The notes under the pieces were generated by a model. The model did not search any database. It saw only the letters and a program-made list of their open reading frames with translations, and had not been told where the DNA came from. A stretch of 64,000 nucleotides of DNA from Leptolyngbyaceae cyanobacterium (lineage in GTDB: Bacteria > Cyanobacteriota > Cyanobacteriia > Phormidesmidales > Phormidesmidaceae): the NCBI GenBank assembly GCA_965263355.1, contig CBDHHL010000056.1, forward strand, positions 64,001 through 128,000, written 5' to 3'. Of this stretch, positions 1-64,000 are shown piece by piece (within the stretch, counting starts at the first letter, position 1; each line of letters starts with the position of its first letter). The position numbers and the translations under genes were made by a program.

Positions 1-236
1 TTATCCATGACCTGATGCGGTTGGGGAAACACCTCGGTATTGATCCGCTGGAGGACAAATGGCTGTTGTTCTGTATGAACTAGATAGGTATCGTTAATAT
101 TGCCACTGCCGAGGGGGCAAATGTTTTGCACAACATTATCGCCAACAAATTGTTTGGCAATGTGGATGAGGGCATTGGTCTGGGTTATATCGGTCTGATA
201 TCTCAGGGAATTGGGTAGCTCAGCCTCGGAGACCAT
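1..236 (-). CDS. Phosphotransferase (APH / N-acetylhexosamine-kinase-like), 5' part; runs off the window edge
   Basis: Not in the ORF track. Manual translation from ATG 236 gives MVSEAELP...CPLGSGNINDTYLVHTEQQPFVLQRINTEVFPQPHQVMD, the typical GxGxINDTY...LQRIN N-lobe motif. An in-frame TGA lies upstream. Confidence 0.75.
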   Translation of the reverse strand, partial: MVSEAELPNSLRYQTDITQTNALIHIAKQFVGDNVVQNICPLGSGNINDTYLVHTEQQPFVLQRINTEVFPQPHQVMD

Positions 237-327
237 GGGCTTAGTTCGATCAAACTTGGCTAATCATACTTCCAACCCTGAGAATTGGGAAACTGGATGG
301 GCCATAAGAAGATTCTATCAATATGTA

Positions 328-362
328 GAATTCGGAATTTGGAGTTCGGAATTCGGAATTCA
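328..362. repeat. Short tandem heptamer repeat (STRR-like), 5 x GARTTYR
   Basis: GAATTCG GAATTTG GAGTTCG GAATTCG GAATTCA in the intergenic space. Confidence 0.7.
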
Positions 363-411
363 GAGTACTCTTCTCTTCGAGAATGTCAGGGGCGAACGAG
401 AAGGGGGGTGA

Positions 412-3048
412 CTACAGACCATTTCCGATCAAAATAAACGATGACCAATAGTAGGGATGACTATAGGAATTGGGGAGACTAGGTAGCGCTTCGCGAAAAG
501 TCTCGGCAAAGCCTCGTTGGTTGGCGGCCAGTGCTTGCTGGTTTTCAGTGATCAGGGCAATTTGGGCCTGGCGTAAGGCTTCGCTTTTTCCCTGGCCCTG
601 TTGTAAGTGGTCATAAAATGAGGTCATTAGGGCCTGGGTGCCACCGTCATCTACGGACCATAGCGATGCGATCGCACTTTTCGCCCCTGCCCGTTGGATT
701 TGGTAACCAAAGCCCAAAATCTCTTCTCCATTTCCCAGGGTACCGCCCAGCCCGGTCTGGCATGCACTCAGGACGACCAGATCCACATTCCGTAAACTCC
801 AAGTAGACATATCCCGGAGACTGACTCGGTCGCCATCACCCAAGAGAATAAATGACTCTTCCGGCTGACCGGAGACAAATTCAGCATGGGTGGCCATATG
901 CACAATGCTGTAGTCGTCCATTTGAGGAATAGTCGTAGCTCCATTAAAGGCTTCATTGAGGAGCTGTGTGGTATCGACAAATTTATCCACCAGTGTGGTC
1001 ACTTCAACCTTTGCGTAAGGCAGTCCAGCAAGGCTGACCTGGCGAGTGCCCACCTGCAGATTGTAATTACCCTCACTAAACGCAGCGGCCAAAATGCTAG
1101 GGCTAGGGTTGGGTATGGTGTTAAAGTCCGTCAGGCTGGCGGCAGTGATATTAGTAATTTGAAACCGCTCAATTAGCCATTGCTCACCGTCATAGAGTGC
1201 GCCCAAGGGGACATAACGCAGAGGACCATCGGGAGAATACACAATGGTCTCGGCCTCGGCCTGGGCTAGATCCGCTTCAATGGGCTTGATTAAGTAATTG
1301 TAGAGCTGCTCCATGGCCGGACGGGCATCGCTGCGGCGATTGCTTAATGCCTGACGGGCGGTTTCGAGGGCGGCTTGCAACTCATCAGCGGTGACATCGA
1401 CGCTCCGGTGTAAAGGGGGCGCATAGGCACTCACCAGCACTAGCTCTAAGCGGTCTTCTAAAATTAGCGGATAGACTAGCACCGCATTATCCAGCGTTTG
1501 TAAGTTATCTTGCAGGCTATTGAGGTTATATAGATTGAGGTTTTGCTGACGACTGGCATTTCCCAGTTGGGTCACCAGTGTAGACACTTCGGGGCTATCA
1601 ATAAAGTGGTTAAACTCAGCGGTTTTGGCCTGCTGTGAGGTAACTAGCTCGCTGATGCGTTGCTGTTGGCTGGGGGTGCGTTGAGAACGGGGAATGCGTC
1701 TGAGTTGAGCTAATTCTCGGCCATCGGCCACGGTCTGATCATAAAGCTCTAGCAACTCGGTTTCTGCTGGTTGCAATGGTGCTTCTCCGAGATCAGGTGA
1801 ATCGGTGGCTGGGACATCGTCTAAGTAATCATCGACTTCTTGGACTTTTAGCAGATCCAGGATCGCTTGAGCTTCAATTACCCGATCCTGTTGTAAGAGT
1901 AAATCCGCTAGGGTGCGATAGGTTGTGGCAAAGGTTCTGGGAAAGATGGCCCGCTGTTCCAGGGGCAGTACGCGTAAGTCTTGACGGACATCTTCGAAAA
2001 CGGTGATGGCCTGTTTGTAAAGTGCGATCGCCAGCTCATGTTCACCCTGAGCGTTGAGAATATTGCCAATCTGACTCAGGGTTTCCCCTTCCAAAGCACG
2101 ATAGCCCAGCTCATCAAACAGAGCCGCCGCTTCATAGAGTTTGACTAATGCCTGGTCCCAATCACCACTGCGACCATAGGAAATGCCCATGTTTTGCAAC
2201 AGGGTGGCTTCAGACGCTATGTCACTACGGGTACGGGAAATGTCTAACGCTTCTCCATAGGCTGTAAACGCAGCATCGTATTGGCGCTGCAAATGGTAAG
2301 CCCCCCCTAGCCGCGTTAGGGTAACTTGAGTCCCCTCGGCGTCATTGACGTCTCGCCACAGGGTCAGGGCTGACTGATAGCTAGCTACGGCTGCTGGTAA
2401 CCGATCCTGCTCCAGGTGAATCTCACCAATGCCATGGAGTGCCGCCGCCTGACGCCGAGTATCTCCCTGGGCCTTAGTTTGGGCTGTTTCGTAAGCGTTG
2501 AGCGCTTGGTCCCACTGGCGATTTTCTTCATAGGCAGCGGCCAAATAACGCCAGGTGTCTGCAATACCAGCCAACAGTCCGGCCTGTTCAAATAGGTCTA
2601 AGGCTTGTTGATGAGCCCCTAAGGCCTCAGACGTTCGGCCAAACCGGGTATGGACTTGACCGATACCATTCAAGGAGTCACCTTTGGTTTGAGGGGATGG
2701 CGCAACGGTCAAGGCCCGTTGATGGCGTGCTAACGATTGGGGATATTGTCCGACCTGGCGGTAGGCATCGCCCATGTGGTTGAGGATACGAGCTTCTTCA
2801 CCGGAATCATTGTTTTGCCGCGCCAGGCTTAGAGCCGCCTCAAAAAAAATCAAGCCTGGCACACCACCGCCTACGGGCTGGGCCACTTCCCCATCTGCCA
2901 GCCCCGTCTCAATTAAAGACTCTATATCACAGGGAGATAGTTGAGCGCAGGCCTGCTCGATGGGTGTTTGGCCATAGCTAACAGGGGCTGCAATCCCCGT
3001 TAGCAACAATGCGCTCAGCCCTACAAAGAACGAACAATAACGGTTCAT
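412..3048 (-). CDS. Secreted TPR + CHAT (caspase-like) domain protein
   Basis: Signal peptide and multiple TPRs; C-terminal CHAT motifs VHMATHA, VLSACQTG and HPYYWSSFILIG. Confidence 0.92.
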   Translation of the reverse strand: MNRYCSFFVGLSALLLTGIAAPVSYGQTPIEQACAQLSPCDIESLIETGLADGEVAQPVGGGVPGLIFFEAALSLARQNNDSGEEARILNHMGDAYRQVGQYPQSLARHQRALTVAPSPQTKGDSLNGIGQVHTRFGRTSEALGAHQQALDLFEQAGLLAGIADTWRYLAAAYEENRQWDQALNAYETAQTKAQGDTRRQAAALHGIGEIHLEQDRLPAAVASYQSALTLWRDVNDAEGTQVTLTRLGGAYHLQRQYDAAFTAYGEALDISRTRSDIASEATLLQNMGISYGRSGDWDQALVKLYEAAALFDELGYRALEGETLSQIGNILNAQGEHELAIALYKQAITVFEDVRQDLRVLPLEQRAIFPRTFATTYRTLADLLLQQDRVIEAQAILDLLKVQEVDDYLDDVPATDSPDLGEAPLQPAETELLELYDQTVADGRELAQLRRIPRSQRTPSQQQRISELVTSQQAKTAEFNHFIDSPEVSTLVTQLGNASRQQNLNLYNLNSLQDNLQTLDNAVLVYPLILEDRLELVLVSAYAPPLHRSVDVTADELQAALETARQALSNRRSDARPAMEQLYNYLIKPIEADLAQAEAETIVYSPDGPLRYVPLGALYDGEQWLIERFQITNITAASLTDFNTIPNPSPSILAAAFSEGNYNLQVGTRQVSLAGLPYAKVEVTTLVDKFVDTTQLLNEAFNGATTIPQMDDYSIVHMATHAEFVSGQPEESFILLGDGDRVSLRDMSTWSLRNVDLVVLSACQTGLGGTLGNGEEILGFGYQIQRAGAKSAIASLWSVDDGGTQALMTSFYDHLQQGQGKSEALRQAQIALITENQQALAANQRGFAETFREALPSLPNSYSHPYYWSSFILIGNGL

Positions 3049-3202
3049 AGCAATCCATCCACACCGTTCACCATGTTAATTAACCCAACTCAGACTGATG
3101 GGTAACTTAGTCCGTTTAAACAGGGTGACGCTGACCTATCCTGAAACTTTGGCGAAAGGTTCACATAAATTTCTTGGCAGTTTTGGCTTAGGAGTATTGG
3201 CC

Positions 3203-3976
3203 TTAACGTATAACTAGAGCCCCTAGGCCGATGGCAACCACAGCGCCAATCAAGGTATTAATAATATTCACCACGTCGTGGGTTAAGCCGGGTAGCTTAT
3301 TTTCAATGGTGGCACCAATTAAGCTTTCAATGGTGGTGGCAACAAACGCTGCGATCGCACAGATAACAATGCCGAGCGCTGAGATAAACCCGATGCCCCA
3401 AGCGGCAACGGCTAATATCAACGAACCCCCTATACCGGCCAGTGTGCCTTCTAAACTAACAGCCCCCTCTGTGCCGCGAGGGACTGGTTGCAGCGTTGTA
3501 ATTAAAAAGGTTCGTTGACCATAGGCTTTACCAATTTCTGTGGCGGTGGTGTCCGATAGCTTAGTACTGAGACTGGCGACAAAGCCAAGGATAAGTAATT
3601 GCACCACTTGCCCCTGGGATAACCCCATCAGTGATACTGAGGTCAGGCCCGTCAGCCACACCAGCAGAGCGCAGATAGCGGCTGTCAGAGCAGACCCCCA
3701 CACATTGCCGGGGCCACGGACGCCACCGCGTGCTTCCGCAATACCGGCTGCTTCCTTTTCGGCAAAGCCCACCTTTGTCACAGCAGAACCGGCGGCAAAA
3801 TATACCATCGTCACACCATAGGCCTGCCAACCCAAACAGCCCCAAAGGATCACCCCCAATATCCAGGCATGTACATAGCCCATGGGGGTGAGCAGCTTTT
3901 TGGGACTAGCAAAGGCTATGGCCACTAAAACCGTATTTAGAACGACTGCTACCAACCAAGGAGTTTGCCATGTCAT
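3203..3976 (-). CDS. DUF92/TMEM19 (TIGR00297) membrane protein, VTE6-like
   Basis: Multi-TM; motifs GGVRGPGNVWGS, SDTTATEIG and GTEGAVSLEGT. Confidence 0.88.
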   Translation of the reverse strand: MTWQTPWLVAVVLNTVLVAIAFASPKKLLTPMGYVHAWILGVILWGCLGWQAYGVTMVYFAAGSAVTKVGFAEKEAAGIAEARGGVRGPGNVWGSALTAAICALLVWLTGLTSVSLMGLSQGQVVQLLILGFVASLSTKLSDTTATEIGKAYGQRTFLITTLQPVPRGTEGAVSLEGTLAGIGGSLILAVAAWGIGFISALGIVICAIAAFVATTIESLIGATIENKLPGLTHDVVNIINTLIGAVVAIGLGALVIR

Positions 3977-4233
3977 AGGTGGGTTTCCTTATGCCTATTG
4001 TGGAGATGCCTATATGAGGATACGGTGGATTCTGCCAGGGGCCTACTGACTAATTTGTACACCAAAAAGAGCATTAGGACTGTCAATCATATAGGCCGTT
4101 AATGCTGTCCACAGCAGATAGCTGTTATTCAGATTAGTAAAAGTTAATACTGCACAATCAAGTATGGTTTTCCAGCTGTGCAAGTCTTACATAGTTGGTG
4201 AAAAGCATGCCCTAACGTTAATTCAGCGGTTTT

Positions 4234-4635
4234 ATGAATTCTATCGAAAAGCTCATTACCATGGCCGAAGACGAGCTTACGCAATACAGTACAGACGCAC
4301 GGAAAATTGAAAAACTACGACCTAAGGTGGGTCTAACAATCCCCTACCCCCAGCAAAAAGCTGTCAGAGAGCAGCTGCTAGCAGATATACCCACTAATAT
4401 CTTTGCCAAAATTGTTGAGCGTGATCGGCAAATGGTGGCCCTGCCCTTTTGGGGATTGGGTGGATTGGGTTTGTTGCTGGGTATTTCTATGCAGCAGCCT
4501 CTAGATTTTATGGCAACAGGAATTGGCTTTTATATCGCGTTCAGGATTCAATCTTGGGGTTGGAAATTAGAGGCCAAGCGTTTGGTGGTTAAAACCCTTG
4601 ACGCGATTGAGCAAGATATGCAAAGCGAGGCATAA
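4234..4635 (+). CDS. Hypothetical membrane protein (2 TM)
   Basis: 133-aa ATG ORF with two hydrophobic segments. Confidence 0.7.
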   Translation: MNSIEKLITMAEDELTQYSTDARKIEKLRPKVGLTIPYPQQKAVREQLLADIPTNIFAKIVERDRQMVALPFWGLGGLGLLLGISMQQPLDFMATGIGFYIAFRIQSWGWKLEAKRLVVKTLDAIEQDMQSEA

Positions 4636-5069
4636 CCCGATTGCCCAACTGTTGGTTGAGCCATTGACTGGATAGCAGTCTAAAGAACAGCAGTTAACTA
4701 TAGCTCCAAAATAAATTTAATCGAACTGTATGGTATTCCGAAGACCGGTAATTCTCACAAATTTTAGATAGAACATTTAATTTTTTCTTAAGATTTACTG
4801 GATTGTAAAGCCTATACAAAAATGACCACTAGTGGTCCAATATTTCTATCTGTGCAAGGTTTTGGTCGTTAGTAGACAAAATTACCTGCTGGTGGACGCT
4901 TGTGGGTCGATAGTGAATTAACTTGCAGTATTTTTATTATTGTTGGACTGTCTTTTTTGTTAGGAAAGGTTCACAATAATAAAATCTTCCCCTTTCGGGA
5001 TTGAGCTTTCCTTAATAAGATTAGAAGTACTAAAAGACTTTTATCAATACTGACAATAATTAAGCGTCA

Positions 5070-5438
5070 ATGACACTTTCTGAAGATAATTTCGAAAACG
5101 TTGTGCTAGCGTCTCCGGTGCCGGTTCTAGTACATTTTTGGGCCCCATGGTGTGGTTTATGTCGGCGGGTGACGCCGCTGCTGAATCGCTTTCAGCATGA
5201 TTGGTCAGGCCAAGTAAATGTCTTTAATATCAATGCCGATGAGAATCTAAAGTTAGCTAACCTTTACCGCTTGCAAACATTGCCAACTTTACTGTTTCTT
5301 GATCAGGGGCAGGTGGTGCAGCGGTTTGATGTGTTGCGTAATCGCGATGAGTGTATGCGAGCCCTCAACTTGCTGATGCGCCGCTATCAGCTAGAGACTG
5401 GTTTGGTTGAGGGGGCTGCTGGGCTAGTAGACATTTAA
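5070..5438 (+). CDS. trxC: Thioredoxin, cyanobacterial C-type (WCGLC active site)
   Basis: Thioredoxin fold with FWAPWCGLC, the atypical site of cyanobacterial TrxC. Confidence 0.8.
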   Translation: MTLSEDNFENVVLASPVPVLVHFWAPWCGLCRRVTPLLNRFQHDWSGQVNVFNINADENLKLANLYRLQTLPTLLFLDQGQVVQRFDVLRNRDECMRALNLLMRRYQLETGLVEGAAGLVDI

Positions 5439-5458
5439 GCTGTTTGTCCGAGGGGGCT

Positions 5459-6619
5459 CTATGGTGCCGCTTCGGGCTTATCTTCTTTTAAATGTTTTAA
5501 ATATCCTTGTAGTAGCCAGTCCGGGCCAATTGTCTCCAATGAGGTCTGGTGCAGGGCTAGGGCCTCAGACATATGTTTGAGGCCCATGTCGCTTACGGGG
5601 GTTGGGGCTTGGTTGCCGCCAATCAGTTTGGGGGCGATGAAGGCCCATAGCTTTTGGATTACGCCCTGACGTAGAGCAACGGCGCTGAGGGTGCCGCCAC
5701 ATTCCCATAAAACTGATGACAGTCCTCGTTTGTATAGATGTTCTAGGACTGTTAGGGGGGTTAGGGAGTTGACTGAAATGATCTCTATCTCTTTAGGTAG
5801 TATGCCTTTTGCCTGCTGTTGGTTGACTTCTGTAAACACCAGGGTGGGAGCAACATCGGTTTTCCACAAGTTGGCTGTGGTGGGTAGCTCTAGACGGCGG
5901 CTCATGACCACCCGTAGGGGATTGCGATCGCACACCCCATGGCTCGTCAATTGAGGATTGTCTTTGCGGACCGTATTGCCACCTACGATCACCGCATCGC
6001 ATTGGCCCCGTAATTGATGCACCCGGCGGCGGGACTCTGGGCTAGTAATCCAGGCGCTATGGCCCGTATCCGTCGCGATTTTGCCATCCAGGGTCATGGC
6101 ATATTTTAAGATGCTAAAGGGTTGCCGATGGCGAATACGGTGGATAAAGGCTTCATTTAAACGCTCACAGGCCACCGTTTCCACATCGGTAATTACCTCA
6201 ACACCCGCTGAACGCAGTTTTTGTATGCCGCCACTGGCCTTGGGGTTAGGGTCGGTCATGCCGATAACCACCGTGGTGATGCCCGCCTTTAAAACGGCCT
6301 CTGTGCAAGGGGGAGTACGCCCCTGGTGATTACAAGGTTCCAAATTTACGTAGAGAGTAGCCCCTTGGGCCGCATCACCCGCTGCTCTTAGGGCAAATAC
6401 TTCTGCATGGGGCTGCCCCGCTTGGGGATGAAATCCTTCACTGACAATTTTTCCATCCTTGACAACCAAGGCTCCCACCATCGGATTGGGCGCTGTCCGC
6501 CCTGCTCCTTTCGCGGCCAGCTCTAGACAGCGATACATCATTGTGCTGTGACATTGGTCGCTATCATTCTTGTCTGGGACTGCACCGTCGAATGAACTGT
6601 GCTGTGAAATCATCGGCAA
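5459..6619 (-). CDS. ribD: Riboflavin biosynthesis deaminase/reductase (start uncertain)
   Basis: PNPMVG, HAE and LEPCNHQGRTPPC zinc motifs; reductase domain TLDGKIA. Confidence 0.95.
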   Translation of the reverse strand: MPMISQHSSFDGAVPDKNDSDQCHSTMMYRCLELAAKGAGRTAPNPMVGALVVKDGKIVSEGFHPQAGQPHAEVFALRAAGDAAQGATLYVNLEPCNHQGRTPPCTEAVLKAGITTVVIGMTDPNPKASGGIQKLRSAGVEVITDVETVACERLNEAFIHRIRHRQPFSILKYAMTLDGKIATDTGHSAWITSPESRRRVHQLRGQCDAVIVGGNTVRKDNPQLTSHGVCDRNPLRVVMSRRLELPTTANLWKTDVAPTLVFTEVNQQQAKGILPKEIEIISVNSLTPLTVLEHLYKRGLSSVLWECGGTLSAVALRQGVIQKLWAFIAPKLIGGNQAPTPVSDMGLKHMSEALALHQTSLETIGPDWLLQGYLKHLKEDKPEAAP

Positions 6620-6666
6620 AATTATCTAGAATTTTGGAAGAGAGAAAGAGTTATTAGAATAACCCT

Positions 6667-6894
6667 ATGACTACTGAGAACACTAGCGTGAACTGTGCCG
6701 TTGACTGCATCAATGGCTGCATTAAAGGGGATGCCTGTCCCAATGAAGCTTACACTCAACAGGCGTCTGAGTTTATTGAAAATACTTCCCTCGACAAAAT
6801 GTTGGAAATTGCTGAAGAGGCTGTGCGCAAGAAGATTATTGCACGGGCAACAGAGCCGAGAAAGTGGGTGATGCCAGAGGAGTTAGGGGAGTAA
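6667..6894 (+). CDS. Small Cys-rich hypothetical protein
   Basis: 75-aa ORF with CxxxCxxGCxxxxxC; divergent from ribD. Confidence 0.65.
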   Translation: MTTENTSVNCAVDCINGCIKGDACPNEAYTQQASEFIENTSLDKMLEIAEEAVRKKIIARATEPRKWVMPEELGE

Positions 6895-8055
6895 ACATTT
6901 CTGTATTCCCTCCACCAACCGACCAATATCTTCCTGGCTGTGGGTTGACATCACGGTCATTCTCAAACGACTGGTAGGTACGGTTGGTGGACGCACTGCG
7001 GCAGCAAAAAATCCCTGGTGCTTAAGCCGTTGGCCGAGGTTGAGTACGGTAGCAGCATCTTTGACCTGTATGCAGATGATGGGGGATGCGGAGGGTAGGC
7101 GGTTGATGTTTGGCAGTTTATCCAGGCGTTGTCTCAAATAGATGGCGTTTGCGTCTAACTGAACCAGACGTTCAGGTTCTTGGGTGAGAATTGCGATCGC
7201 AGTCCGAGCGGCAGCGGCAGCGGCAGGGGATAGCCCCGTTGTATAGATCCAGGTGGCGGCACGATTGCGCAGAAACTCAATGAGTTCAGTGGAGCCAGTG
7301 ACATAGCCACCCAGGCTGCCCAAGGCTTTGCTTAAGGTGCCGACTTGCACCATGGGACGATGGCGACAGCCAAGATATTCAACGGCACCGCCGCCAGTTT
7401 TTCCCAATACCCCTGTGCCGTGGGCTTCATCCACCATCACCATGGCGTCCCACTGGTCGGCAATGGCTAAAATCTCTGGCAGTGGGCAGAGGTCGCCGTC
7501 CATGCTAAAGACACTGTCGGTAACAATTAGACAACGACGATACTGGGGGCGGAGTTCGGCTAACTGTTGTGTTAGTTGTTCTAAATTGTTGTGGCGGTAG
7601 GTGGCGACAGTGGCTTTGCTCAAGCGAGCGCCCATTTGCAAGCTTGAGTGGTTATACTGATCGGCCAGAATCAGGTCGCGATGATCCACCAGGGCTGCGA
7701 GGGTACCCAGGTTGGCTAAGTATCCTGAGCTAAAGACAATGGCGTCGTCGGTGCCCTTGAGTTGGGCGATGGCTTGTTCTAATTCACGGTGGATGGGGCG
7801 ATGGCCACTCAGGAGTCGAGAGCCGGTACTACCCGTGCCGTAGGTTGAGATCGCAGTAGCGGCGGCACTGGCTAAGCGTGGATCTCCCGCCAGACCCAGA
7901 TAATCATTGCTGGCGAAGTTTAAACAAGGCCGTCCATCAATGCTGATAGTGGCCCCCCCTTTACCGTCAATGGTCTGAACCTGGCGGTACCAGTTGGCCC
8001 GTTGCAGCGTATGCAGCGATTTTGTAATCCAGCCGTAGGGATTGTTGGACGCCAC
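6883..8055 (-). CDS. bioF: 8-amino-7-oxononanoate synthase
   Basis: FASNDYLGL, GSTGSRLLSG, DEAHG, GTLSKALG (PLP lysine) and RPPTVP. Confidence 0.95.
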   Translation of the reverse strand: MASNNPYGWITKSLHTLQRANWYRQVQTIDGKGGATISIDGRPCLNFASNDYLGLAGDPRLASAAATAISTYGTGSTGSRLLSGHRPIHRELEQAIAQLKGTDDAIVFSSGYLANLGTLAALVDHRDLILADQYNHSSLQMGARLSKATVATYRHNNLEQLTQQLAELRPQYRRCLIVTDSVFSMDGDLCPLPEILAIADQWDAMVMVDEAHGTGVLGKTGGGAVEYLGCRHRPMVQVGTLSKALGSLGGYVTGSTELIEFLRNRAATWIYTTGLSPAAAAAARTAIAILTQEPERLVQLDANAIYLRQRLDKLPNINRLPSASPIICIQVKDAATVLNLGQRLKHQGFFAAAVRPPTVPTSRLRMTVMSTHSQEDIGRLVEGIQKCLLP

Positions 8056-8104
8056 TTATTACCCCCGATTAAAATGCATCAGTCCTTAGGGATAATTCCT
8101 TGGA

Positions 8105-8134
8105 GATGCCCTGCAATATCGGGGGCAGGGCATC
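8105..8134. terminator. GC-rich hairpin downstream of the paralog pair
   Basis: GATGCCCTGC-N10-GCAGGGCATC perfect 10-bp stem. Confidence 0.4.
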
Positions 8135-8140
8135 CAGGTC

Positions 8141-8623
8141 TTACCTGTCTAAATTAGATATCCAGCTATGATAACGTCCAGATATACGCACGCTCCCATT
8201 GTCTGAAAAACTAAGAACAATAGTATCAGAGGCTTCTTCAGCGTCGCTAATTTCTAGATAGCCGTCAATCCATTGGTCAAAGAAATTTGTAGCACTATGT
8301 ACACGGATGTTATAAGTCCCTTTCTTAAGTTGCATTGTTTTGCTGCGCTTAAAACCACGAGGGGAAAAGACGCGATGATCCTCAATATACACATCAGCCC
8401 ATTCGTTGCCCCGAGCAACAAGTTTCAAGGTAACTTCTTGTTCTTCGTGCTCCGCTTGGCTATCTTGTTCAGACTCAGACTGATGAGTATCTTCTTGGCT
8501 GGAAGAATAATGAATGATGGTTTCTGCGGTGGCAGAATTAGCAAAATAATTAATTAGGGATGGAGTAATGCTACTGCCGATCAGAACTGCGACCCCTAAC
8601 TTGAGCCATGGGTTTGTTGTCAT
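8141..8623 (-). CDS. Secreted hypothetical protein, paralog of 8659-9126
   Basis: Likely start MTTNPW with signal peptide; GNEWADVY motif shared with its neighbour. Confidence 0.7.
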   Translation of the reverse strand: MTTNPWLKLGVAVLIGSSITPSLINYFANSATAETIIHYSSSQEDTHQSESEQDSQAEHEEQEVTLKLVARGNEWADVYIEDHRVFSPRGFKRSKTMQLKKGTYNIRVHSATNFFDQWIDGYLEISDAEEASDTIVLSFSDNGSVRISGRYHSWISNLDR

Positions 8624-8658
8624 GGTGATGGGGAAGCTTGCGATCAAACACCTTGAGA

Positions 8659-9126
8659 TTAATACCCTATTGACGAGCGTTGCCCGGTCGAAATTGGGAT
8701 CCAAGCATGGGGGTCACCCGATACCCGCACACCTCGTTCGGAAAAACGGACGACAATAATATTGGTATCATTGCGACCGACATCTAAATAGCCCTCGGCC
8801 CAGACATCAAAATAATCGACACCGGTAATTTTAATTTCGTAGGCCCCTTCCCTAAAGGTGAACCGCTTACGTCGGTTGGTATTGTGGGCAGATAAAATGC
8901 GACGACCATCTACATATACGTTGGCCCATTCATTCCCCTGGGCAATAAATTCCACTGTGACTCGATTTCTAACACGTTCCCGCTCATAGATGGGATAGCG
9001 GCGGTGGTGTGGATCGGTGAGAATAATGATCTGACCGGCTTCAGCAGAGGAGACCATGGCCAGGGGAGCTGCGATCGCACCCAACAGTCCTACTATCCCT
9101 AGCCTTAGCCATTGGTGTTGTTTCAT
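8659..9126 (-). CDS. Secreted hypothetical protein, paralog of 8141-8623
   Basis: MKQHQW signal peptide ending SAEA; GNEWANVY motif. Confidence 0.7.
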   Translation of the reverse strand: MKQHQWLRLGIVGLLGAIAAPLAMVSSAEAGQIIILTDPHHRRYPIYERERVRNRVTVEFIAQGNEWANVYVDGRRILSAHNTNRRKRFTFREGAYEIKITGVDYFDVWAEGYLDVGRNDTNIIVVRFSERGVRVSGDPHAWIPISTGQRSSIGY

Positions 9127-9265
9127 CTTGGTTTCTATGAGCAACGTGACGTTTTTACAGGCACACCCGTCTCTATTCTAAGATTTGCCACACACATCAT
9201 CATTACCCACAAGCCAGATTCTCCAACTGGACAGGTTCGCTTCTGGAGATACGAACGAATACCTT

Positions 9266-9309
9266 AAAAGCCCCCAACCCGTCTAAGCAAGAAGAGGGGG
9301 CGGGGGCTA
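9266..9309 (-). terminator. Rho-independent terminator of the linker gene
   Basis: On the minus strand, AGCCCCC...GGGGGCT followed by TTT, about 45 nt after the stop. Confidence 0.6.
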
Positions 9310-9354
9310 TGCATCAGCTTATAGCTCAGAATCCATTGCGCAAAACAAACGCGT

Positions 9355-12312
9355 TTAAATAATCCCGAGAGTTTTCTGAATTAACGCCGTACCATCGATA
9401 ACTGGTTGAACCGGAATCGGATTGGCATAGGAGAGACGCTTTTCCAACCGAGGTTGACTAGAACGGGCTTGAGAGATAACGGACGTACTTTCGAGCAGGT
9501 CAAACATATTGACATACCCTACCAACCGCTGACCCGTTTGAGTTTGATATCCACGGGGATAGGGCACAGTGTCGTCACCAAAGGCCGCTTTGTATTCGTC
9601 ACTGTCAATGTAAGCGTCAATATCAGCATCGTAGCCTTGATTATCGACCATGCTACTGTGGTAAACAGCCTCTTCATAGCTTTCAGGAGCCCGGCCTAGC
9701 AGATGCTTGAAGTTAAGCTCATGGCAACGATAGCGAGGAGAACTATTGATAAAGCGAGTCTTGTACAGATCTGACTTGGCTAGAGCACGAACAAAATCGC
9801 GAACGGTCAAATCTCCATTGCGGAGCTGTGACTCAGCGGCTACCAAACGCTCGCTTTCCATCACATGGGCATTGCCTAAAACCTGCTTATAAGCCGCTCT
9901 AATCACCAATGCAACATCCTCTTCAGAGGCCCCTGGAACAAACTTGACTGGAGCAGTGTGATCTAATGTGTTGTACTGGTTCTGTAGAATTGCCGAACGC
10001 TCAAACCTGGATAGAGCACTAGTTGCATCTAAGCTAAACGAATAGTCTGGAGTGACCGTGGGAATTTCAGGTTTAGCCGTTGGTCTTCCAACGGCTGGCA
10101 CAGTGGCTGGCACAGTGGCCTCAGAAATTTCGGGAATGTTGCTGGACCGATTGCTCAGTAGAGACTGTTCTAAGGCGGCACCACCATGCTGGCTAAAGGG
10201 TTTATCGCTGCTAGAGGCTCCGCGCAATAACTGGAAGGAGTGAGTATAGCTGGCTATGCGCTTGCCTGTTTGCGTTTGATAGCCCCGGAAGTAGGGAACG
10301 ATGTTAGCGCCAAAGGCTTGGAAATATTCATCGCTATCTAGATAGGTATCAATGTCAGCGTAGAACCCTTGCTCAGCCAAAATTTGAATATGATGAGAGA
10401 TTTCTGCAGCATTCTCAGGCGCACGCCCTAGCAAATGCTTGAAGTTTAATTCAACTGTTTTTAGGTTGGTGCATCCCTCGTAGAACAAATCGCGATATCT
10501 GTCTGACTTCGCCAGGGCCCGAACAAATTCAAGGACGGTAATATCACCATTACGTAACTGTGATTCAGCCATGGGAAACCGCTCGCTTTCCATCAGATGG
10601 GCATTGCCAAACACCTGTTTATAGGCGGCTTCAATGACTAAATCGATTTGGGTTGTACTGTCACCAACCACTCGTTCAATGGGGTGTTGCTCAGCAAATG
10701 AGTCAGTGTAGGGGGCAACGATAGACGGCGAGCCAACATCCTGTTTAGAAACAAAGATCTCAGTGCCAATGGCTTGGGCTAACTGGAACCCCTTAGGATT
10801 GAAAACGTTTTCCTGCTTGGATTGGAAGTTTTTAGCTAGGGCTGTTTGTAGTTGCGATCGCTGGCTGGTTTGAATTGAGTCAGCAACGGTGCGATCGCTA
10901 CTGGATAATCCTTTAACCAATTCAAAGATACGGTTATAGCCAGCGACATTCTTACCCGTTTGAGTGGCGTAACTCACATAGTAGGGAACTGTGTCAGTGC
11001 CGAAGTTCTCATCATATTCTGGGGTGTCGAAGTAAGAATTAATTTCGGCCTCTAAACCGCCCTCAGCCAAAATGGCAAGATGTTTAGATACTTCCTTAAA
11101 GTCATCAGGGGCCCGACCCAGTAGGTGCTTAAAGTTCAATTCAATGGCCCGGACATTGGAACAACTCTCAAAGAACAGTGCCCGATACGCATCCGACTTA
11201 GCCAGGTTCCGGACAAACTCCTTGACGGTTAACGCACCATCTTTAAACTGGGACTCAGCCGTTAGCAGGCGCTGACTTTCCATCAGGTGGACATTACCAA
11301 ACACCTGTTTATAGGCCGTCCGAATAATTATCTCCTTGTCTTCATTGGAAGCCCCTGGGTAGAGCTTCACTGGCTGGCTGGCACGAGCAGCCGGAAAGGT
11401 CGCTGCTGCCTGCTTGGCGTTGTACTGCTGGACCCACTCGCTGGGAGTAACCGGTGCTGCCAAAAATGCAGCTGACTTGTAAAAGGGAATGTAATCTTCC
11501 TTGGTCAGCTGTTTTTCAGGCTGCTTGTATTCCTGGGGAGGAATAACTGGTGTTGGCACTGGTAAGGTTATCAACGGCTTAATCTCCGTGGGAGTGCCGC
11601 CTAACAGACCTGTTTGAATTTGAGGAGTGGTATTACTCTCAATGGATTTATCGCTACTGGGTGCCCCTTTCACCAGCTGGGATGAATGGGTAAATCCAGA
11701 CACCGATTTACCGGTCTGGGTGAGATGTCCACGATAGTAAGGCACCAAGTCTGTTCCAAATGCCTGGAAATATTCGTCACTATCTAGGTAAGAATCAATC
11801 TCAGCTTCAAACCCACCCTCGGCCAAAATCTGAATATGCTCAGAAATTTCGGCATGATTGTCAGGCGCACGCCCCAGCAAATGCTTAAAGTTTAATTCGA
11901 CCGTTCTGATGTTCGGGCAGTTTTCGAAAAATACGGCGCGGTAGCGGTCAGACTTAGCCAACCGACGCACAAACTCTAGTACGGTAATCTCGCCTCTGCG
12001 TAACTGAGATTCTGCGATCGCAGAGCGCTCACTTTCCATCAGATGGGCATTGCCAAACACCTGTTTGTATGCGGCCCGAATCACCACATCTAAATCAGTG
12101 ACTGAGTTAGTTCCGATCAGCTCTACAGGTTCACTAAAGGCATTGGCATAATTTTTCTGAACATCAAATTCGGCTTTTACGATGACCTCTGCTTGAGCCG
12201 TCTCAGCCACTTTTCTCTGTTCTAAAGCAGTCGCTAAATCAAAGCCTTCAGGATTAAATTGCTTTCTGTTAGCCTTGATTGCTGCAGGGCGAAACAACGT
12301 GTTGTTAATCAT
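9355..12312 (-). CDS. Phycobilisome linker polypeptide with four tandem linker (PBS_linker_poly-type) domains
   Basis: Four copies of AYKQV(F/L)GN.H.MES.R...AESQ...ELNFKHLLGRAP...D..EY...FG...VPY; no N-terminal phycobilin-binding domain. Confidence 0.92.
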   Translation of the reverse strand: MINNTLFRPAAIKANRKQFNPEGFDLATALEQRKVAETAQAEVIVKAEFDVQKNYANAFSEPVELIGTNSVTDLDVVIRAAYKQVFGNAHLMESERSAIAESQLRRGEITVLEFVRRLAKSDRYRAVFFENCPNIRTVELNFKHLLGRAPDNHAEISEHIQILAEGGFEAEIDSYLDSDEYFQAFGTDLVPYYRGHLTQTGKSVSGFTHSSQLVKGAPSSDKSIESNTTPQIQTGLLGGTPTEIKPLITLPVPTPVIPPQEYKQPEKQLTKEDYIPFYKSAAFLAAPVTPSEWVQQYNAKQAAATFPAARASQPVKLYPGASNEDKEIIIRTAYKQVFGNVHLMESQRLLTAESQFKDGALTVKEFVRNLAKSDAYRALFFESCSNVRAIELNFKHLLGRAPDDFKEVSKHLAILAEGGLEAEINSYFDTPEYDENFGTDTVPYYVSYATQTGKNVAGYNRIFELVKGLSSSDRTVADSIQTSQRSQLQTALAKNFQSKQENVFNPKGFQLAQAIGTEIFVSKQDVGSPSIVAPYTDSFAEQHPIERVVGDSTTQIDLVIEAAYKQVFGNAHLMESERFPMAESQLRNGDITVLEFVRALAKSDRYRDLFYEGCTNLKTVELNFKHLLGRAPENAAEISHHIQILAEQGFYADIDTYLDSDEYFQAFGANIVPYFRGYQTQTGKRIASYTHSFQLLRGASSSDKPFSQHGGAALEQSLLSNRSSNIPEISEATVPATVPAVGRPTAKPEIPTVTPDYSFSLDATSALSRFERSAILQNQYNTLDHTAPVKFVPGASEEDVALVIRAAYKQVLGNAHVMESERLVAAESQLRNGDLTVRDFVRALAKSDLYKTRFINSSPRYRCHELNFKHLLGRAPESYEEAVYHSSMVDNQGYDADIDAYIDSDEYKAAFGDDTVPYPRGYQTQTGQRLVGYVNMFDLLESTSVISQARSSQPRLEKRLSYANPIPVQPVIDGTALIQKTLGII

Positions 12313-12714
12313 AGATTTGGCAATACCTTCCTCTATTTGAAAATTTTGGTACGCTCCACCGTTTAGAATGGCAACGCTTTACTCTAGCGAACTCCGATCA
12401 TCTGTAAGCGCTACGCATAAAGGGCTTCACCTTTTAGAGCCTGTGTAGAGCTTGACCACACTGTAGTCAATCGCGAAAACCATTGCCTGGTCAACGTTTC
12501 AGATAATATCTACGTACTTGAGTCTGCCAGAAAACTGGATCCAGGTGTAAAGACTTGTAATAACTTGAAAAGCTGAGTTTAATTTATGCCAGATTTTCTG
12601 GATCTGTTTAACCTTCCATAGCAGCAGTTGCTAGATGTTCCGCTGATTTCAACCTGGCCCCTAAGCGCCATGGCCATACAATACTAACTATGGCCCGCTA
12701 CTCCTAATTTCCCG

Positions 12715-13305
12715 ATGAAATTTTTTGAAAAACCTGGCGCTGATCTGGCTGACCGAGTCCCCCCAGGTCAACATTTAGCCAAAGGGTTTCCAGTATTAAC
12801 CTATGGCCCTACGCCAGAGATAACCCAGGACGATTGGCAGTTGAACCTATCGGGATTAGTAACACCTAAAACCTTGAACTGGGCCGATCTCCTGGCCTTA
12901 CCTCAGCATCAGTTCACAGCAGATTTCCACTGCGTTACCACCTGGAGCAAGTTGGATGTGGTCTGGATGGGGGTAAAGGTAACAGATTTATTAGCGACCG
13001 TGGATGTCGATGACAAAGCAGCCCATGTGATGGCCCACTGTTACGGTGGATACACCACTAATTTAGCGATGGAGGATTTTGCTCGACCTGAAAATTTTCT
13101 GGCCCATACGTTAGAAGGTGAACCACTGCCTGCAGACCATGGGGGCCCCTTGCGATTAGTTGTGCCCCACTTATATGCGTGGAAAAGTGCTAAGTGGCTC
13201 AGCGGTTTAGAATTTCTTGCAGAACCAGTCCTCGGATTTTGGGAACGGAATGGCTATCACCAACGGGGTGAACCCTGGGCGGAAGAACGCTATGGTGATC
13301 GATAA
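12715..13305 (+). CDS. Sulfite-oxidase-like molybdopterin oxidoreductase
   Basis: RVPPGQ, DFHCVTTWS, HGGPLRLVVPHLYAWKSAKW and GFWERNGYH. Confidence 0.9.
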   Translation: MKFFEKPGADLADRVPPGQHLAKGFPVLTYGPTPEITQDDWQLNLSGLVTPKTLNWADLLALPQHQFTADFHCVTTWSKLDVVWMGVKVTDLLATVDVDDKAAHVMAHCYGGYTTNLAMEDFARPENFLAHTLEGEPLPADHGGPLRLVVPHLYAWKSAKWLSGLEFLAEPVLGFWERNGYHQRGEPWAEERYGDR

Positions 13306-13436
13306 AAATCCGTAGGAACACTAAATCGTCCTGATCGTCTTGTTATTTATCTGTAATCCTGACCATGGCTGTACAGGCCAGATCTCCTGAGAATGTCAGC
13401 ATACGTTGCGATGAAAACCGATAAATCACAGGACGC

Positions 13437-14219
13437 ATGTCGGCGATTAATGGCTCCACTCCAGACAAGATCAAGCAACAAATAGTTGAGACTTTACCCG
13501 CAGAGGCCCAACATTGGTTGATGGGCCTACCTTGGGTACAGCGTCGATACATACTATCGCTCTGCTATTTAATGTGTGCTACTCCACCAGAGGAGCAGGT
13601 ACAGTTTTTAGACGAGTACACGGCTGACGGTATCATTTCGCGCATCATCCACGATCAAGATACTCAGCAGCGAATTTACTATCATCTGCGTCGCTTCCGC
13701 ATCGAAACCCAGCTAACCGAAACAGTTCTTCGCAGCTATATTCGTCAATATTACTTGCACTCAGCCCAGGCCCGTCAGCGGCGTGACAAAGCCTATCTGG
13801 AATCCGCTATTCACCTGATGATGGATGGCCAGGAGCACAATCGTGTCTTAACTTATATTCTTGGGTTTGAGCTGCTGATCCTGATATTTAGTATGAGTTG
13901 GGAGCAGCACGAGCGATTCTATACGCTACAGTCCAATCAGGAAGACTTCTTCAATCGCTATATTCGCCCCATTCAGCGGGCCCATCGTCTGAATGGAATC
14001 ATTGTGCCTAAGGATGAGCATCGCTTTTTTGCTCGACGCGATTATTTTATTCGCATTCCTATTCTTAAGCCAAGACAGACAGTAGCCCTAATTATGGCTA
14101 GTTTTTCTCCCAAGCAGATCAGCCAGCTCGGTTCCATTGTTATGCGTCATCAAAATGCCCTGCAGTTTGATTACGACCATATTTTTCAACAAGATTCTGA
14201 CGCGGCTATTTTTGGCTAG
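13437..14219 (+). CDS. Hypothetical protein
   Basis: 260-aa ORF with no recognisable catalytic motif. Confidence 0.7.
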   Translation: MSAINGSTPDKIKQQIVETLPAEAQHWLMGLPWVQRRYILSLCYLMCATPPEEQVQFLDEYTADGIISRIIHDQDTQQRIYYHLRRFRIETQLTETVLRSYIRQYYLHSAQARQRRDKAYLESAIHLMMDGQEHNRVLTYILGFELLILIFSMSWEQHERFYTLQSNQEDFFNRYIRPIQRAHRLNGIIVPKDEHRFFARRDYFIRIPILKPRQTVALIMASFSPKQISQLGSIVMRHQNALQFDYDHIFQQDSDAAIFG

Positions 14220-14225
14220 CTATCC

Positions 14226-14486
14226 TTATTCCACAATGCGGATGACACCAGTCTGAATCGCATCAAATAGACGATTGATTTGGCAGCGTTCCTGTTCATC
14301 AACGGTGCCATCGGCTAATACCATCTTCGATAGGGACTGATACTGGGTGTAGGTAATGCGCTTGGACCTGATCAGCTGATCCACTAACTGAGTCACTTCA
14401 TTGTCTTCTGTGGCAGTATTTTCTAGCTGATCGTCACTGTTGGCAGGTGGATTCGGATTGTCAAAAGAATTGTCCATAGCGTTCAC
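14226..14486 (-). CDS. Small hypothetical protein
   Basis: 86-aa ORF (alternative ATG at 14477); acidic N-terminus and LADGTVDEQER motif. Confidence 0.6.
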   Translation of the reverse strand: MNAMDNSFDNPNPPANSDDQLENTATEDNEVTQLVDQLIRSKRITYTQYQSLSKMVLADGTVDEQERCQINRLFDAIQTGVIRIVE

Positions 14487-14520
14487 AGAATCCCAATTTT
14501 TAGCGTTGACGCTGCACTAG
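14485..14520 (-). mobile_element. Solo IS630-type terminal sequence
   Basis: Reverse complement CTAGTGCAGCGTCAACGCTAAAAATTGGGATTCTGT matches the end of the IS630 at 60034 and the copy at 55986. Confidence 0.75.
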
Positions 14521-14569
14521 GACTTTATCAAGTAAATCCCCTGACAAATCAGTAATGCCACAGGAAAAT

Positions 14570-16222
14570 TCAAGATTTGCTTGCTGGCGACATGGCCGCA
14601 TTATCGTCTGCATTGAGGAGGGCAATGGCTGCGTCCAGAGAGTCTGCTTCATTAATGAATTTATCATGTCGCCAGCGTAAAATACGGGGAAAGCGTACTG
14701 AAATGCCTGATTTGTGACGCTTAGATTGGGCAATGCCTTCAAACCCAATTTCAAATACATGGGTGGGCTCAACGGAGCGGACAGGGCCAAACCGTTCACG
14801 GGTATGACGACGAATCCACTTATCGAGGGTAGCAATTTCATGGTTATCTAGCCCTGAATATGCTTTTGCAAACGTCACTAGCTCGTCTCCATGCCAGAGG
14901 GCAAACGTATAGTCCGTAAATAGGTTGGCCCGTTTGCCGCTACCTGCTTGGGCGTAGATCAAAACCGCATCTAAGGTCATGGGGTCTACCTTATATTTCC
15001 ACCAATATCCCCGTTTGCGTCCCACCAAATAGGGACTTTTGAGGGCTTTAATCATTAATCCTTCGGCCCGATGTTGACGGGATTGGCTTCTGAGCAGCTG
15101 TAATTGTTCAAAGGTATCAAACGTGAGCAGTTGGGAATAGCTGATGTAGGGCGTATCGTAGATATCTAGTAAGTCCGTTAGCAGTTGACGACGCTGAGCG
15201 AGGGGGCGTTGGCGAAGGTCTTCTCCTTGGTGCTCTAACAGATCGTAGGCCAGGAAATGGACCGGATTGTCAGCCATGAGTTTTGGCCCAACTCGCTTAC
15301 GCCCCAGGCGCTTTTGTAAGTAATTAAAGTGCAAAGGCTGCTGACCATCCCAGCAGACAATTTCACCATCAAGGACGGTGCCATCGGGCAATTGTTGTAG
15401 CGGTTCTGCAAATTCAGGAAATTGATGGGTGATCAGATCCTCGCCCCGCGACCAGATAAAGTATTGCTCAGCCCGATGAATCATTTGAGCCCGAATGCCG
15501 TCCCACTTCCATTCAGCTTGCCAATCCGCCATGGTTTCCTGGGCAAATTTATCTACATCTATGGGCGATGCTAGAAAAAATGGATAGGGACGGCTGGGGA
15601 CCACCTGGGGCGTTTCACTTTGAATTAGCGTTTGGGTAAGCGTCTGGTAAAACTCTACAGACGGCGTAAAATCACCCATCAATCGATAAGTAATTAAATC
15701 CGCAGGAATATCGTATTCAGCAGCTAACGCTTTGACGACTAATTTGGTGGAGACGCCTACTCGGAAGGCTCCGGTCAAAATTTTGTTCAGTACAAAAACT
15801 TCATACCTGTTTAAGCTTGCCCACCAGGAAATGACCAGGGTCTTCTGTTCTTCGGCACTACAGGTTTTTACCTGGGGAATGATGGTTTCTAACCAAGTGT
15901 GTAAGGTCTGGTTCTGAAACTCTGGGCAAGCTGGGGGGAGGGGAGTATCATGCAGGAGTAGAGCAATGGTTTCTGCGGAATCGCCCACATGGGCATAGCT
16001 GGCTTCAAATAGCCATTCAGGAATATTGGATATCTGTAGAAAAATATCCCGTAATGTGCGTGATGTAACCAGACGTTTACGGGTTTTGCCCAGAAACAGA
16101 TATAACGCCCAAACTGCATTGGTCGCTGACTCATTGCGAAAATATCGCTGTAGCGCCGCTACTTTTTCATTGGTGGAGGTGGTACTGTCCACGGCTTGAA
16201 AAAGTTGGGTAAATTGTTTCAT
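14570..16222 (-). CDS. ATP-dependent DNA ligase
   Basis: Motif I EWKWDGIR, LDGE, EGLMIK, WWKYK and SVRFPRI. Confidence 0.93.
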   Translation of the reverse strand: MKQFTQLFQAVDSTTSTNEKVAALQRYFRNESATNAVWALYLFLGKTRKRLVTSRTLRDIFLQISNIPEWLFEASYAHVGDSAETIALLLHDTPLPPACPEFQNQTLHTWLETIIPQVKTCSAEEQKTLVISWWASLNRYEVFVLNKILTGAFRVGVSTKLVVKALAAEYDIPADLITYRLMGDFTPSVEFYQTLTQTLIQSETPQVVPSRPYPFFLASPIDVDKFAQETMADWQAEWKWDGIRAQMIHRAEQYFIWSRGEDLITHQFPEFAEPLQQLPDGTVLDGEIVCWDGQQPLHFNYLQKRLGRKRVGPKLMADNPVHFLAYDLLEHQGEDLRQRPLAQRRQLLTDLLDIYDTPYISYSQLLTFDTFEQLQLLRSQSRQHRAEGLMIKALKSPYLVGRKRGYWWKYKVDPMTLDAVLIYAQAGSGKRANLFTDYTFALWHGDELVTFAKAYSGLDNHEIATLDKWIRRHTRERFGPVRSVEPTHVFEIGFEGIAQSKRHKSGISVRFPRILRWRHDKFINEADSLDAAIALLNADDNAAMSPASKS

Positions 16223-16492
16223 GACGTAAAATAATGCCGGGAAAGATATGGGAAAACTTACGGGCCAGACTGAGAGTAAATGTAGTTACTTATGACAGAT
16301 GAATTTTTAAATATGGATATAATCTTAAAAAATAATTAATTTTCATATTATTCTCGATATGGCTAGTGGTGCATCCCGCTAAAAAAGTATCGATAGGCGT
16401 GTTGATGAGTGAGTGGTATCATCCCCTCGAGTATTGAAGTCTGAAAAAGCACTAGTTCGCAGTTTGTAGAAGTCCAGCCGCAATTATTATTT

Positions 16493-17131
16493 ATGGCAAA
16501 AAATATTGAACACAATAGGGCTACTCATGCGTCCAATTATGCGTCCAATGGTTCAAGTGGTCGCATGACAAGTAGAGAACTCAAGCTGTCCCCAGTAGAC
16601 GGAGCCTTGTTTGCTCCCTATAGGGACAGTGTTATGTCTGACAGTCGCGATCGCATGGCGATTCTGATTGATGGAGCAAATTTATTCTATTCCGCTTCTT
16701 ACCTGGGCATTGAAGTAGACTACGTTCGTTTGCTGAAGACACTCGTGGGCGAGCGACAGCTGCTGCGGTCTTACTTTTATACCGGTGTGGACCCCAAAAA
16801 TGAAAAGCAGCGGGGCTTTTTGCTTTGGTTAAACCGTAATGGGTACCGCGTTGTCAGTAAAGATCTAGCGCAAGTTGCCGATGGTGCACGACGGGCTAAC
16901 CTGCATGTAGAAATGTCGGTGGATATGATTCGTTTGGCGGACCATTGCGACACAATTACACTGCTCAGTGGGGATGGGCAATTGACCTATGCTGTAGATG
17001 CCCTCAGTTATCGAGGTGTAAGGGTAGAATTGGTAAGCTTGCAATCGATGACTAGCGATACGTTGATTGATTTAGCGGATCGCTACACAGATCTGGCTGC
17101 ATTACGGGACAGCATTTGTAAAGCGAATTAG
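16493..17131 (+). CDS. NYN domain (LabA/DUF88) protein
   Basis: IDGANLFY, LSGDG and SDTLIDLADRYTDL. Confidence 0.88.
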   Translation: MAKNIEHNRATHASNYASNGSSGRMTSRELKLSPVDGALFAPYRDSVMSDSRDRMAILIDGANLFYSASYLGIEVDYVRLLKTLVGERQLLRSYFYTGVDPKNEKQRGFLLWLNRNGYRVVSKDLAQVADGARRANLHVEMSVDMIRLADHCDTITLLSGDGQLTYAVDALSYRGVRVELVSLQSMTSDTLIDLADRYTDLAALRDSICKAN

Positions 17132-17281
17132 CGATTTTTAGAAAGTTTACATATCGATCCCCTGTATATAGTGACACTTTTCAGGCAAAGGATTAGTACG
17201 CTCCGATAGCCTATCCGGAGAATGGGCTGCTTCTGGTGGAGATCCGCATAGAATCAGCTTGAGCATTCGGGAGATCGCCTA

Positions 17282-18235
17282 ATGTATGTAGTAACCAATC
17301 GCAATCTGCAGCCAAATGCACGACCAGAAGAACGATTTGGAGCAGGATTTAACCAAAAGGGTCCCCATGAGCTAAGGCTAGCAGAAGCTCGCAAAGTTGT
17401 TGATCAGTGGCAGGTCGATATTTTAGAAGACCGGACTACCTACAACGGGGAAGACATGTGGGCTAGCGAAGCCGCATTTCTAACAGCGCAGCAGCGAATG
17501 CAACAAAAACAGACTAATGCTCTCTTTTTTGTACATGGGTTCAACACGAACTTTAGCGATGCGTTAGCAGCAGCCTACGCAATAGAACAGCTGTATAACC
17601 TTGAGGTGATCCTATTTACATGGCCGTCAAATGGTGGCGGTGGCATAGACGGGTTAGCCAGCTATCAGGATGATAAACGCGATGCGGCATTGTCCATTGG
17701 TGCACTAGATCGATGCTTTGAAAAGCTAGCCGTTTATTTCACTAAGTATGCAGAGCAAGCTTGTAAGCGAAAGTTTAGTCTGGCCATGCATAGTATGGGA
17801 AATTATCTCTTCAAACGGTTGTTATCATCTTCAATTTATCAGGGAGAAACACTGTTGTTTGACAACATTGTGATGCTGGCAGCTGATGTCAATAATAAGG
17901 ACCATGCATCTTGGGTTGATCGGGTGCGGTTTCGTAACAGATTGTTTATTACCATCAATGAAGACGATGCGGCATTGTTGGCATCCAAAGCTCTCCCTGG
18001 CGATGAACAAGAAGCGCGTTTAGGCCACTGGCCAAGAAATCTAACGGCACGCAATGCGACATATTTAGACTTTACCGATGCCGCAGAAATTGAGGCCCAT
18101 CATAATTATTTTACGGATAATAGTGCCCTAGATAATTCGAGAATTCGAGAGTTGTTTTCGCGGGCGTTTAATGGCAGTAAGGCAGAACGTGGGTTGACCT
18201 TTGATGCGGCAACAGGCGCGTATCGTGTGCTGTAA
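17282..18235 (+). CDS. Alpha/beta hydrolase (DUF900-like)
   Basis: VVTNR, FVHGFN, FTWPS, HSMGN nucleophile elbow and AADV. Confidence 0.88.
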   Translation: MYVVTNRNLQPNARPEERFGAGFNQKGPHELRLAEARKVVDQWQVDILEDRTTYNGEDMWASEAAFLTAQQRMQQKQTNALFFVHGFNTNFSDALAAAYAIEQLYNLEVILFTWPSNGGGGIDGLASYQDDKRDAALSIGALDRCFEKLAVYFTKYAEQACKRKFSLAMHSMGNYLFKRLLSSSIYQGETLLFDNIVMLAADVNNKDHASWVDRVRFRNRLFITINEDDAALLASKALPGDEQEARLGHWPRNLTARNATYLDFTDAAEIEAHHNYFTDNSALDNSRIRELFSRAFNGSKAERGLTFDAATGAYRVL

Positions 18236-18243
18236 CTTTTCCC

Positions 18244-19008
18244 TTACTGCGCTGTCATGCCACCATCAGCGGTGATAATAGAACCTGTCAACAACGAGGC
18301 CTCATCAGACGCCAAAAACAAAGCCAGATTGGCAATCTCTCTCGGTTCTCCAGGTCGGCCAATGGGTTGAAATGAGTCAATAGACTCATAGAGTTTCTCG
18401 ATGCCGCCGAGCAAATTGGCATGGGCATAATTAATAGGAGTATCAACCCAGCCAGGGCAAATACAATTACAGCGGATGCCTTGTTTGGCATAGTCCAGGG
18501 CAATGCCTCGGGTAAGCATGACAATGGCTCCTTTAGAGGCAGAGTAAACGGTCAGGTAGGGTTCGGAGACAAGTCCGTTAACGCTGGAGATATTGACAAT
18601 GGAGCCTTTGCCCTGTTTGAGCATGTGGGGAATAATGGCTCGACTAACGTACATGGTGCCTTTGACGTTGACGTTTAGGGTTTTGTCAATGGTCTCGTCA
18701 GTGGCTTCATGAAAGGTACCAGGGAGGTTTACGCCTGCATTGTTGATGAGGACATCAATGCTGCCGTAGATATTGATGCAGTGGTCGACAAAGGCACGCA
18801 CCTGGTCATCCTGGCTGATATCGGCAGTGAAGGCTGCGGCGGTGCCACCTGCGGTTTGGATATCTTGGGTCGTGGCGACAGCGGTGTCTGGGTTGATGTC
18901 GATGCAGAGGACCTTGCCACCTTCTTCGGCCAGACGAATGGCGGTGGCACGCCCGATGCCGGACCCTGCGCCTGTGACGATACAGGCTTTATTTTCAACT
19001 CTGCCCAT
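18244..19008 (-). CDS. Short-chain dehydrogenase/reductase
   Basis: TGAGSGIG, NNAG and YSASK. Confidence 0.93.
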   Translation of the reverse strand: MGRVENKACIVTGAGSGIGRATAIRLAEEGGKVLCIDINPDTAVATTQDIQTAGGTAAAFTADISQDDQVRAFVDHCINIYGSIDVLINNAGVNLPGTFHEATDETIDKTLNVNVKGTMYVSRAIIPHMLKQGKGSIVNISSVNGLVSEPYLTVYSASKGAIVMLTRGIALDYAKQGIRCNCICPGWVDTPINYAHANLLGGIEKLYESIDSFQPIGRPGEPREIANLALFLASDEASLLTGSIITADGGMTAQ

Positions 19009-19557
19009 AAGTATTAGTCCTATGAACGTTCCAATATTGCCAAGGGCGTTTGTCGTGTAATTGGCGAGATATTGGCTCTGCCACCAGGCAGTGGGTAGAG
19101 CCTGAGAGGACGTACGAGCCTAAGAAAATGTTCACTTTACAATTTTTATGCGAGAGAAGAAGAAACTAATCCTCGTGTTTTAGTCCCATTTGTTAAACTC
19201 CTACCAACCTACGGTGCCCTTTCACTCCATGGCCACCGTACTTCATAATGCTCTATCCTACAGCATCCTAAAACTTAAGAAAAGCATCTTTATAATAATT
19301 GCCATTAGTTACACTACCACACTGCAGATAAATTTCTTTTTATATGCTAAATCCATATTTCCCCATACTGTAAGTGACCCAAAAAATCATCAATAGCGTG
19401 TCAAATCGGGATGTTCAGATGGCAATTTCTTGCACCAATTTTCAATTATCTTTATTGATTTTTTAATATTATCTTTTAGCCATTTTCTAATCAGGCTCAA
19501 TGACTCTTCTTTTGGGTAGTTATGGGGTAACTAAAACCACAGTAAATCAGAAAAAAT

Positions 19558-20120
19558 TTGGCATACGTTTCAAAAAACGGCCCAGGAGTTAAGGCGAAAA
19601 AGAAGACCAAGAAACGCAGGAAGTCGAGTTCATCAGAGTCTTCTCCTCGCCAAGTCCGTACGCTCAAGCCGAGTGAAGAGTGTGAGCGCAGTTATGACGT
19701 GAAGCCAACAGTGTGCAAGGACTGTGGAGCGGAGTTGAGTGGAGATGATCGCTATCCACATCGGCATCAAGAGATAGAGTTGCCCCGGATTGAACCGTTG
19801 GTGATTGAATACCGTCTCCATCAGCTGAGTTGTTCGGTCTTTGGAGAGATGACCCGAGCGAGGTTACCGTTAGGGGTGTCCCCTTCCGCATATAGAGAGC
19901 GTTTGAGTGCCATCGTGAGTCTGTTGAGTGGACCGTATCGTCAAAGCTATCGTCAGGTTTGTCGATGGATGGATGAGGTGTTTGAGGTGCGATTGTCCCG
20001 TGGCAGTATTGGTCGTTTGCGCGAAGAGCTGAGTACGGCTCTCGAAGCTCCCGTGTCAGAGGCAAAAACATATGTTCAGTCTCAACCGAGGGTCCATAGT
20101 GATGAGACGGGATTTCCCCG
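19558..20120 (+). mobile_element. IS66-family transposase, 5' fragment
   Basis: CKDCG zinc finger, RHQEIELP.I...VIEYRLH and VHSDETG, then abrupt truncation. Confidence 0.85.
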
Positions 20121-20554
20121 TAGTCACAGCAGGTGAGTTTTGCTTCCAGTTGACTTACCCAGCTATCCCCAACGTTGGACACAGTATCCAAATTTGCTAG
20201 AAAGGGATCCCCAGCCCTCTGAACAGACTGGCCTAAGGTTTTGGCTATCTGAGCATCAGGATTTTGCTCTCGATAGATAATGGCAATCTGCTTTTTCCGG
20301 TTTATGGCCCTTTCTAGTGGGCCTCTTATATCCCGTTTGCCAAAGTCTTCGTACGACGCTTTGGAAAAAAAATTCCAAAGCTTAAAACCGACATTCTTTT
20401 CGATATGCTCTGGTTTAAAGGGATAAATTTCCCGATAGGTCCGACCTTCCCAAGATCCTATAAAAACCTTACGTTCCAGATCATTAAGATGTTTTCCAGT
20501 TTTAGTGTAGACCAACTGGTCAACAAACTCTAACGCTGCATCTGCATCCATCAT
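20120..20554 (-). pseudogene. Truncated HTH + TIR-like N-terminus of an AAA/NTPase-type signalling protein
   Basis: MDADAALEFVDQLVYTKTGKHLNDLE...SWEGRTY HTH, then IAIIY...WVSQLEAKLTCCDY TIR-like start. Beyond ~20120 the ORF is antisense IS66 sequence. Confidence 0.65.
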
Positions 20555-20928
20555 AAAACTGTTGCTAAATATGGGGCCGATAGCACATGGGGCTAATTCT
20601 GGGCGAGGTATAAAGTTCTGACAAAGCTAAAGTCTAGATTTCCGGAGTTTTGCTGAGGTTTTATGAGGTTTATATGAAGCGGGCCTTTGAGCAACATTCC
20701 TAATGCTTAGCAAATTTTTCCGTAGATTGTGAGCTTTCCTGGTTACGTTTTAAGTGTTCACCCCAGATACTAATCACACAGGAACAGTCAGAACCGGATA
20801 GTGAACATCAGCATTAATTCGGACTTTGGCTAGCTACTTCTTTAGCTAGATCTGTTTGAGGGGTGACTCACCCCCAGCCTTAATCAATGATTTCGGCCAA
20901 ACTAGAGGTCTACCCAATCGTTGTTAGC

Positions 20929-20953
20929 CATGTACTAATTTATTTAGTACATG
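20929..20953. promoter_or_regulatory. Perfect inverted repeat in a divergent intergenic region (operator or hairpin)
   Basis: CATGTACTAA-TTTAT-TTAGTACATG. Confidence 0.4.
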
Positions 20954-21316
20954 TGCAACCGTCAATTTTAGAATGACGAACACTGCTCACAAGATGCTTG
21001 GTCCAAGTTTAACCCACTTGCTACTAGACCATCCATTGAAATGGCAATAGACCAAAACCTCGTTCATGCCAGTTTTTCTACGAAAAAACAACTGTTCTGG
21101 ATATGGACAAGGGGTAGTCAGTAGTCAGGATGACGACATCACTATCATTTGTACAAAGAAATGCCAATGTTAAGAGCAAATATATCTGTCGAAACAAGTA
21201 AGATTGACATTAAGATCGAAACGGGTAGCTTAGATAAAACGTATTGCTCACCTCTAGCGCATACTTTCCCATCCACAAGCTCTTTAATCTGCCATCGCGT
21301 TCCACGGACCTTCAAA

Positions 21317-22222
21317 GTGCTATATCCTTCCACATCAATAAAGCAAGCTTGTGTGAATCAGCTGCACGAGAAATACATTCAGATGCTGGGTAAACCGTTG
21401 GGCTATCCGTCTGCCCAACCCAACCCTCAATTCCAGCCTGACTATGGTGTTTTACTCAGCACGTTTGCGGCTCAAGTGTTAGATAAAATCAGTGCTAGCA
21501 CAGCACTTTATCACAACGTTGAGCACACCATTTTAGTTTGCTTGGTGGGGCAGGAAATCTTACACGGCAAACATCAGCTGGAGGGCAGTATTACCTGCGA
21601 GGACTGGCTCAACTTTATGGTATCTCTACTCTGCCATGATATTGGCTATGTCAGTGGTGTTTGCCAACAGGATGATGTGTCCCAGCGACGCTATGTACAG
21701 GGTCAAATGTCTGCAGGTCAGGCACCGGAAACGGCTTGGGTCACGTTACCTCCTGGCACAACTGACGCCAGTTTGATGCCGTACCATGTTAATCGCAGTA
21801 AGCTCTTTGTCCAGGAAAACTTTAGTCAGTATGACGTTTTAGATCTAGAGGCGATTCAGCGAAACATTGCCTTTACTCAATTTCCCATACCGGAAGATCC
21901 AACCTACCGGGTCACCCATCACTACCCTGGGCTGACCCGAGCGGCTGACCTGATTGGTCAGTTGAGTGATCCACATTATTTGCAAAAAACCGTAGCCCTG
22001 TTTTACGAGTTTGAGGAAGTCGGTACTAACCGCGAGCTGGGCTATCGCTCCCCTGACGATCTGAAATTAGGCTTTCCCAAGTTTTATCGCACTCAGGTTT
22101 ATCCGTATATTCAACCTGCCCTGACCTATTTGCAAGCCACCCCCCTAGGGCAGCAGATTGTAGAAAATCTGGAGGCTAATGTAGAGGCTGTTGTCAGTAA
22201 CGAACCAGCCCTATCTAGATGA
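21317..22222 (+). CDS. HD-domain metal-dependent phosphohydrolase (Npun_R2479-like)
   Basis: YHNVEHT, LLCHDIGY, YHVNRS and RAADLIGQL. GTG 21317 is preferred over the track start 21149 on recalled family N-terminus. Confidence 0.85.
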   Translation: MLYPSTSIKQACVNQLHEKYIQMLGKPLGYPSAQPNPQFQPDYGVLLSTFAAQVLDKISASTALYHNVEHTILVCLVGQEILHGKHQLEGSITCEDWLNFMVSLLCHDIGYVSGVCQQDDVSQRRYVQGQMSAGQAPETAWVTLPPGTTDASLMPYHVNRSKLFVQENFSQYDVLDLEAIQRNIAFTQFPIPEDPTYRVTHHYPGLTRAADLIGQLSDPHYLQKTVALFYEFEEVGTNRELGYRSPDDLKLGFPKFYRTQVYPYIQPALTYLQATPLGQQIVENLEANVEAVVSNEPALSR

Positions 22223-22832
22223 CGCAGACGTTTTCAATCTATTCGCAAAACTTACATCTGGTTGTACTCAGTCTAGTCTCAAGAACTTCGATATGGAGAT
22301 TACACTGATGACATCCTTATCTTGTAATCAGTCTCTCTTAAATATTGGCATACAAAAAGTTTCTAAAACTCAGATCTTGCACCTGTCCAAGAAGCATTAA
22401 CCCGCCTTGGACTCAAAGTCACAAGGCTAATTGAATCAAAACCTATTAGAAGGTGTTAGTAGCCTGTAGGCGATCCTAACTAGGATGAATGGTTTTGTCG
22501 CTTTAGCAAACAGTAATCAATTAGCGCCCGGTTTCGAACCGGACGTGGGTTTGAGCCTTATAACTGATCTGAGTGCACGATCTCAATAAAACAATCTTTC
22601 AATCTTCTAAAACAGTCTTTCAACCATGGTCATACCTTACCCTTTAAGATTCTATTGAGGGTAAGCATCCCAGGTGGTAAGTGGGCGATGAACTTGGTTG
22701 CTATGACTTACGGATAAGTCAATAGAATAACTTACAGCTACTTACAGGTAAGGCAGCGGAGTGTAACATTATCTACAGGACTTTTTAACTTATTAAGTAA
22801 GCCTTATTCAGCTTTATCTGTATCTATTAAAA

Positions 22833-24821
22833 ATGTTAGCGATCTTTCCTGTAGCGAGTCTTATTTTATTAGCGCTGATCGGCTCAAAGCTTTTTGATTA
22901 CAAACGAGAAGCGCTGTTAGCGGCATTAATGGCATGGGCTGTTATTGTCACAGCTTTAACCGAGATTCTGAGCCTCGTTAGGGGATTCAATTTTATTCTT
23001 TTAACGCTGGCTTGGATATTAATAACAGCGGGTCTAGCTTTTTTTCTATGGCGGGCCTATGGCTCCAGGTTAATCAAAACAGCCCCCCGGTATTGGCTAA
23101 GCCCCTATGGGTTTATTAGTTTGCCAGTTCCCCTCAAACTTTCGACGGTGGGGATGACCCTGGCCCTTTTGGCCATCGGTGTTACTGCTGTGGTGGCGGC
23201 TCCAAACCACTCTGACTCCATGGAGTATCACCTCAGTCGGATTATGCACTGGATGCAGCATGGTAGTGTTGCTCACTATCCTAGCCATAATACATTTCAG
23301 CTGTATCAAAACCCATGGTCTGAGTTTGCGATCGCACACTTCCAACTCCTCACCCACAGCGACCGACTCAGTAACTGTATCCAGTGGGTCAGCATGATCG
23401 GCTCCATGGCAGGTATCTCCCTGATTGCCAAAGAACTCGGCGCAAACCGTAGCGGTCAGATTCTGGCCGCCATTTTTGCTGGCACCATGCCCATGGCTAT
23501 ACTACAGGGCTCTAGCACCAACAACGACCACGTAGTCGCCCTATGGATCGTCTGTTTTGTCTACTTTGCCCTGGTGACTATGGCACAAGGTCTGAGCCCC
23601 ATGCTGATCACCTGTCTGGGCACTAGCCTGGGGTTAGCAATTTTAAGTAAAGGGACCGCCTATATCTATGCCTTTCCCTTTTGCATCTGGCTATTGGTCT
23701 GGGGCATCGTGCATCTAAGATGGCGCATAGTCAAGCCCATGCTTGGATTACTCGCCATTGCCATCGCCATCAATGGCGGCCATTATCTCCGTAACCTTGG
23801 CCTATTTGGCTCACCCCTGGGGTCACCGGGGGATGAAACCGGGGCCGCCATTGGTCTCACCTATTTAATTTCCAATATAGTGAGAAACCTGGCCCTCCAT
23901 GCTGACCTGGTTAGAAATCTGCACCTGGATGGCCTGATTACCCCTACCACCGGGCTGGTCGAAAAGGCCATTGTGATTTTACACAACATTTTAGGGATAG
24001 ATCCCAGCGATCCCCTCACCACCAGTGCTAAGCATCCCAGATTTTTTGTTCCCGGCCTTTCATTTAATGAGGATAAAGCAGGCAATCCCCTACATTTGGC
24101 CATAATTCTGATTACCTCTGGGTTATTGCTGGTGAATGGTCGTCTGCGACAACGGCGACGTTTATTTCTCTACTGGTTAACCACCACCAGTAGTTTTATT
24201 CTCTTTTGCCAGTTGCTTACCTGGTCTACCTCTCGCTGTCGTCTACACTTGCCTATTTTTATTCTCTTTGCAGCCCTGGTGGGGACTGTCATTGGCAACA
24301 CCCTCAATCGTAATGTGGTTAATACTCTCACCGTTTTTTTAGTATTACTGTCGTTTCAGTGGGTATTTAATAACGAAATTCGACCGCTTACGGGTGAAAA
24401 CAATATCTTTTCCACACCCCGCTCTAGTCAATACTTTATGACCCAACCGGTCCTGGAAACAATTTATACAAATGCGGCTAACGAGATCAACAACCAAAGC
24501 TGTACCACTATTGGTATGATGTATGACAACATTTCCTTTGAATATCCCTATTGGTTATTGCTAAATGCACCTCGACGCAACTTTAAACTTCAACATATTG
24601 GTGTTACCAATGATTCTCGGATATTAGAAACAAGGCCTCGCTATCGTCAGTTTGACCCTTGTTTGGTCTTAAAAACAACGTCCCACAATTCAGAGACTCC
24701 CCTGGCAACCGAGCTAACAATCGGGGAACAACGCTACCAAGAGATCTGGCAACAAAGCGACCCAAAACTAAAGTCTATAAAATCAGTGCAGTTATTTCTC
24801 CCTGACTCCCCTGTCAACTGA
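22833..24821 (+). CDS. Multi-TM GT-C glycosyltransferase (PMT/GT39-like)
   Basis: PNHSDSMEYHL luminal acidic motif, STNNDH, many TM helices, RLHLP and FEYPYW. Confidence 0.8.
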   Translation: MLAIFPVASLILLALIGSKLFDYKREALLAALMAWAVIVTALTEILSLVRGFNFILLTLAWILITAGLAFFLWRAYGSRLIKTAPRYWLSPYGFISLPVPLKLSTVGMTLALLAIGVTAVVAAPNHSDSMEYHLSRIMHWMQHGSVAHYPSHNTFQLYQNPWSEFAIAHFQLLTHSDRLSNCIQWVSMIGSMAGISLIAKELGANRSGQILAAIFAGTMPMAILQGSSTNNDHVVALWIVCFVYFALVTMAQGLSPMLITCLGTSLGLAILSKGTAYIYAFPFCIWLLVWGIVHLRWRIVKPMLGLLAIAIAINGGHYLRNLGLFGSPLGSPGDETGAAIGLTYLISNIVRNLALHADLVRNLHLDGLITPTTGLVEKAIVILHNILGIDPSDPLTTSAKHPRFFVPGLSFNEDKAGNPLHLAIILITSGLLLVNGRLRQRRRLFLYWLTTTSSFILFCQLLTWSTSRCRLHLPIFILFAALVGTVIGNTLNRNVVNTLTVFLVLLSFQWVFNNEIRPLTGENNIFSTPRSSQYFMTQPVLETIYTNAANEINNQSCTTIGMMYDNISFEYPYWLLLNAPRRNFKLQHIGVTNDSRILETRPRYRQFDPCLVLKTTSHNSETPLATELTIGEQRYQEIWQQSDPKLKSIKSVQLFLPDSPVN

Positions 24822-25661
24822 TTGACACAGGTCTATTAATGCGGTCTGACAGTCGTGGTGGATCTGTTTAGCTCGGTCTATTAATTCTGTGGGAAATGAT
24901 TGGGTAAGCTGGCGTTGCGATCGCACAATTTTGCCTGCCTTAATTTTTCCCTTGGAGTCACCCACCCCTTTCATGCCAGTAGTTTTTAGCACCTTATACT
25001 CCTCAGTAAACGGGGCCTGGGTCTGTAGGAACCGCTGCAATGTTGTTAGCACCTGTGGTGTATCATCTAGCAGTTGCTCGTAGGTAACCACCAGCATCCG
25101 CTGGGGATTGTTGATCAATCGAGCATAGTCCACCAGCATCGCCATCCGCCCAGCGTAGTATTCAATTGTATCTTGCTGCTTCCAATGGGGTTTAAGGTCC
25201 GCAATACTGGCGAGACTGCGTTCTGGCTCGCGCAACAAAAAGATGGCATAGACCTGATTAGACGTAAGAAAATTGTGGTTTAAGAACTTTTTGTTATGCA
25301 GCACCTTATCCATCACGTATTGATGGTGCATGCGTAAATTTTGCACATCCCCCAGGGTACGAAAATCTTGAGCTTGCCAGTACACCTTTTTGAGTAACTC
25401 CCTAAAGTCGCTGGCATCGGTATAGTTGGTGTGGGTTTCACCGTAGCCGATCACCTCAGGATTTGTGGTGAGTAGATGGGTGAGTAGCGACGACCCAGAC
25501 CGCATATGGCTTAGCAGTAGCAAAAATCGATAGGGTTTGGCCCGAAATGCCACCTTGTAAGGCTGATTTGCTGACTCAATGCGATAGCTAAAGTACTTTT
25601 GCACTAAATCATTTTTAGATTCGCGAACCCGCTGTCGCCACTGACCTAATACTGACCCCAT
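24792..25661 (-). CDS. Sulfotransferase family protein
   Basis: 5'-PSB loop HMRSGSSLL, 3'-PB LLREPERSLAS and TYEQL. Confidence 0.85.
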   Translation of the reverse strand: MGSVLGQWRQRVRESKNDLVQKYFSYRIESANQPYKVAFRAKPYRFLLLLSHMRSGSSLLTHLLTTNPEVIGYGETHTNYTDASDFRELLKKVYWQAQDFRTLGDVQNLRMHHQYVMDKVLHNKKFLNHNFLTSNQVYAIFLLREPERSLASIADLKPHWKQQDTIEYYAGRMAMLVDYARLINNPQRMLVVTYEQLLDDTPQVLTTLQRFLQTQAPFTEEYKVLKTTGMKGVGDSKGKIKAGKIVRSQRQLTQSFPTELIDRAKQIHHDCQTALIDLCQSVDRGVREK

Positions 25662-25789
25662 AGGTATTACTAATAAAATTAAAAAATTAAATACGCTAGC
25701 TATACGTTACCCCATGGTATCTGGCAGAGAACAGAAACGTTCCCTATTCCCTGTGGGAAGGCTATGCCAACGACTTCGCTCAGGGAGCA

Positions 25790-26560
25790 TCACTCTGAGA
25801 CTAGTACGATAGCACCATTCTGCAATTGAGGGGAGGCCGCATCCTCTACGGTAATCGCCATTTTGGCAACTGCCCCAGGACGACGATGCACGGCAGGAAT
25901 AGTGAGCTTTGTGCCCACATCGCCTTGGGCATTAACTCGAAAAACATCTGCTAAAATTGCCCCATTATCGTTGGTGGTAACCGGCACAGTCTGCTCAGGT
26001 AATGTCCATACTGCATAGACTTTGTCAGCTGGCAACGGGATAAGCTTTTGAGCCGTTAGTTCAGCCTCCAAGGTAGTGGGGTTGATGACAATTGAAGCTG
26101 TCCCTGGATCAGTGGGTTCTGGACTGGCTAGAGAATAGGTTAATAGCTCAGCATTTCCTACATTCAACTGGGATGAATTTGCCCGTTCTGCGGTCAAGTC
26201 TTGCCGCAGGCGATAGTTGTTAACCCCTAAAGCAACAACCAGGACAGCTGCGATCGCATTGCCCACCAGGGGCCAAGAAAAACGCCTATTACGTAGTGAC
26301 GTAGGAGCAGAAAGCCTTTGGGGCTTAGTAGGACGCTGGCTAGACTCTAAAACCCTTGAACGCAGTGTCGGAGGAGGCGTTACCTCGGTAATGTCTTGGG
26401 CAAATTCTGAGGCATCCTGCAAGTCAGCAACGTCTTCTAACAGTGAGGGATTCTCCTCAATCAGACGGGTCAATTCCGCAGCTTCATCAGAACTGAGATT
26501 GCCAAGCACGTAGCCCGCGACCAATAGTTGTATTCGTTCTGAAGGCGTTATCTGACTCAT
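25790..26560 (-). CDS. Anti-sigma factor (RskA-like)
   Basis: AGYVLGNL N-terminus, PPPTLRSRVL, one TM, C-terminal YAVW and AITVE; overlaps the sigma stop codon. Confidence 0.85.
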   Translation of the reverse strand: MSQITPSERIQLLVAGYVLGNLSSDEAAELTRLIEENPSLLEDVADLQDASEFAQDITEVTPPPTLRSRVLESSQRPTKPQRLSAPTSLRNRRFSWPLVGNAIAAVLVVALGVNNYRLRQDLTAERANSSQLNVGNAELLTYSLASPEPTDPGTASIVINPTTLEAELTAQKLIPLPADKVYAVWTLPEQTVPVTTNDNGAILADVFRVNAQGDVGTKLTIPAVHRRPGAVAKMAITVEDAASPQLQNGAIVLVSE

Positions 26561-27159
26561 GGAAATTGACGTTCAGTCTCCTCTTTTAAAATTTGCCTTA
26601 GTCTTAATAGACCTCGTCGCGCTCTACCTTTAACCGTCGTTAACGGTATGTTTAATCGTTTAGCGATATTGGGTTGACTGACACCCTCGTAATATATAAG
26701 TTTAAGCACCTGCTGTTGATTTTCTGGCAGTTGAGCTAAGGCATCATAAACTTCCTGGGATTGTTCGGATTGAAACAGATAGTCTAAAGGCAAATTATTA
26801 CTTGCATCCTGACGCTGCACCGGGTCTCGTTCTTGCAAAATTCGGGTTCGGTTTGTGCGCGATCTCAACCGATCAATTGCCCTGGAGCGAGTTAACACAG
26901 CGAGAAAGGTTCTGAGGGAGCTGCGCGTTGGATCATAGGACGAGGCCTTAGCTAAATGTAGGAAAATATCATGGGCTAAATCCTCGGCTTCTTGGGGATC
27001 GCACAAAGTCTTAAGGGCCACACCATACACTAATCCAGCATGGCGATCATACAAAGCCCCTAGCGCTGCCGTATTTCCCGCTTGTAACGCTAAGACGAGA
27101 TCTACATCTGACTGTGTCTGTAAAAAGTCTGCTTGAATGCTAGGGTCTTTAGAGGGCAT
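26557..27159 (-). CDS. ECF RNA polymerase sigma factor
   Basis: LYDRH, AEDLAHDIF and RSRAIDRLR; region 4 LPENQQQVL...IPLTTVKGR. Confidence 0.92.
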   Translation of the reverse strand: MPSKDPSIQADFLQTQSDVDLVLALQAGNTAALGALYDRHAGLVYGVALKTLCDPQEAEDLAHDIFLHLAKASSYDPTRSSLRTFLAVLTRSRAIDRLRSRTNRTRILQERDPVQRQDASNNLPLDYLFQSEQSQEVYDALAQLPENQQQVLKLIYYEGVSQPNIAKRLNIPLTTVKGRARRGLLRLRQILKEETERQFP

Positions 27160-27258
27160 AGCGCACCTAGTCTTTGGCCAGTGTCTTTGTTAAAACACTG
27201 CTGACAAAATCTTGCCAATACAGTTCGATATTCCTACACAAACCCATCAATTGGTGAA

Positions 27259-27323
27259 CAACTTTACAGAAAGTTAACACAATCAACAGTTTTAACTCAG
27301 TTTGTAAGTTTTCTGTAAAGTTG
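27259..27323. promoter_or_regulatory. 14-bp inverted repeat in the divergent sigma/PEP-CTERM promoter region
   Basis: CAACTTTACAGAAA (27259-27272) ... TTTCTGTAAAGTTG (27310-27323). Confidence 0.45.
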
Positions 27324-27460
27324 CCCTAAAAAAGTCTCCTTTGTAAACCCTCAGCCGTACCGAAACTGACAACTGCAGATCACAGTCGGTGCGCTAGCTC
27401 GGCAGGCCTGCTTCAGGCTGACATATTTCCTCTCCTTGAATTGGGATTTTAGTCACACAT

Positions 27461-28174
27461 ATGAACAAACTCAGATTTCCATGGCTAGCAATTGCTACAG
27501 GGCTCAGCCTCGCCTTAGTCGCTAAACCTGGCCATACAGCAACTTTTACAGAGGCTCAAGATACAGGCGAGAACCTGAATACTGCTGTTTCAATAACATC
27601 AGAACAGACATCTCCCCTGGAATCGATCTCAGGTTTACTCTCAGGAGATGCGGATCTGTTTCAAATTTTTCTGACCGGTGGTCAACAGTTTTCTGCGACC
27701 ACCATCAATGCTGATACGCTGTTGGGTCTACCCATTGATACGGCATTAGGCATTCCTAACGATTTACTAGGGGACCCACAATTATTTCTATTTGATGCTT
27801 TTGGTAATGGGGTTTACGCCAATGATGACAGCTTGGGGTCATCCCAAGCAACCTTACCATCCCTAAGCTTATCCCCCGTTGAGTCTGGCATTTATTTCCT
27901 AGGTATCTCTGGTTTTGGCCTCAATCCAATTAGTGCCGGGGGAGACATTTTTCCTGATGATCCTGACGTTGTTGGTCCTACGGGTCCAGGCGGTGACGCG
28001 CCTCTAATTGGCTTTGCTGGTGAAAGCACTAGTCGTGGGCGCTACACCATTACCCTGACAGGTGCCCAAACCATAGCAGCGCCAGTACCTGAACCGACAT
28101 CGGTATTGAGCCTATTGGCCTTGACCTGCCTAGGTTTATTTTCTCGCATGCGTAAAACACTTATAAAACTTTAA
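27461..28174 (+). CDS. PEP-CTERM exported protein (PPC/DVUA0089-like domain)
   Basis: Signal peptide, DPQLFLFD...ANDD, C-terminal VPEPTS + TM + basic tail. Confidence 0.88.
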   Translation: MNKLRFPWLAIATGLSLALVAKPGHTATFTEAQDTGENLNTAVSITSEQTSPLESISGLLSGDADLFQIFLTGGQQFSATTINADTLLGLPIDTALGIPNDLLGDPQLFLFDAFGNGVYANDDSLGSSQATLPSLSLSPVESGIYFLGISGFGLNPISAGGDIFPDDPDVVGPTGPGGDAPLIGFAGESTSRGRYTITLTGAQTIAAPVPEPTSVLSLLALTCLGLFSRMRKTLIKL

Positions 28175-28187
28175 GGAGACATTAAAT

Positions 28188-29420
28188 ATGTGGAATAGTT
28201 TGACACGATTCACGGCATCGTTGAAAAAGACAATCGGTTTAACCAGTGTGTTATTGGGGTTGACGCTGCTTGGTGGAACCGTCTATGTGCATGCATCTGA
28301 CCACGATGACGGTGAAACAGAAATCAAGGGACGCAACCTAAATCTGACTGATTTATATGTGTTTCGGGAAAGCGATCAGAATCCCACTGCCTCGCCTGGA
28401 AATTTGGTTTTTATTATGAATTCCAATCCCCGTTCCCTGGCACGACAGCAATATTATTTCAGTACCCGAGCCCGCTACGAATTTAAGGTATCCCAGGTTG
28501 ACAATAACAATGCTACCCCTACCGGGAAGGCCGATGTTACCCTCCGCTTTGAGTTTGATCCCCCTGATGCCTCGAATCAACAAGAATTTACGGTGACGGC
28601 CATCAAAAATGGCCGCACTATGACGGCTAAGGGACAAACCACTCCCATCAGTGATGAACCGTTAGTCAATAATGTCTCTTTGGGCAATTCAAGTCTCAAG
28701 GTATTTGCGGGTCTACGGGAAGATCCCTTTTTCTTCGACGTTGAGCAATTCTTCCGGGTACGCGCAGGTGCACTCGGTATTGGTCCAGCCGTCGGCTTTC
28801 GGTCTCCTAGCGCGGCATTGGATTTTGCCCGTGGCTATAATGTTAATGCGATCGCACTCCAAGTCCCCATCTCCTTTTTACAAGGGTCCAGCGGAGCCAC
28901 CACATTCGACGTTTGGCAAACTGTTTCGCTCCCTGCTGGTAAGGGCAAGTTTAACCAGATAGAGCGATTGGGCCGCCCCGGTATTAACGAAGGATTAATT
29001 GTCACTAACGATTTTCTAAACACCTTAAACAGCGTCGGTCCCGATTTTGAAGCTGCTGCCCTAGCTGGGCAACAACCTGCAGCCAATGCCGCCGGTCCCA
29101 TTGTTGCAGAGGCTAAACAAACCCTACTGGCGTTAGGCAACAATGACAGCCGAGCAGATGCGCTACTGGGGGCATTTTTACCGGATGTCATGCGCATTGA
29201 CACCACCGGCCCCAGTGGTTATGCCAATGCGCTCAATTCGAGCGGTAGCCCAATTCGAGGCCGACTCCTTGAGGATGATGTTATTGATATTACCCTCTCT
29301 GTTTTAACAAACGGTGCGGTAACTAGCGACAATGTTTCCTATGCAGGCACACCGGGTAATCCGGCCACAGGCCATCAGCCATTAATTGAAGACTTTCCCT
29401 ATTTAGCGCCGCCTAACTAG
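28188..29420 (+). CDS. DUF4331 family secreted protein
   Basis: ASDHDD after the signal peptide, TDLYVF, FAGLREDPFFFD, RLGRPGIN, GRLLEDDVID and FPYLAPP. Confidence 0.88.
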   Translation: MWNSLTRFTASLKKTIGLTSVLLGLTLLGGTVYVHASDHDDGETEIKGRNLNLTDLYVFRESDQNPTASPGNLVFIMNSNPRSLARQQYYFSTRARYEFKVSQVDNNNATPTGKADVTLRFEFDPPDASNQQEFTVTAIKNGRTMTAKGQTTPISDEPLVNNVSLGNSSLKVFAGLREDPFFFDVEQFFRVRAGALGIGPAVGFRSPSAALDFARGYNVNAIALQVPISFLQGSSGATTFDVWQTVSLPAGKGKFNQIERLGRPGINEGLIVTNDFLNTLNSVGPDFEAAALAGQQPAANAAGPIVAEAKQTLLALGNNDSRADALLGAFLPDVMRIDTTGPSGYANALNSSGSPIRGRLLEDDVIDITLSVLTNGAVTSDNVSYAGTPGNPATGHQPLIEDFPYLAPPN

Positions 29421-29697
29421 GGCATGGTTGTCCCACCCCGGTAGGGGCATTGCATGCTACGAGATATGTGTACACGGTAGCCCTACCGGGGGAAACCACA
29501 GGGGTATTGCAAAATTGTGAATATCAGTCTGACCCATGTGTACACAGTCCTAGAACCCTTGGAAAAATATCGAGGATATCCCTAACCGCCTATTTGGTTA
29601 CCCGGCGAGGCGATTTAGAATTTTGCGCACTGCGACAAAATTCTAAAAAGAACAGTTATCCAAATTTCTGTTAGGCAAAATAGCCATAATCAAAACC

Positions 29698-31017
29698 ATG
29701 AGCTTAATCTTTAACAGACCCTTAGCCAACTGCTCAAGACTCTCTAGTCGTCCAGCGACGCTGTTACTTGCTGCATTACTGACCGTCCCTCTGGGAGGGT
29801 ACTTGCTAAAAGCATCAAGCTTACAACAAGAAACATATGCTTATCCCTTCTTGTCAAACAACAGCAATCAAGAAACGATAGAAAGACGTATTTCCTTCTA
29901 TCAAAACCGGGTTCAGCAAAATCCAGACGGGGGATTGGACCAGGCGTTTCTTGCCAACGCATATCTCAAAATGGCCCAGGCCAGGGATCATGAAGGTTGG
30001 TTGTTAAAGGCAGAACAAACTGCCCTGCAATCCCTTGAAAACCTGCCTTTCAACAATGACGGTGCGATTCTGGTTCTAGCTAAGATTGCCGAGGCTAACC
30101 ACAATTTTACAGAAGCGATTCGTCTGGCAGAACAGGCCTCTGGAGAAGAAGCCCTGGCCACGATTGTGACAGCTAAACTAGCCATGGGTCAAGGGCAGGA
30201 AGCGAATGCGATCGCAAATACCCTGGTGGACCTGAGTCCCTCCCTTGGCAGTCTCACGCTACGAGCATTGACCTGGGTCGCGCAGGGAGAGCATGACGTC
30301 GCTCTGCAAGACTTTCAGCAGGCAATCTCAGCAGAAGAACCGTCGGAAGAAAGGGGATCTGCCTGGGTCAGAACTCTGCTGGGAGATTTTTATTTTAAGC
30401 AGGGGCATCCCACTCTAGCGAAAGCGCTTTATCAAGAGGCGTTACAAATTGTTCCAGATTATCCACTAGCGCTCTTGCATCTGGCCGAACTTGAAACCCA
30501 GCAAGGACACTTCCGACTGGCTCAACGGTATTACTCTCAGATGGGCTATGATCCAGTCGCACTCCACGGGATTGCTCGCATTAAAGAACTTCAGGGACAA
30601 GCGGCGGAACAATCGTGGCAAGTGGCTGAAGCAACCATGCGCCACCAGCTCGATCACCACACATCGGGGCATCGTCGTGACCTGGCTCATTTGCTGTTAG
30701 AACGAGGTAATCCAGGCGATATACCAGAAGCAATTTCCCTGATGCAGGCTGAGGCCAATACCCGACAAGATGCTGATACCCTGGCTCTGCTGGCTTGGGC
30801 GCTCTCTAGAGAAAATCGTTGGCAAGAAGCCCAACAAACGATCCAAACGGCTCTGGCGTTAGGCGTTCAGGATGCCAGCCTATTCTATCGAGCAGGCACA
30901 ATTGAAGCTGCTTTAGACAACTCAACTCAAGCTGAACAATACTTTCGTCTGGCCCAGGAAACAAATCCATTGTTCAACAAACAAACGTATCAAAGACTCG
31001 GATTCGTGGCTCACTAA
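29698..31017 (+). CDS. Tetratricopeptide repeat protein
   Basis: N-terminal TM/signal followed by TPR-like helical repeats. Confidence 0.85.
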   Translation: MSLIFNRPLANCSRLSSRPATLLLAALLTVPLGGYLLKASSLQQETYAYPFLSNNSNQETIERRISFYQNRVQQNPDGGLDQAFLANAYLKMAQARDHEGWLLKAEQTALQSLENLPFNNDGAILVLAKIAEANHNFTEAIRLAEQASGEEALATIVTAKLAMGQGQEANAIANTLVDLSPSLGSLTLRALTWVAQGEHDVALQDFQQAISAEEPSEERGSAWVRTLLGDFYFKQGHPTLAKALYQEALQIVPDYPLALLHLAELETQQGHFRLAQRYYSQMGYDPVALHGIARIKELQGQAAEQSWQVAEATMRHQLDHHTSGHRRDLAHLLLERGNPGDIPEAISLMQAEANTRQDADTLALLAWALSRENRWQEAQQTIQTALALGVQDASLFYRAGTIEAALDNSTQAEQYFRLAQETNPLFNKQTYQRLGFVAH

Positions 31018-31039
31018 TTATCTCTACTGATCTACCACC

Positions 31040-31243
31040 ATGATAAAAATACGCCGTTCTAGATTGCTCAGCCTATTTATGGGCGCAGGGACCGTACTAT
31101 CTGTTCCCAACAACCTACCGGCCCAAGAAACTTTTGGTTTGTCATCTACACCAATCACCCCGATTTGCTACATGCAACTTGAAAGCGATGAGATTGTGAA
31201 TTTAGAGAAACTATGTGAATTACCCGCTGAAAATCCGTGCTAA
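31040..31243 (+). CDS. Small secreted protein, probably 3'-truncated by IS debris
   Basis: Signal peptide and CYMQ....IVNL..LC motif; the end overlaps the IS256-like fragment. Confidence 0.5.
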   Translation: MIKIRRSRLLSLFMGAGTVLSVPNNLPAQETFGLSSTPITPICYMQLESDEIVNLEKLCELPAENPC

Positions 31244-31483
31244 GGTTAATTCTTCCTCTAAAGCCGCTTCAAGGGTCGTTTTAACCGCACTGACAACTGC
31301 GGTGCGAAGGGTGTCCTCTAGCGCTGTATCCAGTTCTGGATGGAAACTGCTGGTTTTGACTCGTAAGATTTGTGCTTCCCGGTCTTGGATCGTCATACGT
31401 AGGCACCCTTAATGGCTGTAAGTCACTACTTTGAACCATTTAAGCCGACACTAGGCAATGGCGAAAACCTCGTGACACTAACC
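31220..31483 (-). mobile_element. IS256-like remnant (terminal sequence + transposase N-terminus)
   Basis: 58-aa minus ORF 31396-31220, MTIQDREAQILRV...AVKTTLEAALEEELT; putative end GGTTAGTGTCACGAGG at ~31483. Confidence 0.55.
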
Positions 31484-31694
31484 GCCCTGCGGTCTTGTGG
31501 CGTAAACAGAGTTTTGGAGCCAATAGCCAATAGGGGAGTCAGTTTGTGGCCCGGATGATGACTACCGTCACCAGCTTAAAGGCTCAGCAACGTTCAATTT
31601 TTGACTTCCTGAGCGATGCTGTAAAAGCTTCTCGTCATGGTTCTCCTGTGCCTTCATTGATACCTGAAGGAGACTGACCCTCCTGAATCTTTAC
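31483..31694 (+). mobile_element. IS66-family 3' remnant with terminal repeat
   Basis: RPAVLWRKQSFGANSQ*GSQFVARMMT...PSLIP with internal TAG at 31531; ends CCTGAATCTTTAC (GTAA- type IS66 end on the minus strand). Confidence 0.8.
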
Positions 31695-31784
31695 ATTAGA
31701 GAAGTATGTTCTCAATGGCCATGAGATGGATGAGAGTAATACATAGGTCAGTGCAATTCTTTTATCTCCCATAGGACAAAACTT

Positions 31785-34700
31785 TTACGCCTCACTTCCC
31801 GCCAGAGCTGGCTCATTCAACGCCCCACGCATGTAGCCTAACCACTCAATCAAATTCTCCAGTTGCTTATCCGGTTTCACTGCCCCCAAACCACGTACGG
31901 TCACCTTACCCGATGCATACACAAACCGTGATTTCAAATGTCCGGGTACTTTATCGTGGAGTAACTTCCAGGCCGGAGCCTCCATGGGTGTTTCCATCAC
32001 CACATGCTGTTTGCCTTCCGGTTTGATTTTGGCAAAGCCTAACGGTTTAGCAATCTGCTTCAGCTCTAACATTTTTACCAGCTGTTCCACCGCTGTTGGA
32101 ATTGGCCCAAACCGATCATTCAGGTCAGTCACAATTTGCATCAGCTCCCGCTTGGTATCAGCAGCCACCAATGACCGGTAAATACTCATCTTTTGATCCG
32201 TATCATCAATGTATTTGTTGGGAATAAACGCCGTTAGTTTCAGATCAATCTGAGTCTCGTCCACCTGGGGAATTTCTTGACCACGAATCTCGGCAATGGC
32301 CTCCTGTAGCATATCCATATATAGGTCAAAGCCAATCACCTCCATCTGTCCTGACTGCTGTACGCCCAAAAGATTACCAATCCCGCGAATCTCCATATCC
32401 CGCATGGCTAGCTGATAGCCAGACCCCAGCTGAGTAAATTCCTGAATTGCCCGCAGTCGCTTCCGAGCCTTGTCCGAAAGTTTGTCCTGTCTTGGGAAAA
32501 ACAACCAGGCGTGGGCCTGAATCCCAGAACGTCCCACCCGACCCCGTAACTGATATAGCTGGGACAAACCAAACTTTTGAGAATCCTCGATCAAGATGGT
32601 ATTGACTCGAGGAATGTCTAACCCCGACTCAATAATGGTGGTACACACCATCAGGTCAGCCTCACCATTACTAAAGGCCAGCATCGTTGCTTCTAGCTCA
32701 CCCTCTGGCATTTGACCATGGGCAACCGCTAGACGAATGGACGGAATCATCTCTCGAATCCGGGCGGCAACCTCTTCGATACCCTCCACACGGGGTACCA
32801 CATAAAACACCTGACCACCCCGATCTAATTCCTGACGAATGGCAGCGCGCACCTTCTCGGGATCGTAGGGGGCCAGGTGAGTCATAATCGGACGACGAGA
32901 CGGTGGCGGTGTGGTGATCAGGCTCATTTCCCGCACACCAGAGAGAGACATGTACAATGTCCGAGGAATAGGTGTGGCACTCAGGGTTAAAACATCCACC
33001 TGAGTTTTCATCGCTTTAATTTTCTCTTTTTGGTTTACCCCAAACCGCTGTTCCTCATCTACAACTAGTAATCCCAGGTCCTTGAATTTAACCGCTTTCC
33101 CTAAAAGCTGATGGGTACCAACAACAACATCTAGCTCTCCTGTCGCCAGTCGCTGAATAATATCTTTTCGTTCACTGGCAGTACGGAATCGGTTTAATAA
33201 CCCTACCTGGATCGGATAGGGGGCATATCTCTCTTTAATGGTGTGGTAGTGCTGTTGGGTGAGAATTGTGGTGGGGGCCAGCATAGCCACCTGTTTGCCA
33301 GCGGTGATCGCCTTAAAGATGGAACGAATCGCCACTTCGGTTTTACCAAAGCCCACATCGCCACATACCAGTCGGTCCATGGGGCGAGAACTTTCCATAT
33401 CCCGTTTTACATCCTGGGTAGCCTTAAGCTGGTCGGGTGTCGGCTGGTAGGGAAATGAGTCTTCTAGCTCCTGCTGCCAGGGCATATCGGTGGGATAGGT
33501 AAAACCTTCAAGTTCAGAACGCTGGGCATAGAGTTTGAGCAGGTCCACGGCCACTTTTTGAATGGCTTTCTTGGCCTTAGTTTTGGTTTTCTCCCAAGCC
33601 TTGCCGGTCATTTTGTTGAGCTGGGGGCGTTTCTCTGCCGAGGCTCGAAACCTTGACAGGGATGCCATTTGGTCGGCTGCTACCCGGAGTAGCCCATCGG
33701 CATATTTAATTACCAAATACTCGCGGGTTTCGGCATCAAGGGTGAGACTTTCTAATTTGAGAAATTGTCCAATGCCATGGTTACGATGGACCACATAATC
33801 ATTGGGCCGTAGTTTGTTGGGGTCAACCTTTTTGGACGCTGCCCGACGGCGTTTGCGTACATAGCTGGGGGTGGCCAGGGTATGCTGCCCAAAGAACTCG
33901 CGATCGCTAACAATGCCAATCCGAAATGTAGGCAGAATAAACCCTTCTAGCTCAGCCAGGCCAGAGTATTTGACGCCGATGGGTACATACTGACTGTGGA
34001 GTTTTTCGATGGCTGGATAGTCTTTGGGATTGGGAATAAACTGGGCGGGGCAGTCATGTTCTTGGAGTAAGGCTACGGAGCGGCTAGGTTGGGCAGAGAT
34101 TAGCCAGATCTGGTGTTTGCGATCGCATTCTTCCCTCACCGTCTCCGCCAATTTCCCAAACTGGTGAGGAATCGCCGGTACCGGACGACTCGCCAGGTTC
34201 AGCCCTTCACCCTCTTCAGCAATTTCCGACAACAACACCTGGGAAAACAGAGATAAATCCTCCAATGCCTCATCAAAAGGCCGATGCAATTTTGGTACCA
34301 CTGGCCCCGGCAGCTGAATCTCATCACTGTTGGCCAGGGTTTCATTCACCTCATGCCAATAATCATCCACCTGGTCATACCAGCGACCACTATGGGCTCG
34401 ACACTGATCCGGCTCATCAATGGCAATCAGCGTATCTTCTGATAAATACTCTAAGAGCGAAGCAGGCTGATCAAAGGCAATCCCCAGAAACCGACGGAGA
34501 CCTTCTACCCGTTGACCACTGTCATACTCTTCCTGCGCTTCCGGCGACATCAGGTCCGTCAATACGCCTTTTTCCTCTAGCTTCGAGGCAATCAACGGAC
34601 TAAAATCCGTCGTCGTTAGCAGCAGGGTCGATACATTATCCAAAGACCGCTGATTAGCAGGGTCAAACTCCCGCAGTCGCTCTAGTTCATCACCAAACAG

Positions 34701-35288
34701 CTCCAATCGTACGGGTAGCTCTGCTGATACCGGAAAGACATCAATAATATCTCCGCGCTGACTCCACTGCCCCTCAGTTTCCACCGTCGGTACCTTTTCA
34801 TAGCCCAACGTAGCTAAGGTCCGCGCTAGCTCCTTCAAATTCAGCTCCATGCCTTGTTCCAGCTGCAGACAGTAGGGCTTAAATGCTTCTACTGGTGGCA
34901 AATGGGGCTGCAATGCCCGTTCCGTTGCCACAATCACACTGGGCTCAGTATCCTTGAGGAGATCCGCCAATACCTGTAGCTGCCCCCAGGTCATCTCTGA
35001 CTCCTGGTCAAAGGGATCATAGGGCGATGCTTCGGAGGTGGGATATAGCGAAACCCTGGGCCATCCCATGGCCTCTAGCTGAGCAGTCCAGCGTCCGGCT
35101 TCTTCTAAGGTAGCCGTAACCACTAGCATGGGCCGTTCTTGGGCTTGGGCCAAGGCTGACGCTACCAAACCCTTTGGCAAACGGGGTACCCCATTGAGTA
35201 CCAGCTGCTGCTGCTTGTCTAACTTAGTTAACAATTCTTGGGTTAAGGCAGCTTTACTAAGGGCACGGACAACGGACGAAAAAGCCAT
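31785..35288 (-). CDS. mfd: Transcription-repair coupling factor
   Basis: UvrB-homology region, CarD-like domain, [23 protein letters not shown] and TRCF C-terminus. Confidence 0.98.
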
Positions 35289-35520
35289 GAAAGCGGTCGA
35301 GATGGATTACAGCATCTATAGATTGTAGAACCTGATTTATTAAAACGATAAGCTGATTGTTGGGTGGGTAATGATGGTAATAGTCGGTGGGCAATGTCCA
35401 CCTTATGGCTTAAAAAAATAGCTGTGGGGAATAAAAAGATCGTTACTATTGAGCGAAGGCTATTAAACCGTTAGGGTGTATAGGGCATACCGAGTTGGCA
35501 CAGGACACAGCAAACCTAGA

Positions 35521-37197
35521 ATGCGATATCTGATCACCAGCGCACTTCCTTATATCAATGGAATTAAGCACTTGGGCAACCTGGTGGGGTCGATGCTGCC
35601 CGCCGATGTGTATGCTCGATTTTTGCGTCAGGAAGGCGAAGACGTTTTATATATATGTGCGACCGACGAACATGGCACTCCGGCTGAAATTGCTGCCCTT
35701 GAAGCAGAGTTAGAAGTGGCCGAATTTTGCACCCGTCAATATGAAAAGCAAAAGGATATTTACGAACGCTTTGGGCTGTCCTTTGACTACTTTGGTCGTA
35801 CGTCAGCGCCAGAGAACCATGAGCTTACCCAACATTTTTACCATCAGCTCTCGGAAAACGGCTTTATCGAAGAACGGGAAATCAGCCAGATCTATTCATT
35901 GGACGATGAACGTTTTTTGCCGGATCGCTATGTCACGGGGACCTGTCCTAACTGTGGCTATGAAAAAGCCCGAGGCGATCAGTGCGAAAACTGTACTAAG
36001 GTCCTCACACCCACCGAATTAATCGATCCCCGCTCCACTATTTCTGGCAGCACAAACTTAGAAGTCCGTAGCTCCAAGCATTTGTTCTTGTTACTGGATC
36101 AGCTCAGCGATGAAGTCCGGGCCTGGGTTGAGCAGCAAACACAGTGGCCTAAGCTCACTTCCTCCATTGCGTTTAAGTGGCTGGATGAAGGTTTGCAAAG
36201 TCGAGGCATTACCCGCGACCTGAGTTGGGGCGTACCGGTACCGGCTGATGGCTTTGAGGGCAAAGTCTTTTATGTTTGGTTTGATGCCCCCATTGGCTAT
36301 GTATCAGCCACAAAAGCTTGGGGAAATGCCACTGGCAACGATTGGGAAAGTTGGTGGAAAGGGAGTGACGATGTCCATTACACCCAGTTTATGGCCAAGG
36401 ACAATCTGCCCTTCCATACAATCATGTGGCCTGCGACCATTCTGGGCAGCCGTGAGCCATGGAAAATGGCGGACTATATCAAAGGCTTTAACTGGCTCAA
36501 TTACTATGGTGGCAAGTTTTCCACTAGCTCAAAACGGGGGGTGTTTCTCGACCAGGCATTAGAAATTGCCCCAGCCGATTACTGGCGCTATATGCTGATG
36601 GCCAGTGCCCCCGAGTCCTCTGACTCTGCCTTTACTTGGGAGCAGTTCCAGAATCGGGTAAATAAGGAACTGGCGGACAATCTAGGTAATTTTGTTAACC
36701 GCATTTTGAAATTTACGGCGTCTAAGTTTGGTAAGGAAATACCTGATGGGGGTACCCCCGGTACTGCGGAAGCAGAGCTAGAGTCCACCTGTAAAGAGCT
36801 GGTGGAAAAGCTGCGGGGCCACCTGCGCCAGCAAGAATTTCGTCGGGCGACGGAGACATTGAATGCCCTGTGGACAGCGGGCAATCAGTACATTGACGTG
36901 CGGGCACCCTGGGCACTGTTTAAGCAGGATAAAGCTGACGCTGCGGTGGTGATTCGCACCTGTATTAACTTGATTCGACTGTATGCGATCGCAAGTGCTC
37001 CCTTTATTCCCCATACCGCCGAGGCCCTCTACGACGCCCTCCAACTCACCGACGACGAACGCCATAGCACCATGGCCGCTGCCACAGACCTCACCATTTT
37101 GGCGGCGGGTCGTCCGTTTGCAGTGCCTGCCCCACTATTTCAAAAGCTTGACGATGATCGCGTTGCTGAATTAAAAGCTCAGTATGGAGGCGATTAG
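35521..37197 (+). CDS. metG: Methionine--tRNA ligase
   Basis: ITSALPYINGIKHLGN, TDEHG, CPNC/CENC knuckle, YVWFDA and KFSTS; ATG 35521 preferred as start. Confidence 0.96.
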   Translation: MRYLITSALPYINGIKHLGNLVGSMLPADVYARFLRQEGEDVLYICATDEHGTPAEIAALEAELEVAEFCTRQYEKQKDIYERFGLSFDYFGRTSAPENHELTQHFYHQLSENGFIEEREISQIYSLDDERFLPDRYVTGTCPNCGYEKARGDQCENCTKVLTPTELIDPRSTISGSTNLEVRSSKHLFLLLDQLSDEVRAWVEQQTQWPKLTSSIAFKWLDEGLQSRGITRDLSWGVPVPADGFEGKVFYVWFDAPIGYVSATKAWGNATGNDWESWWKGSDDVHYTQFMAKDNLPFHTIMWPATILGSREPWKMADYIKGFNWLNYYGGKFSTSSKRGVFLDQALEIAPADYWRYMLMASAPESSDSAFTWEQFQNRVNKELADNLGNFVNRILKFTASKFGKEIPDGGTPGTAEAELESTCKELVEKLRGHLRQQEFRRATETLNALWTAGNQYIDVRAPWALFKQDKADAAVVIRTCINLIRLYAIASAPFIPHTAEALYDALQLTDDERHSTMAAATDLTILAAGRPFAVPAPLFQKLDDDRVAELKAQYGGD

Positions 37198-37204
37198 GAT
37201 AAAG

Positions 37205-38236
37205 ATGCAATTAACTATGACACACGCTCGCTTTTTAACTAAAACGCTTATTGCGCCTGTTTTACTCTCAGCCACCCTGCTAGGCTGCGGGAATGATGAT
37301 AACGTCGCCAAGGATGAATACGGTGACACCATCGCCACGGACGCTCCCTACATAGCCGTCACCCAGATCGTTGAGCACCCCGCCCTTGATGCCGTACGCG
37401 ATGGTCTGCAGGATAAGCTGAAAGAAGAAGGCTATGACCAGGCGGATAATTCCCTTAAGTGGACATGGGAAAGCGCCCAGGGCCAGGCGGCCAATGCGGC
37501 CCAGATTGCCCAAAAGTTTGTGGGTGATAATCCAGACCTGATTGTGGCCATTGCAACGCCCTCGGCCCAGGCGGTCGTGGGGAACACCGACACCATTCCG
37601 GTGGTCTTTTCAGCGGTTACCGATCCGGTGGCGGCTGAACTGGTGCCTAGCCTGGACGCATCAGGGGGGACAGTAACTGGTGTGAGTGATTTGTCCCCCA
37701 TTGATGAACATCTAGCACTGATTGCGGATATTGTGCCCGATGCCAAAAGTGTAGGGGTGATTTACAACGCTGGGGAATCCAATTCTGTCAGCCTGGTATC
37801 GTTACTGAACCAAGAAGCAGAATCCCAAGGGTTTGTGATTGAAGCTGCGACAGTAACCAATTCTGCGGATGTGGCCACGGCAGCGGAAAGCTTGGTGGGT
37901 CAGGTGGATGTGATTTATATTCCCACCGACAACACGGTGGTATCTGCCTTAGAAGCAGTCATTAAGGTGGGTAATGAAAATAAGATACCGGTATTTGCTG
38001 GCGATACGGACTCGGTGGAGCGGGGTGCGATCGCAACTGCTAGTTTTGACTATTATGAAGTGGGTCGCCAAACAGGGGATATGGTGACCCGCATTCTTGG
38101 GGGTGAAAGCCCTGGGGACATGCCCGTAGAGTTAGCCAAAACAGTAGACTTAGCCGTTAATCTAACGGCAGCTGAAACCATGGGCGTAACCGTACCTGAT
38201 GTCATTAAAGATAGCGCTGATCAACTATTTGAATAA
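37205..38236 (+). CDS. ABC transporter substrate-binding lipoprotein (aromatic amino-acid type)
   Basis: Lipobox LLGC, QIVEHPALD, AIATPSAQ, TGVSD and YIPTDN; start uncertain. Confidence 0.88.
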   Translation: MQLTMTHARFLTKTLIAPVLLSATLLGCGNDDNVAKDEYGDTIATDAPYIAVTQIVEHPALDAVRDGLQDKLKEEGYDQADNSLKWTWESAQGQAANAAQIAQKFVGDNPDLIVAIATPSAQAVVGNTDTIPVVFSAVTDPVAAELVPSLDASGGTVTGVSDLSPIDEHLALIADIVPDAKSVGVIYNAGESNSVSLVSLLNQEAESQGFVIEAATVTNSADVATAAESLVGQVDVIYIPTDNTVVSALEAVIKVGNENKIPVFAGDTDSVERGAIATASFDYYEVGRQTGDMVTRILGGESPGDMPVELAKTVDLAVNLTAAETMGVTVPDVIKDSADQLFE

Positions 38237-38321
38237 CCCAGTTAAGGGTCTGTTGGTGAATGTTGGGCTTCCCTTACACTGGCGGCGATATGATCTAATT
38301 TTTATAGAGTATTTTGACGTT

Positions 38322-40478
38322 TTATCTTGCTCCAAGAACTACCGTGGTCGGTATTTCATTTAAATACTCGTTGATTTTGCTGAGTAACTGATCACGCTTT
38401 AAAGGTTTTTGAATACAAGCATTACATCCGACGGACAAAATCTCATCTGATTGAGCATCAATGGTACTGGCAGTAATCGCAATGATCGGTAAATGGGGAT
38501 CCCGTTGCCTAATGTAAGCGGTGGCATCATAGCCATTCATCACAGGCATTTGAATGTCCATAAGAATTAGATCCGGACGGGACAATTGCCATGCTTCAAT
38601 GGCCTGCTGACCATTGTGAGCCTCACAGACCTTAAACCCAACCGCGCTCAAAATTTTCCTGAGCAGCAAACGATTGGTCGGTGCATCTTCCACTACTAAG
38701 ATTTCTATATCTTGAATAGAAATTTCAGGTGTATTTGATTCTATGGAAGCGGCTCCTTTACAAGCAAGGGCAGATTGCAGAACAGTCACTGGCAGATGAA
38801 TATCAAATGTGGTCCCTTGACCGAGTTGACTGCGACAGTCAATAGTACCTCCCATGAGTTTAACCAATCCTTTACAGATGGCTAGTCCCAACCCCACACC
38901 CTGGGTACCAGCGTCCCAAACAGACGCACTGTGGGTCTGATAGAACGGATTAAAAATTCTCTTTTGCTCATCGGGACTAATGCCGCAACCCGTATCGGAA
39001 ATCTCTATACCGAGCTTAGTTGTGCTATCTTGAACTACAGAATATACCCTGAGCAAAACCTGGCCTTGATGGGTATATTTGATGGCATTGTCGAGTAAAT
39101 TGAGCACAAGCTGACGTAGTTTGCTGATATCAATACGCACATAGCGGGGTAGGGTGCGATCGCACTCTACCCGTAGCTGTAATCCTTGTTTTTTTGCCTT
39201 GAGCTGCACCATGCCACCCAGTTGATAAAACAACCTGGATACATCTACATCGCTGGGCTGTAGCCTGACATGGCCTATGTCTAATTTAGTCAATGCCAGA
39301 ATGTTGTTGATCAAGGTCAACAAATGATTACCACTAGTCTCAATAATCTCCAGAGAATAACTATGTTCGTTAGAAAGAGCCGGATCCTGAGCCATGAGTT
39401 CGGCAAATCCTAAAATAGCATTGAGGGGAGTCCGCAGCTCATGATTAACTTTAGCTAAAAATGCACTTTTTGCTTGGTTGGCCTTTTCAGCAGCATCCTT
39501 TGCCTGTTGTAGCTCATCCGTACGTTGTTGAATCCGATTTTCTAAATCGTCGTAGGCTGCCAATAAAGCTTTTTCTGCCTGACGACGCTTGAGTTCAGCG
39601 GCTGAACGAGTAGCAAATATCCGTAAAAACAACTTAGCGAGTTCAACATCCTCCAACGGCCCATCATGGAGAATAAACAATGTGCCAATCACTGTTTTCT
39701 CGCCATCTAATAAAGGCACCCCCAGGTAGGTGGTAGCCCCTAGTTGAGCCATTGGGTGATCCAGCGGTAGCTTAAGATCTAAACAGTATTGCACTTTTGT
39801 TGTTTCAATCGCCTGGGCGCAGGGTGTTTGGAAGGCAGTAATGGCAATATTTTTCCGCAGTTTACCCTGTTGCCATATCGCCAGGGTGTATAGTTCAAGG
39901 GAGTCTGGTTGAAGCCGTTCAGCAATGATGACATTCTGTACATTGAGTATCATCGCCAGACTTGCCACCAAGCTGGAGAAGTATTCTGACCCAGTGGCCA
40001 AGGATGTACAGGTAACGAGACTTTGAAATGCTGTTTGTATATAGTGACGGCGAGACATTTCAGCTTTGAGTTGCTGATTTACCTGGGCTAGCTCTGACGG
40101 AGTTTTGAGGGCAAAAAATTTAGGCAGTAGGGTAATCAGCTCATAGGCCGTAAAGGTTGAAACGATAGCCGTACAAGCACGTACACCGTCAGACAGCCCA
40201 GGAGATAGAGCCAGCTCCAATCCATAACAGAGGCCACAGAGAGTAAGCAACGTTCCCAAGAGCCAGCACAGGCATCGAACGTAAACTGGCCCCTGGCGAT
40301 ACTTACAGGCAACATAAAACAACGTCACTGAAATGAAAAAAAAAGCCAGAGCAGTAATCCCATTGCTAACCCGATGGAAACTACCCCAGGGTAATTGCCA
40401 TACATAACTATGGGAGATACATTGACCAGATGAAAATATCTGCCAACAATAAGTATCCATTCCCCTCCCGTTTTGCAT
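38322..40478 (-). CDS. Hybrid histidine kinase: 3-TM ethylene-receptor-like sensor, GAF, HisKA, HATPase, receiver
   Basis: HELRTPLNAI, NLLDNAIKYT, DTGCGI, GLGL, VED and LMDIQMP. Confidence 0.92.
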   Translation of the reverse strand: MQNGRGMDTYCWQIFSSGQCISHSYVWQLPWGSFHRVSNGITALAFFFISVTLFYVACKYRQGPVYVRCLCWLLGTLLTLCGLCYGLELALSPGLSDGVRACTAIVSTFTAYELITLLPKFFALKTPSELAQVNQQLKAEMSRRHYIQTAFQSLVTCTSLATGSEYFSSLVASLAMILNVQNVIIAERLQPDSLELYTLAIWQQGKLRKNIAITAFQTPCAQAIETTKVQYCLDLKLPLDHPMAQLGATTYLGVPLLDGEKTVIGTLFILHDGPLEDVELAKLFLRIFATRSAAELKRRQAEKALLAAYDDLENRIQQRTDELQQAKDAAEKANQAKSAFLAKVNHELRTPLNAILGFAELMAQDPALSNEHSYSLEIIETSGNHLLTLINNILALTKLDIGHVRLQPSDVDVSRLFYQLGGMVQLKAKKQGLQLRVECDRTLPRYVRIDISKLRQLVLNLLDNAIKYTHQGQVLLRVYSVVQDSTTKLGIEISDTGCGISPDEQKRIFNPFYQTHSASVWDAGTQGVGLGLAICKGLVKLMGGTIDCRSQLGQGTTFDIHLPVTVLQSALACKGAASIESNTPEISIQDIEILVVEDAPTNRLLLRKILSAVGFKVCEAHNGQQAIEAWQLSRPDLILMDIQMPVMNGYDATAYIRQRDPHLPIIAITASTIDAQSDEILSVGCNACIQKPLKRDQLLSKINEYLNEIPTTVVLGAR

Positions 40479-40596
40479 TCAACATCTAGATTGCCCATTT
40501 ACTAAGCCAAGTGGCTTAATAAACAAGTAATTAAGGATGAATGTTGAACGAGTGCCAAGATTGTTAACAATTAAACAGAACAAGTTTAATGTTTAA

Positions 40597-41976
40597 TTAT
40601 TCTACCGAAGTCTTTACTGGTTTCCCAGCAATAGCTCGATCTAAAAGTTCAATGGGATGCATGACTGGTATTGTCTGGCCCTGACGAGCTAAATGCTTTT
40701 GAATCTGCAGGGCACAGCCTGGGTTAGATGAGGCTATTAGGGTAGCCCTTGTATTCACTAGATTAGTTACTTTCATTTGACCCAGCTCATTGGCCACTTT
40801 AGGCTGCAACATGTTGTAAACGCCAGCGCTGCCACAACAAAGCTCGGCATCAATGGGGTCACAGACGCTCACCTGAGGAATCTGTTTGAGTAGCTGGCGG
40901 GGAGGCTGGGTAATGCCCTGGCCATGGCGCAGATGGCAGGCATCCTGGTATACCAGCTTGAGGGGCTGATCAGTAATGGCCGAGAGTTTGGCCGTTAAGC
41001 CCACTTCGGTCAGGAATTCCTGGATATCACGGACTTTTTTACTAAAGGCAACCGCCTTATCACGATAGTCTGGATCATCCTGCAAAATATGGCCGTAGTC
41101 CTTGAGGGTATGGCCACAGCCAGCGGCATTGATAATAATGTAGTCTACCGCTGTGTCAGCAAAGCTATCGATCATCTGTCGTGCCAATGCCTGAGCTTGC
41201 TCCGTTTCTCCCTGGTGGGCGGGCAGCGCAGAACAACATCCCTGGCTTTTAGGAATCACCACTTCGCAGCCATTGGCACTCAGCACTCGGGCAGTAGCCT
41301 CATTGACATTGGTGAAAAACACCCGCTGAACACAGCCCAGAATCATGCCTACTCGATAGCGTTTTTCCCCCTGGGCAGGCACCGTTTCTGGCAAATTATC
41401 CTGAAAACATTGGGGCGTGACCGTTGGCAAATTGGCCTCCATGGCTGCTAGTTGGGGAGTCCATTGCTCCAGTAAGCCCGTACTGCGGATCAATTTAGAC
41501 AGCCCTAACCATTGATAGAGAGCCAGGGGACCCAGTAACAGACGAATGCGGTCAGGGTAAGGAAAGAGGGAAAAAATCAGCTGGCGCAGTAAACGGATGG
41601 GAAGCGGTCGCTGGTGGTTGCGGTTGACTTGCGATCGCACCGAGTCAACCAATCGGTCATACCTTACCCCAGACGGACAGGCCGTGGTACAGGCCAAACA
41701 GCCCAGACAAGACTCAAAATGACTGACCGCCGCATCAGATAGCGGCGCATCGCCCTTGTTAATAGCATCCATCAGATAAATCCGCCCCCGAGGCGAGTCA
41801 GTTTCCTTACCGATGACTCGATAGCTGGGGCAGGTGGTTAAACAAAAACCACAATGAACACAGGCATTAATCAACGACTGGTCAGGTGGCTCATGGGCAT
41901 CAAAGCCAACCAGATTAGATTCCAGACTCGTATCAAGTTTCAGAGTAGACGCTGTAGATGATTCCGAAGGCTGCAT
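40597..41976 (-). CDS. glcF: Glycolate oxidase iron-sulfur subunit
   Basis: CVHCGFCLTTCP, SPRGRI, CLGCLACTTACPSG and two CCG domains. Confidence 0.9.
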   Translation of the reverse strand: MQPSESSTASTLKLDTSLESNLVGFDAHEPPDQSLINACVHCGFCLTTCPSYRVIGKETDSPRGRIYLMDAINKGDAPLSDAAVSHFESCLGCLACTTACPSGVRYDRLVDSVRSQVNRNHQRPLPIRLLRQLIFSLFPYPDRIRLLLGPLALYQWLGLSKLIRSTGLLEQWTPQLAAMEANLPTVTPQCFQDNLPETVPAQGEKRYRVGMILGCVQRVFFTNVNEATARVLSANGCEVVIPKSQGCCSALPAHQGETEQAQALARQMIDSFADTAVDYIIINAAGCGHTLKDYGHILQDDPDYRDKAVAFSKKVRDIQEFLTEVGLTAKLSAITDQPLKLVYQDACHLRHGQGITQPPRQLLKQIPQVSVCDPIDAELCCGSAGVYNMLQPKVANELGQMKVTNLVNTRATLIASSNPGCALQIQKHLARQGQTIPVMHPIELLDRAIAGKPVKTSVE

Positions 41977-42116
41977 TCAGAGGCACAAGAGGCAATACCC
42001 TAACTAGCTTATCGCTTTAGTTCTCCTGAATTTACGCACCCAGGGTGATTTAAGGTGAATATGTTAGTCTGCCATAAGGGAAAAAATCCTCAATAATTCT
42101 TATCAGGTGATAATCC

Positions 42117-42938
42117 TTGGTTACTACAGCAGCCCTGCCCACCCCCCAGCTACGCTGGACGGTGGTCATTTCAACGGTCATTCTTCACTTACTCGCTCTC
42201 CTAGCGCTGCTGCCAAGCAATTTTAGTTGGAGAGCCATTGGTGTGGCTCTTTTTTTACACGCAATCACCCAGGGGCTAGGTATTTCCCTCGGGTTTCATC
42301 GTATGGCTAGCCATCGCAGTTTGCGCGTACCGCCTTGGTTAGAACACCTTTTTATTTTGCTTGGCACCCTTGCCTTTCAGGGGGGTGTCTATGGCTGGGT
42401 CGGCTACCATCGCCTGCACCATATGCATACTGATCAGGAGTTAGACCCTCACAGTGCTAGCAAAGGGTTTTGGTGGAGCCATATTAACTGGCTAATGCAT
42501 ACTGTTCCCACCCACTCCCTGCTACCTCGTATGACCCAAGATATCCGTGATGATAAGTTCTATCAGTTCTGCCACGATCACTACATTAGTCTTCAGGCGG
42601 CGTTAGCGCTTTTACTATACCTGGCAGGGGGCATGCCATTTCTCGTTTGGGGCGTGTTTGTCAGGCTCTTTATTAGCTTTCACAGCACCTGTTTTGTTAA
42701 CAGTGCCTGTCATCAATTTGGCTATCGTCCAACCAATACCGATGACATGTCCACCAACTGTTGGTGGGTGGCTGTTCTAACCTACGGCGAAGGCTGGCAC
42801 AATAATCACCATGCTTGTCAATCCTCTGCCTGCTTCCAAAAAAACTGGTGGGAGGTTGATCTGGTATGGCAGGTTATTCGCCTATTACAGGCCTTTGGAT
42901 TGGCGGAAAAGGTAAAGACTGCGAATGCTAAAGGTTAG
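42117..42938 (+). CDS. Delta-9 acyl-lipid fatty acid desaturase (DesC-like)
   Basis: His boxes HRMASH, HRLHH and HNNHH; GFWWSH; TTG start. Confidence 0.88.
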   Translation: MVTTAALPTPQLRWTVVISTVILHLLALLALLPSNFSWRAIGVALFLHAITQGLGISLGFHRMASHRSLRVPPWLEHLFILLGTLAFQGGVYGWVGYHRLHHMHTDQELDPHSASKGFWWSHINWLMHTVPTHSLLPRMTQDIRDDKFYQFCHDHYISLQAALALLLYLAGGMPFLVWGVFVRLFISFHSTCFVNSACHQFGYRPTNTDDMSTNCWWVAVLTYGEGWHNNHHACQSSACFQKNWWEVDLVWQVIRLLQAFGLAEKVKTANAKG

Positions 42939-43082
42939 GGTTGGGTGAATTTTAGACAGCATCCGCTCCTTGGGAGGGAGTTTAGTTTTGAGTTAGTCAG
43001 TGCCATTCGTTCAAGATTTAAAACTTCCTTGATATGACATTGGTGTGACTTTGGGAATCATTTTTTTATTAAGGATCAGTTA

Positions 43083-43263
43083 GCCCCTCGGGCTGGTATC
43101 GACTAGCTGAGGGTGGCCCATTGCCTCCTTAATTATGGAGATGATGTTCTCTCATCTACGACCAGGTTCAAACCCTATCAGCTCTGCGGTGAACTACCTT
43201 GAATGCGTTTGGGCTCTGCAGGTTAAGACCTCCGCCCAGGGGCTGTGGCGGTTTACCGTAGAG
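43083..43263 (+). ncRNA. Candidate structured RNA / leader upstream of the slipin gene
   Basis: Several long stems with G-U pairs and a T-loop-like AGG-TTCAAAC-CCT; no family recognised. Confidence 0.35.
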
Positions 43264-43276
43264 TTCCAATCGTTAC

Positions 43277-43978
43277 ATGTTTCCCATTCGGATTACGATT
43301 TTTGAATACGAGCGCGGTCTAAAATACGTTAAGGGTCGGTTTAAGCAGGTGCTGGGAGCAGGGCAGTACTGGCTATGGGCCTTTGGCAATACCACCATTC
43401 GTAAAGTAGACATGCGCCCCCAGTACCTGAGTGTGCCAGGGCAAGCGGTACTGACCGCCGATGGGGTGGGTCTAAAGATCAGTCTGACAGCGGTTTATGA
43501 AATCAGTGACCCGGCAATGGCGATTAATCAGGTGGCTGATTATCGTCAGGGACTCTATCTAACAGTACAAACGGGGTTGCGTGAATTGATCGGCACGGTG
43601 GCCATGGACGATTTGCTGGGCAATACCGAACTCAATCAACGGCTGCTGGACACAACTGCTAGCCAGGTCACTTCCCTGGGACTACGGCTGATTAACCTCA
43701 GCATTCGTGACCTGATGCTGCCGGGGGAATTGAAAAAGCTCTATGCCCAGATCGTGCAGGCCCGTCAGGAAGGGCTGGCCCAGCTGGAACGAGCTAGGGG
43801 TGAAACGGCGGCCCTGAGAAGTTTGGCCAATGCAGCTCGGCTAACCAATAAAAATCCAACTTTACTACAGCTAAGACTGTTGCAAGCCCTGGAACAGTCC
43901 ACTGGCAATACCTTTCACATAGAACTAGCGGCGAGTGCACAGGACACTGGTTCAGAAAACGCTGGTTCTGCGGATTAA
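43277..43978 (+). CDS. Slipin / SPFH (band 7) family protein
   Basis: IFEYERGL, VLTADG, IRDLMLPG and ERARGETAALRSLANAA. Confidence 0.9.
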   Translation: MFPIRITIFEYERGLKYVKGRFKQVLGAGQYWLWAFGNTTIRKVDMRPQYLSVPGQAVLTADGVGLKISLTAVYEISDPAMAINQVADYRQGLYLTVQTGLRELIGTVAMDDLLGNTELNQRLLDTTASQVTSLGLRLINLSIRDLMLPGELKKLYAQIVQARQEGLAQLERARGETAALRSLANAARLTNKNPTLLQLRLLQALEQSTGNTFHIELAASAQDTGSENAGSAD

Positions 43979-44185
43979 TATTGAAGGACGATGGCACTCA
44001 TTGCCAAGATTCAGACTTGGCGGAAGTTACGGTGAGGTGAGGGTAAACTTCCAACTCCTCCTAACTAACCCTTGGTTTCAAAAGACGGCTCAACTCGCTA
44101 ATCTCACCAATCAGTAGAAGCACGCTAAAATTCAACTAACAGACTCTGCTAAAATAGTACATATAAACTATATAGCTGCGGTTTA

Positions 44186-44956
44186 ATGACCATGCCTGCT
44201 GAACTCGCCTCCCCATTAGCAACGGCCCACGACGACAGCCGTTTAATGGCTGGCGAGTCTGGTGTATTCCCGACTGGGGATTTTATTAGCGACGAACCAC
44301 CGTTGGAAAGCTCTTTACACCTGCAGCAGATGTTGCTGCTCATTAGCTGCCTGGAATGGCTATGGCAGGATCGAAACGATTATTTCATAGCAGGCAACCT
44401 GACCGTTTACTATAGCGACCGTCAGCTCAAGTCCGAGAAATTTCGAGGTCCCGACTTTTTTGTCGTGCTAGGCACAGAGAAAAAGCCCCGCAATAGTTGG
44501 GTCGTGTGGCAAGAAGGGGGCAAATATCCCAATCTAATTGTGGAACTGTTGTCCGACTCCACGGCCAATACAGATCGAGAAACCAAAAAAGCAATTTACC
44601 AGGATGCATTTCGTACCCCTGAGTATTTTTGGTTTGATCCAAAGACCCTAGAGTTTGCCGGATTTGAACTGGTAGATAGTCAGTATGTGCCCATTGAGCC
44701 GACAGTTGAGGGCAGGCTATGGAGTAAGCAGCTGCAGCTATTTTTAGGCATCCAGGACGAGCAGCTACGGTACTTTTTGCCCGATGGGGCACTAGTGCCC
44801 ACACCAGAAGAATCGGCTAAATTAGCCCAGGCAAAAATGGAAGTGGCTGAGCAGGAAGCTGCGATCGCAAAAGCCAAAGCAGAGCAGTTAGCCCAGAAAC
44901 TCCGAGAATTGGGTGTAGATCCAGATTCTTTATCCCCAGAAACCCAACAATGCTAG
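44186..44956 (+). CDS. Uma2 family (PD-(D/E)XK) endonuclease
   Basis: SDEPPLES, GPDFFVV, VELLS and EYFWFDP; coiled-coil tail. Confidence 0.92.
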   Translation: MTMPAELASPLATAHDDSRLMAGESGVFPTGDFISDEPPLESSLHLQQMLLLISCLEWLWQDRNDYFIAGNLTVYYSDRQLKSEKFRGPDFFVVLGTEKKPRNSWVVWQEGGKYPNLIVELLSDSTANTDRETKKAIYQDAFRTPEYFWFDPKTLEFAGFELVDSQYVPIEPTVEGRLWSKQLQLFLGIQDEQLRYFLPDGALVPTPEESAKLAQAKMEVAEQEAAIAKAKAEQLAQKLRELGVDPDSLSPETQQC

Positions 44957-45130
44957 GAGCAGCTATAGGTCAAATTACAAGCAGAAACCATTTCTCTACA
45001 AGAACATCAGAATCTGCTGGCCTTAGAATCTGCTGGCCTTAATCGATACTGTGGAACAGGCCGATGCTAAACGCCTGGAAACCCTGATGAACCTAGCTCA
45101 ACTTCGTCAGGTGTCTCTCCCCGATCTTAA
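44957..45130 (+). pseudogene. Decayed small helical protein gene with a 16-bp tandem duplication
   Basis: KLQAETISLQEHQNLLAL / IDTVEQADAKRLETLMNLAQLRQVSLPDL, broken by AGAATCTGCTGGCCTT x2 (45009-45040) and an upstream stop. Confidence 0.55.
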
Positions 45131-45271
45131 TCATGCACTTGTTTCTTAACAACGCCTTTAATGCAGGCTGCTGTTACAGTTTCAGTTAAATAGAGATTTT
45201 CTAAGCAACCATTCCAGGCTCAATGCGATACGATAGCCTGAAATTGACCATTTGCAAGGGGGGCGCATCCC

Positions 45272-46216
45272 ATGAAACCCCAGGCCATATCTGCTGCTGC
45301 TTTGACTGTTGATCGATCAATTAAGGAGTCAACTAACTGTGTGGGCGATTATGCCCATCAGGCCATTCAGAAATACGTCAACCACATTTGTCGACAGGAG
45401 AAAGGGGTGTTGGCCCATGACGATCCTGAGTTTTTGCACCAAATGCGCGTGGGGTTACGCCGTTTGAGGACAGTATGTGGAGTGTTTGGTTTTGCGATCG
45501 CACTCCCCAAAACAGTCGATGATCGTGCCCTCAAACGGTTAGGCAAACGTTTGGGTAAGGCAAGGGATCTAGATGTATTGCAAAGTTGGTTACAAACCTA
45601 CGCCAACCAGACACCTTTGAACAAGGCAGAAACTAAAGTGTTACGTACCCTGACCCGAAAGCTGGAAAAACAGCGGCAGAACTATGTAGCCCAGACAGAC
45701 AAGCTTCTGCGGAGTACGGCCTACAATCGGCTGTTTAAGACCCTCAAACAATGGTTAAAGCAGCCCAACTATCAGCCATTATCCAGTTTGCCGCTAACAA
45801 TGGCTTTACCAGACCTCCAGTTACCCATGATTAGTCAGCTATTGCTACACCCCGGCTGGCTAGTAACCAATGATGCGGATACTGAGCAATTAGAACAGGT
45901 CCACGCATTGCGCAAACAGATCAAAGGCGTGCGCTATCAAATGGCGTTATTTCGTGAATTTTATGGAGAGGAGTATAAAACTCAAGTAGGTACCTTTAGG
46001 CAGATGCAAGATCTCTTAGGTGAACTACAGGATGAAGTCGTTTTACAATCGTTCTTAGTAAAAGCATTGGGGTCTAAATGGGCCAAGAAATTGCCTAGCT
46101 TAAACCAATATTTTCGACAACGGCACCAACAACTTTGGCAACAATGGTTAACACTGCGGCAGCCCTATCTATCGTTGGAACAGCGTAATACATTGTATCG
46201 GCTGTTTTTAGCATAA
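45272..46216 (+). CDS. CHAD domain protein (polyphosphate-binding)
   Basis: LHQMRVGLRRLR, LGKARDLDV, VHALRKQIK.VRY and QDLLGELQD. Confidence 0.92.
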   Translation: MKPQAISAAALTVDRSIKESTNCVGDYAHQAIQKYVNHICRQEKGVLAHDDPEFLHQMRVGLRRLRTVCGVFGFAIALPKTVDDRALKRLGKRLGKARDLDVLQSWLQTYANQTPLNKAETKVLRTLTRKLEKQRQNYVAQTDKLLRSTAYNRLFKTLKQWLKQPNYQPLSSLPLTMALPDLQLPMISQLLLHPGWLVTNDADTEQLEQVHALRKQIKGVRYQMALFREFYGEEYKTQVGTFRQMQDLLGELQDEVVLQSFLVKALGSKWAKKLPSLNQYFRQRHQQLWQQWLTLRQPYLSLEQRNTLYRLFLA

Positions 46217-46479
46217 TATCGAGGTCTATCCCTGGGATACTGGGGATTATAAGCCAGAACTTTGTAATGCTAGGAGAACCTTACCCTAACATCTTCATAA
46301 AATCTCCAGCTTTGTGCACTATCACAGTAACAGCATCAAATCCTGGAAATGATTATGAGTTACTGCCTTTGTTGCAATAGTTTGCTATTACGTCATGTTC
46401 GTCATGGTGTAGAGGCACACCGATGTATCCCCAACACGGAGTATGCTTTAGTTGTTGTCATTAGTTCTTGCCAACTTCT

Positions 46480-46507
46480 GTAGGGATACAATAGTGTGTA
46501 TCCCTAC
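46480..46507. repeat. GTAG-type REP-like palindrome between convergent genes
   Basis: GTAGGGATACA-ATAGTG-TGTATCCCTAC perfect 11-bp stem; a degenerate copy lies at ~46408-46436. Confidence 0.65.
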
Positions 46508-46537
46508 GGATTATTCAACAATTCTGACAACAATCTT

Positions 46538-47071
46538 CTAATGTGCGCCCCAGGATACCCATTTATGGGTGTTATCATTGGCTTCATTCAGCACGGGACT
46601 CCTAAGATGACAAAGGTTAGCGCCATCATGATCGGTATCGTCTAAACCGGTCTCATCCAGACATGCGGCCGTGAGATTAGCATTACAGAAGTTAGCGCCA
46701 CTGATGATGGCGGCAGTGAGGTTAGCACCTCGAAGGTCTGCTCCTTCGAGATTTGCCATTCTCAGGTCTGCATGACTCAGGTCTGCGCCTACTAGGCTTG
46801 CTTCTGAAAGGTCTGCCCCAATAAAGTTGGCACCTATGAGTTTGGCACCGCTCAAATCTGCTTTGCTGAGATCTGCATTAGTGAGATTAGCACTGTTTAG
46901 GTCGCTGCGACTCAGGTCTGCATGACTCAGATCTGCATGGCTCAGGTCACATTGGCTAAAGTCTACACCACTGAGACGGCTTTGTTTTAAGTTCGCAACG
47001 TGGAGGCTAATGCCAGAAAAGTCGCGGTAGCCTTGGTTGTATTCGTGACGGAGTTGTTGAATGTCAATCAT
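46538..47071 (-). CDS. Pentapeptide repeat protein
   Basis: Y..GYRDFSG N-terminus and repeated A(D/N)L(S/T)x; AGGAG RBS. Confidence 0.93.
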   Translation of the reverse strand: MIDIQQLRHEYNQGYRDFSGISLHVANLKQSRLSGVDFSQCDLSHADLSHADLSRSDLNSANLTNADLSKADLSGAKLIGANFIGADLSEASLVGADLSHADLRMANLEGADLRGANLTAAIISGANFCNANLTAACLDETGLDDTDHDGANLCHLRSPVLNEANDNTHKWVSWGAH

Positions 47072-47438
47072 GGTCTGTCTCCTATAGTGGCTTCGTTGGT
47101 GTGAATTAGGAAGATGCGTTGTTCCCTAACCAACAAGAAACAGTTTGGCGCTATGGGCGGAATACCGACTACACAGAGCATGATGAGATCGATGACCTAA
47201 TCTATTGTGATGGGTAGACACAACAGATACAGGGTAATGTTTCGCCGCTCGTCAACACTGTCCCTAACGATACGTTTATCTTGACGTACTTTTTTGAAAG
47301 CGACACAGGTTATTAATAGATTGCAATGTTTTTTGGGGGTTGCTAGAGTGGCGATAGTGGCTAACCACCCCGCTTTCAGCCTGCCCTTTCGAGACACTTA
47401 ATAAACAACTACAACTCCTTGAACTAAAACCAATTCAG

Positions 47439-48218
47439 TTGGGAACAAGTTCCCTGGCGGTGGTTACCTATCCAGGCACGTCTACAGTACCCGCACCTCA
47501 GCCACCACCAACCATCAATAATATATTTAATATTTCTGGTAGTACCCTGACGAATGTATCGGCTTCTGGCAACATCCAATATACCGAAGCCGCTAGCCCG
47601 TCAACTCTCTCGGTTGAGGTAAATGATATCAATCAGGCCACATATGGCAAGAAGAAAACGATCTTAATGCTTGCGGCAAACCCTAAAGATACCGCTCAGC
47701 TTCGTTTAGGGGCAGAATCACGGGAAATTTTAGCCGGGTTAGAACGCTCAAAACACCGAGATCAGTTTGAGTTAATCACTCGCTTTGCCCAACGTCCTGA
47801 TGATATGCGGCGCGCGCTGCTGGATATTAATCCAGATATTGTGCATTTTTCAGGCCATGGTGGTGGCTCCAATGGTCTGGTACTGGAAAATGACGCTGGT
47901 AAACTGCAGTTTGTCCCGACGGCTTCCCTAACCCGACTGTTCAATTTTTTTAGCAATACAATTGAGTGCGTTGTGCTGAATGCCTGTTACTCAGAAGAGC
48001 AGGCTACTGCTATCCATGAGCATATCAATTGTGTTGTAGGGATGAACCGAGCCGTGGGCGATCGCAGCGCCATCAAATTTGCCATCGGCTTTTACGATGC
48101 CCTTGGCGCAGGGCGCTTCTACGAAGATGCCTTTGAAATGGGCCTAATTGCCATTGATGTCGATCGCCTGAAAGGGTTAGATATTCCCCGCCTAAAATTG
48201 CGCGAACCAACGTTTTAA
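47439..48218 (+). CDS. CHAT domain protein, possibly 5'-truncated
   Basis: ILMLAANP, VHFSGHG, VVLNACYS and FYDAL; weak TTG start preceded by a linker-like segment. Confidence 0.8.
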   Translation: MGTSSLAVVTYPGTSTVPAPQPPPTINNIFNISGSTLTNVSASGNIQYTEAASPSTLSVEVNDINQATYGKKKTILMLAANPKDTAQLRLGAESREILAGLERSKHRDQFELITRFAQRPDDMRRALLDINPDIVHFSGHGGGSNGLVLENDAGKLQFVPTASLTRLFNFFSNTIECVVLNACYSEEQATAIHEHINCVVGMNRAVGDRSAIKFAIGFYDALGAGRFYEDAFEMGLIAIDVDRLKGLDIPRLKLREPTF

Positions 48219-48455
48219 TCAAACTGAGTTTTTAGAGAAATTCGTTTGAGGTTAAGTGTACTGTTAGGAGCAGGTGCTTTTATCCATTAGTTAAGAGTCT
48301 AGTTAAGAGTCAACCTATTGTTCAACGTTAAACTCCAGCTGTAAATGACTTTAAGATAATTTTAGATATGCTTAAATCTAAAATATTATGTTCTAAATTA
48401 TCCATACCTTTAACTGAAATCTATAGTGGAAAAGTCTATTCTTTAGCACTAATAA

Positions 48456-48947
48456 ATGATGGTTAGCAATGATTTATTACCGCAGACAATTAGTGGCTAT
48501 GAAATTGATCAATTAGACCTGAATATTATTAAACTTCTGCAACATAATGGACGCATTGCCTATAGCGATATTGCTCGTTCGATTGATGCCCCTGAGGCAA
48601 CAATTCGATATCGGGTTAAGCGGCTCATTGATGAAAAAATCATTTCTATTAGTGCCTTTATTAATACGGGCAAAGTTAAGTATGAAAATGTTGCTTACAT
48701 TGAGTTGGAAACTGAGCCTAATTTCTTAGACGATGATCTCAATGAGCTGGTAGTAATGGAAAATATTAGCTACGTAGCATCCGTCACGGGAGACTATGAT
48801 GTTATGTTGGAATATATCTACAAAGATAATGAGGATTTGCTAAATTTTATCAACACATTAAAGCAAAATCCTAACGTAAAACGTCTCAGCTCAAGAACAA
48901 TTCTGAAAATTCATAAGGCCCAGTATCCGGCTAGAGTTCAACCGTAA
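48456..48947 (+). CDS. Lrp/AsnC family transcriptional regulator
   Basis: IDQLDLNIIKLLQHNGRIAYSDIA HTH and VTGDYD. Confidence 0.92.
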   Translation: MMVSNDLLPQTISGYEIDQLDLNIIKLLQHNGRIAYSDIARSIDAPEATIRYRVKRLIDEKIISISAFINTGKVKYENVAYIELETEPNFLDDDLNELVVMENISYVASVTGDYDVMLEYIYKDNEDLLNFINTLKQNPNVKRLSSRTILKIHKAQYPARVQP

Positions 48948-49020
48948 ACCTCTTAAAAATAAATTTTGCAATTTTAATTTTATACTCTGCCCTCTTCGCA
49001 GGAAACCAGTCCAAAACATA

Positions 49021-49110
49021 TATAATCGCCCCCGCCGTAAACCCAACTTATGCAAGTAGAGATAACATAGTATGAGGGTTGTAGGGCGGCATCCCGCCAT
49101 GCCCAGGGGG
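49021..49110 (+). repeat. Dispersed ~90-bp REP-containing element, copy 1
   Basis: Shares TATAATCG.CCCCGCCGTA...GGGTTGTAGGGCGGCATCCCG...GCCCAGGGG with 63879-63971. Confidence 0.75.
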
Positions 49111-49223
49111 TTTGGGGAACTCGGAGGGACCCCAAGCAACATCTTGAACTTCCTTGCCAACCGCGCAGCGTCCCTACAAGATCACCTATTCGAATAAAAC
49201 TTACTGAATACGAAAGAAAAAAA

Positions 49224-50078
49224 TCAAGGCATTTTAGCCGTCTTTCCAATTACATCCAGTGGGTCTTCTCTTAATAACGTCTCCTGGGTATTAACATCCG
49301 CTTCAATTACATTTTCTAGATGACGCTGTAGGGCTAGAAAATCAGAATCGTAGCGATCGCAAAATCTATCCTCAGAAATATTCACCGTTTCAATAATCCG
49401 ACCCGGTCTATCCCCAATCACAATTAACTTTTGGCCCAACAAAATCGCCTCTTCCACATTGTGGGTCACCAGCACCATCGTCGTTGCCGTATCTTCCCAA
49501 ATAGACGACAAAAATTTCTGCAACCTGCGCCGTAGTTGAATATCTAAGGCAGAAAAGGGTTCATCTAATAACAGCACATCGGGTTGGACTGCAATGGATC
49601 GAGCAATGGATACCCGCTGTTTCATGCCCCCTGAAAGCTGATGGGGATAGGATTTCCGGGCATGGGAAAGGCCCACCTGTGCCAACACATCCCTAACTTT
49701 GGTGGCATAATGGATCTGTTTTTTGCCCCGGACCTTAAACCCAAAGCCAATATTTTGTTCAACTGTTAACCAGGGATACAGGGTATTTTCCTGGAACACC
49801 ATGCCAATTTTTGGGGTGATGCCCTTAAGGGGAACCCCATGGAATAGCACCTGACCCGCACTGGGATGGATAAATCCACCTAACAGTTTGAGTAAAGTGG
49901 ATTTTCCGCCGCCTGATTGTCCCAAAATGGTAACAAAATCTCCCTGGTTGACGTTCAGGTTAACGTTGGCTAAGACGGTTGTTTGGCTGCGACCGGATGA
50001 AAAATGTTTAGCGACATTCTGGCAGGTGAGGATGGCAGAGCTGGAAATGGGGGTTGGGGTGCGATCGCGAGACTCCAT
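49224..50078 (-). CDS. NitT/TauT-type ABC transporter ATP-binding protein
   Basis: GQSGGGKST, LSGGMKQR, LLLDEPFSALD and VTHN. Confidence 0.95.
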   Translation of the reverse strand: MESRDRTPTPISSSAILTCQNVAKHFSSGRSQTTVLANVNLNVNQGDFVTILGQSGGGKSTLLKLLGGFIHPSAGQVLFHGVPLKGITPKIGMVFQENTLYPWLTVEQNIGFGFKVRGKKQIHYATKVRDVLAQVGLSHARKSYPHQLSGGMKQRVSIARSIAVQPDVLLLDEPFSALDIQLRRRLQKFLSSIWEDTATTMVLVTHNVEEAILLGQKLIVIGDRPGRIIETVNISEDRFCDRYDSDFLALQRHLENVIEADVNTQETLLREDPLDVIGKTAKMP

Positions 50079-50129
50079 AGCTTATACCAAATTCGAATTC
50101 ATTAAACCCGATTAAAAATGGATAATCCT

Positions 50130-50156
50130 GTAGGGGCAATCCCTTGTGGTTGCCCT
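50130..50156 (+). repeat. GTAG-type REP-like hairpin between ABC genes
   Basis: GTAGGGGCAATCCCTTGTGGTTGCCCT. Confidence 0.55.
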
Positions 50157-50189
50157 TCAATACTGGGTGCCATCAGCCAGGATTTAGTA

Positions 50190-50999
50190 TTACACCTGCC
50201 ACCAGAAAAACTTTCGCTGAATCAACAACAGCAGTCGATCTACCGCAAATCCAGTAATCCCAATAATACAGATCCCCAACAAGATCAAATTACTATTAAA
50301 CAGATTTCGTCCAGTCATCACCACTGTACCCAGCCCATCTCGCAATCCAGTCATTTCTGCTGCCAGTACCGCCATCCAGGCCGCAATAAAATTTAACCGC
50401 AATAGGGTAAATACCCCTGGCAAAACCGCTGGCACGATCACCCATCGCCACCGATTAAAACTACCCCCTCCCAGATTTTGTGCTGTCATTAACAGTGGTT
50501 CAGGGATGCGTTTAATCTCCGCCACCGTAGCAATGGTCAAGGTAAAGAACACACCCATAAACACAATAAACACTGCCGTTAAGTTACTCACCCCAAAGAC
50601 AACCAGGGCCAATGGTACCCAGGCAATGGGGGCAATCGGTGCAATTAATCCTAATATGGGCAAGATAAAAAGCTCCGACCACTTCGAGAGACTGATTAAA
50701 AGACCACACACAATCGACCCAATAAAGGCCACTGTCATTCCCAGTAGCACACGAACCAACGTGACTGCCACCGATTGGTAAATCGAAGCTGCCTGGGAAC
50801 CCAGACCAATCTTAAAATCACTCTCAAATAAGACGGGCAAAAACTGAGATGGCGGTGGTAAAACCTGGGTAATCGGATTCTCTGGATTGCGACCAATGCT
50901 TTCCCAAAGTCCTACTAAAACAGCACAAGATAGCAGACCACATCCAATCGAAAGCAGCGATTGTCGCCAGACTTGTTGATCCCGAATACTGTGTTTCAT
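50190..50999 (-). CDS. NitT/TauT-type ABC transporter permease
   Basis: LPPPS, PIAPIAWVPL, EAA-like loop and AEMTG..GLG. Confidence 0.93.
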   Translation of the reverse strand: MKHSIRDQQVWRQSLLSIGCGLLSCAVLVGLWESIGRNPENPITQVLPPPSQFLPVLFESDFKIGLGSQAASIYQSVAVTLVRVLLGMTVAFIGSIVCGLLISLSKWSELFILPILGLIAPIAPIAWVPLALVVFGVSNLTAVFIVFMGVFFTLTIATVAEIKRIPEPLLMTAQNLGGGSFNRWRWVIVPAVLPGVFTLLRLNFIAAWMAVLAAEMTGLRDGLGTVVMTGRNLFNSNLILLGICIIGITGFAVDRLLLLIQRKFFWWQV

Positions 51000-51056
51000 T
51001 GGCCTAGGGCTTGTTAAAAAGTAAGCTCTGCGAAGTCATTTTTAAACAACCCCCTC

Positions 51057-52130
51057 CTACTCTAATGATTTGACCAAGGTCGTATCAAAAATATCCTTAG
51101 CCGGAACATCTGATTCGATGTACTTCAGTTCCACCATTTTATCGACCACAGTTTGTACAGCATCTAAGTCAGGCGTAAACGTAATCGGTGATGGCTGAGT
51201 TTCAAAGGCCGTTAACAATACCTCATCTTCAACCCGATAATAATTTCCATCCTTCAACAGTTCAATTGCTTTGGCTGGGTCAGTATTAATAATCTCAGCA
51301 GAACATTGCATCCCTTTGATGTAGGCTTTGACCACTTCTGGACGCTCACTGAGGGTTTTGTCTAATACACTCACTACGGTGTTTGGCGTGGTGGGAGACC
51401 AAACCTCGGCATTATCGGTTAAGACAGTTGCCTCACCGCTGGTAACAAACTGAGTAGTATAGGGCTTAATGTGACTGAGAATATCCACCTCGCCGACTCG
51501 GAAGGCGTCTACCATGGCCAACAGATCATCAAAGTAGACCATTTCAAAGGCGTCGGGCGAAATACCTGCCTCTTCAAAGGCATCCACCAAAATTAGTTCA
51601 AGGGTATCGCCTCGTAGGGTGGCGATTTTTAGTTTAGTATCTGGGTTTTCTGAGACAAATGCTACTAAATCTGATATTGATGCCACTCCATGCTCATTGT
51701 TAATGATTACCTGCATGACGCCCCAACCCCCAGCGGCGGAGACAGTCTTGATGGGGACACCACTATTCGCGGCAAAAAATGGCAAAGTAAAAGGATTGGT
51801 ACTAAAGTCAATGCTGCCACCAGCCAGGGCTGCATTGTTGTCACCAGGGTTTGTAAACGCAACTGTTTCAACGGCCAGACCATTGTCTTCAAAACAGCCT
51901 GACTCCACCCCCACAAACAAAGGAGCCATATCTAAAGCAACCAAGTGCCCCGCTTTGACAGGGGTTAACTCAGCTACTGGGGCTGCCTCTGCCTCTGCAA
52001 TCTCTGATGTCTCAGCTGCTGGAGATTCTGTTACATCATCTGTGGGACTAGATGAAGCACAGGAAATCCACAAAAGACTACCTGCAGATAAGACTATTAT
52101 CCGCTTTAACAATAGAAAAGTGGGATTCAT
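51057..52130 (-). CDS. NitT/TauT-type ABC substrate-binding lipoprotein
   Basis: Lipoprotein Cys (WISC), G.FEDNGL and AALAGGSIDF; first gene of the ABC operon. Confidence 0.9.
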   Translation of the reverse strand: MNPTFLLLKRIIVLSAGSLLWISCASSSPTDDVTESPAAETSEIAEAEAAPVAELTPVKAGHLVALDMAPLFVGVESGCFEDNGLAVETVAFTNPGDNNAALAGGSIDFSTNPFTLPFFAANSGVPIKTVSAAGGWGVMQVIINNEHGVASISDLVAFVSENPDTKLKIATLRGDTLELILVDAFEEAGISPDAFEMVYFDDLLAMVDAFRVGEVDILSHIKPYTTQFVTSGEATVLTDNAEVWSPTTPNTVVSVLDKTLSERPEVVKAYIKGMQCSAEIINTDPAKAIELLKDGNYYRVEDEVLLTAFETQPSPITFTPDLDAVQTVVDKMVELKYIESDVPAKDIFDTTLVKSLE

Positions 52131-52198
52131 ATGGTTACTCAGCCCCCAACGCTGCTCTTTAAACTTGGAAGAAAACGCTTACTGCTCACACAACTATG

Positions 52199-52241
52199 AG
52201 GGTAGGTGAGTCAATAGGTATTTTTTGTAACTGATGAAACA
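52199..52241 (-). promoter_or_regulatory. NtcA-type class II promoter of the ABC operon
   Basis: Minus strand TGTTTCATCAGTTACA (GTT-N8-TAC; TGT-N10-ACA), then exactly 22 nt to TACCCT (TAN3T). Confidence 0.65.
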
Positions 52242-52268
52242 ATCTCAGCAAAAATACAGCTACAAAAG

Positions 52269-52313
52269 TTAATCAATTCGCAAAAGTAGAACCATCAGCT
52301 ACGAATTGATTAA
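52269..52313. promoter_or_regulatory. 12-bp inverted repeat upstream of the NtcA-type site
   Basis: TTAATCAATTCG-N21-CGAATTGATTAA. Confidence 0.45.
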
Positions 52314-52426
52314 GTCTTGCTTTCTTTTTTATAGAATTGTTGACTCTAGCCCACGTCCAAGGTGTACCCTACAGGTTCTTTACGGAAAAATGACCATTCT
52401 GGACGTGGACAAAGGATATATCCTCA

Positions 52427-53098
52427 TCAAACTAACGTAGTCTCCAAGAGAGCAGACGAGTGTGCTACCCAACCCAGTACCCCTCCCTCTGATTGCAGGA
52501 TATGGACCGTGGCATCATGATCCCTGGCATCGAAAGCAGCACAGCAATCATCCAATAGCAGGCAGTAATACCCCAAATCACTAGCATGGCGATAGGTAGC
52601 TAAAACACAACATTGGGTGGTCACGCCACTAATCAAAAGGTGAGTGATATTATCAGCGTGTAATCGTTGATCAAGGCAGGTATTTACAAAGCAAGAGTGA
52701 GCCGGTTTATCGAGTTGTTCCTCTTCAGACACCGGTTGTAACTCATCAATAATGGCAGCCCCAAGCTCCCCTTGCACGAGAAACCGACCCATTTTGCCCG
52801 CCTGACCAATGGGTGATCCGGCATTGGCATAGCGGATTTTTTTGCTGGGTGATAAATCCGATAGGTCCGGCACATGGCTTTCTCGAGTAAAGATAACCTT
52901 AAGTCCGATTTGTCTGGCCCAGGCCACTAAGGATTGAACCGCAGGTATAATCGCGCGAACAGCTGTCATATCAAGCCCTAACTCACTACCATTGAACCCA
53001 TCAGGATGGCAAAAGTCATTTTGCATATCAATAACCAGTAAGGCTGTTTGGTCAAGCGGCAGATCGAATGAATGGGTATAGGTATTGACTACAACCAT
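52427..53098 (-). CDS. Isochorismatase-family cysteine hydrolase, biuret/guanylurea hydrolase-like
   Basis: Triad D24 (IDMQNDF), K131 (DKP) and C164 (TTQCCV); BiuH-like TRE.H.PDLSDL and GRFLV.GE; C-terminal SEGG.LGWV. Confidence 0.88.
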   Translation of the reverse strand: MVVVNTYTHSFDLPLDQTALLVIDMQNDFCHPDGFNGSELGLDMTAVRAIIPAVQSLVAWARQIGLKVIFTRESHVPDLSDLSPSKKIRYANAGSPIGQAGKMGRFLVQGELGAAIIDELQPVSEEEQLDKPAHSCFVNTCLDQRLHADNITHLLISGVTTQCCVLATYRHASDLGYYCLLLDDCCAAFDARDHDATVHILQSEGGVLGWVAHSSALLETTLV

Positions 53099-53325
53099 AA
53101 ATACCTCATGGGAACATCTCCAATGCTATTAGGTGATACTGTTATGCCTAAAACTGTTTTAATAAACAGCTCTTGAGATTTAATCTAATCCTGATAAGAT
53201 CGTTTTTAAGCCTAATCTATGCAAATAGCGTATCAAGTTTCACATTTTTCACATTTACACTTATTGTCACATTTATCGGATGTAGTCGCCGCCTACTCAT
53301 TTTTGAAAGTAATGGGATTAAAGCC

Positions 53326-53946
53326 ATGACATCGCATCATCATCGTCCTGAATCTGAAATCGCTCTGCGGGTTAAAGCTATTGAGTCGCTGTTGGTAGAG
53401 AAAGGAATTGTTGACCCAGCTGCCCTGGATGCCATTATTGATACCTATGAGCATAATGTGGGTCCCCATATCGGTGCTCAAATTGTTGCTAAGGCTTGGG
53501 TTGATCCTGAGTTTAAGCAACGACTTTTAGCTGATGGTACCAGTGCGATTTCAGAACTAGGTTTCACAGGGTTTTCTAGTGAACATATGGTAGTGGTGGA
53601 AAATACCTCGGCTGTACACAACTTGATTGTCTGTACTCTTTGTTCCTGTTATCCCTGGGCAATTTTAGGGCTACCTCCTACCTGGTACAAATCCTTTGCC
53701 TACCGATCCCGTGCGGTGATTGAACCCCGCAAGGTTTTGCAAGAGTTCGGTTTGGACATTCCTGAAGACGTTGAAGTGCGGGTATGGGACAGTAATGCAG
53801 ACTTACGTTATCTCGTTTTACCCGAACGACCTGCAGGAGCTGAGGAGTTGTCAGAAAAAGACCTGGCAGCCCTTGTTACCCGCAATGCCATGATTGGCAC
53901 AGCTAACGTTCAATCGCCCATTGTGTCTACCTCTATTGTTGCTTAG
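53326..53946 (+). CDS. nthA: Nitrile hydratase alpha subunit, cobalt type
   Basis: [10 protein letters not shown] metal motif (Thr/Tyr = Co type), GLPP.WYKS..YRSR and VWDS; ATG 53326 preferred over the TTG at 53173. Confidence 0.95.
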
Positions 53947-53957
53947 GAGCTATCGCC

Positions 53958-54263
53958 ATGAATGGTCCCCATGATTTGGGTGGTATGCATGGATTGGGTC
54001 CAATTCCCATTGAAGAGAACGAACCTGTGTTTCATAGCGAATGGGAAGCCCAGGTATTTGCCATGAGCTTTGCCACCTTTGTGAACTATTTTCCAGTGGA
54101 TGAAACTCGCCATGCGTCAGAACAAATGCCTCCTGGTGAATATTTAAGCTCCAGTTATTACGAACGTTGGCTCTATGCCCTAGAGCTTTTACTCACCAAG
54201 CATAATCTTGTTACCCCAGACGAAATCGAAGCCAGAATCGCTGAATTTGCCCAGGCAGAGTAA
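53958..54263 (+). CDS. nthB: Nitrile hydratase beta subunit, N-terminal half
   Basis: MNGPHDLGGMHGLGP, PVFH.EWE, RHA.E and SYYERW; AGGAG RBS; own stop codon. Confidence 0.88.
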   Translation: MNGPHDLGGMHGLGPIPIEENEPVFHSEWEAQVFAMSFATFVNYFPVDETRHASEQMPPGEYLSSSYYERWLYALELLLTKHNLVTPDEIEARIAEFAQAE

Positions 54264-54294
54264 CCTCTCATATCACTCCGTTTACCCCTACCCC

Positions 54295-54663
54295 ATGGCC
54301 ATCGAAACTCCTAACCAATGTATGACTGCCCAAGATGCCAAAACTCTTCTAGGCGAGGGGTTAAGCTGTCAGGCAGAAAGTGATTTACCTGCTCAGTTTC
54401 ATGTGGGGGACCTGGTCAGGGCAAAAGTTATGCACCCCAAGACCTATACGCGTTTACCCCGCTACATTCGAGGCAAAGTGGGAGAAATTGTCAAAGATCA
54501 TGGTACATATATTTTTCCGGACACCATGGGACAACGGCTATCCACAAAACCTCAACACGTCTACAGTGTGCGGTTTTCTGCCCAGGAGCTTTGGGGACAG
54601 GACGTCTCACCCAATGACTCCCTCTATATTGATTTATTTGATGACCATTTAGAATCTCCTTAG
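54295..54663 (+). CDS. nthB: Nitrile hydratase beta subunit, C-terminal (SH3-like) half
   Basis: F.VGD.V, TRLPRYIRGK.G, Y.V.F...ELWG and IDLFD.HLE; ATG 54295 in a different frame from the N-half. Confidence 0.85.
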   Translation: MAIETPNQCMTAQDAKTLLGEGLSCQAESDLPAQFHVGDLVRAKVMHPKTYTRLPRYIRGKVGEIVKDHGTYIFPDTMGQRLSTKPQHVYSVRFSAQELWGQDVSPNDSLYIDLFDDHLESP

Positions 54664-54676
54664 AGCTTACGGATTT

Positions 54677-55042
54677 ATGTCTCTACCACAAAACAGAAAT
54701 TCTCCTCTGTCTGCCTCTGCTCAAAAAGATAATGAACCCGTCTTTCAGGCACCTTGGGAAGCCAGGGCATTTGCCATTGTCAATCAACTCGCTAATGCTC
54801 TGGAATACAGTTGGTCTGAGTGGACTGATCAATTTGTAGAGGAAATCTCAGTTGCTGAGAATGATCCCACCGATACAAGCTCGTATTACGAACGTTGGGT
54901 GCGAACTTGCGAAAAGCTGTTAATTGCTAAAGGCATTCTGAATCCATTGGCTATTGATCAGCGCATCAAAGAATTGCGAGTTGAACGTGAAACCAATGTA
55001 GAACATGAGCATCAGGAGCCAGAAGCTAGTAAGACCCTATAG
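54677..55042 (+). CDS. Nitrile hydratase accessory protein (P14K/NhlE-like)
   Basis: EPVFQAPWEARAFAI, W.EW and YYERW..E; His-containing tail. Confidence 0.88.
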   Translation: MSLPQNRNSPLSASAQKDNEPVFQAPWEARAFAIVNQLANALEYSWSEWTDQFVEEISVAENDPTDTSSYYERWVRTCEKLLIAKGILNPLAIDQRIKELRVERETNVEHEHQEPEASKTL

Positions 55043-55099
55043 TCTGACTTCTAATTAAGAAAAATCCTACTTTGAGTTGACACCCACCCAGAGGTTATT

Positions 55100-55954
55100 T
55101 TGGAACTTCTAGTTTTGCGTTCATGGTGTACCGGCCCAGCCAATTTAGAAGCGCTTGTTCAGCAGACCTTGGATGACGGCTTTGACGGGATTGAGGCACC
55201 AATTCCCGAAGACATTCAACAAAGGCAGCTCCTTCGTCGTCTCTTGCAGGAGCACGGGCTGGTTTTTATTGCGGAAGCAACCACGGGGATCGACCCAGAT
55301 AATACCAAGGATTGGTGGATTCCTCACCCTGACCGTAGCATTTGCGATCATCTGGCTGATTTGCAGTGGGCGGTGGACCATGCTAATGAAATCGGGGCCA
55401 TGTTTGTCTCTACGATGTGTGGCTATGATGCCTGGTCCTGGCAGCAAAATGTGGACTTTTTTGGCCGTGCTTTAGAACTAGAGCAAACATCCGGTACTAC
55501 CATTAGTTTTGAAACCCATCGTAGCCGCTCACTTTACAATCCCTGGATTACCCGAGACCTGCTGAACCAGTTTCCTGCGATGAAGCTCACCTGTGACTTT
55601 AGCCATTGGTGTGTTGTCTGTGAACGCTTGCTTGACACGGAGTGGTCAATCTTAGAACTTTGTGCTGAAAGAGCCCAACATATTCAATGTCGTGTGGGTT
55701 ATTCTCAACATGCCCAGGTTGCAGATCCCCGTGCGCCTGAATCCCAGGAGGCATTAGAGGCCCATGAGCGTTGGTGGCGTTTGATTTGGGAGAAACAACA
55801 GCAACGGGGTATGGCTAAGACAACGATGATGCCGGAATTTCTCTACGATGGCTATATGCAAACTTTGCCCTATACGGGAATGCCGGTGGCCGATGTGTGG
55901 GAGATTACCTGTTGGATGGCTGAGCGGCAACGGCAACACTTCTCTAAGCAGTAG
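55100..55954 (+). CDS. Sugar-phosphate isomerase/epimerase-like TIM-barrel metalloprotein
   Basis: GFDGIE, FETHR, TCDFSHW, H.RVG and PEF; TTG start with GAGG RBS. Confidence 0.85.
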   Translation: MELLVLRSWCTGPANLEALVQQTLDDGFDGIEAPIPEDIQQRQLLRRLLQEHGLVFIAEATTGIDPDNTKDWWIPHPDRSICDHLADLQWAVDHANEIGAMFVSTMCGYDAWSWQQNVDFFGRALELEQTSGTTISFETHRSRSLYNPWITRDLLNQFPAMKLTCDFSHWCVVCERLLDTEWSILELCAERAQHIQCRVGYSQHAQVADPRAPESQEALEAHERWWRLIWEKQQQRGMAKTTMMPEFLYDGYMQTLPYTGMPVADVWEITCWMAERQRQHFSKQ

Positions 55955-55985
55955 CAACGTTACGTTTATGGTAAATAAAAAGGCT

Positions 55986-56020
55986 TAGTGCAGCGTCAAC
56001 GTTAAAAATTAGGATTCTGT
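55986..56020 (+). mobile_element. Solo IS630-type terminal sequence
   Basis: TAGTGCAGCGTCAACGTTAAAAATTAGGATTCTGT, near-identical to the reverse complement of 14485-14520. Confidence 0.75.
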
Positions 56021-56552
56021 ATGGATGCAGCGTAAGGGGTAATAGGAGAATTACATTACGAGGGTGCGATCGCTATTTTGTCAGACGGATATGACAGTGC
56101 CACCCTTGCTAAAACTTTGGAAGTTAGGACACAATGATTGCTATTCGGGGAGCATTGATGGTGTAAATGCTGTTTCTCTCTTTCAGCGGACAATGCAGCA
56201 GCTACCTCAGGTATTATTGCATTGCCAGTGAGGGGGCAAACCTATGTGTTGCAAAAAACACCTGTATTAATTTTGACAAAAATAACCGTATCGTTGATCG
56301 GAATCAAGCGCAAAATTCAGCCCCTAAAAAATATCTAACCTGACCGGAATTTCCCAACGGTAAGCGGATATTAATAAAGGTGTACTCTCTAAATTTGTCC
56401 ACTAAGAGCCTTAGTCCAGGATCGTAGCCTGCAAATGTAAAGTTGGCTACGGATCTACCCCTGCTCCATGTCCAGGACCACAGGTTTCTTTAGACGAAGC
56501 AACCGCTTTAAACTGGGACATGGTTATGTTCTGCAAATTGTGTCCAGATTAA

Positions 56553-58040
56553 ATGCTTGACTCAACATACCATCAACTCACCAATAACGAGATAGCTCAG
56601 CTTGGAGAACGCTATGAGCTACTAGAGGCCATTGGACATGGCGGTATGAGCATTGTATTTCGTGGGCGCGATCAGGTACTCAACCGAGCAGTTGCCCTCA
56701 AGCTATGCAAACCCAATATCGATGTTTCGCGTCTGCATCGAGAAGCCATCGCCATGGCGGGCATTCAGTCTCGCCACGTAGTCACCGTCCATGACTTTTT
56801 AAAGCTAAGTCAGGACCGGGGCGTACTGGTGATGGATTGGATTGAAGGTAAAGATCTGGCCACGATTATGGGCGATCAATCCTGCTCCCTAAAGGATGAT
56901 GTCGTGCGGCAGTGGATGCGGGATGTCTGTATTGGCATGATCGATGCTGAGTCTAAAGGCGTTATTCACCGAGATCTTAAGCCATCTAACATCATTATCG
57001 ATGCCCATCAGCGTGCTTTGGTGATGGATTTTGGCATTGCCACTGGCAAAACGATGAATCAGCTGACGTTGGATGGTCAAGTGATTGGCACTCCACTATA
57101 CATGGCTCCAGAACAGGCTGAAGACCCAAGCAAGGTCGATACCAGAGCTGATGTGTATAGCTTTGGTGCAACGTTCTACCATGCCATTGTGCGACAGCCG
57201 CCGTTTGACGCTGAAACGCCCTGGTCCGTTGTGTGGAAGCATAAGACAGAACCCTTAATTCCACCCAAATCCCTCAATCCATCCATTAGTAGTGTATTGA
57301 ATGATTGTATTGAACGGTGTTTAGCCAAAGATCCAGCCGATCGGTTTTCTAGTTTTTCCCAAATAAATGAAGTCCTGAGTTCGTCTACTGTGCGTCCTTG
57401 GGAACACACTATTGACGAAACCCTCGCTAACTATTTGGGCGTTTTCAGGGTTCATCGCAAACAATTTTTAAGCCCTGATCTAGCCGAAATCGATCGACCG
57501 ACAATTTTTGATTTTCCCAATAGGCGTCGCCTCAAGATTCTCTTTGGTGATTTAACTGAACAAGGGGTAGACGCCCTTGTGAGTTCAGATGATGCCATGT
57601 TAACTATGAGCAGCGGTGTGTCCGCTGCCCTAGCCCAAAAAGCCGGTGGAGCATTCCGCGAAGAGGCCCAACGATTTACCCCCGCGCGGGCCGGCAGAGT
57701 TGTTGTTACCCCTGCCGGAGATTTGCCATCAAGGTTTGTATTTCATGGTATTTCCATTGGCATAGATGGAGAATCTCAACAGTTTCCCACCCGCGATGTC
57801 ATTGCCGAAATTGTTGACAGCTGTTTCTACCAGGCAGAAACCCTATCTATTCAGTCAATTGCGTTTCCCCTGCTGGGTACAGGAAACGCTGGGTTTCCCC
57901 GTGGGGTTGCCTTAGACACCATGTTTCGCATCATTGCCCACAGACTGCTCAGACGCATTACCCCCATCAAAGAAGTAAGAATTGTCCTTTGGCCAGAGGA
58001 CACCTCACCAGATGACGACAATACTCTGATTTTGAACTAA
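56553..58040 (+). CDS. Hanks-type Ser/Thr kinase fused to a C-terminal macrodomain
   Basis: IGHGGM, VALK, HRDLKPSN, DFG and GTPLYMAPE; then GDLT..DALVSSDD, GVSAAL and SIAFPLLGTGNAGF. Confidence 0.9.
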   Translation: MLDSTYHQLTNNEIAQLGERYELLEAIGHGGMSIVFRGRDQVLNRAVALKLCKPNIDVSRLHREAIAMAGIQSRHVVTVHDFLKLSQDRGVLVMDWIEGKDLATIMGDQSCSLKDDVVRQWMRDVCIGMIDAESKGVIHRDLKPSNIIIDAHQRALVMDFGIATGKTMNQLTLDGQVIGTPLYMAPEQAEDPSKVDTRADVYSFGATFYHAIVRQPPFDAETPWSVVWKHKTEPLIPPKSLNPSISSVLNDCIERCLAKDPADRFSSFSQINEVLSSSTVRPWEHTIDETLANYLGVFRVHRKQFLSPDLAEIDRPTIFDFPNRRRLKILFGDLTEQGVDALVSSDDAMLTMSSGVSAALAQKAGGAFREEAQRFTPARAGRVVVTPAGDLPSRFVFHGISIGIDGESQQFPTRDVIAEIVDSCFYQAETLSIQSIAFPLLGTGNAGFPRGVALDTMFRIIAHRLLRRITPIKEVRIVLWPEDTSPDDDNTLILN

Positions 58041-58164
58041 AAGCATCATTACATTAAACTAAAGCGCAGTATTCAGTCGATTAGCATAACCAATCATCCC
58101 CAAATAGCCCTTTGCCCTAACGACTGGTCTGCCACAGTACCTTCAAAGCTAACTGCACCTATTT

Positions 58165-58782
58165 CTACCAAATTTTTGTCATCTTGAGTTCAAACATTGG
58201 CATTTCAGGTTCGCAGCTAACAGATTCAGGGTTATCTAAAATTTCTGTTGCTTGTTCAGGTCGATAAATGTAAACTTTGCGACTCTTCCTATCGATCAAC
58301 AATCCTAGCCGCACACCATTAGCAATATATTCTTCCATCTTTTCCTGCAAGCTAACCAACGTATCGCTACTGGACCGTAATTCCACAACAAAATCAGGAG
58401 CAATCGGTGCAAAGGATGCCTGCTGTTCAGGTGTCAACGCATGCCAGTGGTCAGCCAAAATCCAGGCTGCATCTGGAGAGCGCGTGGCCCCATTGGGTAA
58501 GGTAAACCCTGAGCTAGAATCAAAGGCTTCTCCAGTTCCATCAGCTTCAGACCAAATATATAGCTGCCCAAAGATTCTGCCATTGCGGTTGCCAGTATCC
58601 GAAAAGGCTGGAGGCATAACGATTATCTCTCCGTTTGCATTCCGCTCGATTCGTAAATCAGGGTTTGTCTGACAAAATTCATAGAACTGCTGGTTACTCA
58701 TCTTCTCTAGGGTGGTTAGCGAAGATAAGTTAATTGGCACCGCTGCCTGTACAGATTTAACTAGCAGGTTCGTCATACCCAA
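58165..58782 (-). CDS. Uma2 family endonuclease
   Basis: DSSSGFTLPNGA.RSPDA, PDFVVELRS and KMEEY..NG. Confidence 0.92.
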   Translation of the reverse strand: MGMTNLLVKSVQAAVPINLSSLTTLEKMSNQQFYEFCQTNPDLRIERNANGEIIVMPPAFSDTGNRNGRIFGQLYIWSEADGTGEAFDSSSGFTLPNGATRSPDAAWILADHWHALTPEQQASFAPIAPDFVVELRSSSDTLVSLQEKMEEYIANGVRLGLLIDRKSRKVYIYRPEQATEILDNPESVSCEPEMPMFELKMTKIW

Positions 58783-58823
58783 CTCTATCCAAGAAGGTTT
58801 GCATAATTATAGCTAGTGCAGTG

Positions 58824-59519
58824 TCAAAGCTTAATTTTAGGGTAAACGGAGGCTAGCTTACAGCGAGCATCATCGACCTGCATCTGCCAGTCAACTCCCC
58901 GTTGCCTGTTGTTGATATCGTTCGACCAAGCTGTCGTTTCAGCCCGTAGCGTATCGATGTCTTCAAAGCGTCTACCATCAATGCACTGTCGAGTCATTGC
59001 ACTCACATCATTTTCTGCGATGTTGAGCCAACTGCCATGCTTCGGGGTATAACAAAATTCGATTCGCTGCACCAATTTTCGCGCTCGTTCAGGCTCGAAT
59101 GCTTCGTAAAAAGCCCCTTTGGTGTGTGTATTGAGATTGTCACACACCAATCGTACTTTCTCGCAATCGGCATAGCGGTTTTCCAGTATGTCAGCCACTT
59201 CAAGCGCCCAATCCACTTTGGTGCGACTCGGACGTACGCTCACTTGCCGCCAACCGGCTAACGGCTCAGTAAACATGAAAATACTCGCGGTCCCGGCCCG
59301 TTCATACTCATAGTCCACCCGTTTGCCATGGTTAGCCGTGGCCGGAAGCGGGGGACGACTCTCTCGTTGAAATTGAACGGGTTGTTCATCCATGCAAATC
59401 GTCGGACGGGTTGGGTCGTAAGGCTGGGCATAGACATCAAGCACCGCTTCCATGTGAGCCACAAATTCAGCATCGGTCTCAGGGGGAATCACCCAGTACT
59501 CTATCTTGCGATTGGTCAT
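58824..59519 (-). CDS. IS630 transposase OrfB (DDE domain)
   Basis: CMDE, DYEYER.G, CDNLNTH and TPKHGSWLNIAE. Confidence 0.92.
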   Translation of the reverse strand: MTNRKIEYWVIPPETDAEFVAHMEAVLDVYAQPYDPTRPTICMDEQPVQFQRESRPPLPATANHGKRVDYEYERAGTASIFMFTEPLAGWRQVSVRPSRTKVDWALEVADILENRYADCEKVRLVCDNLNTHTKGAFYEAFEPERARKLVQRIEFCYTPKHGSWLNIAENDVSAMTRQCIDGRRFEDIDTLRAETTAWSNDINNRQRGVDWQMQVDDARCKLASVYPKIKL

Positions 59520-59959
59520 GCCATTTTTTTCAGAGTCTGTCGCACCGTCTCATGGCTGACCGTGTCAACCAGACCCAATTCAACCACCTTACGAGCTAGC
59601 AAACGCAATGACCAATTGGCATACCCGGCGGGAGGGGCTCCTAATCGCAGGGCAATCACCTGGGCTTCCTGCTCGCCATCAAGGAGCTTATCCGTGGGGG
59701 GACGGCGTCGCTTCGCACCATTAAGAGTTACCGCAAACCCTTGCTCAACCAAGCGGCGGCGAATATTCTCCACGGTCTTTGTTCGACAGTCAAACGCATC
59801 GGCGATCTCCTGGTCAGTCCAGTTCGATCCATCGGCATCCGCTTTCAGTAAAATCTGAGCGCGACGCACTTTCTGGCTGCTGCCCTTCAGCTTTTTGATC
59901 ACCGCTTGTAACTGATGGCGCTCATCGGGAGTTAGACGGACAATATACTTTTTCTGCAT
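59516..59959 (-). CDS. IS630 transposase OrfA (HTH); A7 slippery run at the junction
   Basis: RRAQILLKAD, WSLRLLA and SHETVRQTLKK; CTGAAAAAAATGGCATGA overlaps OrfB in the -1 frame. Confidence 0.9.
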   Translation of the reverse strand: MQKKYIVRLTPDERHQLQAVIKKLKGSSQKVRRAQILLKADADGSNWTDQEIADAFDCRTKTVENIRRRLVEQGFAVTLNGAKRRRPPTDKLLDGEQEAQVIALRLGAPPAGYANWSLRLLARKVVELGLVDTVSHETVRQTLKKMA

Positions 59960-60036
59960 AGGATTCCGGTACGCTGCATAGAGCTTACAGCAACACTCTC
60001 AATAACCCTAATTTTTAGTCTTGACGCTGCACTAGT

Positions 60037-60444
60037 ATGGATGGCTTTGCAGTGCTGGAGCGGGTGCTCTCTGCCGATGCCGATGTGTTGTTCTGTGGTC
60101 ATACCCATGTTCCCTATGTGCGAGAGTTAGAGGATGCTAAACTGTCGGTCACGGTGAAACAACCTGCTCGTTCTGAAAACCCCCAACAGTTTCAGGTAGC
60201 GTTGAAACGCATTATCAATGCGGGCTCTGTGGGCGAACCTCGCCACGGTCGGCCCAATGCTACTTATGTTCTCTACGACACCGAGACAACCCAGGTGACT
60301 CTACGGGAAGTTGCCTATAACTACACTAAGACCTGTCTGGCCATCCTGGAAAAGGGATTACCTTCTATTTTTGCATGGCGGTTAGCACGGGGCATGGAGT
60401 TTGCAGAACGGGCGGACGATCCCACCCATGTTTGCGAGCGATAG
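60037..60444 (+). pseudogene. Metallophosphoesterase, C-terminal fragment cut by IS630
   Basis: FCGHTH and NAGSVGEPR are present, but the N-terminal metal motifs are absent; begins 2 nt after the IS end. Confidence 0.8.
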
Positions 60445-60469
60445 ATATTGAAAATGGAGAGATAACCCG

Positions 60470-61197
60470 ATGAAGTGGGCGATCTTAAGCGGCATTGAAG
60501 GCAATCTGACGGCCTACGAGGCAGGATATACGGCGGCAGGCGGTGAGCGATCTGCTATTATATCTGGGGGATGTGGTCGGCCTCCAGGGAGATAATGAGG
60601 CGGTGATTCAACGGCTGCAGTCTCCTCAGCCTGACGAGTTAGCACCTCAGGTATGTGTGGGTTGGTGGGAGGAGCAGTGTTTTAGTTTGCACGGGGTGAG
60701 CGGTCTGCAGGATGCGCCGGAGCTAATGGAGAAAGTTGGCGGTGATGGGGTAAAAGCCCTTTGGGAATCGGTGTCACGGGAGTCGGTGCGGTGGTTGCGA
60801 TCGCAGCACTTTGGCTTCCATGAACTCGACTGTTTACTGATCCATGGCAGCACCGTCAGCTATGCCGATGAACTTACGTCTGACACCCCGGCGATTGAGT
60901 TGTGCGATCGCTTAGTTCGCGCCGATGCTAATTATCTCTTTTGTGGTCGCTCTGGTCTCACCTTTGAATGCTGGGTCACCCCAGTGGAGCTACGTTCGAC
61001 TGCGACCACTCTGCCACCTCCTTATTTGAGCCCCTCAGGATTATGGCAAAACATCTCGCCAAGTGATTGGTGTTGGCTCGGTGGGTCGTACTCCTGGAAA
61101 GTCTACCTACGCGCTATTCAGTCCTGGTAATGGTCAACTCTCTTTTAGAACTGTGAGCTATGGCCAGGTAAAAGGGTTTGGAGCAACGAAACAATAA
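60470..61197 (+). pseudogene. Second metallophosphoesterase-like gene with frameshifts
   Basis: MKWAILSGIEGNLTAYEA (60470) is out of frame with LGDVVG...IHGS...FCGRSG; the final GVGSVGRTPG...KGFG segment is in another frame. Confidence 0.72.
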
Positions 61198-61199
61198 CA

Positions 61200-61817
61200 C
61201 TACACCTGTTGCAGCTCTTTCAAGGATTTTGACAGCACGTTTCCAGCCGATTTTGCAAAGACAACGGTCAACAATAACCCAACTGCCAGATCAGGCAAAA
61301 TTGAATGGGTGAGCAATACTAAGATTGCCGCCACCAGGACCGACGTGTTGGCAATAATGTCATTCCGAGAACACAGCCACACCGATGACATATTTAGATT
61401 ATCATTACGATGCCGCGTCAACAGCAACAAACACACCAGGTTAGCCAGCAGCGCCAATACACCCACCGCGCCCATGATAGCCCCTTCGGGACTGGCCCCT
61501 GCAAATAGCTGATAGGTAGCCCTAGCAAATACAGCAATAGCAAACAAAAACATAATCAGGCCCTTAAGCAATGCCGCCCCCGCCTGAGCTTTAGCGCTTT
61601 TATGAATCACATACAAACTACTGGCATACACCAGGGCATCCCCTAGCATATCCAGCGAGTCCCCAGTTAATGACAGCGAAGCCGCTCGAATACCTGCTCC
61701 AAATTCGACCACAAACATCACAGCATTGATTAATAGCACCGACCAAAGAACCTTTGCCTGTCGTTCTTTGAGCTTAGACACTTCACAAGCCTTGGCCTGA
61801 CAGCAATGATCAGCCAT
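61200..61817 (-). CDS. CDF-family cation efflux transporter (short form)
   Basis: MADHCC N-terminus, DSLDMLGDA and SVWLCSRND; about 6 TM. Confidence 0.88.
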   Translation of the reverse strand: MADHCCQAKACEVSKLKERQAKVLWSVLLINAVMFVVEFGAGIRAASLSLTGDSLDMLGDALVYASSLYVIHKSAKAQAGAALLKGLIMFLFAIAVFARATYQLFAGASPEGAIMGAVGVLALLANLVCLLLLTRHRNDNLNMSSVWLCSRNDIIANTSVLVAAILVLLTHSILPDLAVGLLLTVVFAKSAGNVLSKSLKELQQV

Positions 61818-61830
61818 ATCGCCCCCTATA

Positions 61831-61983
61831 TTCAAACAGTCAAACGAGTATTAGAACGTTTACTCAAACAGCTACTTCAATATTCAAGCCAGTATTAGAA
61901 TACTTACTCAGTCACTCAAACATTCAAGCTAATATTAGAACGTTATCACACACAAGAGTTTCATTCAAACCTTTATTAGAATG
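61831..61983. promoter_or_regulatory. Four tandem ArsR/SmtB(CadC)-type operator-like repeats
   Basis: TCAA(A/G)CNNNTATTAGAA x4, with TATTAGAA at 61849, 61893, 61933 and 61974. Confidence 0.7.
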
Positions 61984-62088
61984 ACCTGGATGACCGTGCT
62001 GAAGCTAGCAGGTTGTTGCGCTAAAGGTAGTTAGAAACCTCAATCAGATTCTGGTCGGGGTCTCGGAAGTATAAGAACGGAGGTATAA

Positions 62089-62466
62089 CTATTCGACCAG
62101 TTGCCTTAGTGCATAGCAAAGGATGTCAGCAACCCGTGGATCTTTTAGGGAGTAGTAGGCCAATTTACCGTCGTTGCGATACTTTAAGATACTGAGGTCA
62201 CGGAGCTTTCGCAGGTGATGGGAGGCGGTTGCAACCTTGATTTTCAAAAGGGAAGCCACATCACAGACGCATAGCTCCTCACCATTGCTTAGGGCATACA
62301 ATATCTTTAGCCGAGACCGATCGGCCAGGGCTCCAAACATGATCTGGGCAGATTCCAGCAGGTCATCGCCGGGAAGCACCTGGCCGATTTGGTGAACTAG
62401 CTCTTCGTTGAAGCAACGGACTTGGCAGACATCACTAGATTTGGTCACAGATTTTGCAAGGTTCAT
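62089..62466 (-). CDS. ArsR/SmtB metal-sensing repressor (CadC-like)
   Basis: N-terminal CQVRC, ALADRSRLKIL, ELCVCD and ASHHLRKL. Confidence 0.92.
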   Translation of the reverse strand: MNLAKSVTKSSDVCQVRCFNEELVHQIGQVLPGDDLLESAQIMFGALADRSRLKILYALSNGEELCVCDVASLLKIKVATASHHLRKLRDLSILKYRNDGKLAYYSLKDPRVADILCYALRQLVE

Positions 62467-62568
62467 CAGATGCTATATGTCCATGCTATGACTCTATTAT
62501 GGGCGGCCCTCCAATCTCCATCGTCTCTCAAACGTTAATAAAGGGTAACGACTCAATGTTTTGGCAGC

Positions 62569-62587
62569 AAGAATGATTATCATTCTT
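62569..62587. promoter_or_regulatory. Zur/Fur-type box upstream of the COG0523 gene
   Basis: Perfect 9-1-9 palindrome AAGAATGAT-T-ATCATTCTT containing AATGATTATCA. Confidence 0.7.
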
Positions 62588-62834
62588 ATGCAATTATAAC
62601 CAGGTAACCAGGCAACGGTCCCGGATAAAAGCGGACCAGGCACTACCCCAGTCTAAAGCTGAAATGTAGGCACTGTCAGAACTCCTTGGCATCCATGCCG
62701 ATCATCTGTCCGGTTCGCTGGGGCTGTACAAAGACTATGGCGCTGAGGTGGGTGCGATCGCGCACGCGTTGACTTGCCAGTTCGCACTTACCCACGTTCA
62801 AAGATAGGCAAACACCCTTATAAGGAGACGATTC

Positions 62835-63815
62835 ATGGTAACCGAAAACATTTATAATACCGTGCCCGTAACCGTTTTGACCGGCTACTTAGGTGCAGGT
62901 AAAACCACCCTACTAAATCGCATTCTCACCCATGAGCATGGCAAAAAAGTAGCCGTAATCGTCAACGAATTTGGAGAGGTGGGCATCGACAATCAGCTGG
63001 TAGTAGATGCCGACGAAGAAGTATTTGAAATGAACAACGGCTGTATCTGTTGCACCGTGCGGGGAGACCTGATTCGCATCATTGGTAACCTGATGAAGCG
63101 CCGCGACAAGTTTGACCATCTAGTAATTGAAACCACAGGACTGGCGGACCCGGCCCCAGTAATCCAAACCTTCTTTGTGGACGATGAGGTGCAGTTGCAA
63201 ACCCGTCTAGATGCAGTCGTAACGGTGGTAGACGCCCGTCATATCTGGCAGCATTGGGAAGCAGAAGAAGCCGTGGAGCAAATTGCCTTTGCCGACGTTA
63301 TTTTGCTCAATAAGATTGACCTGGTCACAGAAGAGGACCTAACAGAACTGGAACAGCGGATTCGAAGCATGAATGCCCTAGCCAAAATCCATCGCACCCG
63401 TGATGCCCAAATCGAAATGGACGCCCTCCTTGGCGTCAGCGCATTTGACCTCAATAACGCCCTACAAATCGACCCAGATTTTCTCGACGAAACCGCCCAT
63501 GACCACGACGAAACCGTCGGTTCAGTTGCTCTGGTAGAGTCAGGGCAACTCGATGGCGACAAACTGGAAGCCTGGATAGGAGAACTACTACGCGACCACG
63601 GACCCGATATTTTTCGCATGAAAGGCATTCTCAACATGGCCGGCGAAGACAACCGATTTGTCTTTCAAGGCGTGCACATGTTGTTTGACGGTCGCCAGGA
63701 CCGCCCCTGGAAACCAGACGAATCCCGCAAAAACGAACTAGTATTTATCGGTCGTAACCTGGAGCAGCTAAATCTAGGCGAGCGCTTTCGCGACTGTTTG
63801 GTAACGAGTCTCTAG
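62835..63815 (+). CDS. COG0523 (CobW/ZigA-like) metallochaperone GTPase
   Basis: GYLGAGKTT, GCICC, ETTGLADP and NKID; CobW_C domain; AAGGAG RBS. Confidence 0.95.
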   Translation: MVTENIYNTVPVTVLTGYLGAGKTTLLNRILTHEHGKKVAVIVNEFGEVGIDNQLVVDADEEVFEMNNGCICCTVRGDLIRIIGNLMKRRDKFDHLVIETTGLADPAPVIQTFFVDDEVQLQTRLDAVVTVVDARHIWQHWEAEEAVEQIAFADVILLNKIDLVTEEDLTELEQRIRSMNALAKIHRTRDAQIEMDALLGVSAFDLNNALQIDPDFLDETAHDHDETVGSVALVESGQLDGDKLEAWIGELLRDHGPDIFRMKGILNMAGEDNRFVFQGVHMLFDGRQDRPWKPDESRKNELVFIGRNLEQLNLGERFRDCLVTSL

Positions 63816-63878
63816 GAAACAACGTCATGATTTGAATCTTATGCACTGAATTTCCTGCAGAAATCGATCTAGAACCTT

Positions 63879-63971
63879 TATAATCGACCCCGCCGTACCC
63901 CTAAACTTGATGCCATTAAGAATAACCTGGTACGGTGGGTTGTAGGGCGGCATCCCGGCCCGGCCCAGGGG
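63879..63971 (+). repeat. Dispersed ~90-bp REP-containing element, copy 2
   Basis: Colinear similarity to 49021-49110. Confidence 0.75.
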
Positions 63972-64000
63972 AAACTCCAGTATGCCTAAAAGAGATAACT

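Follow-up and report, generated by a model that had tools for sequence, protein, structure and literature searches.

What substrate might a filamentous cyanobacterium process with a nitrile hydratase (NHase) encoded divergently from an isochorismatase-family hydrolase and a NitT/TauT-type importer? The question is raised by a locus in a 64-kb stretch of DNA from a Leptolyngbyaceae cyanobacterium (64,000 nucleotides; hereafter, the window), for which a first-pass annotation had proposed import of an N-cyano compound, its hydration to a ureide and the release of ammonia under nitrogen control. The ten open reading frames (ORFs) named there were all found at the positions given (Table 1). Nine of them, encoding an Lrp/AsnC regulator, a three-gene NitT/TauT ABC importer, an isochorismatase-family hydrolase, a Co-type NthA, two β half-genes and an accessory protein, make up an island that is kept in Leptolyngbya-like cyanobacteria. 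The tenth, a TIM-barrel gene that had been counted into the system, was found in none of the 80 related loci checked and in none of four further loci, and does not belong to it. As annotated, a Pfam scan matched no amidase-signature or aldoxime-dehydratase family among the 54 ORFs of the window. Two start codons are better placed downstream of the longest-ORF start, at ATG 53326 rather than TTG 53173 for NthA and at ATG 54295 rather than TTG 54208 for the β C-half; in both cases, relatives align from residue 1.

Table 1. Features of the island and its surroundings (window coordinates).
Feature	Position	Strand	Family match or remark
Lrp/AsnC-family transcriptional regulator	48456..48947	+	Pfam HTH_AsnC-type + AsnC_trans_reg
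ABC importer ATPase, NitT/TauT type	49224..50078	-	Pfam ABC_tran
ABC importer permease	50190..50999	-	Pfam BPD_transp_1
Periplasmic substrate-binding protein, NMT1/SsuA family	51057..52130	-	Pfam NMT1_2 + NMT1
Candidate NtcA-type promoter motif before importer operon	52199..52241	-	TGTTTCATCAGTTACA, 21 nt, TACCCT
Isochorismatase-family cysteine hydrolase, BiuH/TrtA/GuuH group	52427..53098	-	Pfam Isochorismatase
NHase α subunit (NthA), cobalt type	53326..53946	+	NCBIfam TIGR01323, 306 bits (cut-off 250)
NHase β, N-terminal half, own gene	53958..54263	+	Pfam NHase_beta_N, residues 1-98
NHase β, C-terminal half, own gene, different frame	54295..54663	+	Pfam NHase_beta_C
NHase accessory (activator) protein	54677..55042	+	TIGR03889, 66 bits (cut-off 46)
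Xylose-isomerase-like TIM barrel	55100..55954	+	
CobW/COG0523 GTPase	62835..63815	+	Pfam cobW + CobW_C

The gene arrangement is far beyond chance and is found again in related cyanobacterial genomes, where the synteny of NHase, BiuH-like hydrolase, ABC importer and Lrp regulator that the first-pass annotation had proposed as a check is conserved. Over 19 loci with a split NHase (the window, L001–L017 and L082), an ortholog of the hydrolase adjoins the hydratase in 15, some isochorismatase-family hydrolase does so in 17, and the importer binding protein is found in 16. The hydrolase and NthA genes are divergent, with 80–346 nt between them, in all 14 loci measured. In L012 and L014, which lack the ortholog, another isochorismatase-family hydrolase stands beside the hydratase; these two proteins share 75% identity with one another and about 27% with the window hydrolase. 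L010 has a split hydratase, with no hydrolase or importer within the locus sequence. Neither the hydrolase nor the binding protein occurs in any of 63 non-cyanobacterial NHase loci, and the island is conserved in a small group of filamentous cyanobacteria. The enzyme itself is rare in the phylum, as the first-pass annotation had supposed, the α subunit being found in 6 of 401 sampled cyanobacterial genomes.

The α subunit, which exceeds the NHase cut-off, reaches 187 bits on the NCBIfam model for the γ subunit of thiocyanate hydrolase (SCNase), under the cut-off of 291. In the PDB, it matches best to entries named cobalt-containing NHase, with which it has a 10-residue stretch in common, and its closest relatives (65–74% identity) are NHases of the ordinary two-subunit kind from Acidobacteria and Proteobacteria. 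The β subunit is split at the same domain boundary in 19 of 19 cyanobacterial loci. In L001–L017, the N-half stops after about 98–105 codons and is followed by a separate C-half gene (the N-half of L015 was matched in part only); the two half-genes of L082 are in different frames, with 10 nt between them. The accessory gene stands after the C-half. Among the non-cyanobacterial relatives, 58 of 63 have a fused β of about 219 amino acids encoded by a single gene, and in the remaining five the gene is frameshifted elsewhere or meets the end of a contig. The N-half aligns to residues 1–93 of Pseudomonas putida Co-NHase β, the C-half to residues 105 or 125 to 224 of Co-NHase β chains and also to the 126-amino acid α subunit of SCNase. 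The split is passed on by inheritance in the cyanobacterial lineage. β function on two polypeptides is also a feature of SCNase, whose separate α matches the island C-half and whose γ matches the island α, and of toyocamycin nitrile hydratase, which has three subunits (PMC12648386, available portion). However, as the nearest α relatives are two-subunit NHases and the island α stays below the SCNase γ cut-off, the split likely arose separately within the cyanobacterial lineage.

The importer is conserved in the relatives (ATPase, 63–90% identity; permease, 78–94%; binding protein, 67–87%). Among NCBIfam models, the ATPase comes closest to those for SaoA, taurine and nitrate ATPases, each time under cut-off; the binding protein scores 103 bits on TIGR01728 (cut-off 163) and matches NrtC/CmpA-type domains in the PDB only weakly. 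Before the binding-protein gene, 16 of 16 loci (13/13 at the aligned place plus 3/3 further loci) carry a composite motif of TGT-N10-ACA, 21 nt and TAN3T, which, set against the NtcA consensus, is a candidate NtcA-type site. In the window, its -10 box, TACCCT, ends 68 nt ahead of the start codon, and only seven such composites occur on both strands of the whole 64 kb. At the level of motifs, the supposed nitrogen control of the locus is supported for the importer operon only; the divergent hydrolase/NthA region contained no NtcA-type motif in the loci examined. The Lrp/AsnC protein, which has an ortholog in 14 of 17 cyanobacterial loci and in L082, probably regulates the island specifically.

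The hydrolase belongs to the same fold family as the biuret hydrolase BiuH and the triuret hydrolase TrtA, and keeps their Asp-Lys-Cys triad (D24/K131/C164). Chains of these enzymes are its best PDB matches (TrtA 6xix/6xj4 and BiuH 6xjm/6azo; E about 1e-50; about 45–48% identity), and it scores 208 bits on the NCBIfam BiuH model, under the cut-off of 370. In alignments to these chains, the island enzyme differs in having His134 at the position of BiuH K145/TrtA K132, Glu204 at BiuH Q215/TrtA Q202 and Leu42 at BiuH Y53/TrtA N41. Position 134 is H or Q in 124 of 125 members of the hydrolase family, and position 204 is E in 123 of 125. The Lys and Gln are among the substrate-binding residues described for BiuH and TrtA, where they bind biuret or triuret (PMC7948467, as far as the available text goes). 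The changes from Lys to His/Gln and from Gln to Glu argue against assignment as a biuret or triuret hydrolase. Given that the replaced Lys and Gln hold the substrate at its far end, biuret and triuret are both improbable as the amide, and one with a cationic or hydrogen-bond-donating far end, such as guanylurea or an amino amide, appears more likely. Leptolyngbya sp. PCC 6406, an island carrier, encodes a BiuH equivalog (419.7 bits) apart from the island hydrolase and, elsewhere in the genome, a TrtA-patterned paralog; both retain K and Q.

The guanylurea hydrolase of pMET-2, an isochorismatase-like protein 46% identical to the island enzyme, resembles it in lying inside an operon for an SsuA-like binding protein, a permease and an ATPase. 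It differs in having Tyr at 134 and Asp at 162 (His and Gln in the island), its neighbouring enzyme is a nucleoside-type deaminase rather than a hydratase, and the binding proteins and permeases of the two systems are 21% and 27% identical, respectively. In a tree, the cyanobacterial hydrolase family stands apart from TrtA, BiuH and this guanylurea hydrolase, with weak deep support. Unlike in Rhizobium and Enterobacter plasmid loci, no allophanate hydrolase adjoins the island hydrolase, which we predict to be the amidase partner of the hydratase.

Relatives have, beside the island, a second, ordinary (unsplit) NHase set with the gene order CobW-β-α-accessory-HupE, a type more widespread than the split one and headed by a CobW ortholog. 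The window CobW GTPase, 67% identical to that of the second set in L016, is separated from the island by about 7.8 kb and lies past an insertion. Classical NHase/amidase operons of Rhodococcus and Pseudomonas, which convert nitriles via amides to acids and NH3, share with the island the Co-type α, the β domains and the accessory activator, and resemble the second set in its CobW-type GTPase and HupE/UreJ-type membrane protein. In the island, by contrast, β is two genes, the partner is an isochorismatase-family cysteine hydrolase instead of an amidase-signature enzyme, and the unit adds a NitT/TauT ABC importer, an Lrp regulator and an NtcA-type motif. A cyanobacterial NHase has been described from Arthrospira/Limnospira PCC 8005, where it is presented as uncommon among cyanobacteria (PMC4509649, PMC8400943; available parts). 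In its nthE-nthA-nthB cluster, nthA and nthB are up under nitrogen limitation at the mRNA and protein levels (PMC4509649). This cluster is set apart from the island by a single nthB and by the lack, in those parts of the description, of a linked hydrolase or importer; by gene content as given there, it resembles the second, unsplit type.

Which nitrile would such an island serve? If it were an N-cyano compound, the hydratase would turn N-C≡N into a terminal ureide for the hydrolase to cleave. That hydration of N-cyano groups yields ureas, as claimed in the first-pass annotation, agrees with NHases, mostly of the Co type, that are reported to convert the cyanamide group of sulfoxaflor to a urea (PMC13243292, available text). 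Moreover, TrtA, BiuH and the pMET-2 enzyme, to which the hydrolase is closest among characterised proteins, all cleave terminal ureides, and the validated pMET-2 guanylurea hydrolase likewise has Glu in place of BiuH Q215, no Lys at K145 (Tyr) and a place in a NitT/TauT-type ABC operon. The branch from cyanourea to biuret is disfavoured, because the hydrolase lacks the Lys and Gln and an island-bearing genome, PCC 6406, has its own BiuH equivalog. The residues are compatible with the surviving branch, from cyanoguanidine via guanylurea to guanidine, CO2 and NH3. Against this branch, the identity to the guanylurea hydrolase is no higher than that to TrtA or BiuH, the tree sets the family apart from all three, and the binding proteins are dissimilar. 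In all five island genomes examined, guanidine/urea carboxylase and allophanate hydrolase stayed below their family cut-offs, and the arginase-family genes present are indistinguishable from agmatinases. We are aware of no natural source from which benthic cyanobacteria could draw cyanoguanidine, and the island dates back far enough for several genera to share it, both of which we count against an N-cyano substrate. We consider this reading unlikely.

Hydrolases 55–62% identical to that of the window occur without a hydratase, but next to NMT1-type ABC genes, in G299, G295 and G052 (with a metallo-beta-lactamase-fold gene), so the hydrolase could act directly on an imported amide. Together with the hydratase-free pMET-2 operon and an NtcA-type motif that serves the importer operon only, this observation would suit a self-contained uptake module for an amide or ureide, the hydratase being an independent neighbour and both hydratases acting on other nitriles. 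However, the short divergent spacer between hydrolase and NthA argues against such independence, as do L012 and L014, where hydratase and importer are kept and the hydrolase is exchanged for another member of the isochorismatase family, a replacement that is hard to account for without a functional tie. In addition, no isochorismatase-family hydrolase adjoins the second NHase type in G016, G293 and G179. An independent hydratase thus seems distinctly improbable to us. A further possibility is detoxification or salvage of an ordinary amino nitrile of cyanide chemistry instead of exotic nitrogen-rich scavenging, with β-cyanoalanine passing via asparagine to aspartate and NH3, or aminoacetonitrile via glycinamide to glycine and NH3. 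The known effectors of Lrp/AsnC regulators are mostly amino acids, so that the island regulator favours an amino nitrile over an N-cyano compound; Glu204, where BiuH and TrtA have Gln, would go well with an amide that carries an ammonium group, and the isochorismatase family, to judge from the names of PDB matches, also includes carboxamide hydrolases such as nicotinamidase. Yet NitT/TauT-type binding proteins are not usual amino acid carriers, the most closely related hydrolases of known function all act on ureides, and the conserved genes of the island include neither a β-cyanoalanine synthase nor any other gene linked to cyanide. To this reading we attach little probability.

The inherited β split, the recurrent isochorismatase-family neighbour of the split hydratase, the NtcA-type motif, the hydrolase residues and the second, ordinary NHase set go beyond what the first-pass annotation had recorded. 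Its general outline, in which a nitrile is taken up, hydrated and made to yield ammonia under nitrogen control, has good support. We lean, with slightly better than even confidence, towards an island that imports a nitrogen-rich nitrile, hydrates it and frees ammonia, with the importer behind a nitrogen-starvation-type motif. Hydratase, hydrolase and transporter would then serve one substrate chain: the NitT/TauT-type importer, its operon motif occupied by NtcA, would bring in a small, polar, nitrogen-rich nitrile; the cobalt hydratase, composed of three polypeptides (α, β N-half and β C-half), would convert it to the amide; and the divergently encoded cysteine hydrolase would release ammonia from that amide, while the Lrp-type protein may sense the substrate or a product.

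All ten ORFs that the first-pass annotation had assigned to a candidate nitrogen-scavenging system are present where it had put them, and Pfam and NCBIfam matches uphold the gene families it had named. The hydrolase gene diverges from the genes for the nitrile hydratase (NHase) α subunit (NthA), the two β halves, the accessory protein and the TIM-barrel protein, with ATG 53326 and ATG 54295 being the likely true starts of α and of the β C-half, respectively. Neither an amidase-signature amidase nor an aldoxime dehydratase, both noted as missing in the first reading, was detected by Pfam among the 54 window ORFs. The window is cyanobacterial chromosome, as a phycobilisome core-membrane linker gene at 9355-12312 illustrates. 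No riboswitch or known RNA reached the gathering score in the whole window, and a scan of 48000-56500 returned a single chance-level match (E 1.5).

Features of the island and its surroundings (window positions unless a locus is named)
Feature	Position	Strand	Remarks
Lrp/AsnC regulator	48456-48947	+	
ABC ATPase, permease, NMT1/SsuA-type binding protein	49224-52130	-	PF00005, PF00528, PF13379/PF09084
NtcA-type composite motif	52241-52199	-	68 nt ahead of binding-protein start codon
Isochorismatase-family hydrolase	52427-53098	-	
NHase β N-half	53958-54263	+	PF21006
NHase β C-half	54295-54663	+	PF02211; different frame
NHase accessory protein		+	TIGR03889
Xylose-isomerase-like TIM-barrel protein	within 55100-62800	+	same divergent gene run as NthA
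Uma2 nuclease-like gene; metallophosphoesterase fragments	within 55100-62800		
Ser/Thr kinase fused to macro domain	56553-58040		
IS630-like transposase, two ORFs	58824-59959		
Cation-efflux gene	61200-61835		
ArsR regulator	62089-62466		
CobW gene	62835-63815		67% identical to CobW of L016 (Leptolyngbya sp. PCC 6406 island locus)
BiuH equivalog, PCC 6406	L086:8031-8714		
TrtA-patterned paralog, PCC 6406	L087:8356-9021		

An NthA scan with one genome per species gave, as its best 80 loci, 17 from cyanobacteria (L001-L017; Leptolyngbya, Nodosilinea, Halomicronema, Phormidesmis, Elainella, Vasconcelosia and unnamed MAGs) and 63 from Acidobacteria, Proteobacteria and others, in which synteny was followed by tblastn with ten window proteins and by ORF clustering. 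Within this set, a hydrolase ortholog (74-89% identity) adjoins NthA in 13 of the 17 cyanobacterial loci, and the binding protein and the Lrp regulator are each found in 14 of 17; none of the three was found in the 63 non-cyanobacterial loci. The proposed combination of NHase, BiuH-like (biuret hydrolase-like) hydrolase, ABC importer and Lrp regulator is conserved across cyanobacterial loci. The TIM-barrel gene, which had been counted as part of the system, has to be dropped from it, as neither the best 80 loci nor four further loci carry a TIM barrel. The island is also complete in L082, a locus from the phylum sample. NHases had been called atypical for cyanobacteria, and α was indeed found in only 6 of 401 sampled genomes; a hydrolase match at E <= 1e-70 is similarly rare, with 5 of the 401. 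Natural substrates are known for few NHases.

Several loci depart from the common arrangement. The available DNA of L007 stops just past the hydrolase, leaving the importer region outside its sequence, and in L010 the locus DNA examined has the hydratase but neither hydrolase nor importer. At L015 (10621-11812, Leptolyngbya sp. BL-A-14), a 271-aa ORF lies on the opposite strand between α and β, the β N-half is matched at residues 31-99 only, and hydrolase and importer are absent; this hydratase looks disrupted. L012 and L014 lack the hydrolase ortholog, and a different isochorismatase-family hydrolase (201-205 aa) adjoins the same hydratase and importer there; these two proteins share 75% identity, against about 27% with the window hydrolase.

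In most relatives, a second, unsplit NHase set lies across the Lrp gene from the island (L016:547-4925; also L001, L004-L006, L008-L010, L012-L014, L017 and L082). It consists of a CobW-type GTPase, a DUF1097 membrane protein, β (248 aa), α, an accessory protein and HupE/UreJ, and its α is about 55% identical to the island α. Three genomes (G016, G293 and G179) have this second NHase type alone, with the hydrolase absent. In the window, a second set would lie out of sight, since the window ends 185 nt past the CobW gene. The approximately 7.8 kb before that gene (55100-62800) is absent from the relatives and looks like an insertion or rearrangement.

The window α subunit scores above the cut-off of the NHase α equivalog model TIGR01323 (306.1 versus 249.85 bits), while thiocyanate hydrolase (SCNase) was rejected as its identity, with 187.5 bits on the SCNase γ model TIGR03887 (cut-off 291.45). 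Its best matches are all of the cobalt type, a 10-residue stretch is identical to PDB entries named cobalt-containing NHase, and it contains VCTLCSC, which we take to be the cobalt-type metal-binding cysteine cluster under the Co/Fe rule. Both β domains are present (PF21006 N-terminal, PF02211 C-terminal), on two genes rather than one, and the accessory protein reaches 66 bits on TIGR03889 (cut-off 46). By family criteria, α and the β halves are a cobalt-type NHase, with activity and cobalt predicted.

In all 17 cyanobacterial loci of the best 80, the β N-half frame ends after about 98-105 codons (L015, a partial match, could be followed for 70 codons only), and the C-half begins 2-218 nt past the N-half stop, mostly in another frame; the two halves of L082 are separated by 10 nt and differ in frame. 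A single fused β of about 219 codons is found in 58 of the 63 non-cyanobacterial loci of that set, the other five being explained by frameshifts elsewhere or by the end of a contig. The break sits between the two Pfam domains of β, and the split is inherited in the cyanobacterial lineage. Sequencing error or pseudogene formation was rejected as its cause because the position is the same in all cyanobacterial loci. Three-polypeptide enzymes are known in the NHase family: SCNase has a separate 126-aa α subunit that aligns with the window β C-half, and toyocamycin NHase is described, in the accessible part of PMC12648386, as having three subunits. Ordinary two-subunit enzymes share 65-74% identity with the window α, and the split probably arose independently within this cyanobacterial lineage. 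Substitutions fixed in the clade (15-17 of 17 loci versus at least 70% of 57 relatives) include Q84S, G85S and Y80L in α, R64S, M65S and W45F in the β N-half, and H51Y and W115F in the C-half.

Among solved structures, the hydrolase comes closest to TrtA, a triuret hydrolase (6xix, 6xj4), and to biuret hydrolases (BiuH; 6xjm, 6azo), at E of about 1e-50. The available portion of PMC7948467 gives Asp36-Lys142-Cys175 as the catalytic triad of BiuH and Lys145 and Gln215 as substrate-binding residues; exchange for alanine abolishes the activity or takes away more than 90% of it. We transferred these roles by alignment (chain numbering offset +3), and all 14 named residues checked agree. The triad (D24, K131, C164) is kept by every one of the 125 family members. 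The substrate-binding lysine (K145 in BiuH, K132 in TrtA) is His134 in the window hydrolase, the partner-subunit glutamine (Q215/Q202) is Glu204, and two further positions, Y53/N41 and D173/E160, are Leu42 and Gln162. Among the 125 members, position 134 is H in 91, Q in 33, Y in one and never K, and position 204 is E in 123.

Going by the residue roles in that portion of the paper, BiuH was rejected as the identity of the enzyme even though the triad is kept: Lys145 and Gln215 are replaced, and the score on the NCBIfam BiuH model NF050097 is 208.4 bits (cut-off 370). TrtA was rejected as well, since of F35, N41, K132, E160 and Q202 only F35 is kept (F35, L42, H134, Q162, E204). The genome of Leptolyngbya sp. 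PCC 6406 holds, besides its island gene, a BiuH equivalog (419.7 bits versus 370) beside a nucleoside-type ABC ATPase and, as a third gene, a TrtA-patterned paralog, both of which keep K and Q. Because the island residues differ while BiuH-type and TrtA-type genes of the same genome keep K and Q, the island hydrolase is, on its residue pattern, a separate branch of the group, neither BiuH nor TrtA. A tree recovers the BiuH pair, the TrtA pair and the cyanobacterial family, its deep branches being weakly supported and three long rows (Rhiz_L095b, the RutB-like protein of PCC 6406 and Rhiz_L095a) unreliable. The first-pass assignment to a BiuH/GuuH type (GuuH, guanylurea hydrolase) stands as to group and triad, while the published substrate-binding residues of BiuH and TrtA are absent.

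The accessible text of PMC9800807 reports a cysteine hydrolase encoded beside a deaminase on plasmid pMET-2 as a validated guanylurea hydrolase. It is 46% identical to the window hydrolase, no higher than the identity to TrtA and BiuH, and, like it, carries Glu in place of BiuH Q215 and a residue other than Lys at K145 (Tyr in the pMET-2 enzyme), a pattern drawn from one validated sequence rather than an established definition of guanylurea hydrolases. The pMET-2 enzyme also belongs to an operon with an SsuA-like binding protein, permease and ATPase, its binding protein being only 21% identical. That operon (L081:4534-8242) comprises the guanylurea hydrolase, the binding protein, a nucleoside-type deaminase, the permease and the ATPase, and adjoins a LysR regulator and IS66 elements. 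Sister-branch hydrolases of three further genomes (G299, G295, G052; 55-62% identical) adjoin NMT1-type ABC genes, with a hydratase in none of the three; judged by gene content, these loci appear to be another import-and-hydrolyse module. They span L083:8540-13220, L084:9955-14273 and L085:9946-16035, two of the three having a metallo-β-lactamase-fold gene, and a fatty-acid-desaturase-like gene is often present. Since the first enzyme is a hydratase in the island and a deaminase on pMET-2, and hydratase-less ABC modules occur, the combination of importer, first enzyme and BiuH/TrtA/GuuH-group hydrolase seems to be a design that recurs with different first enzymes.

The importer has the layout of the NitT/TauT family, with an NMT1/SsuA-type binding protein encoded in one operon with a single permease and a single ATPase. 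Its best NCBIfam models are of taurine, nitrate and sulfonate types, with every score below cut-off, and searches for a binding-protein ligand gave only weak NrtC/CmpA-type matches in the PDB and unnamed NMT1 clusters in the Atlas. In NtcA-activated promoters, a box resembling GTA-N8-TAC stands some 22 nt ahead of a -10 box of the form TAN3T. The strict GTA-N8-TAC form was found in 0 of 14 hydrolase/NthA regions and in 2 of 13 regions before the binding-protein gene. A promoter block first visible in the alignment, and then followed with the pattern TGT-N10-ACA, exactly 21 nt, TAN3T, precedes the binding-protein gene in 13/13 aligned and 3/3 further loci (16/16). The third base of the motif is T or G in most loci and A in L008 and L082, and such composite motifs occur only seven times on both strands of the 64-kb window. 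As the motif has the architecture of an NtcA-activated promoter, NtcA binding upstream of the importer operon is predicted. No NtcA-type motif was found between hydrolase and NthA, and generic sigma-70 and terminator scans gave counts not above shuffles. The nitrogen control proposed in the first-pass annotation would in this form apply to the importer operon rather than to the hydrolase and NthA genes, which may instead be controlled by the Lrp-type regulator. In Arthrospira PCC 8005, nthA and nthB go up under nitrogen limitation, according to the accessible sections of PMC4509649 (cf. PMC8400943).

An inverted repeat with 18-nt arms (52263-52280 and 52302-52319, 89% complementary, 21 nt apart) occupies part of the stretch from the hydrolase stop to the NtcA-type box. 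The alignment shows an inverted repeat of different sequence at this position in related loci as well; it may be the hydrolase terminator hairpin or a regulator site. At L012 (Elainella saxicola), a CobW paralog immediately ahead of NthA has a second NtcA-type composite motif in its upstream region (9553-9568, minus strand; TGTGTCGATCGCTACA, 21 nt, TATGAT), which hints that hydratase metal delivery may also be nitrogen-controlled in this species.

Downstream pathways were checked in the genomes of five island-bearing relatives. The island contains no allophanate hydrolase, and TIGR02713 was over cut-off in none of the five genomes, in which other amidase-signature proteins are present; no urea/guanidine carboxylase reached the family cut-off in any of them. 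Each of the five has two to three arginase-family genes, and three that were scanned are agmatinase-like, at or just under cut-off. PCC 6406 has no allophanate hydrolase over the family cut-off despite its BiuH equivalog.

In a general model that leaves the substrate unspecified, a nitrile would be taken up by the nitrogen-controlled importer, the hydratase would turn it into an amide, and the hydrolase would deamidate the amide to release ammonia. This model is well supported by linkage and the promoter motif, and we hold it with moderate confidence. The strongest argument for the hydrolase as the hydratase's amidase partner is that 17 of the 19 split-hydratase loci (the window, L001-L017 and L082) have an isochorismatase-family hydrolase with the hydratase, drawn from two non-orthologous members. 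With this pairing on one side and the hydratase-less sister-branch loci on the other, we consider it unlikely that hydrolase and importer are a module unlinked to the hydratase.

As to the substrate, the hydrolase residues, read with the partly accessible account of BiuH, argue against biuret and triuret, so the amide of the general model would probably be neither; they would fit an amide whose far end is cationic or a hydrogen-bond donor, guanylurea and amino amides being examples. The available part of PMC13243292 reports that NHase can hydrate a cyanamide group to a urea, so the hydration chemistry of the first-pass annotation is sound. An N-cyano substrate, from which the hydratase would make a ureide for the hydrolase to cleave, agrees with that reaction and with a guanylurea-like far end, and conflicts with the residue evidence only where the route would run via biuret; we regard it as fairly unlikely. 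A role in amino-nitrile salvage, for which the fit of an amino amide could be cited beside that of guanylurea, seems very unlikely. The fullest elaboration of the general model would be a long-established, nitrogen-regulated route, in a lineage of filamentous cyanobacteria, for a naturally occurring N-cyano or guanidino nitrile, with import, hydration by a dedicated three-subunit cobalt enzyme to a guanylurea-like ureide, and cleavage by a new, guanylurea-hydrolase-like isochorismatase branch; taken as a whole, this is improbable. If true, cyanoguanidine/guanylurea chemistry would have a natural counterpart, with a natural substrate still to be found. To our knowledge, the only settings in which this chemistry has been met so far are fertiliser additives and the breakdown of metformin.

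We found no description of a gene cluster of NHase with a BiuH-like or isochorismatase-family hydrolase in the literature searched, whose scope was that outside subscription papers; the accessible part of PMC12625717 gives biuret hydrolase and nitrile hydratase genes separately. The island is a defined, testable unit, with a nitrogen-starvation-type promoter motif ahead of the transporter, a naturally split, three-polypeptide cobalt hydratase and, where an amidase would be usual, a predicted partner hydrolase of the biuret/triuret/guanylurea group. Bench work is feasible, as Leptolyngbya sp. PCC 6406 is a cultured carrier. The split β is a natural experiment on NHase-family enzymes becoming three-subunit, and the island enzymes could serve against N-cyano or guanylurea-type pollutants. 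The identity of the substrate would give a function to the new branch of isochorismatase-like hydrolases and would extend the nitrogen sources of cyanobacterial physiology by one.
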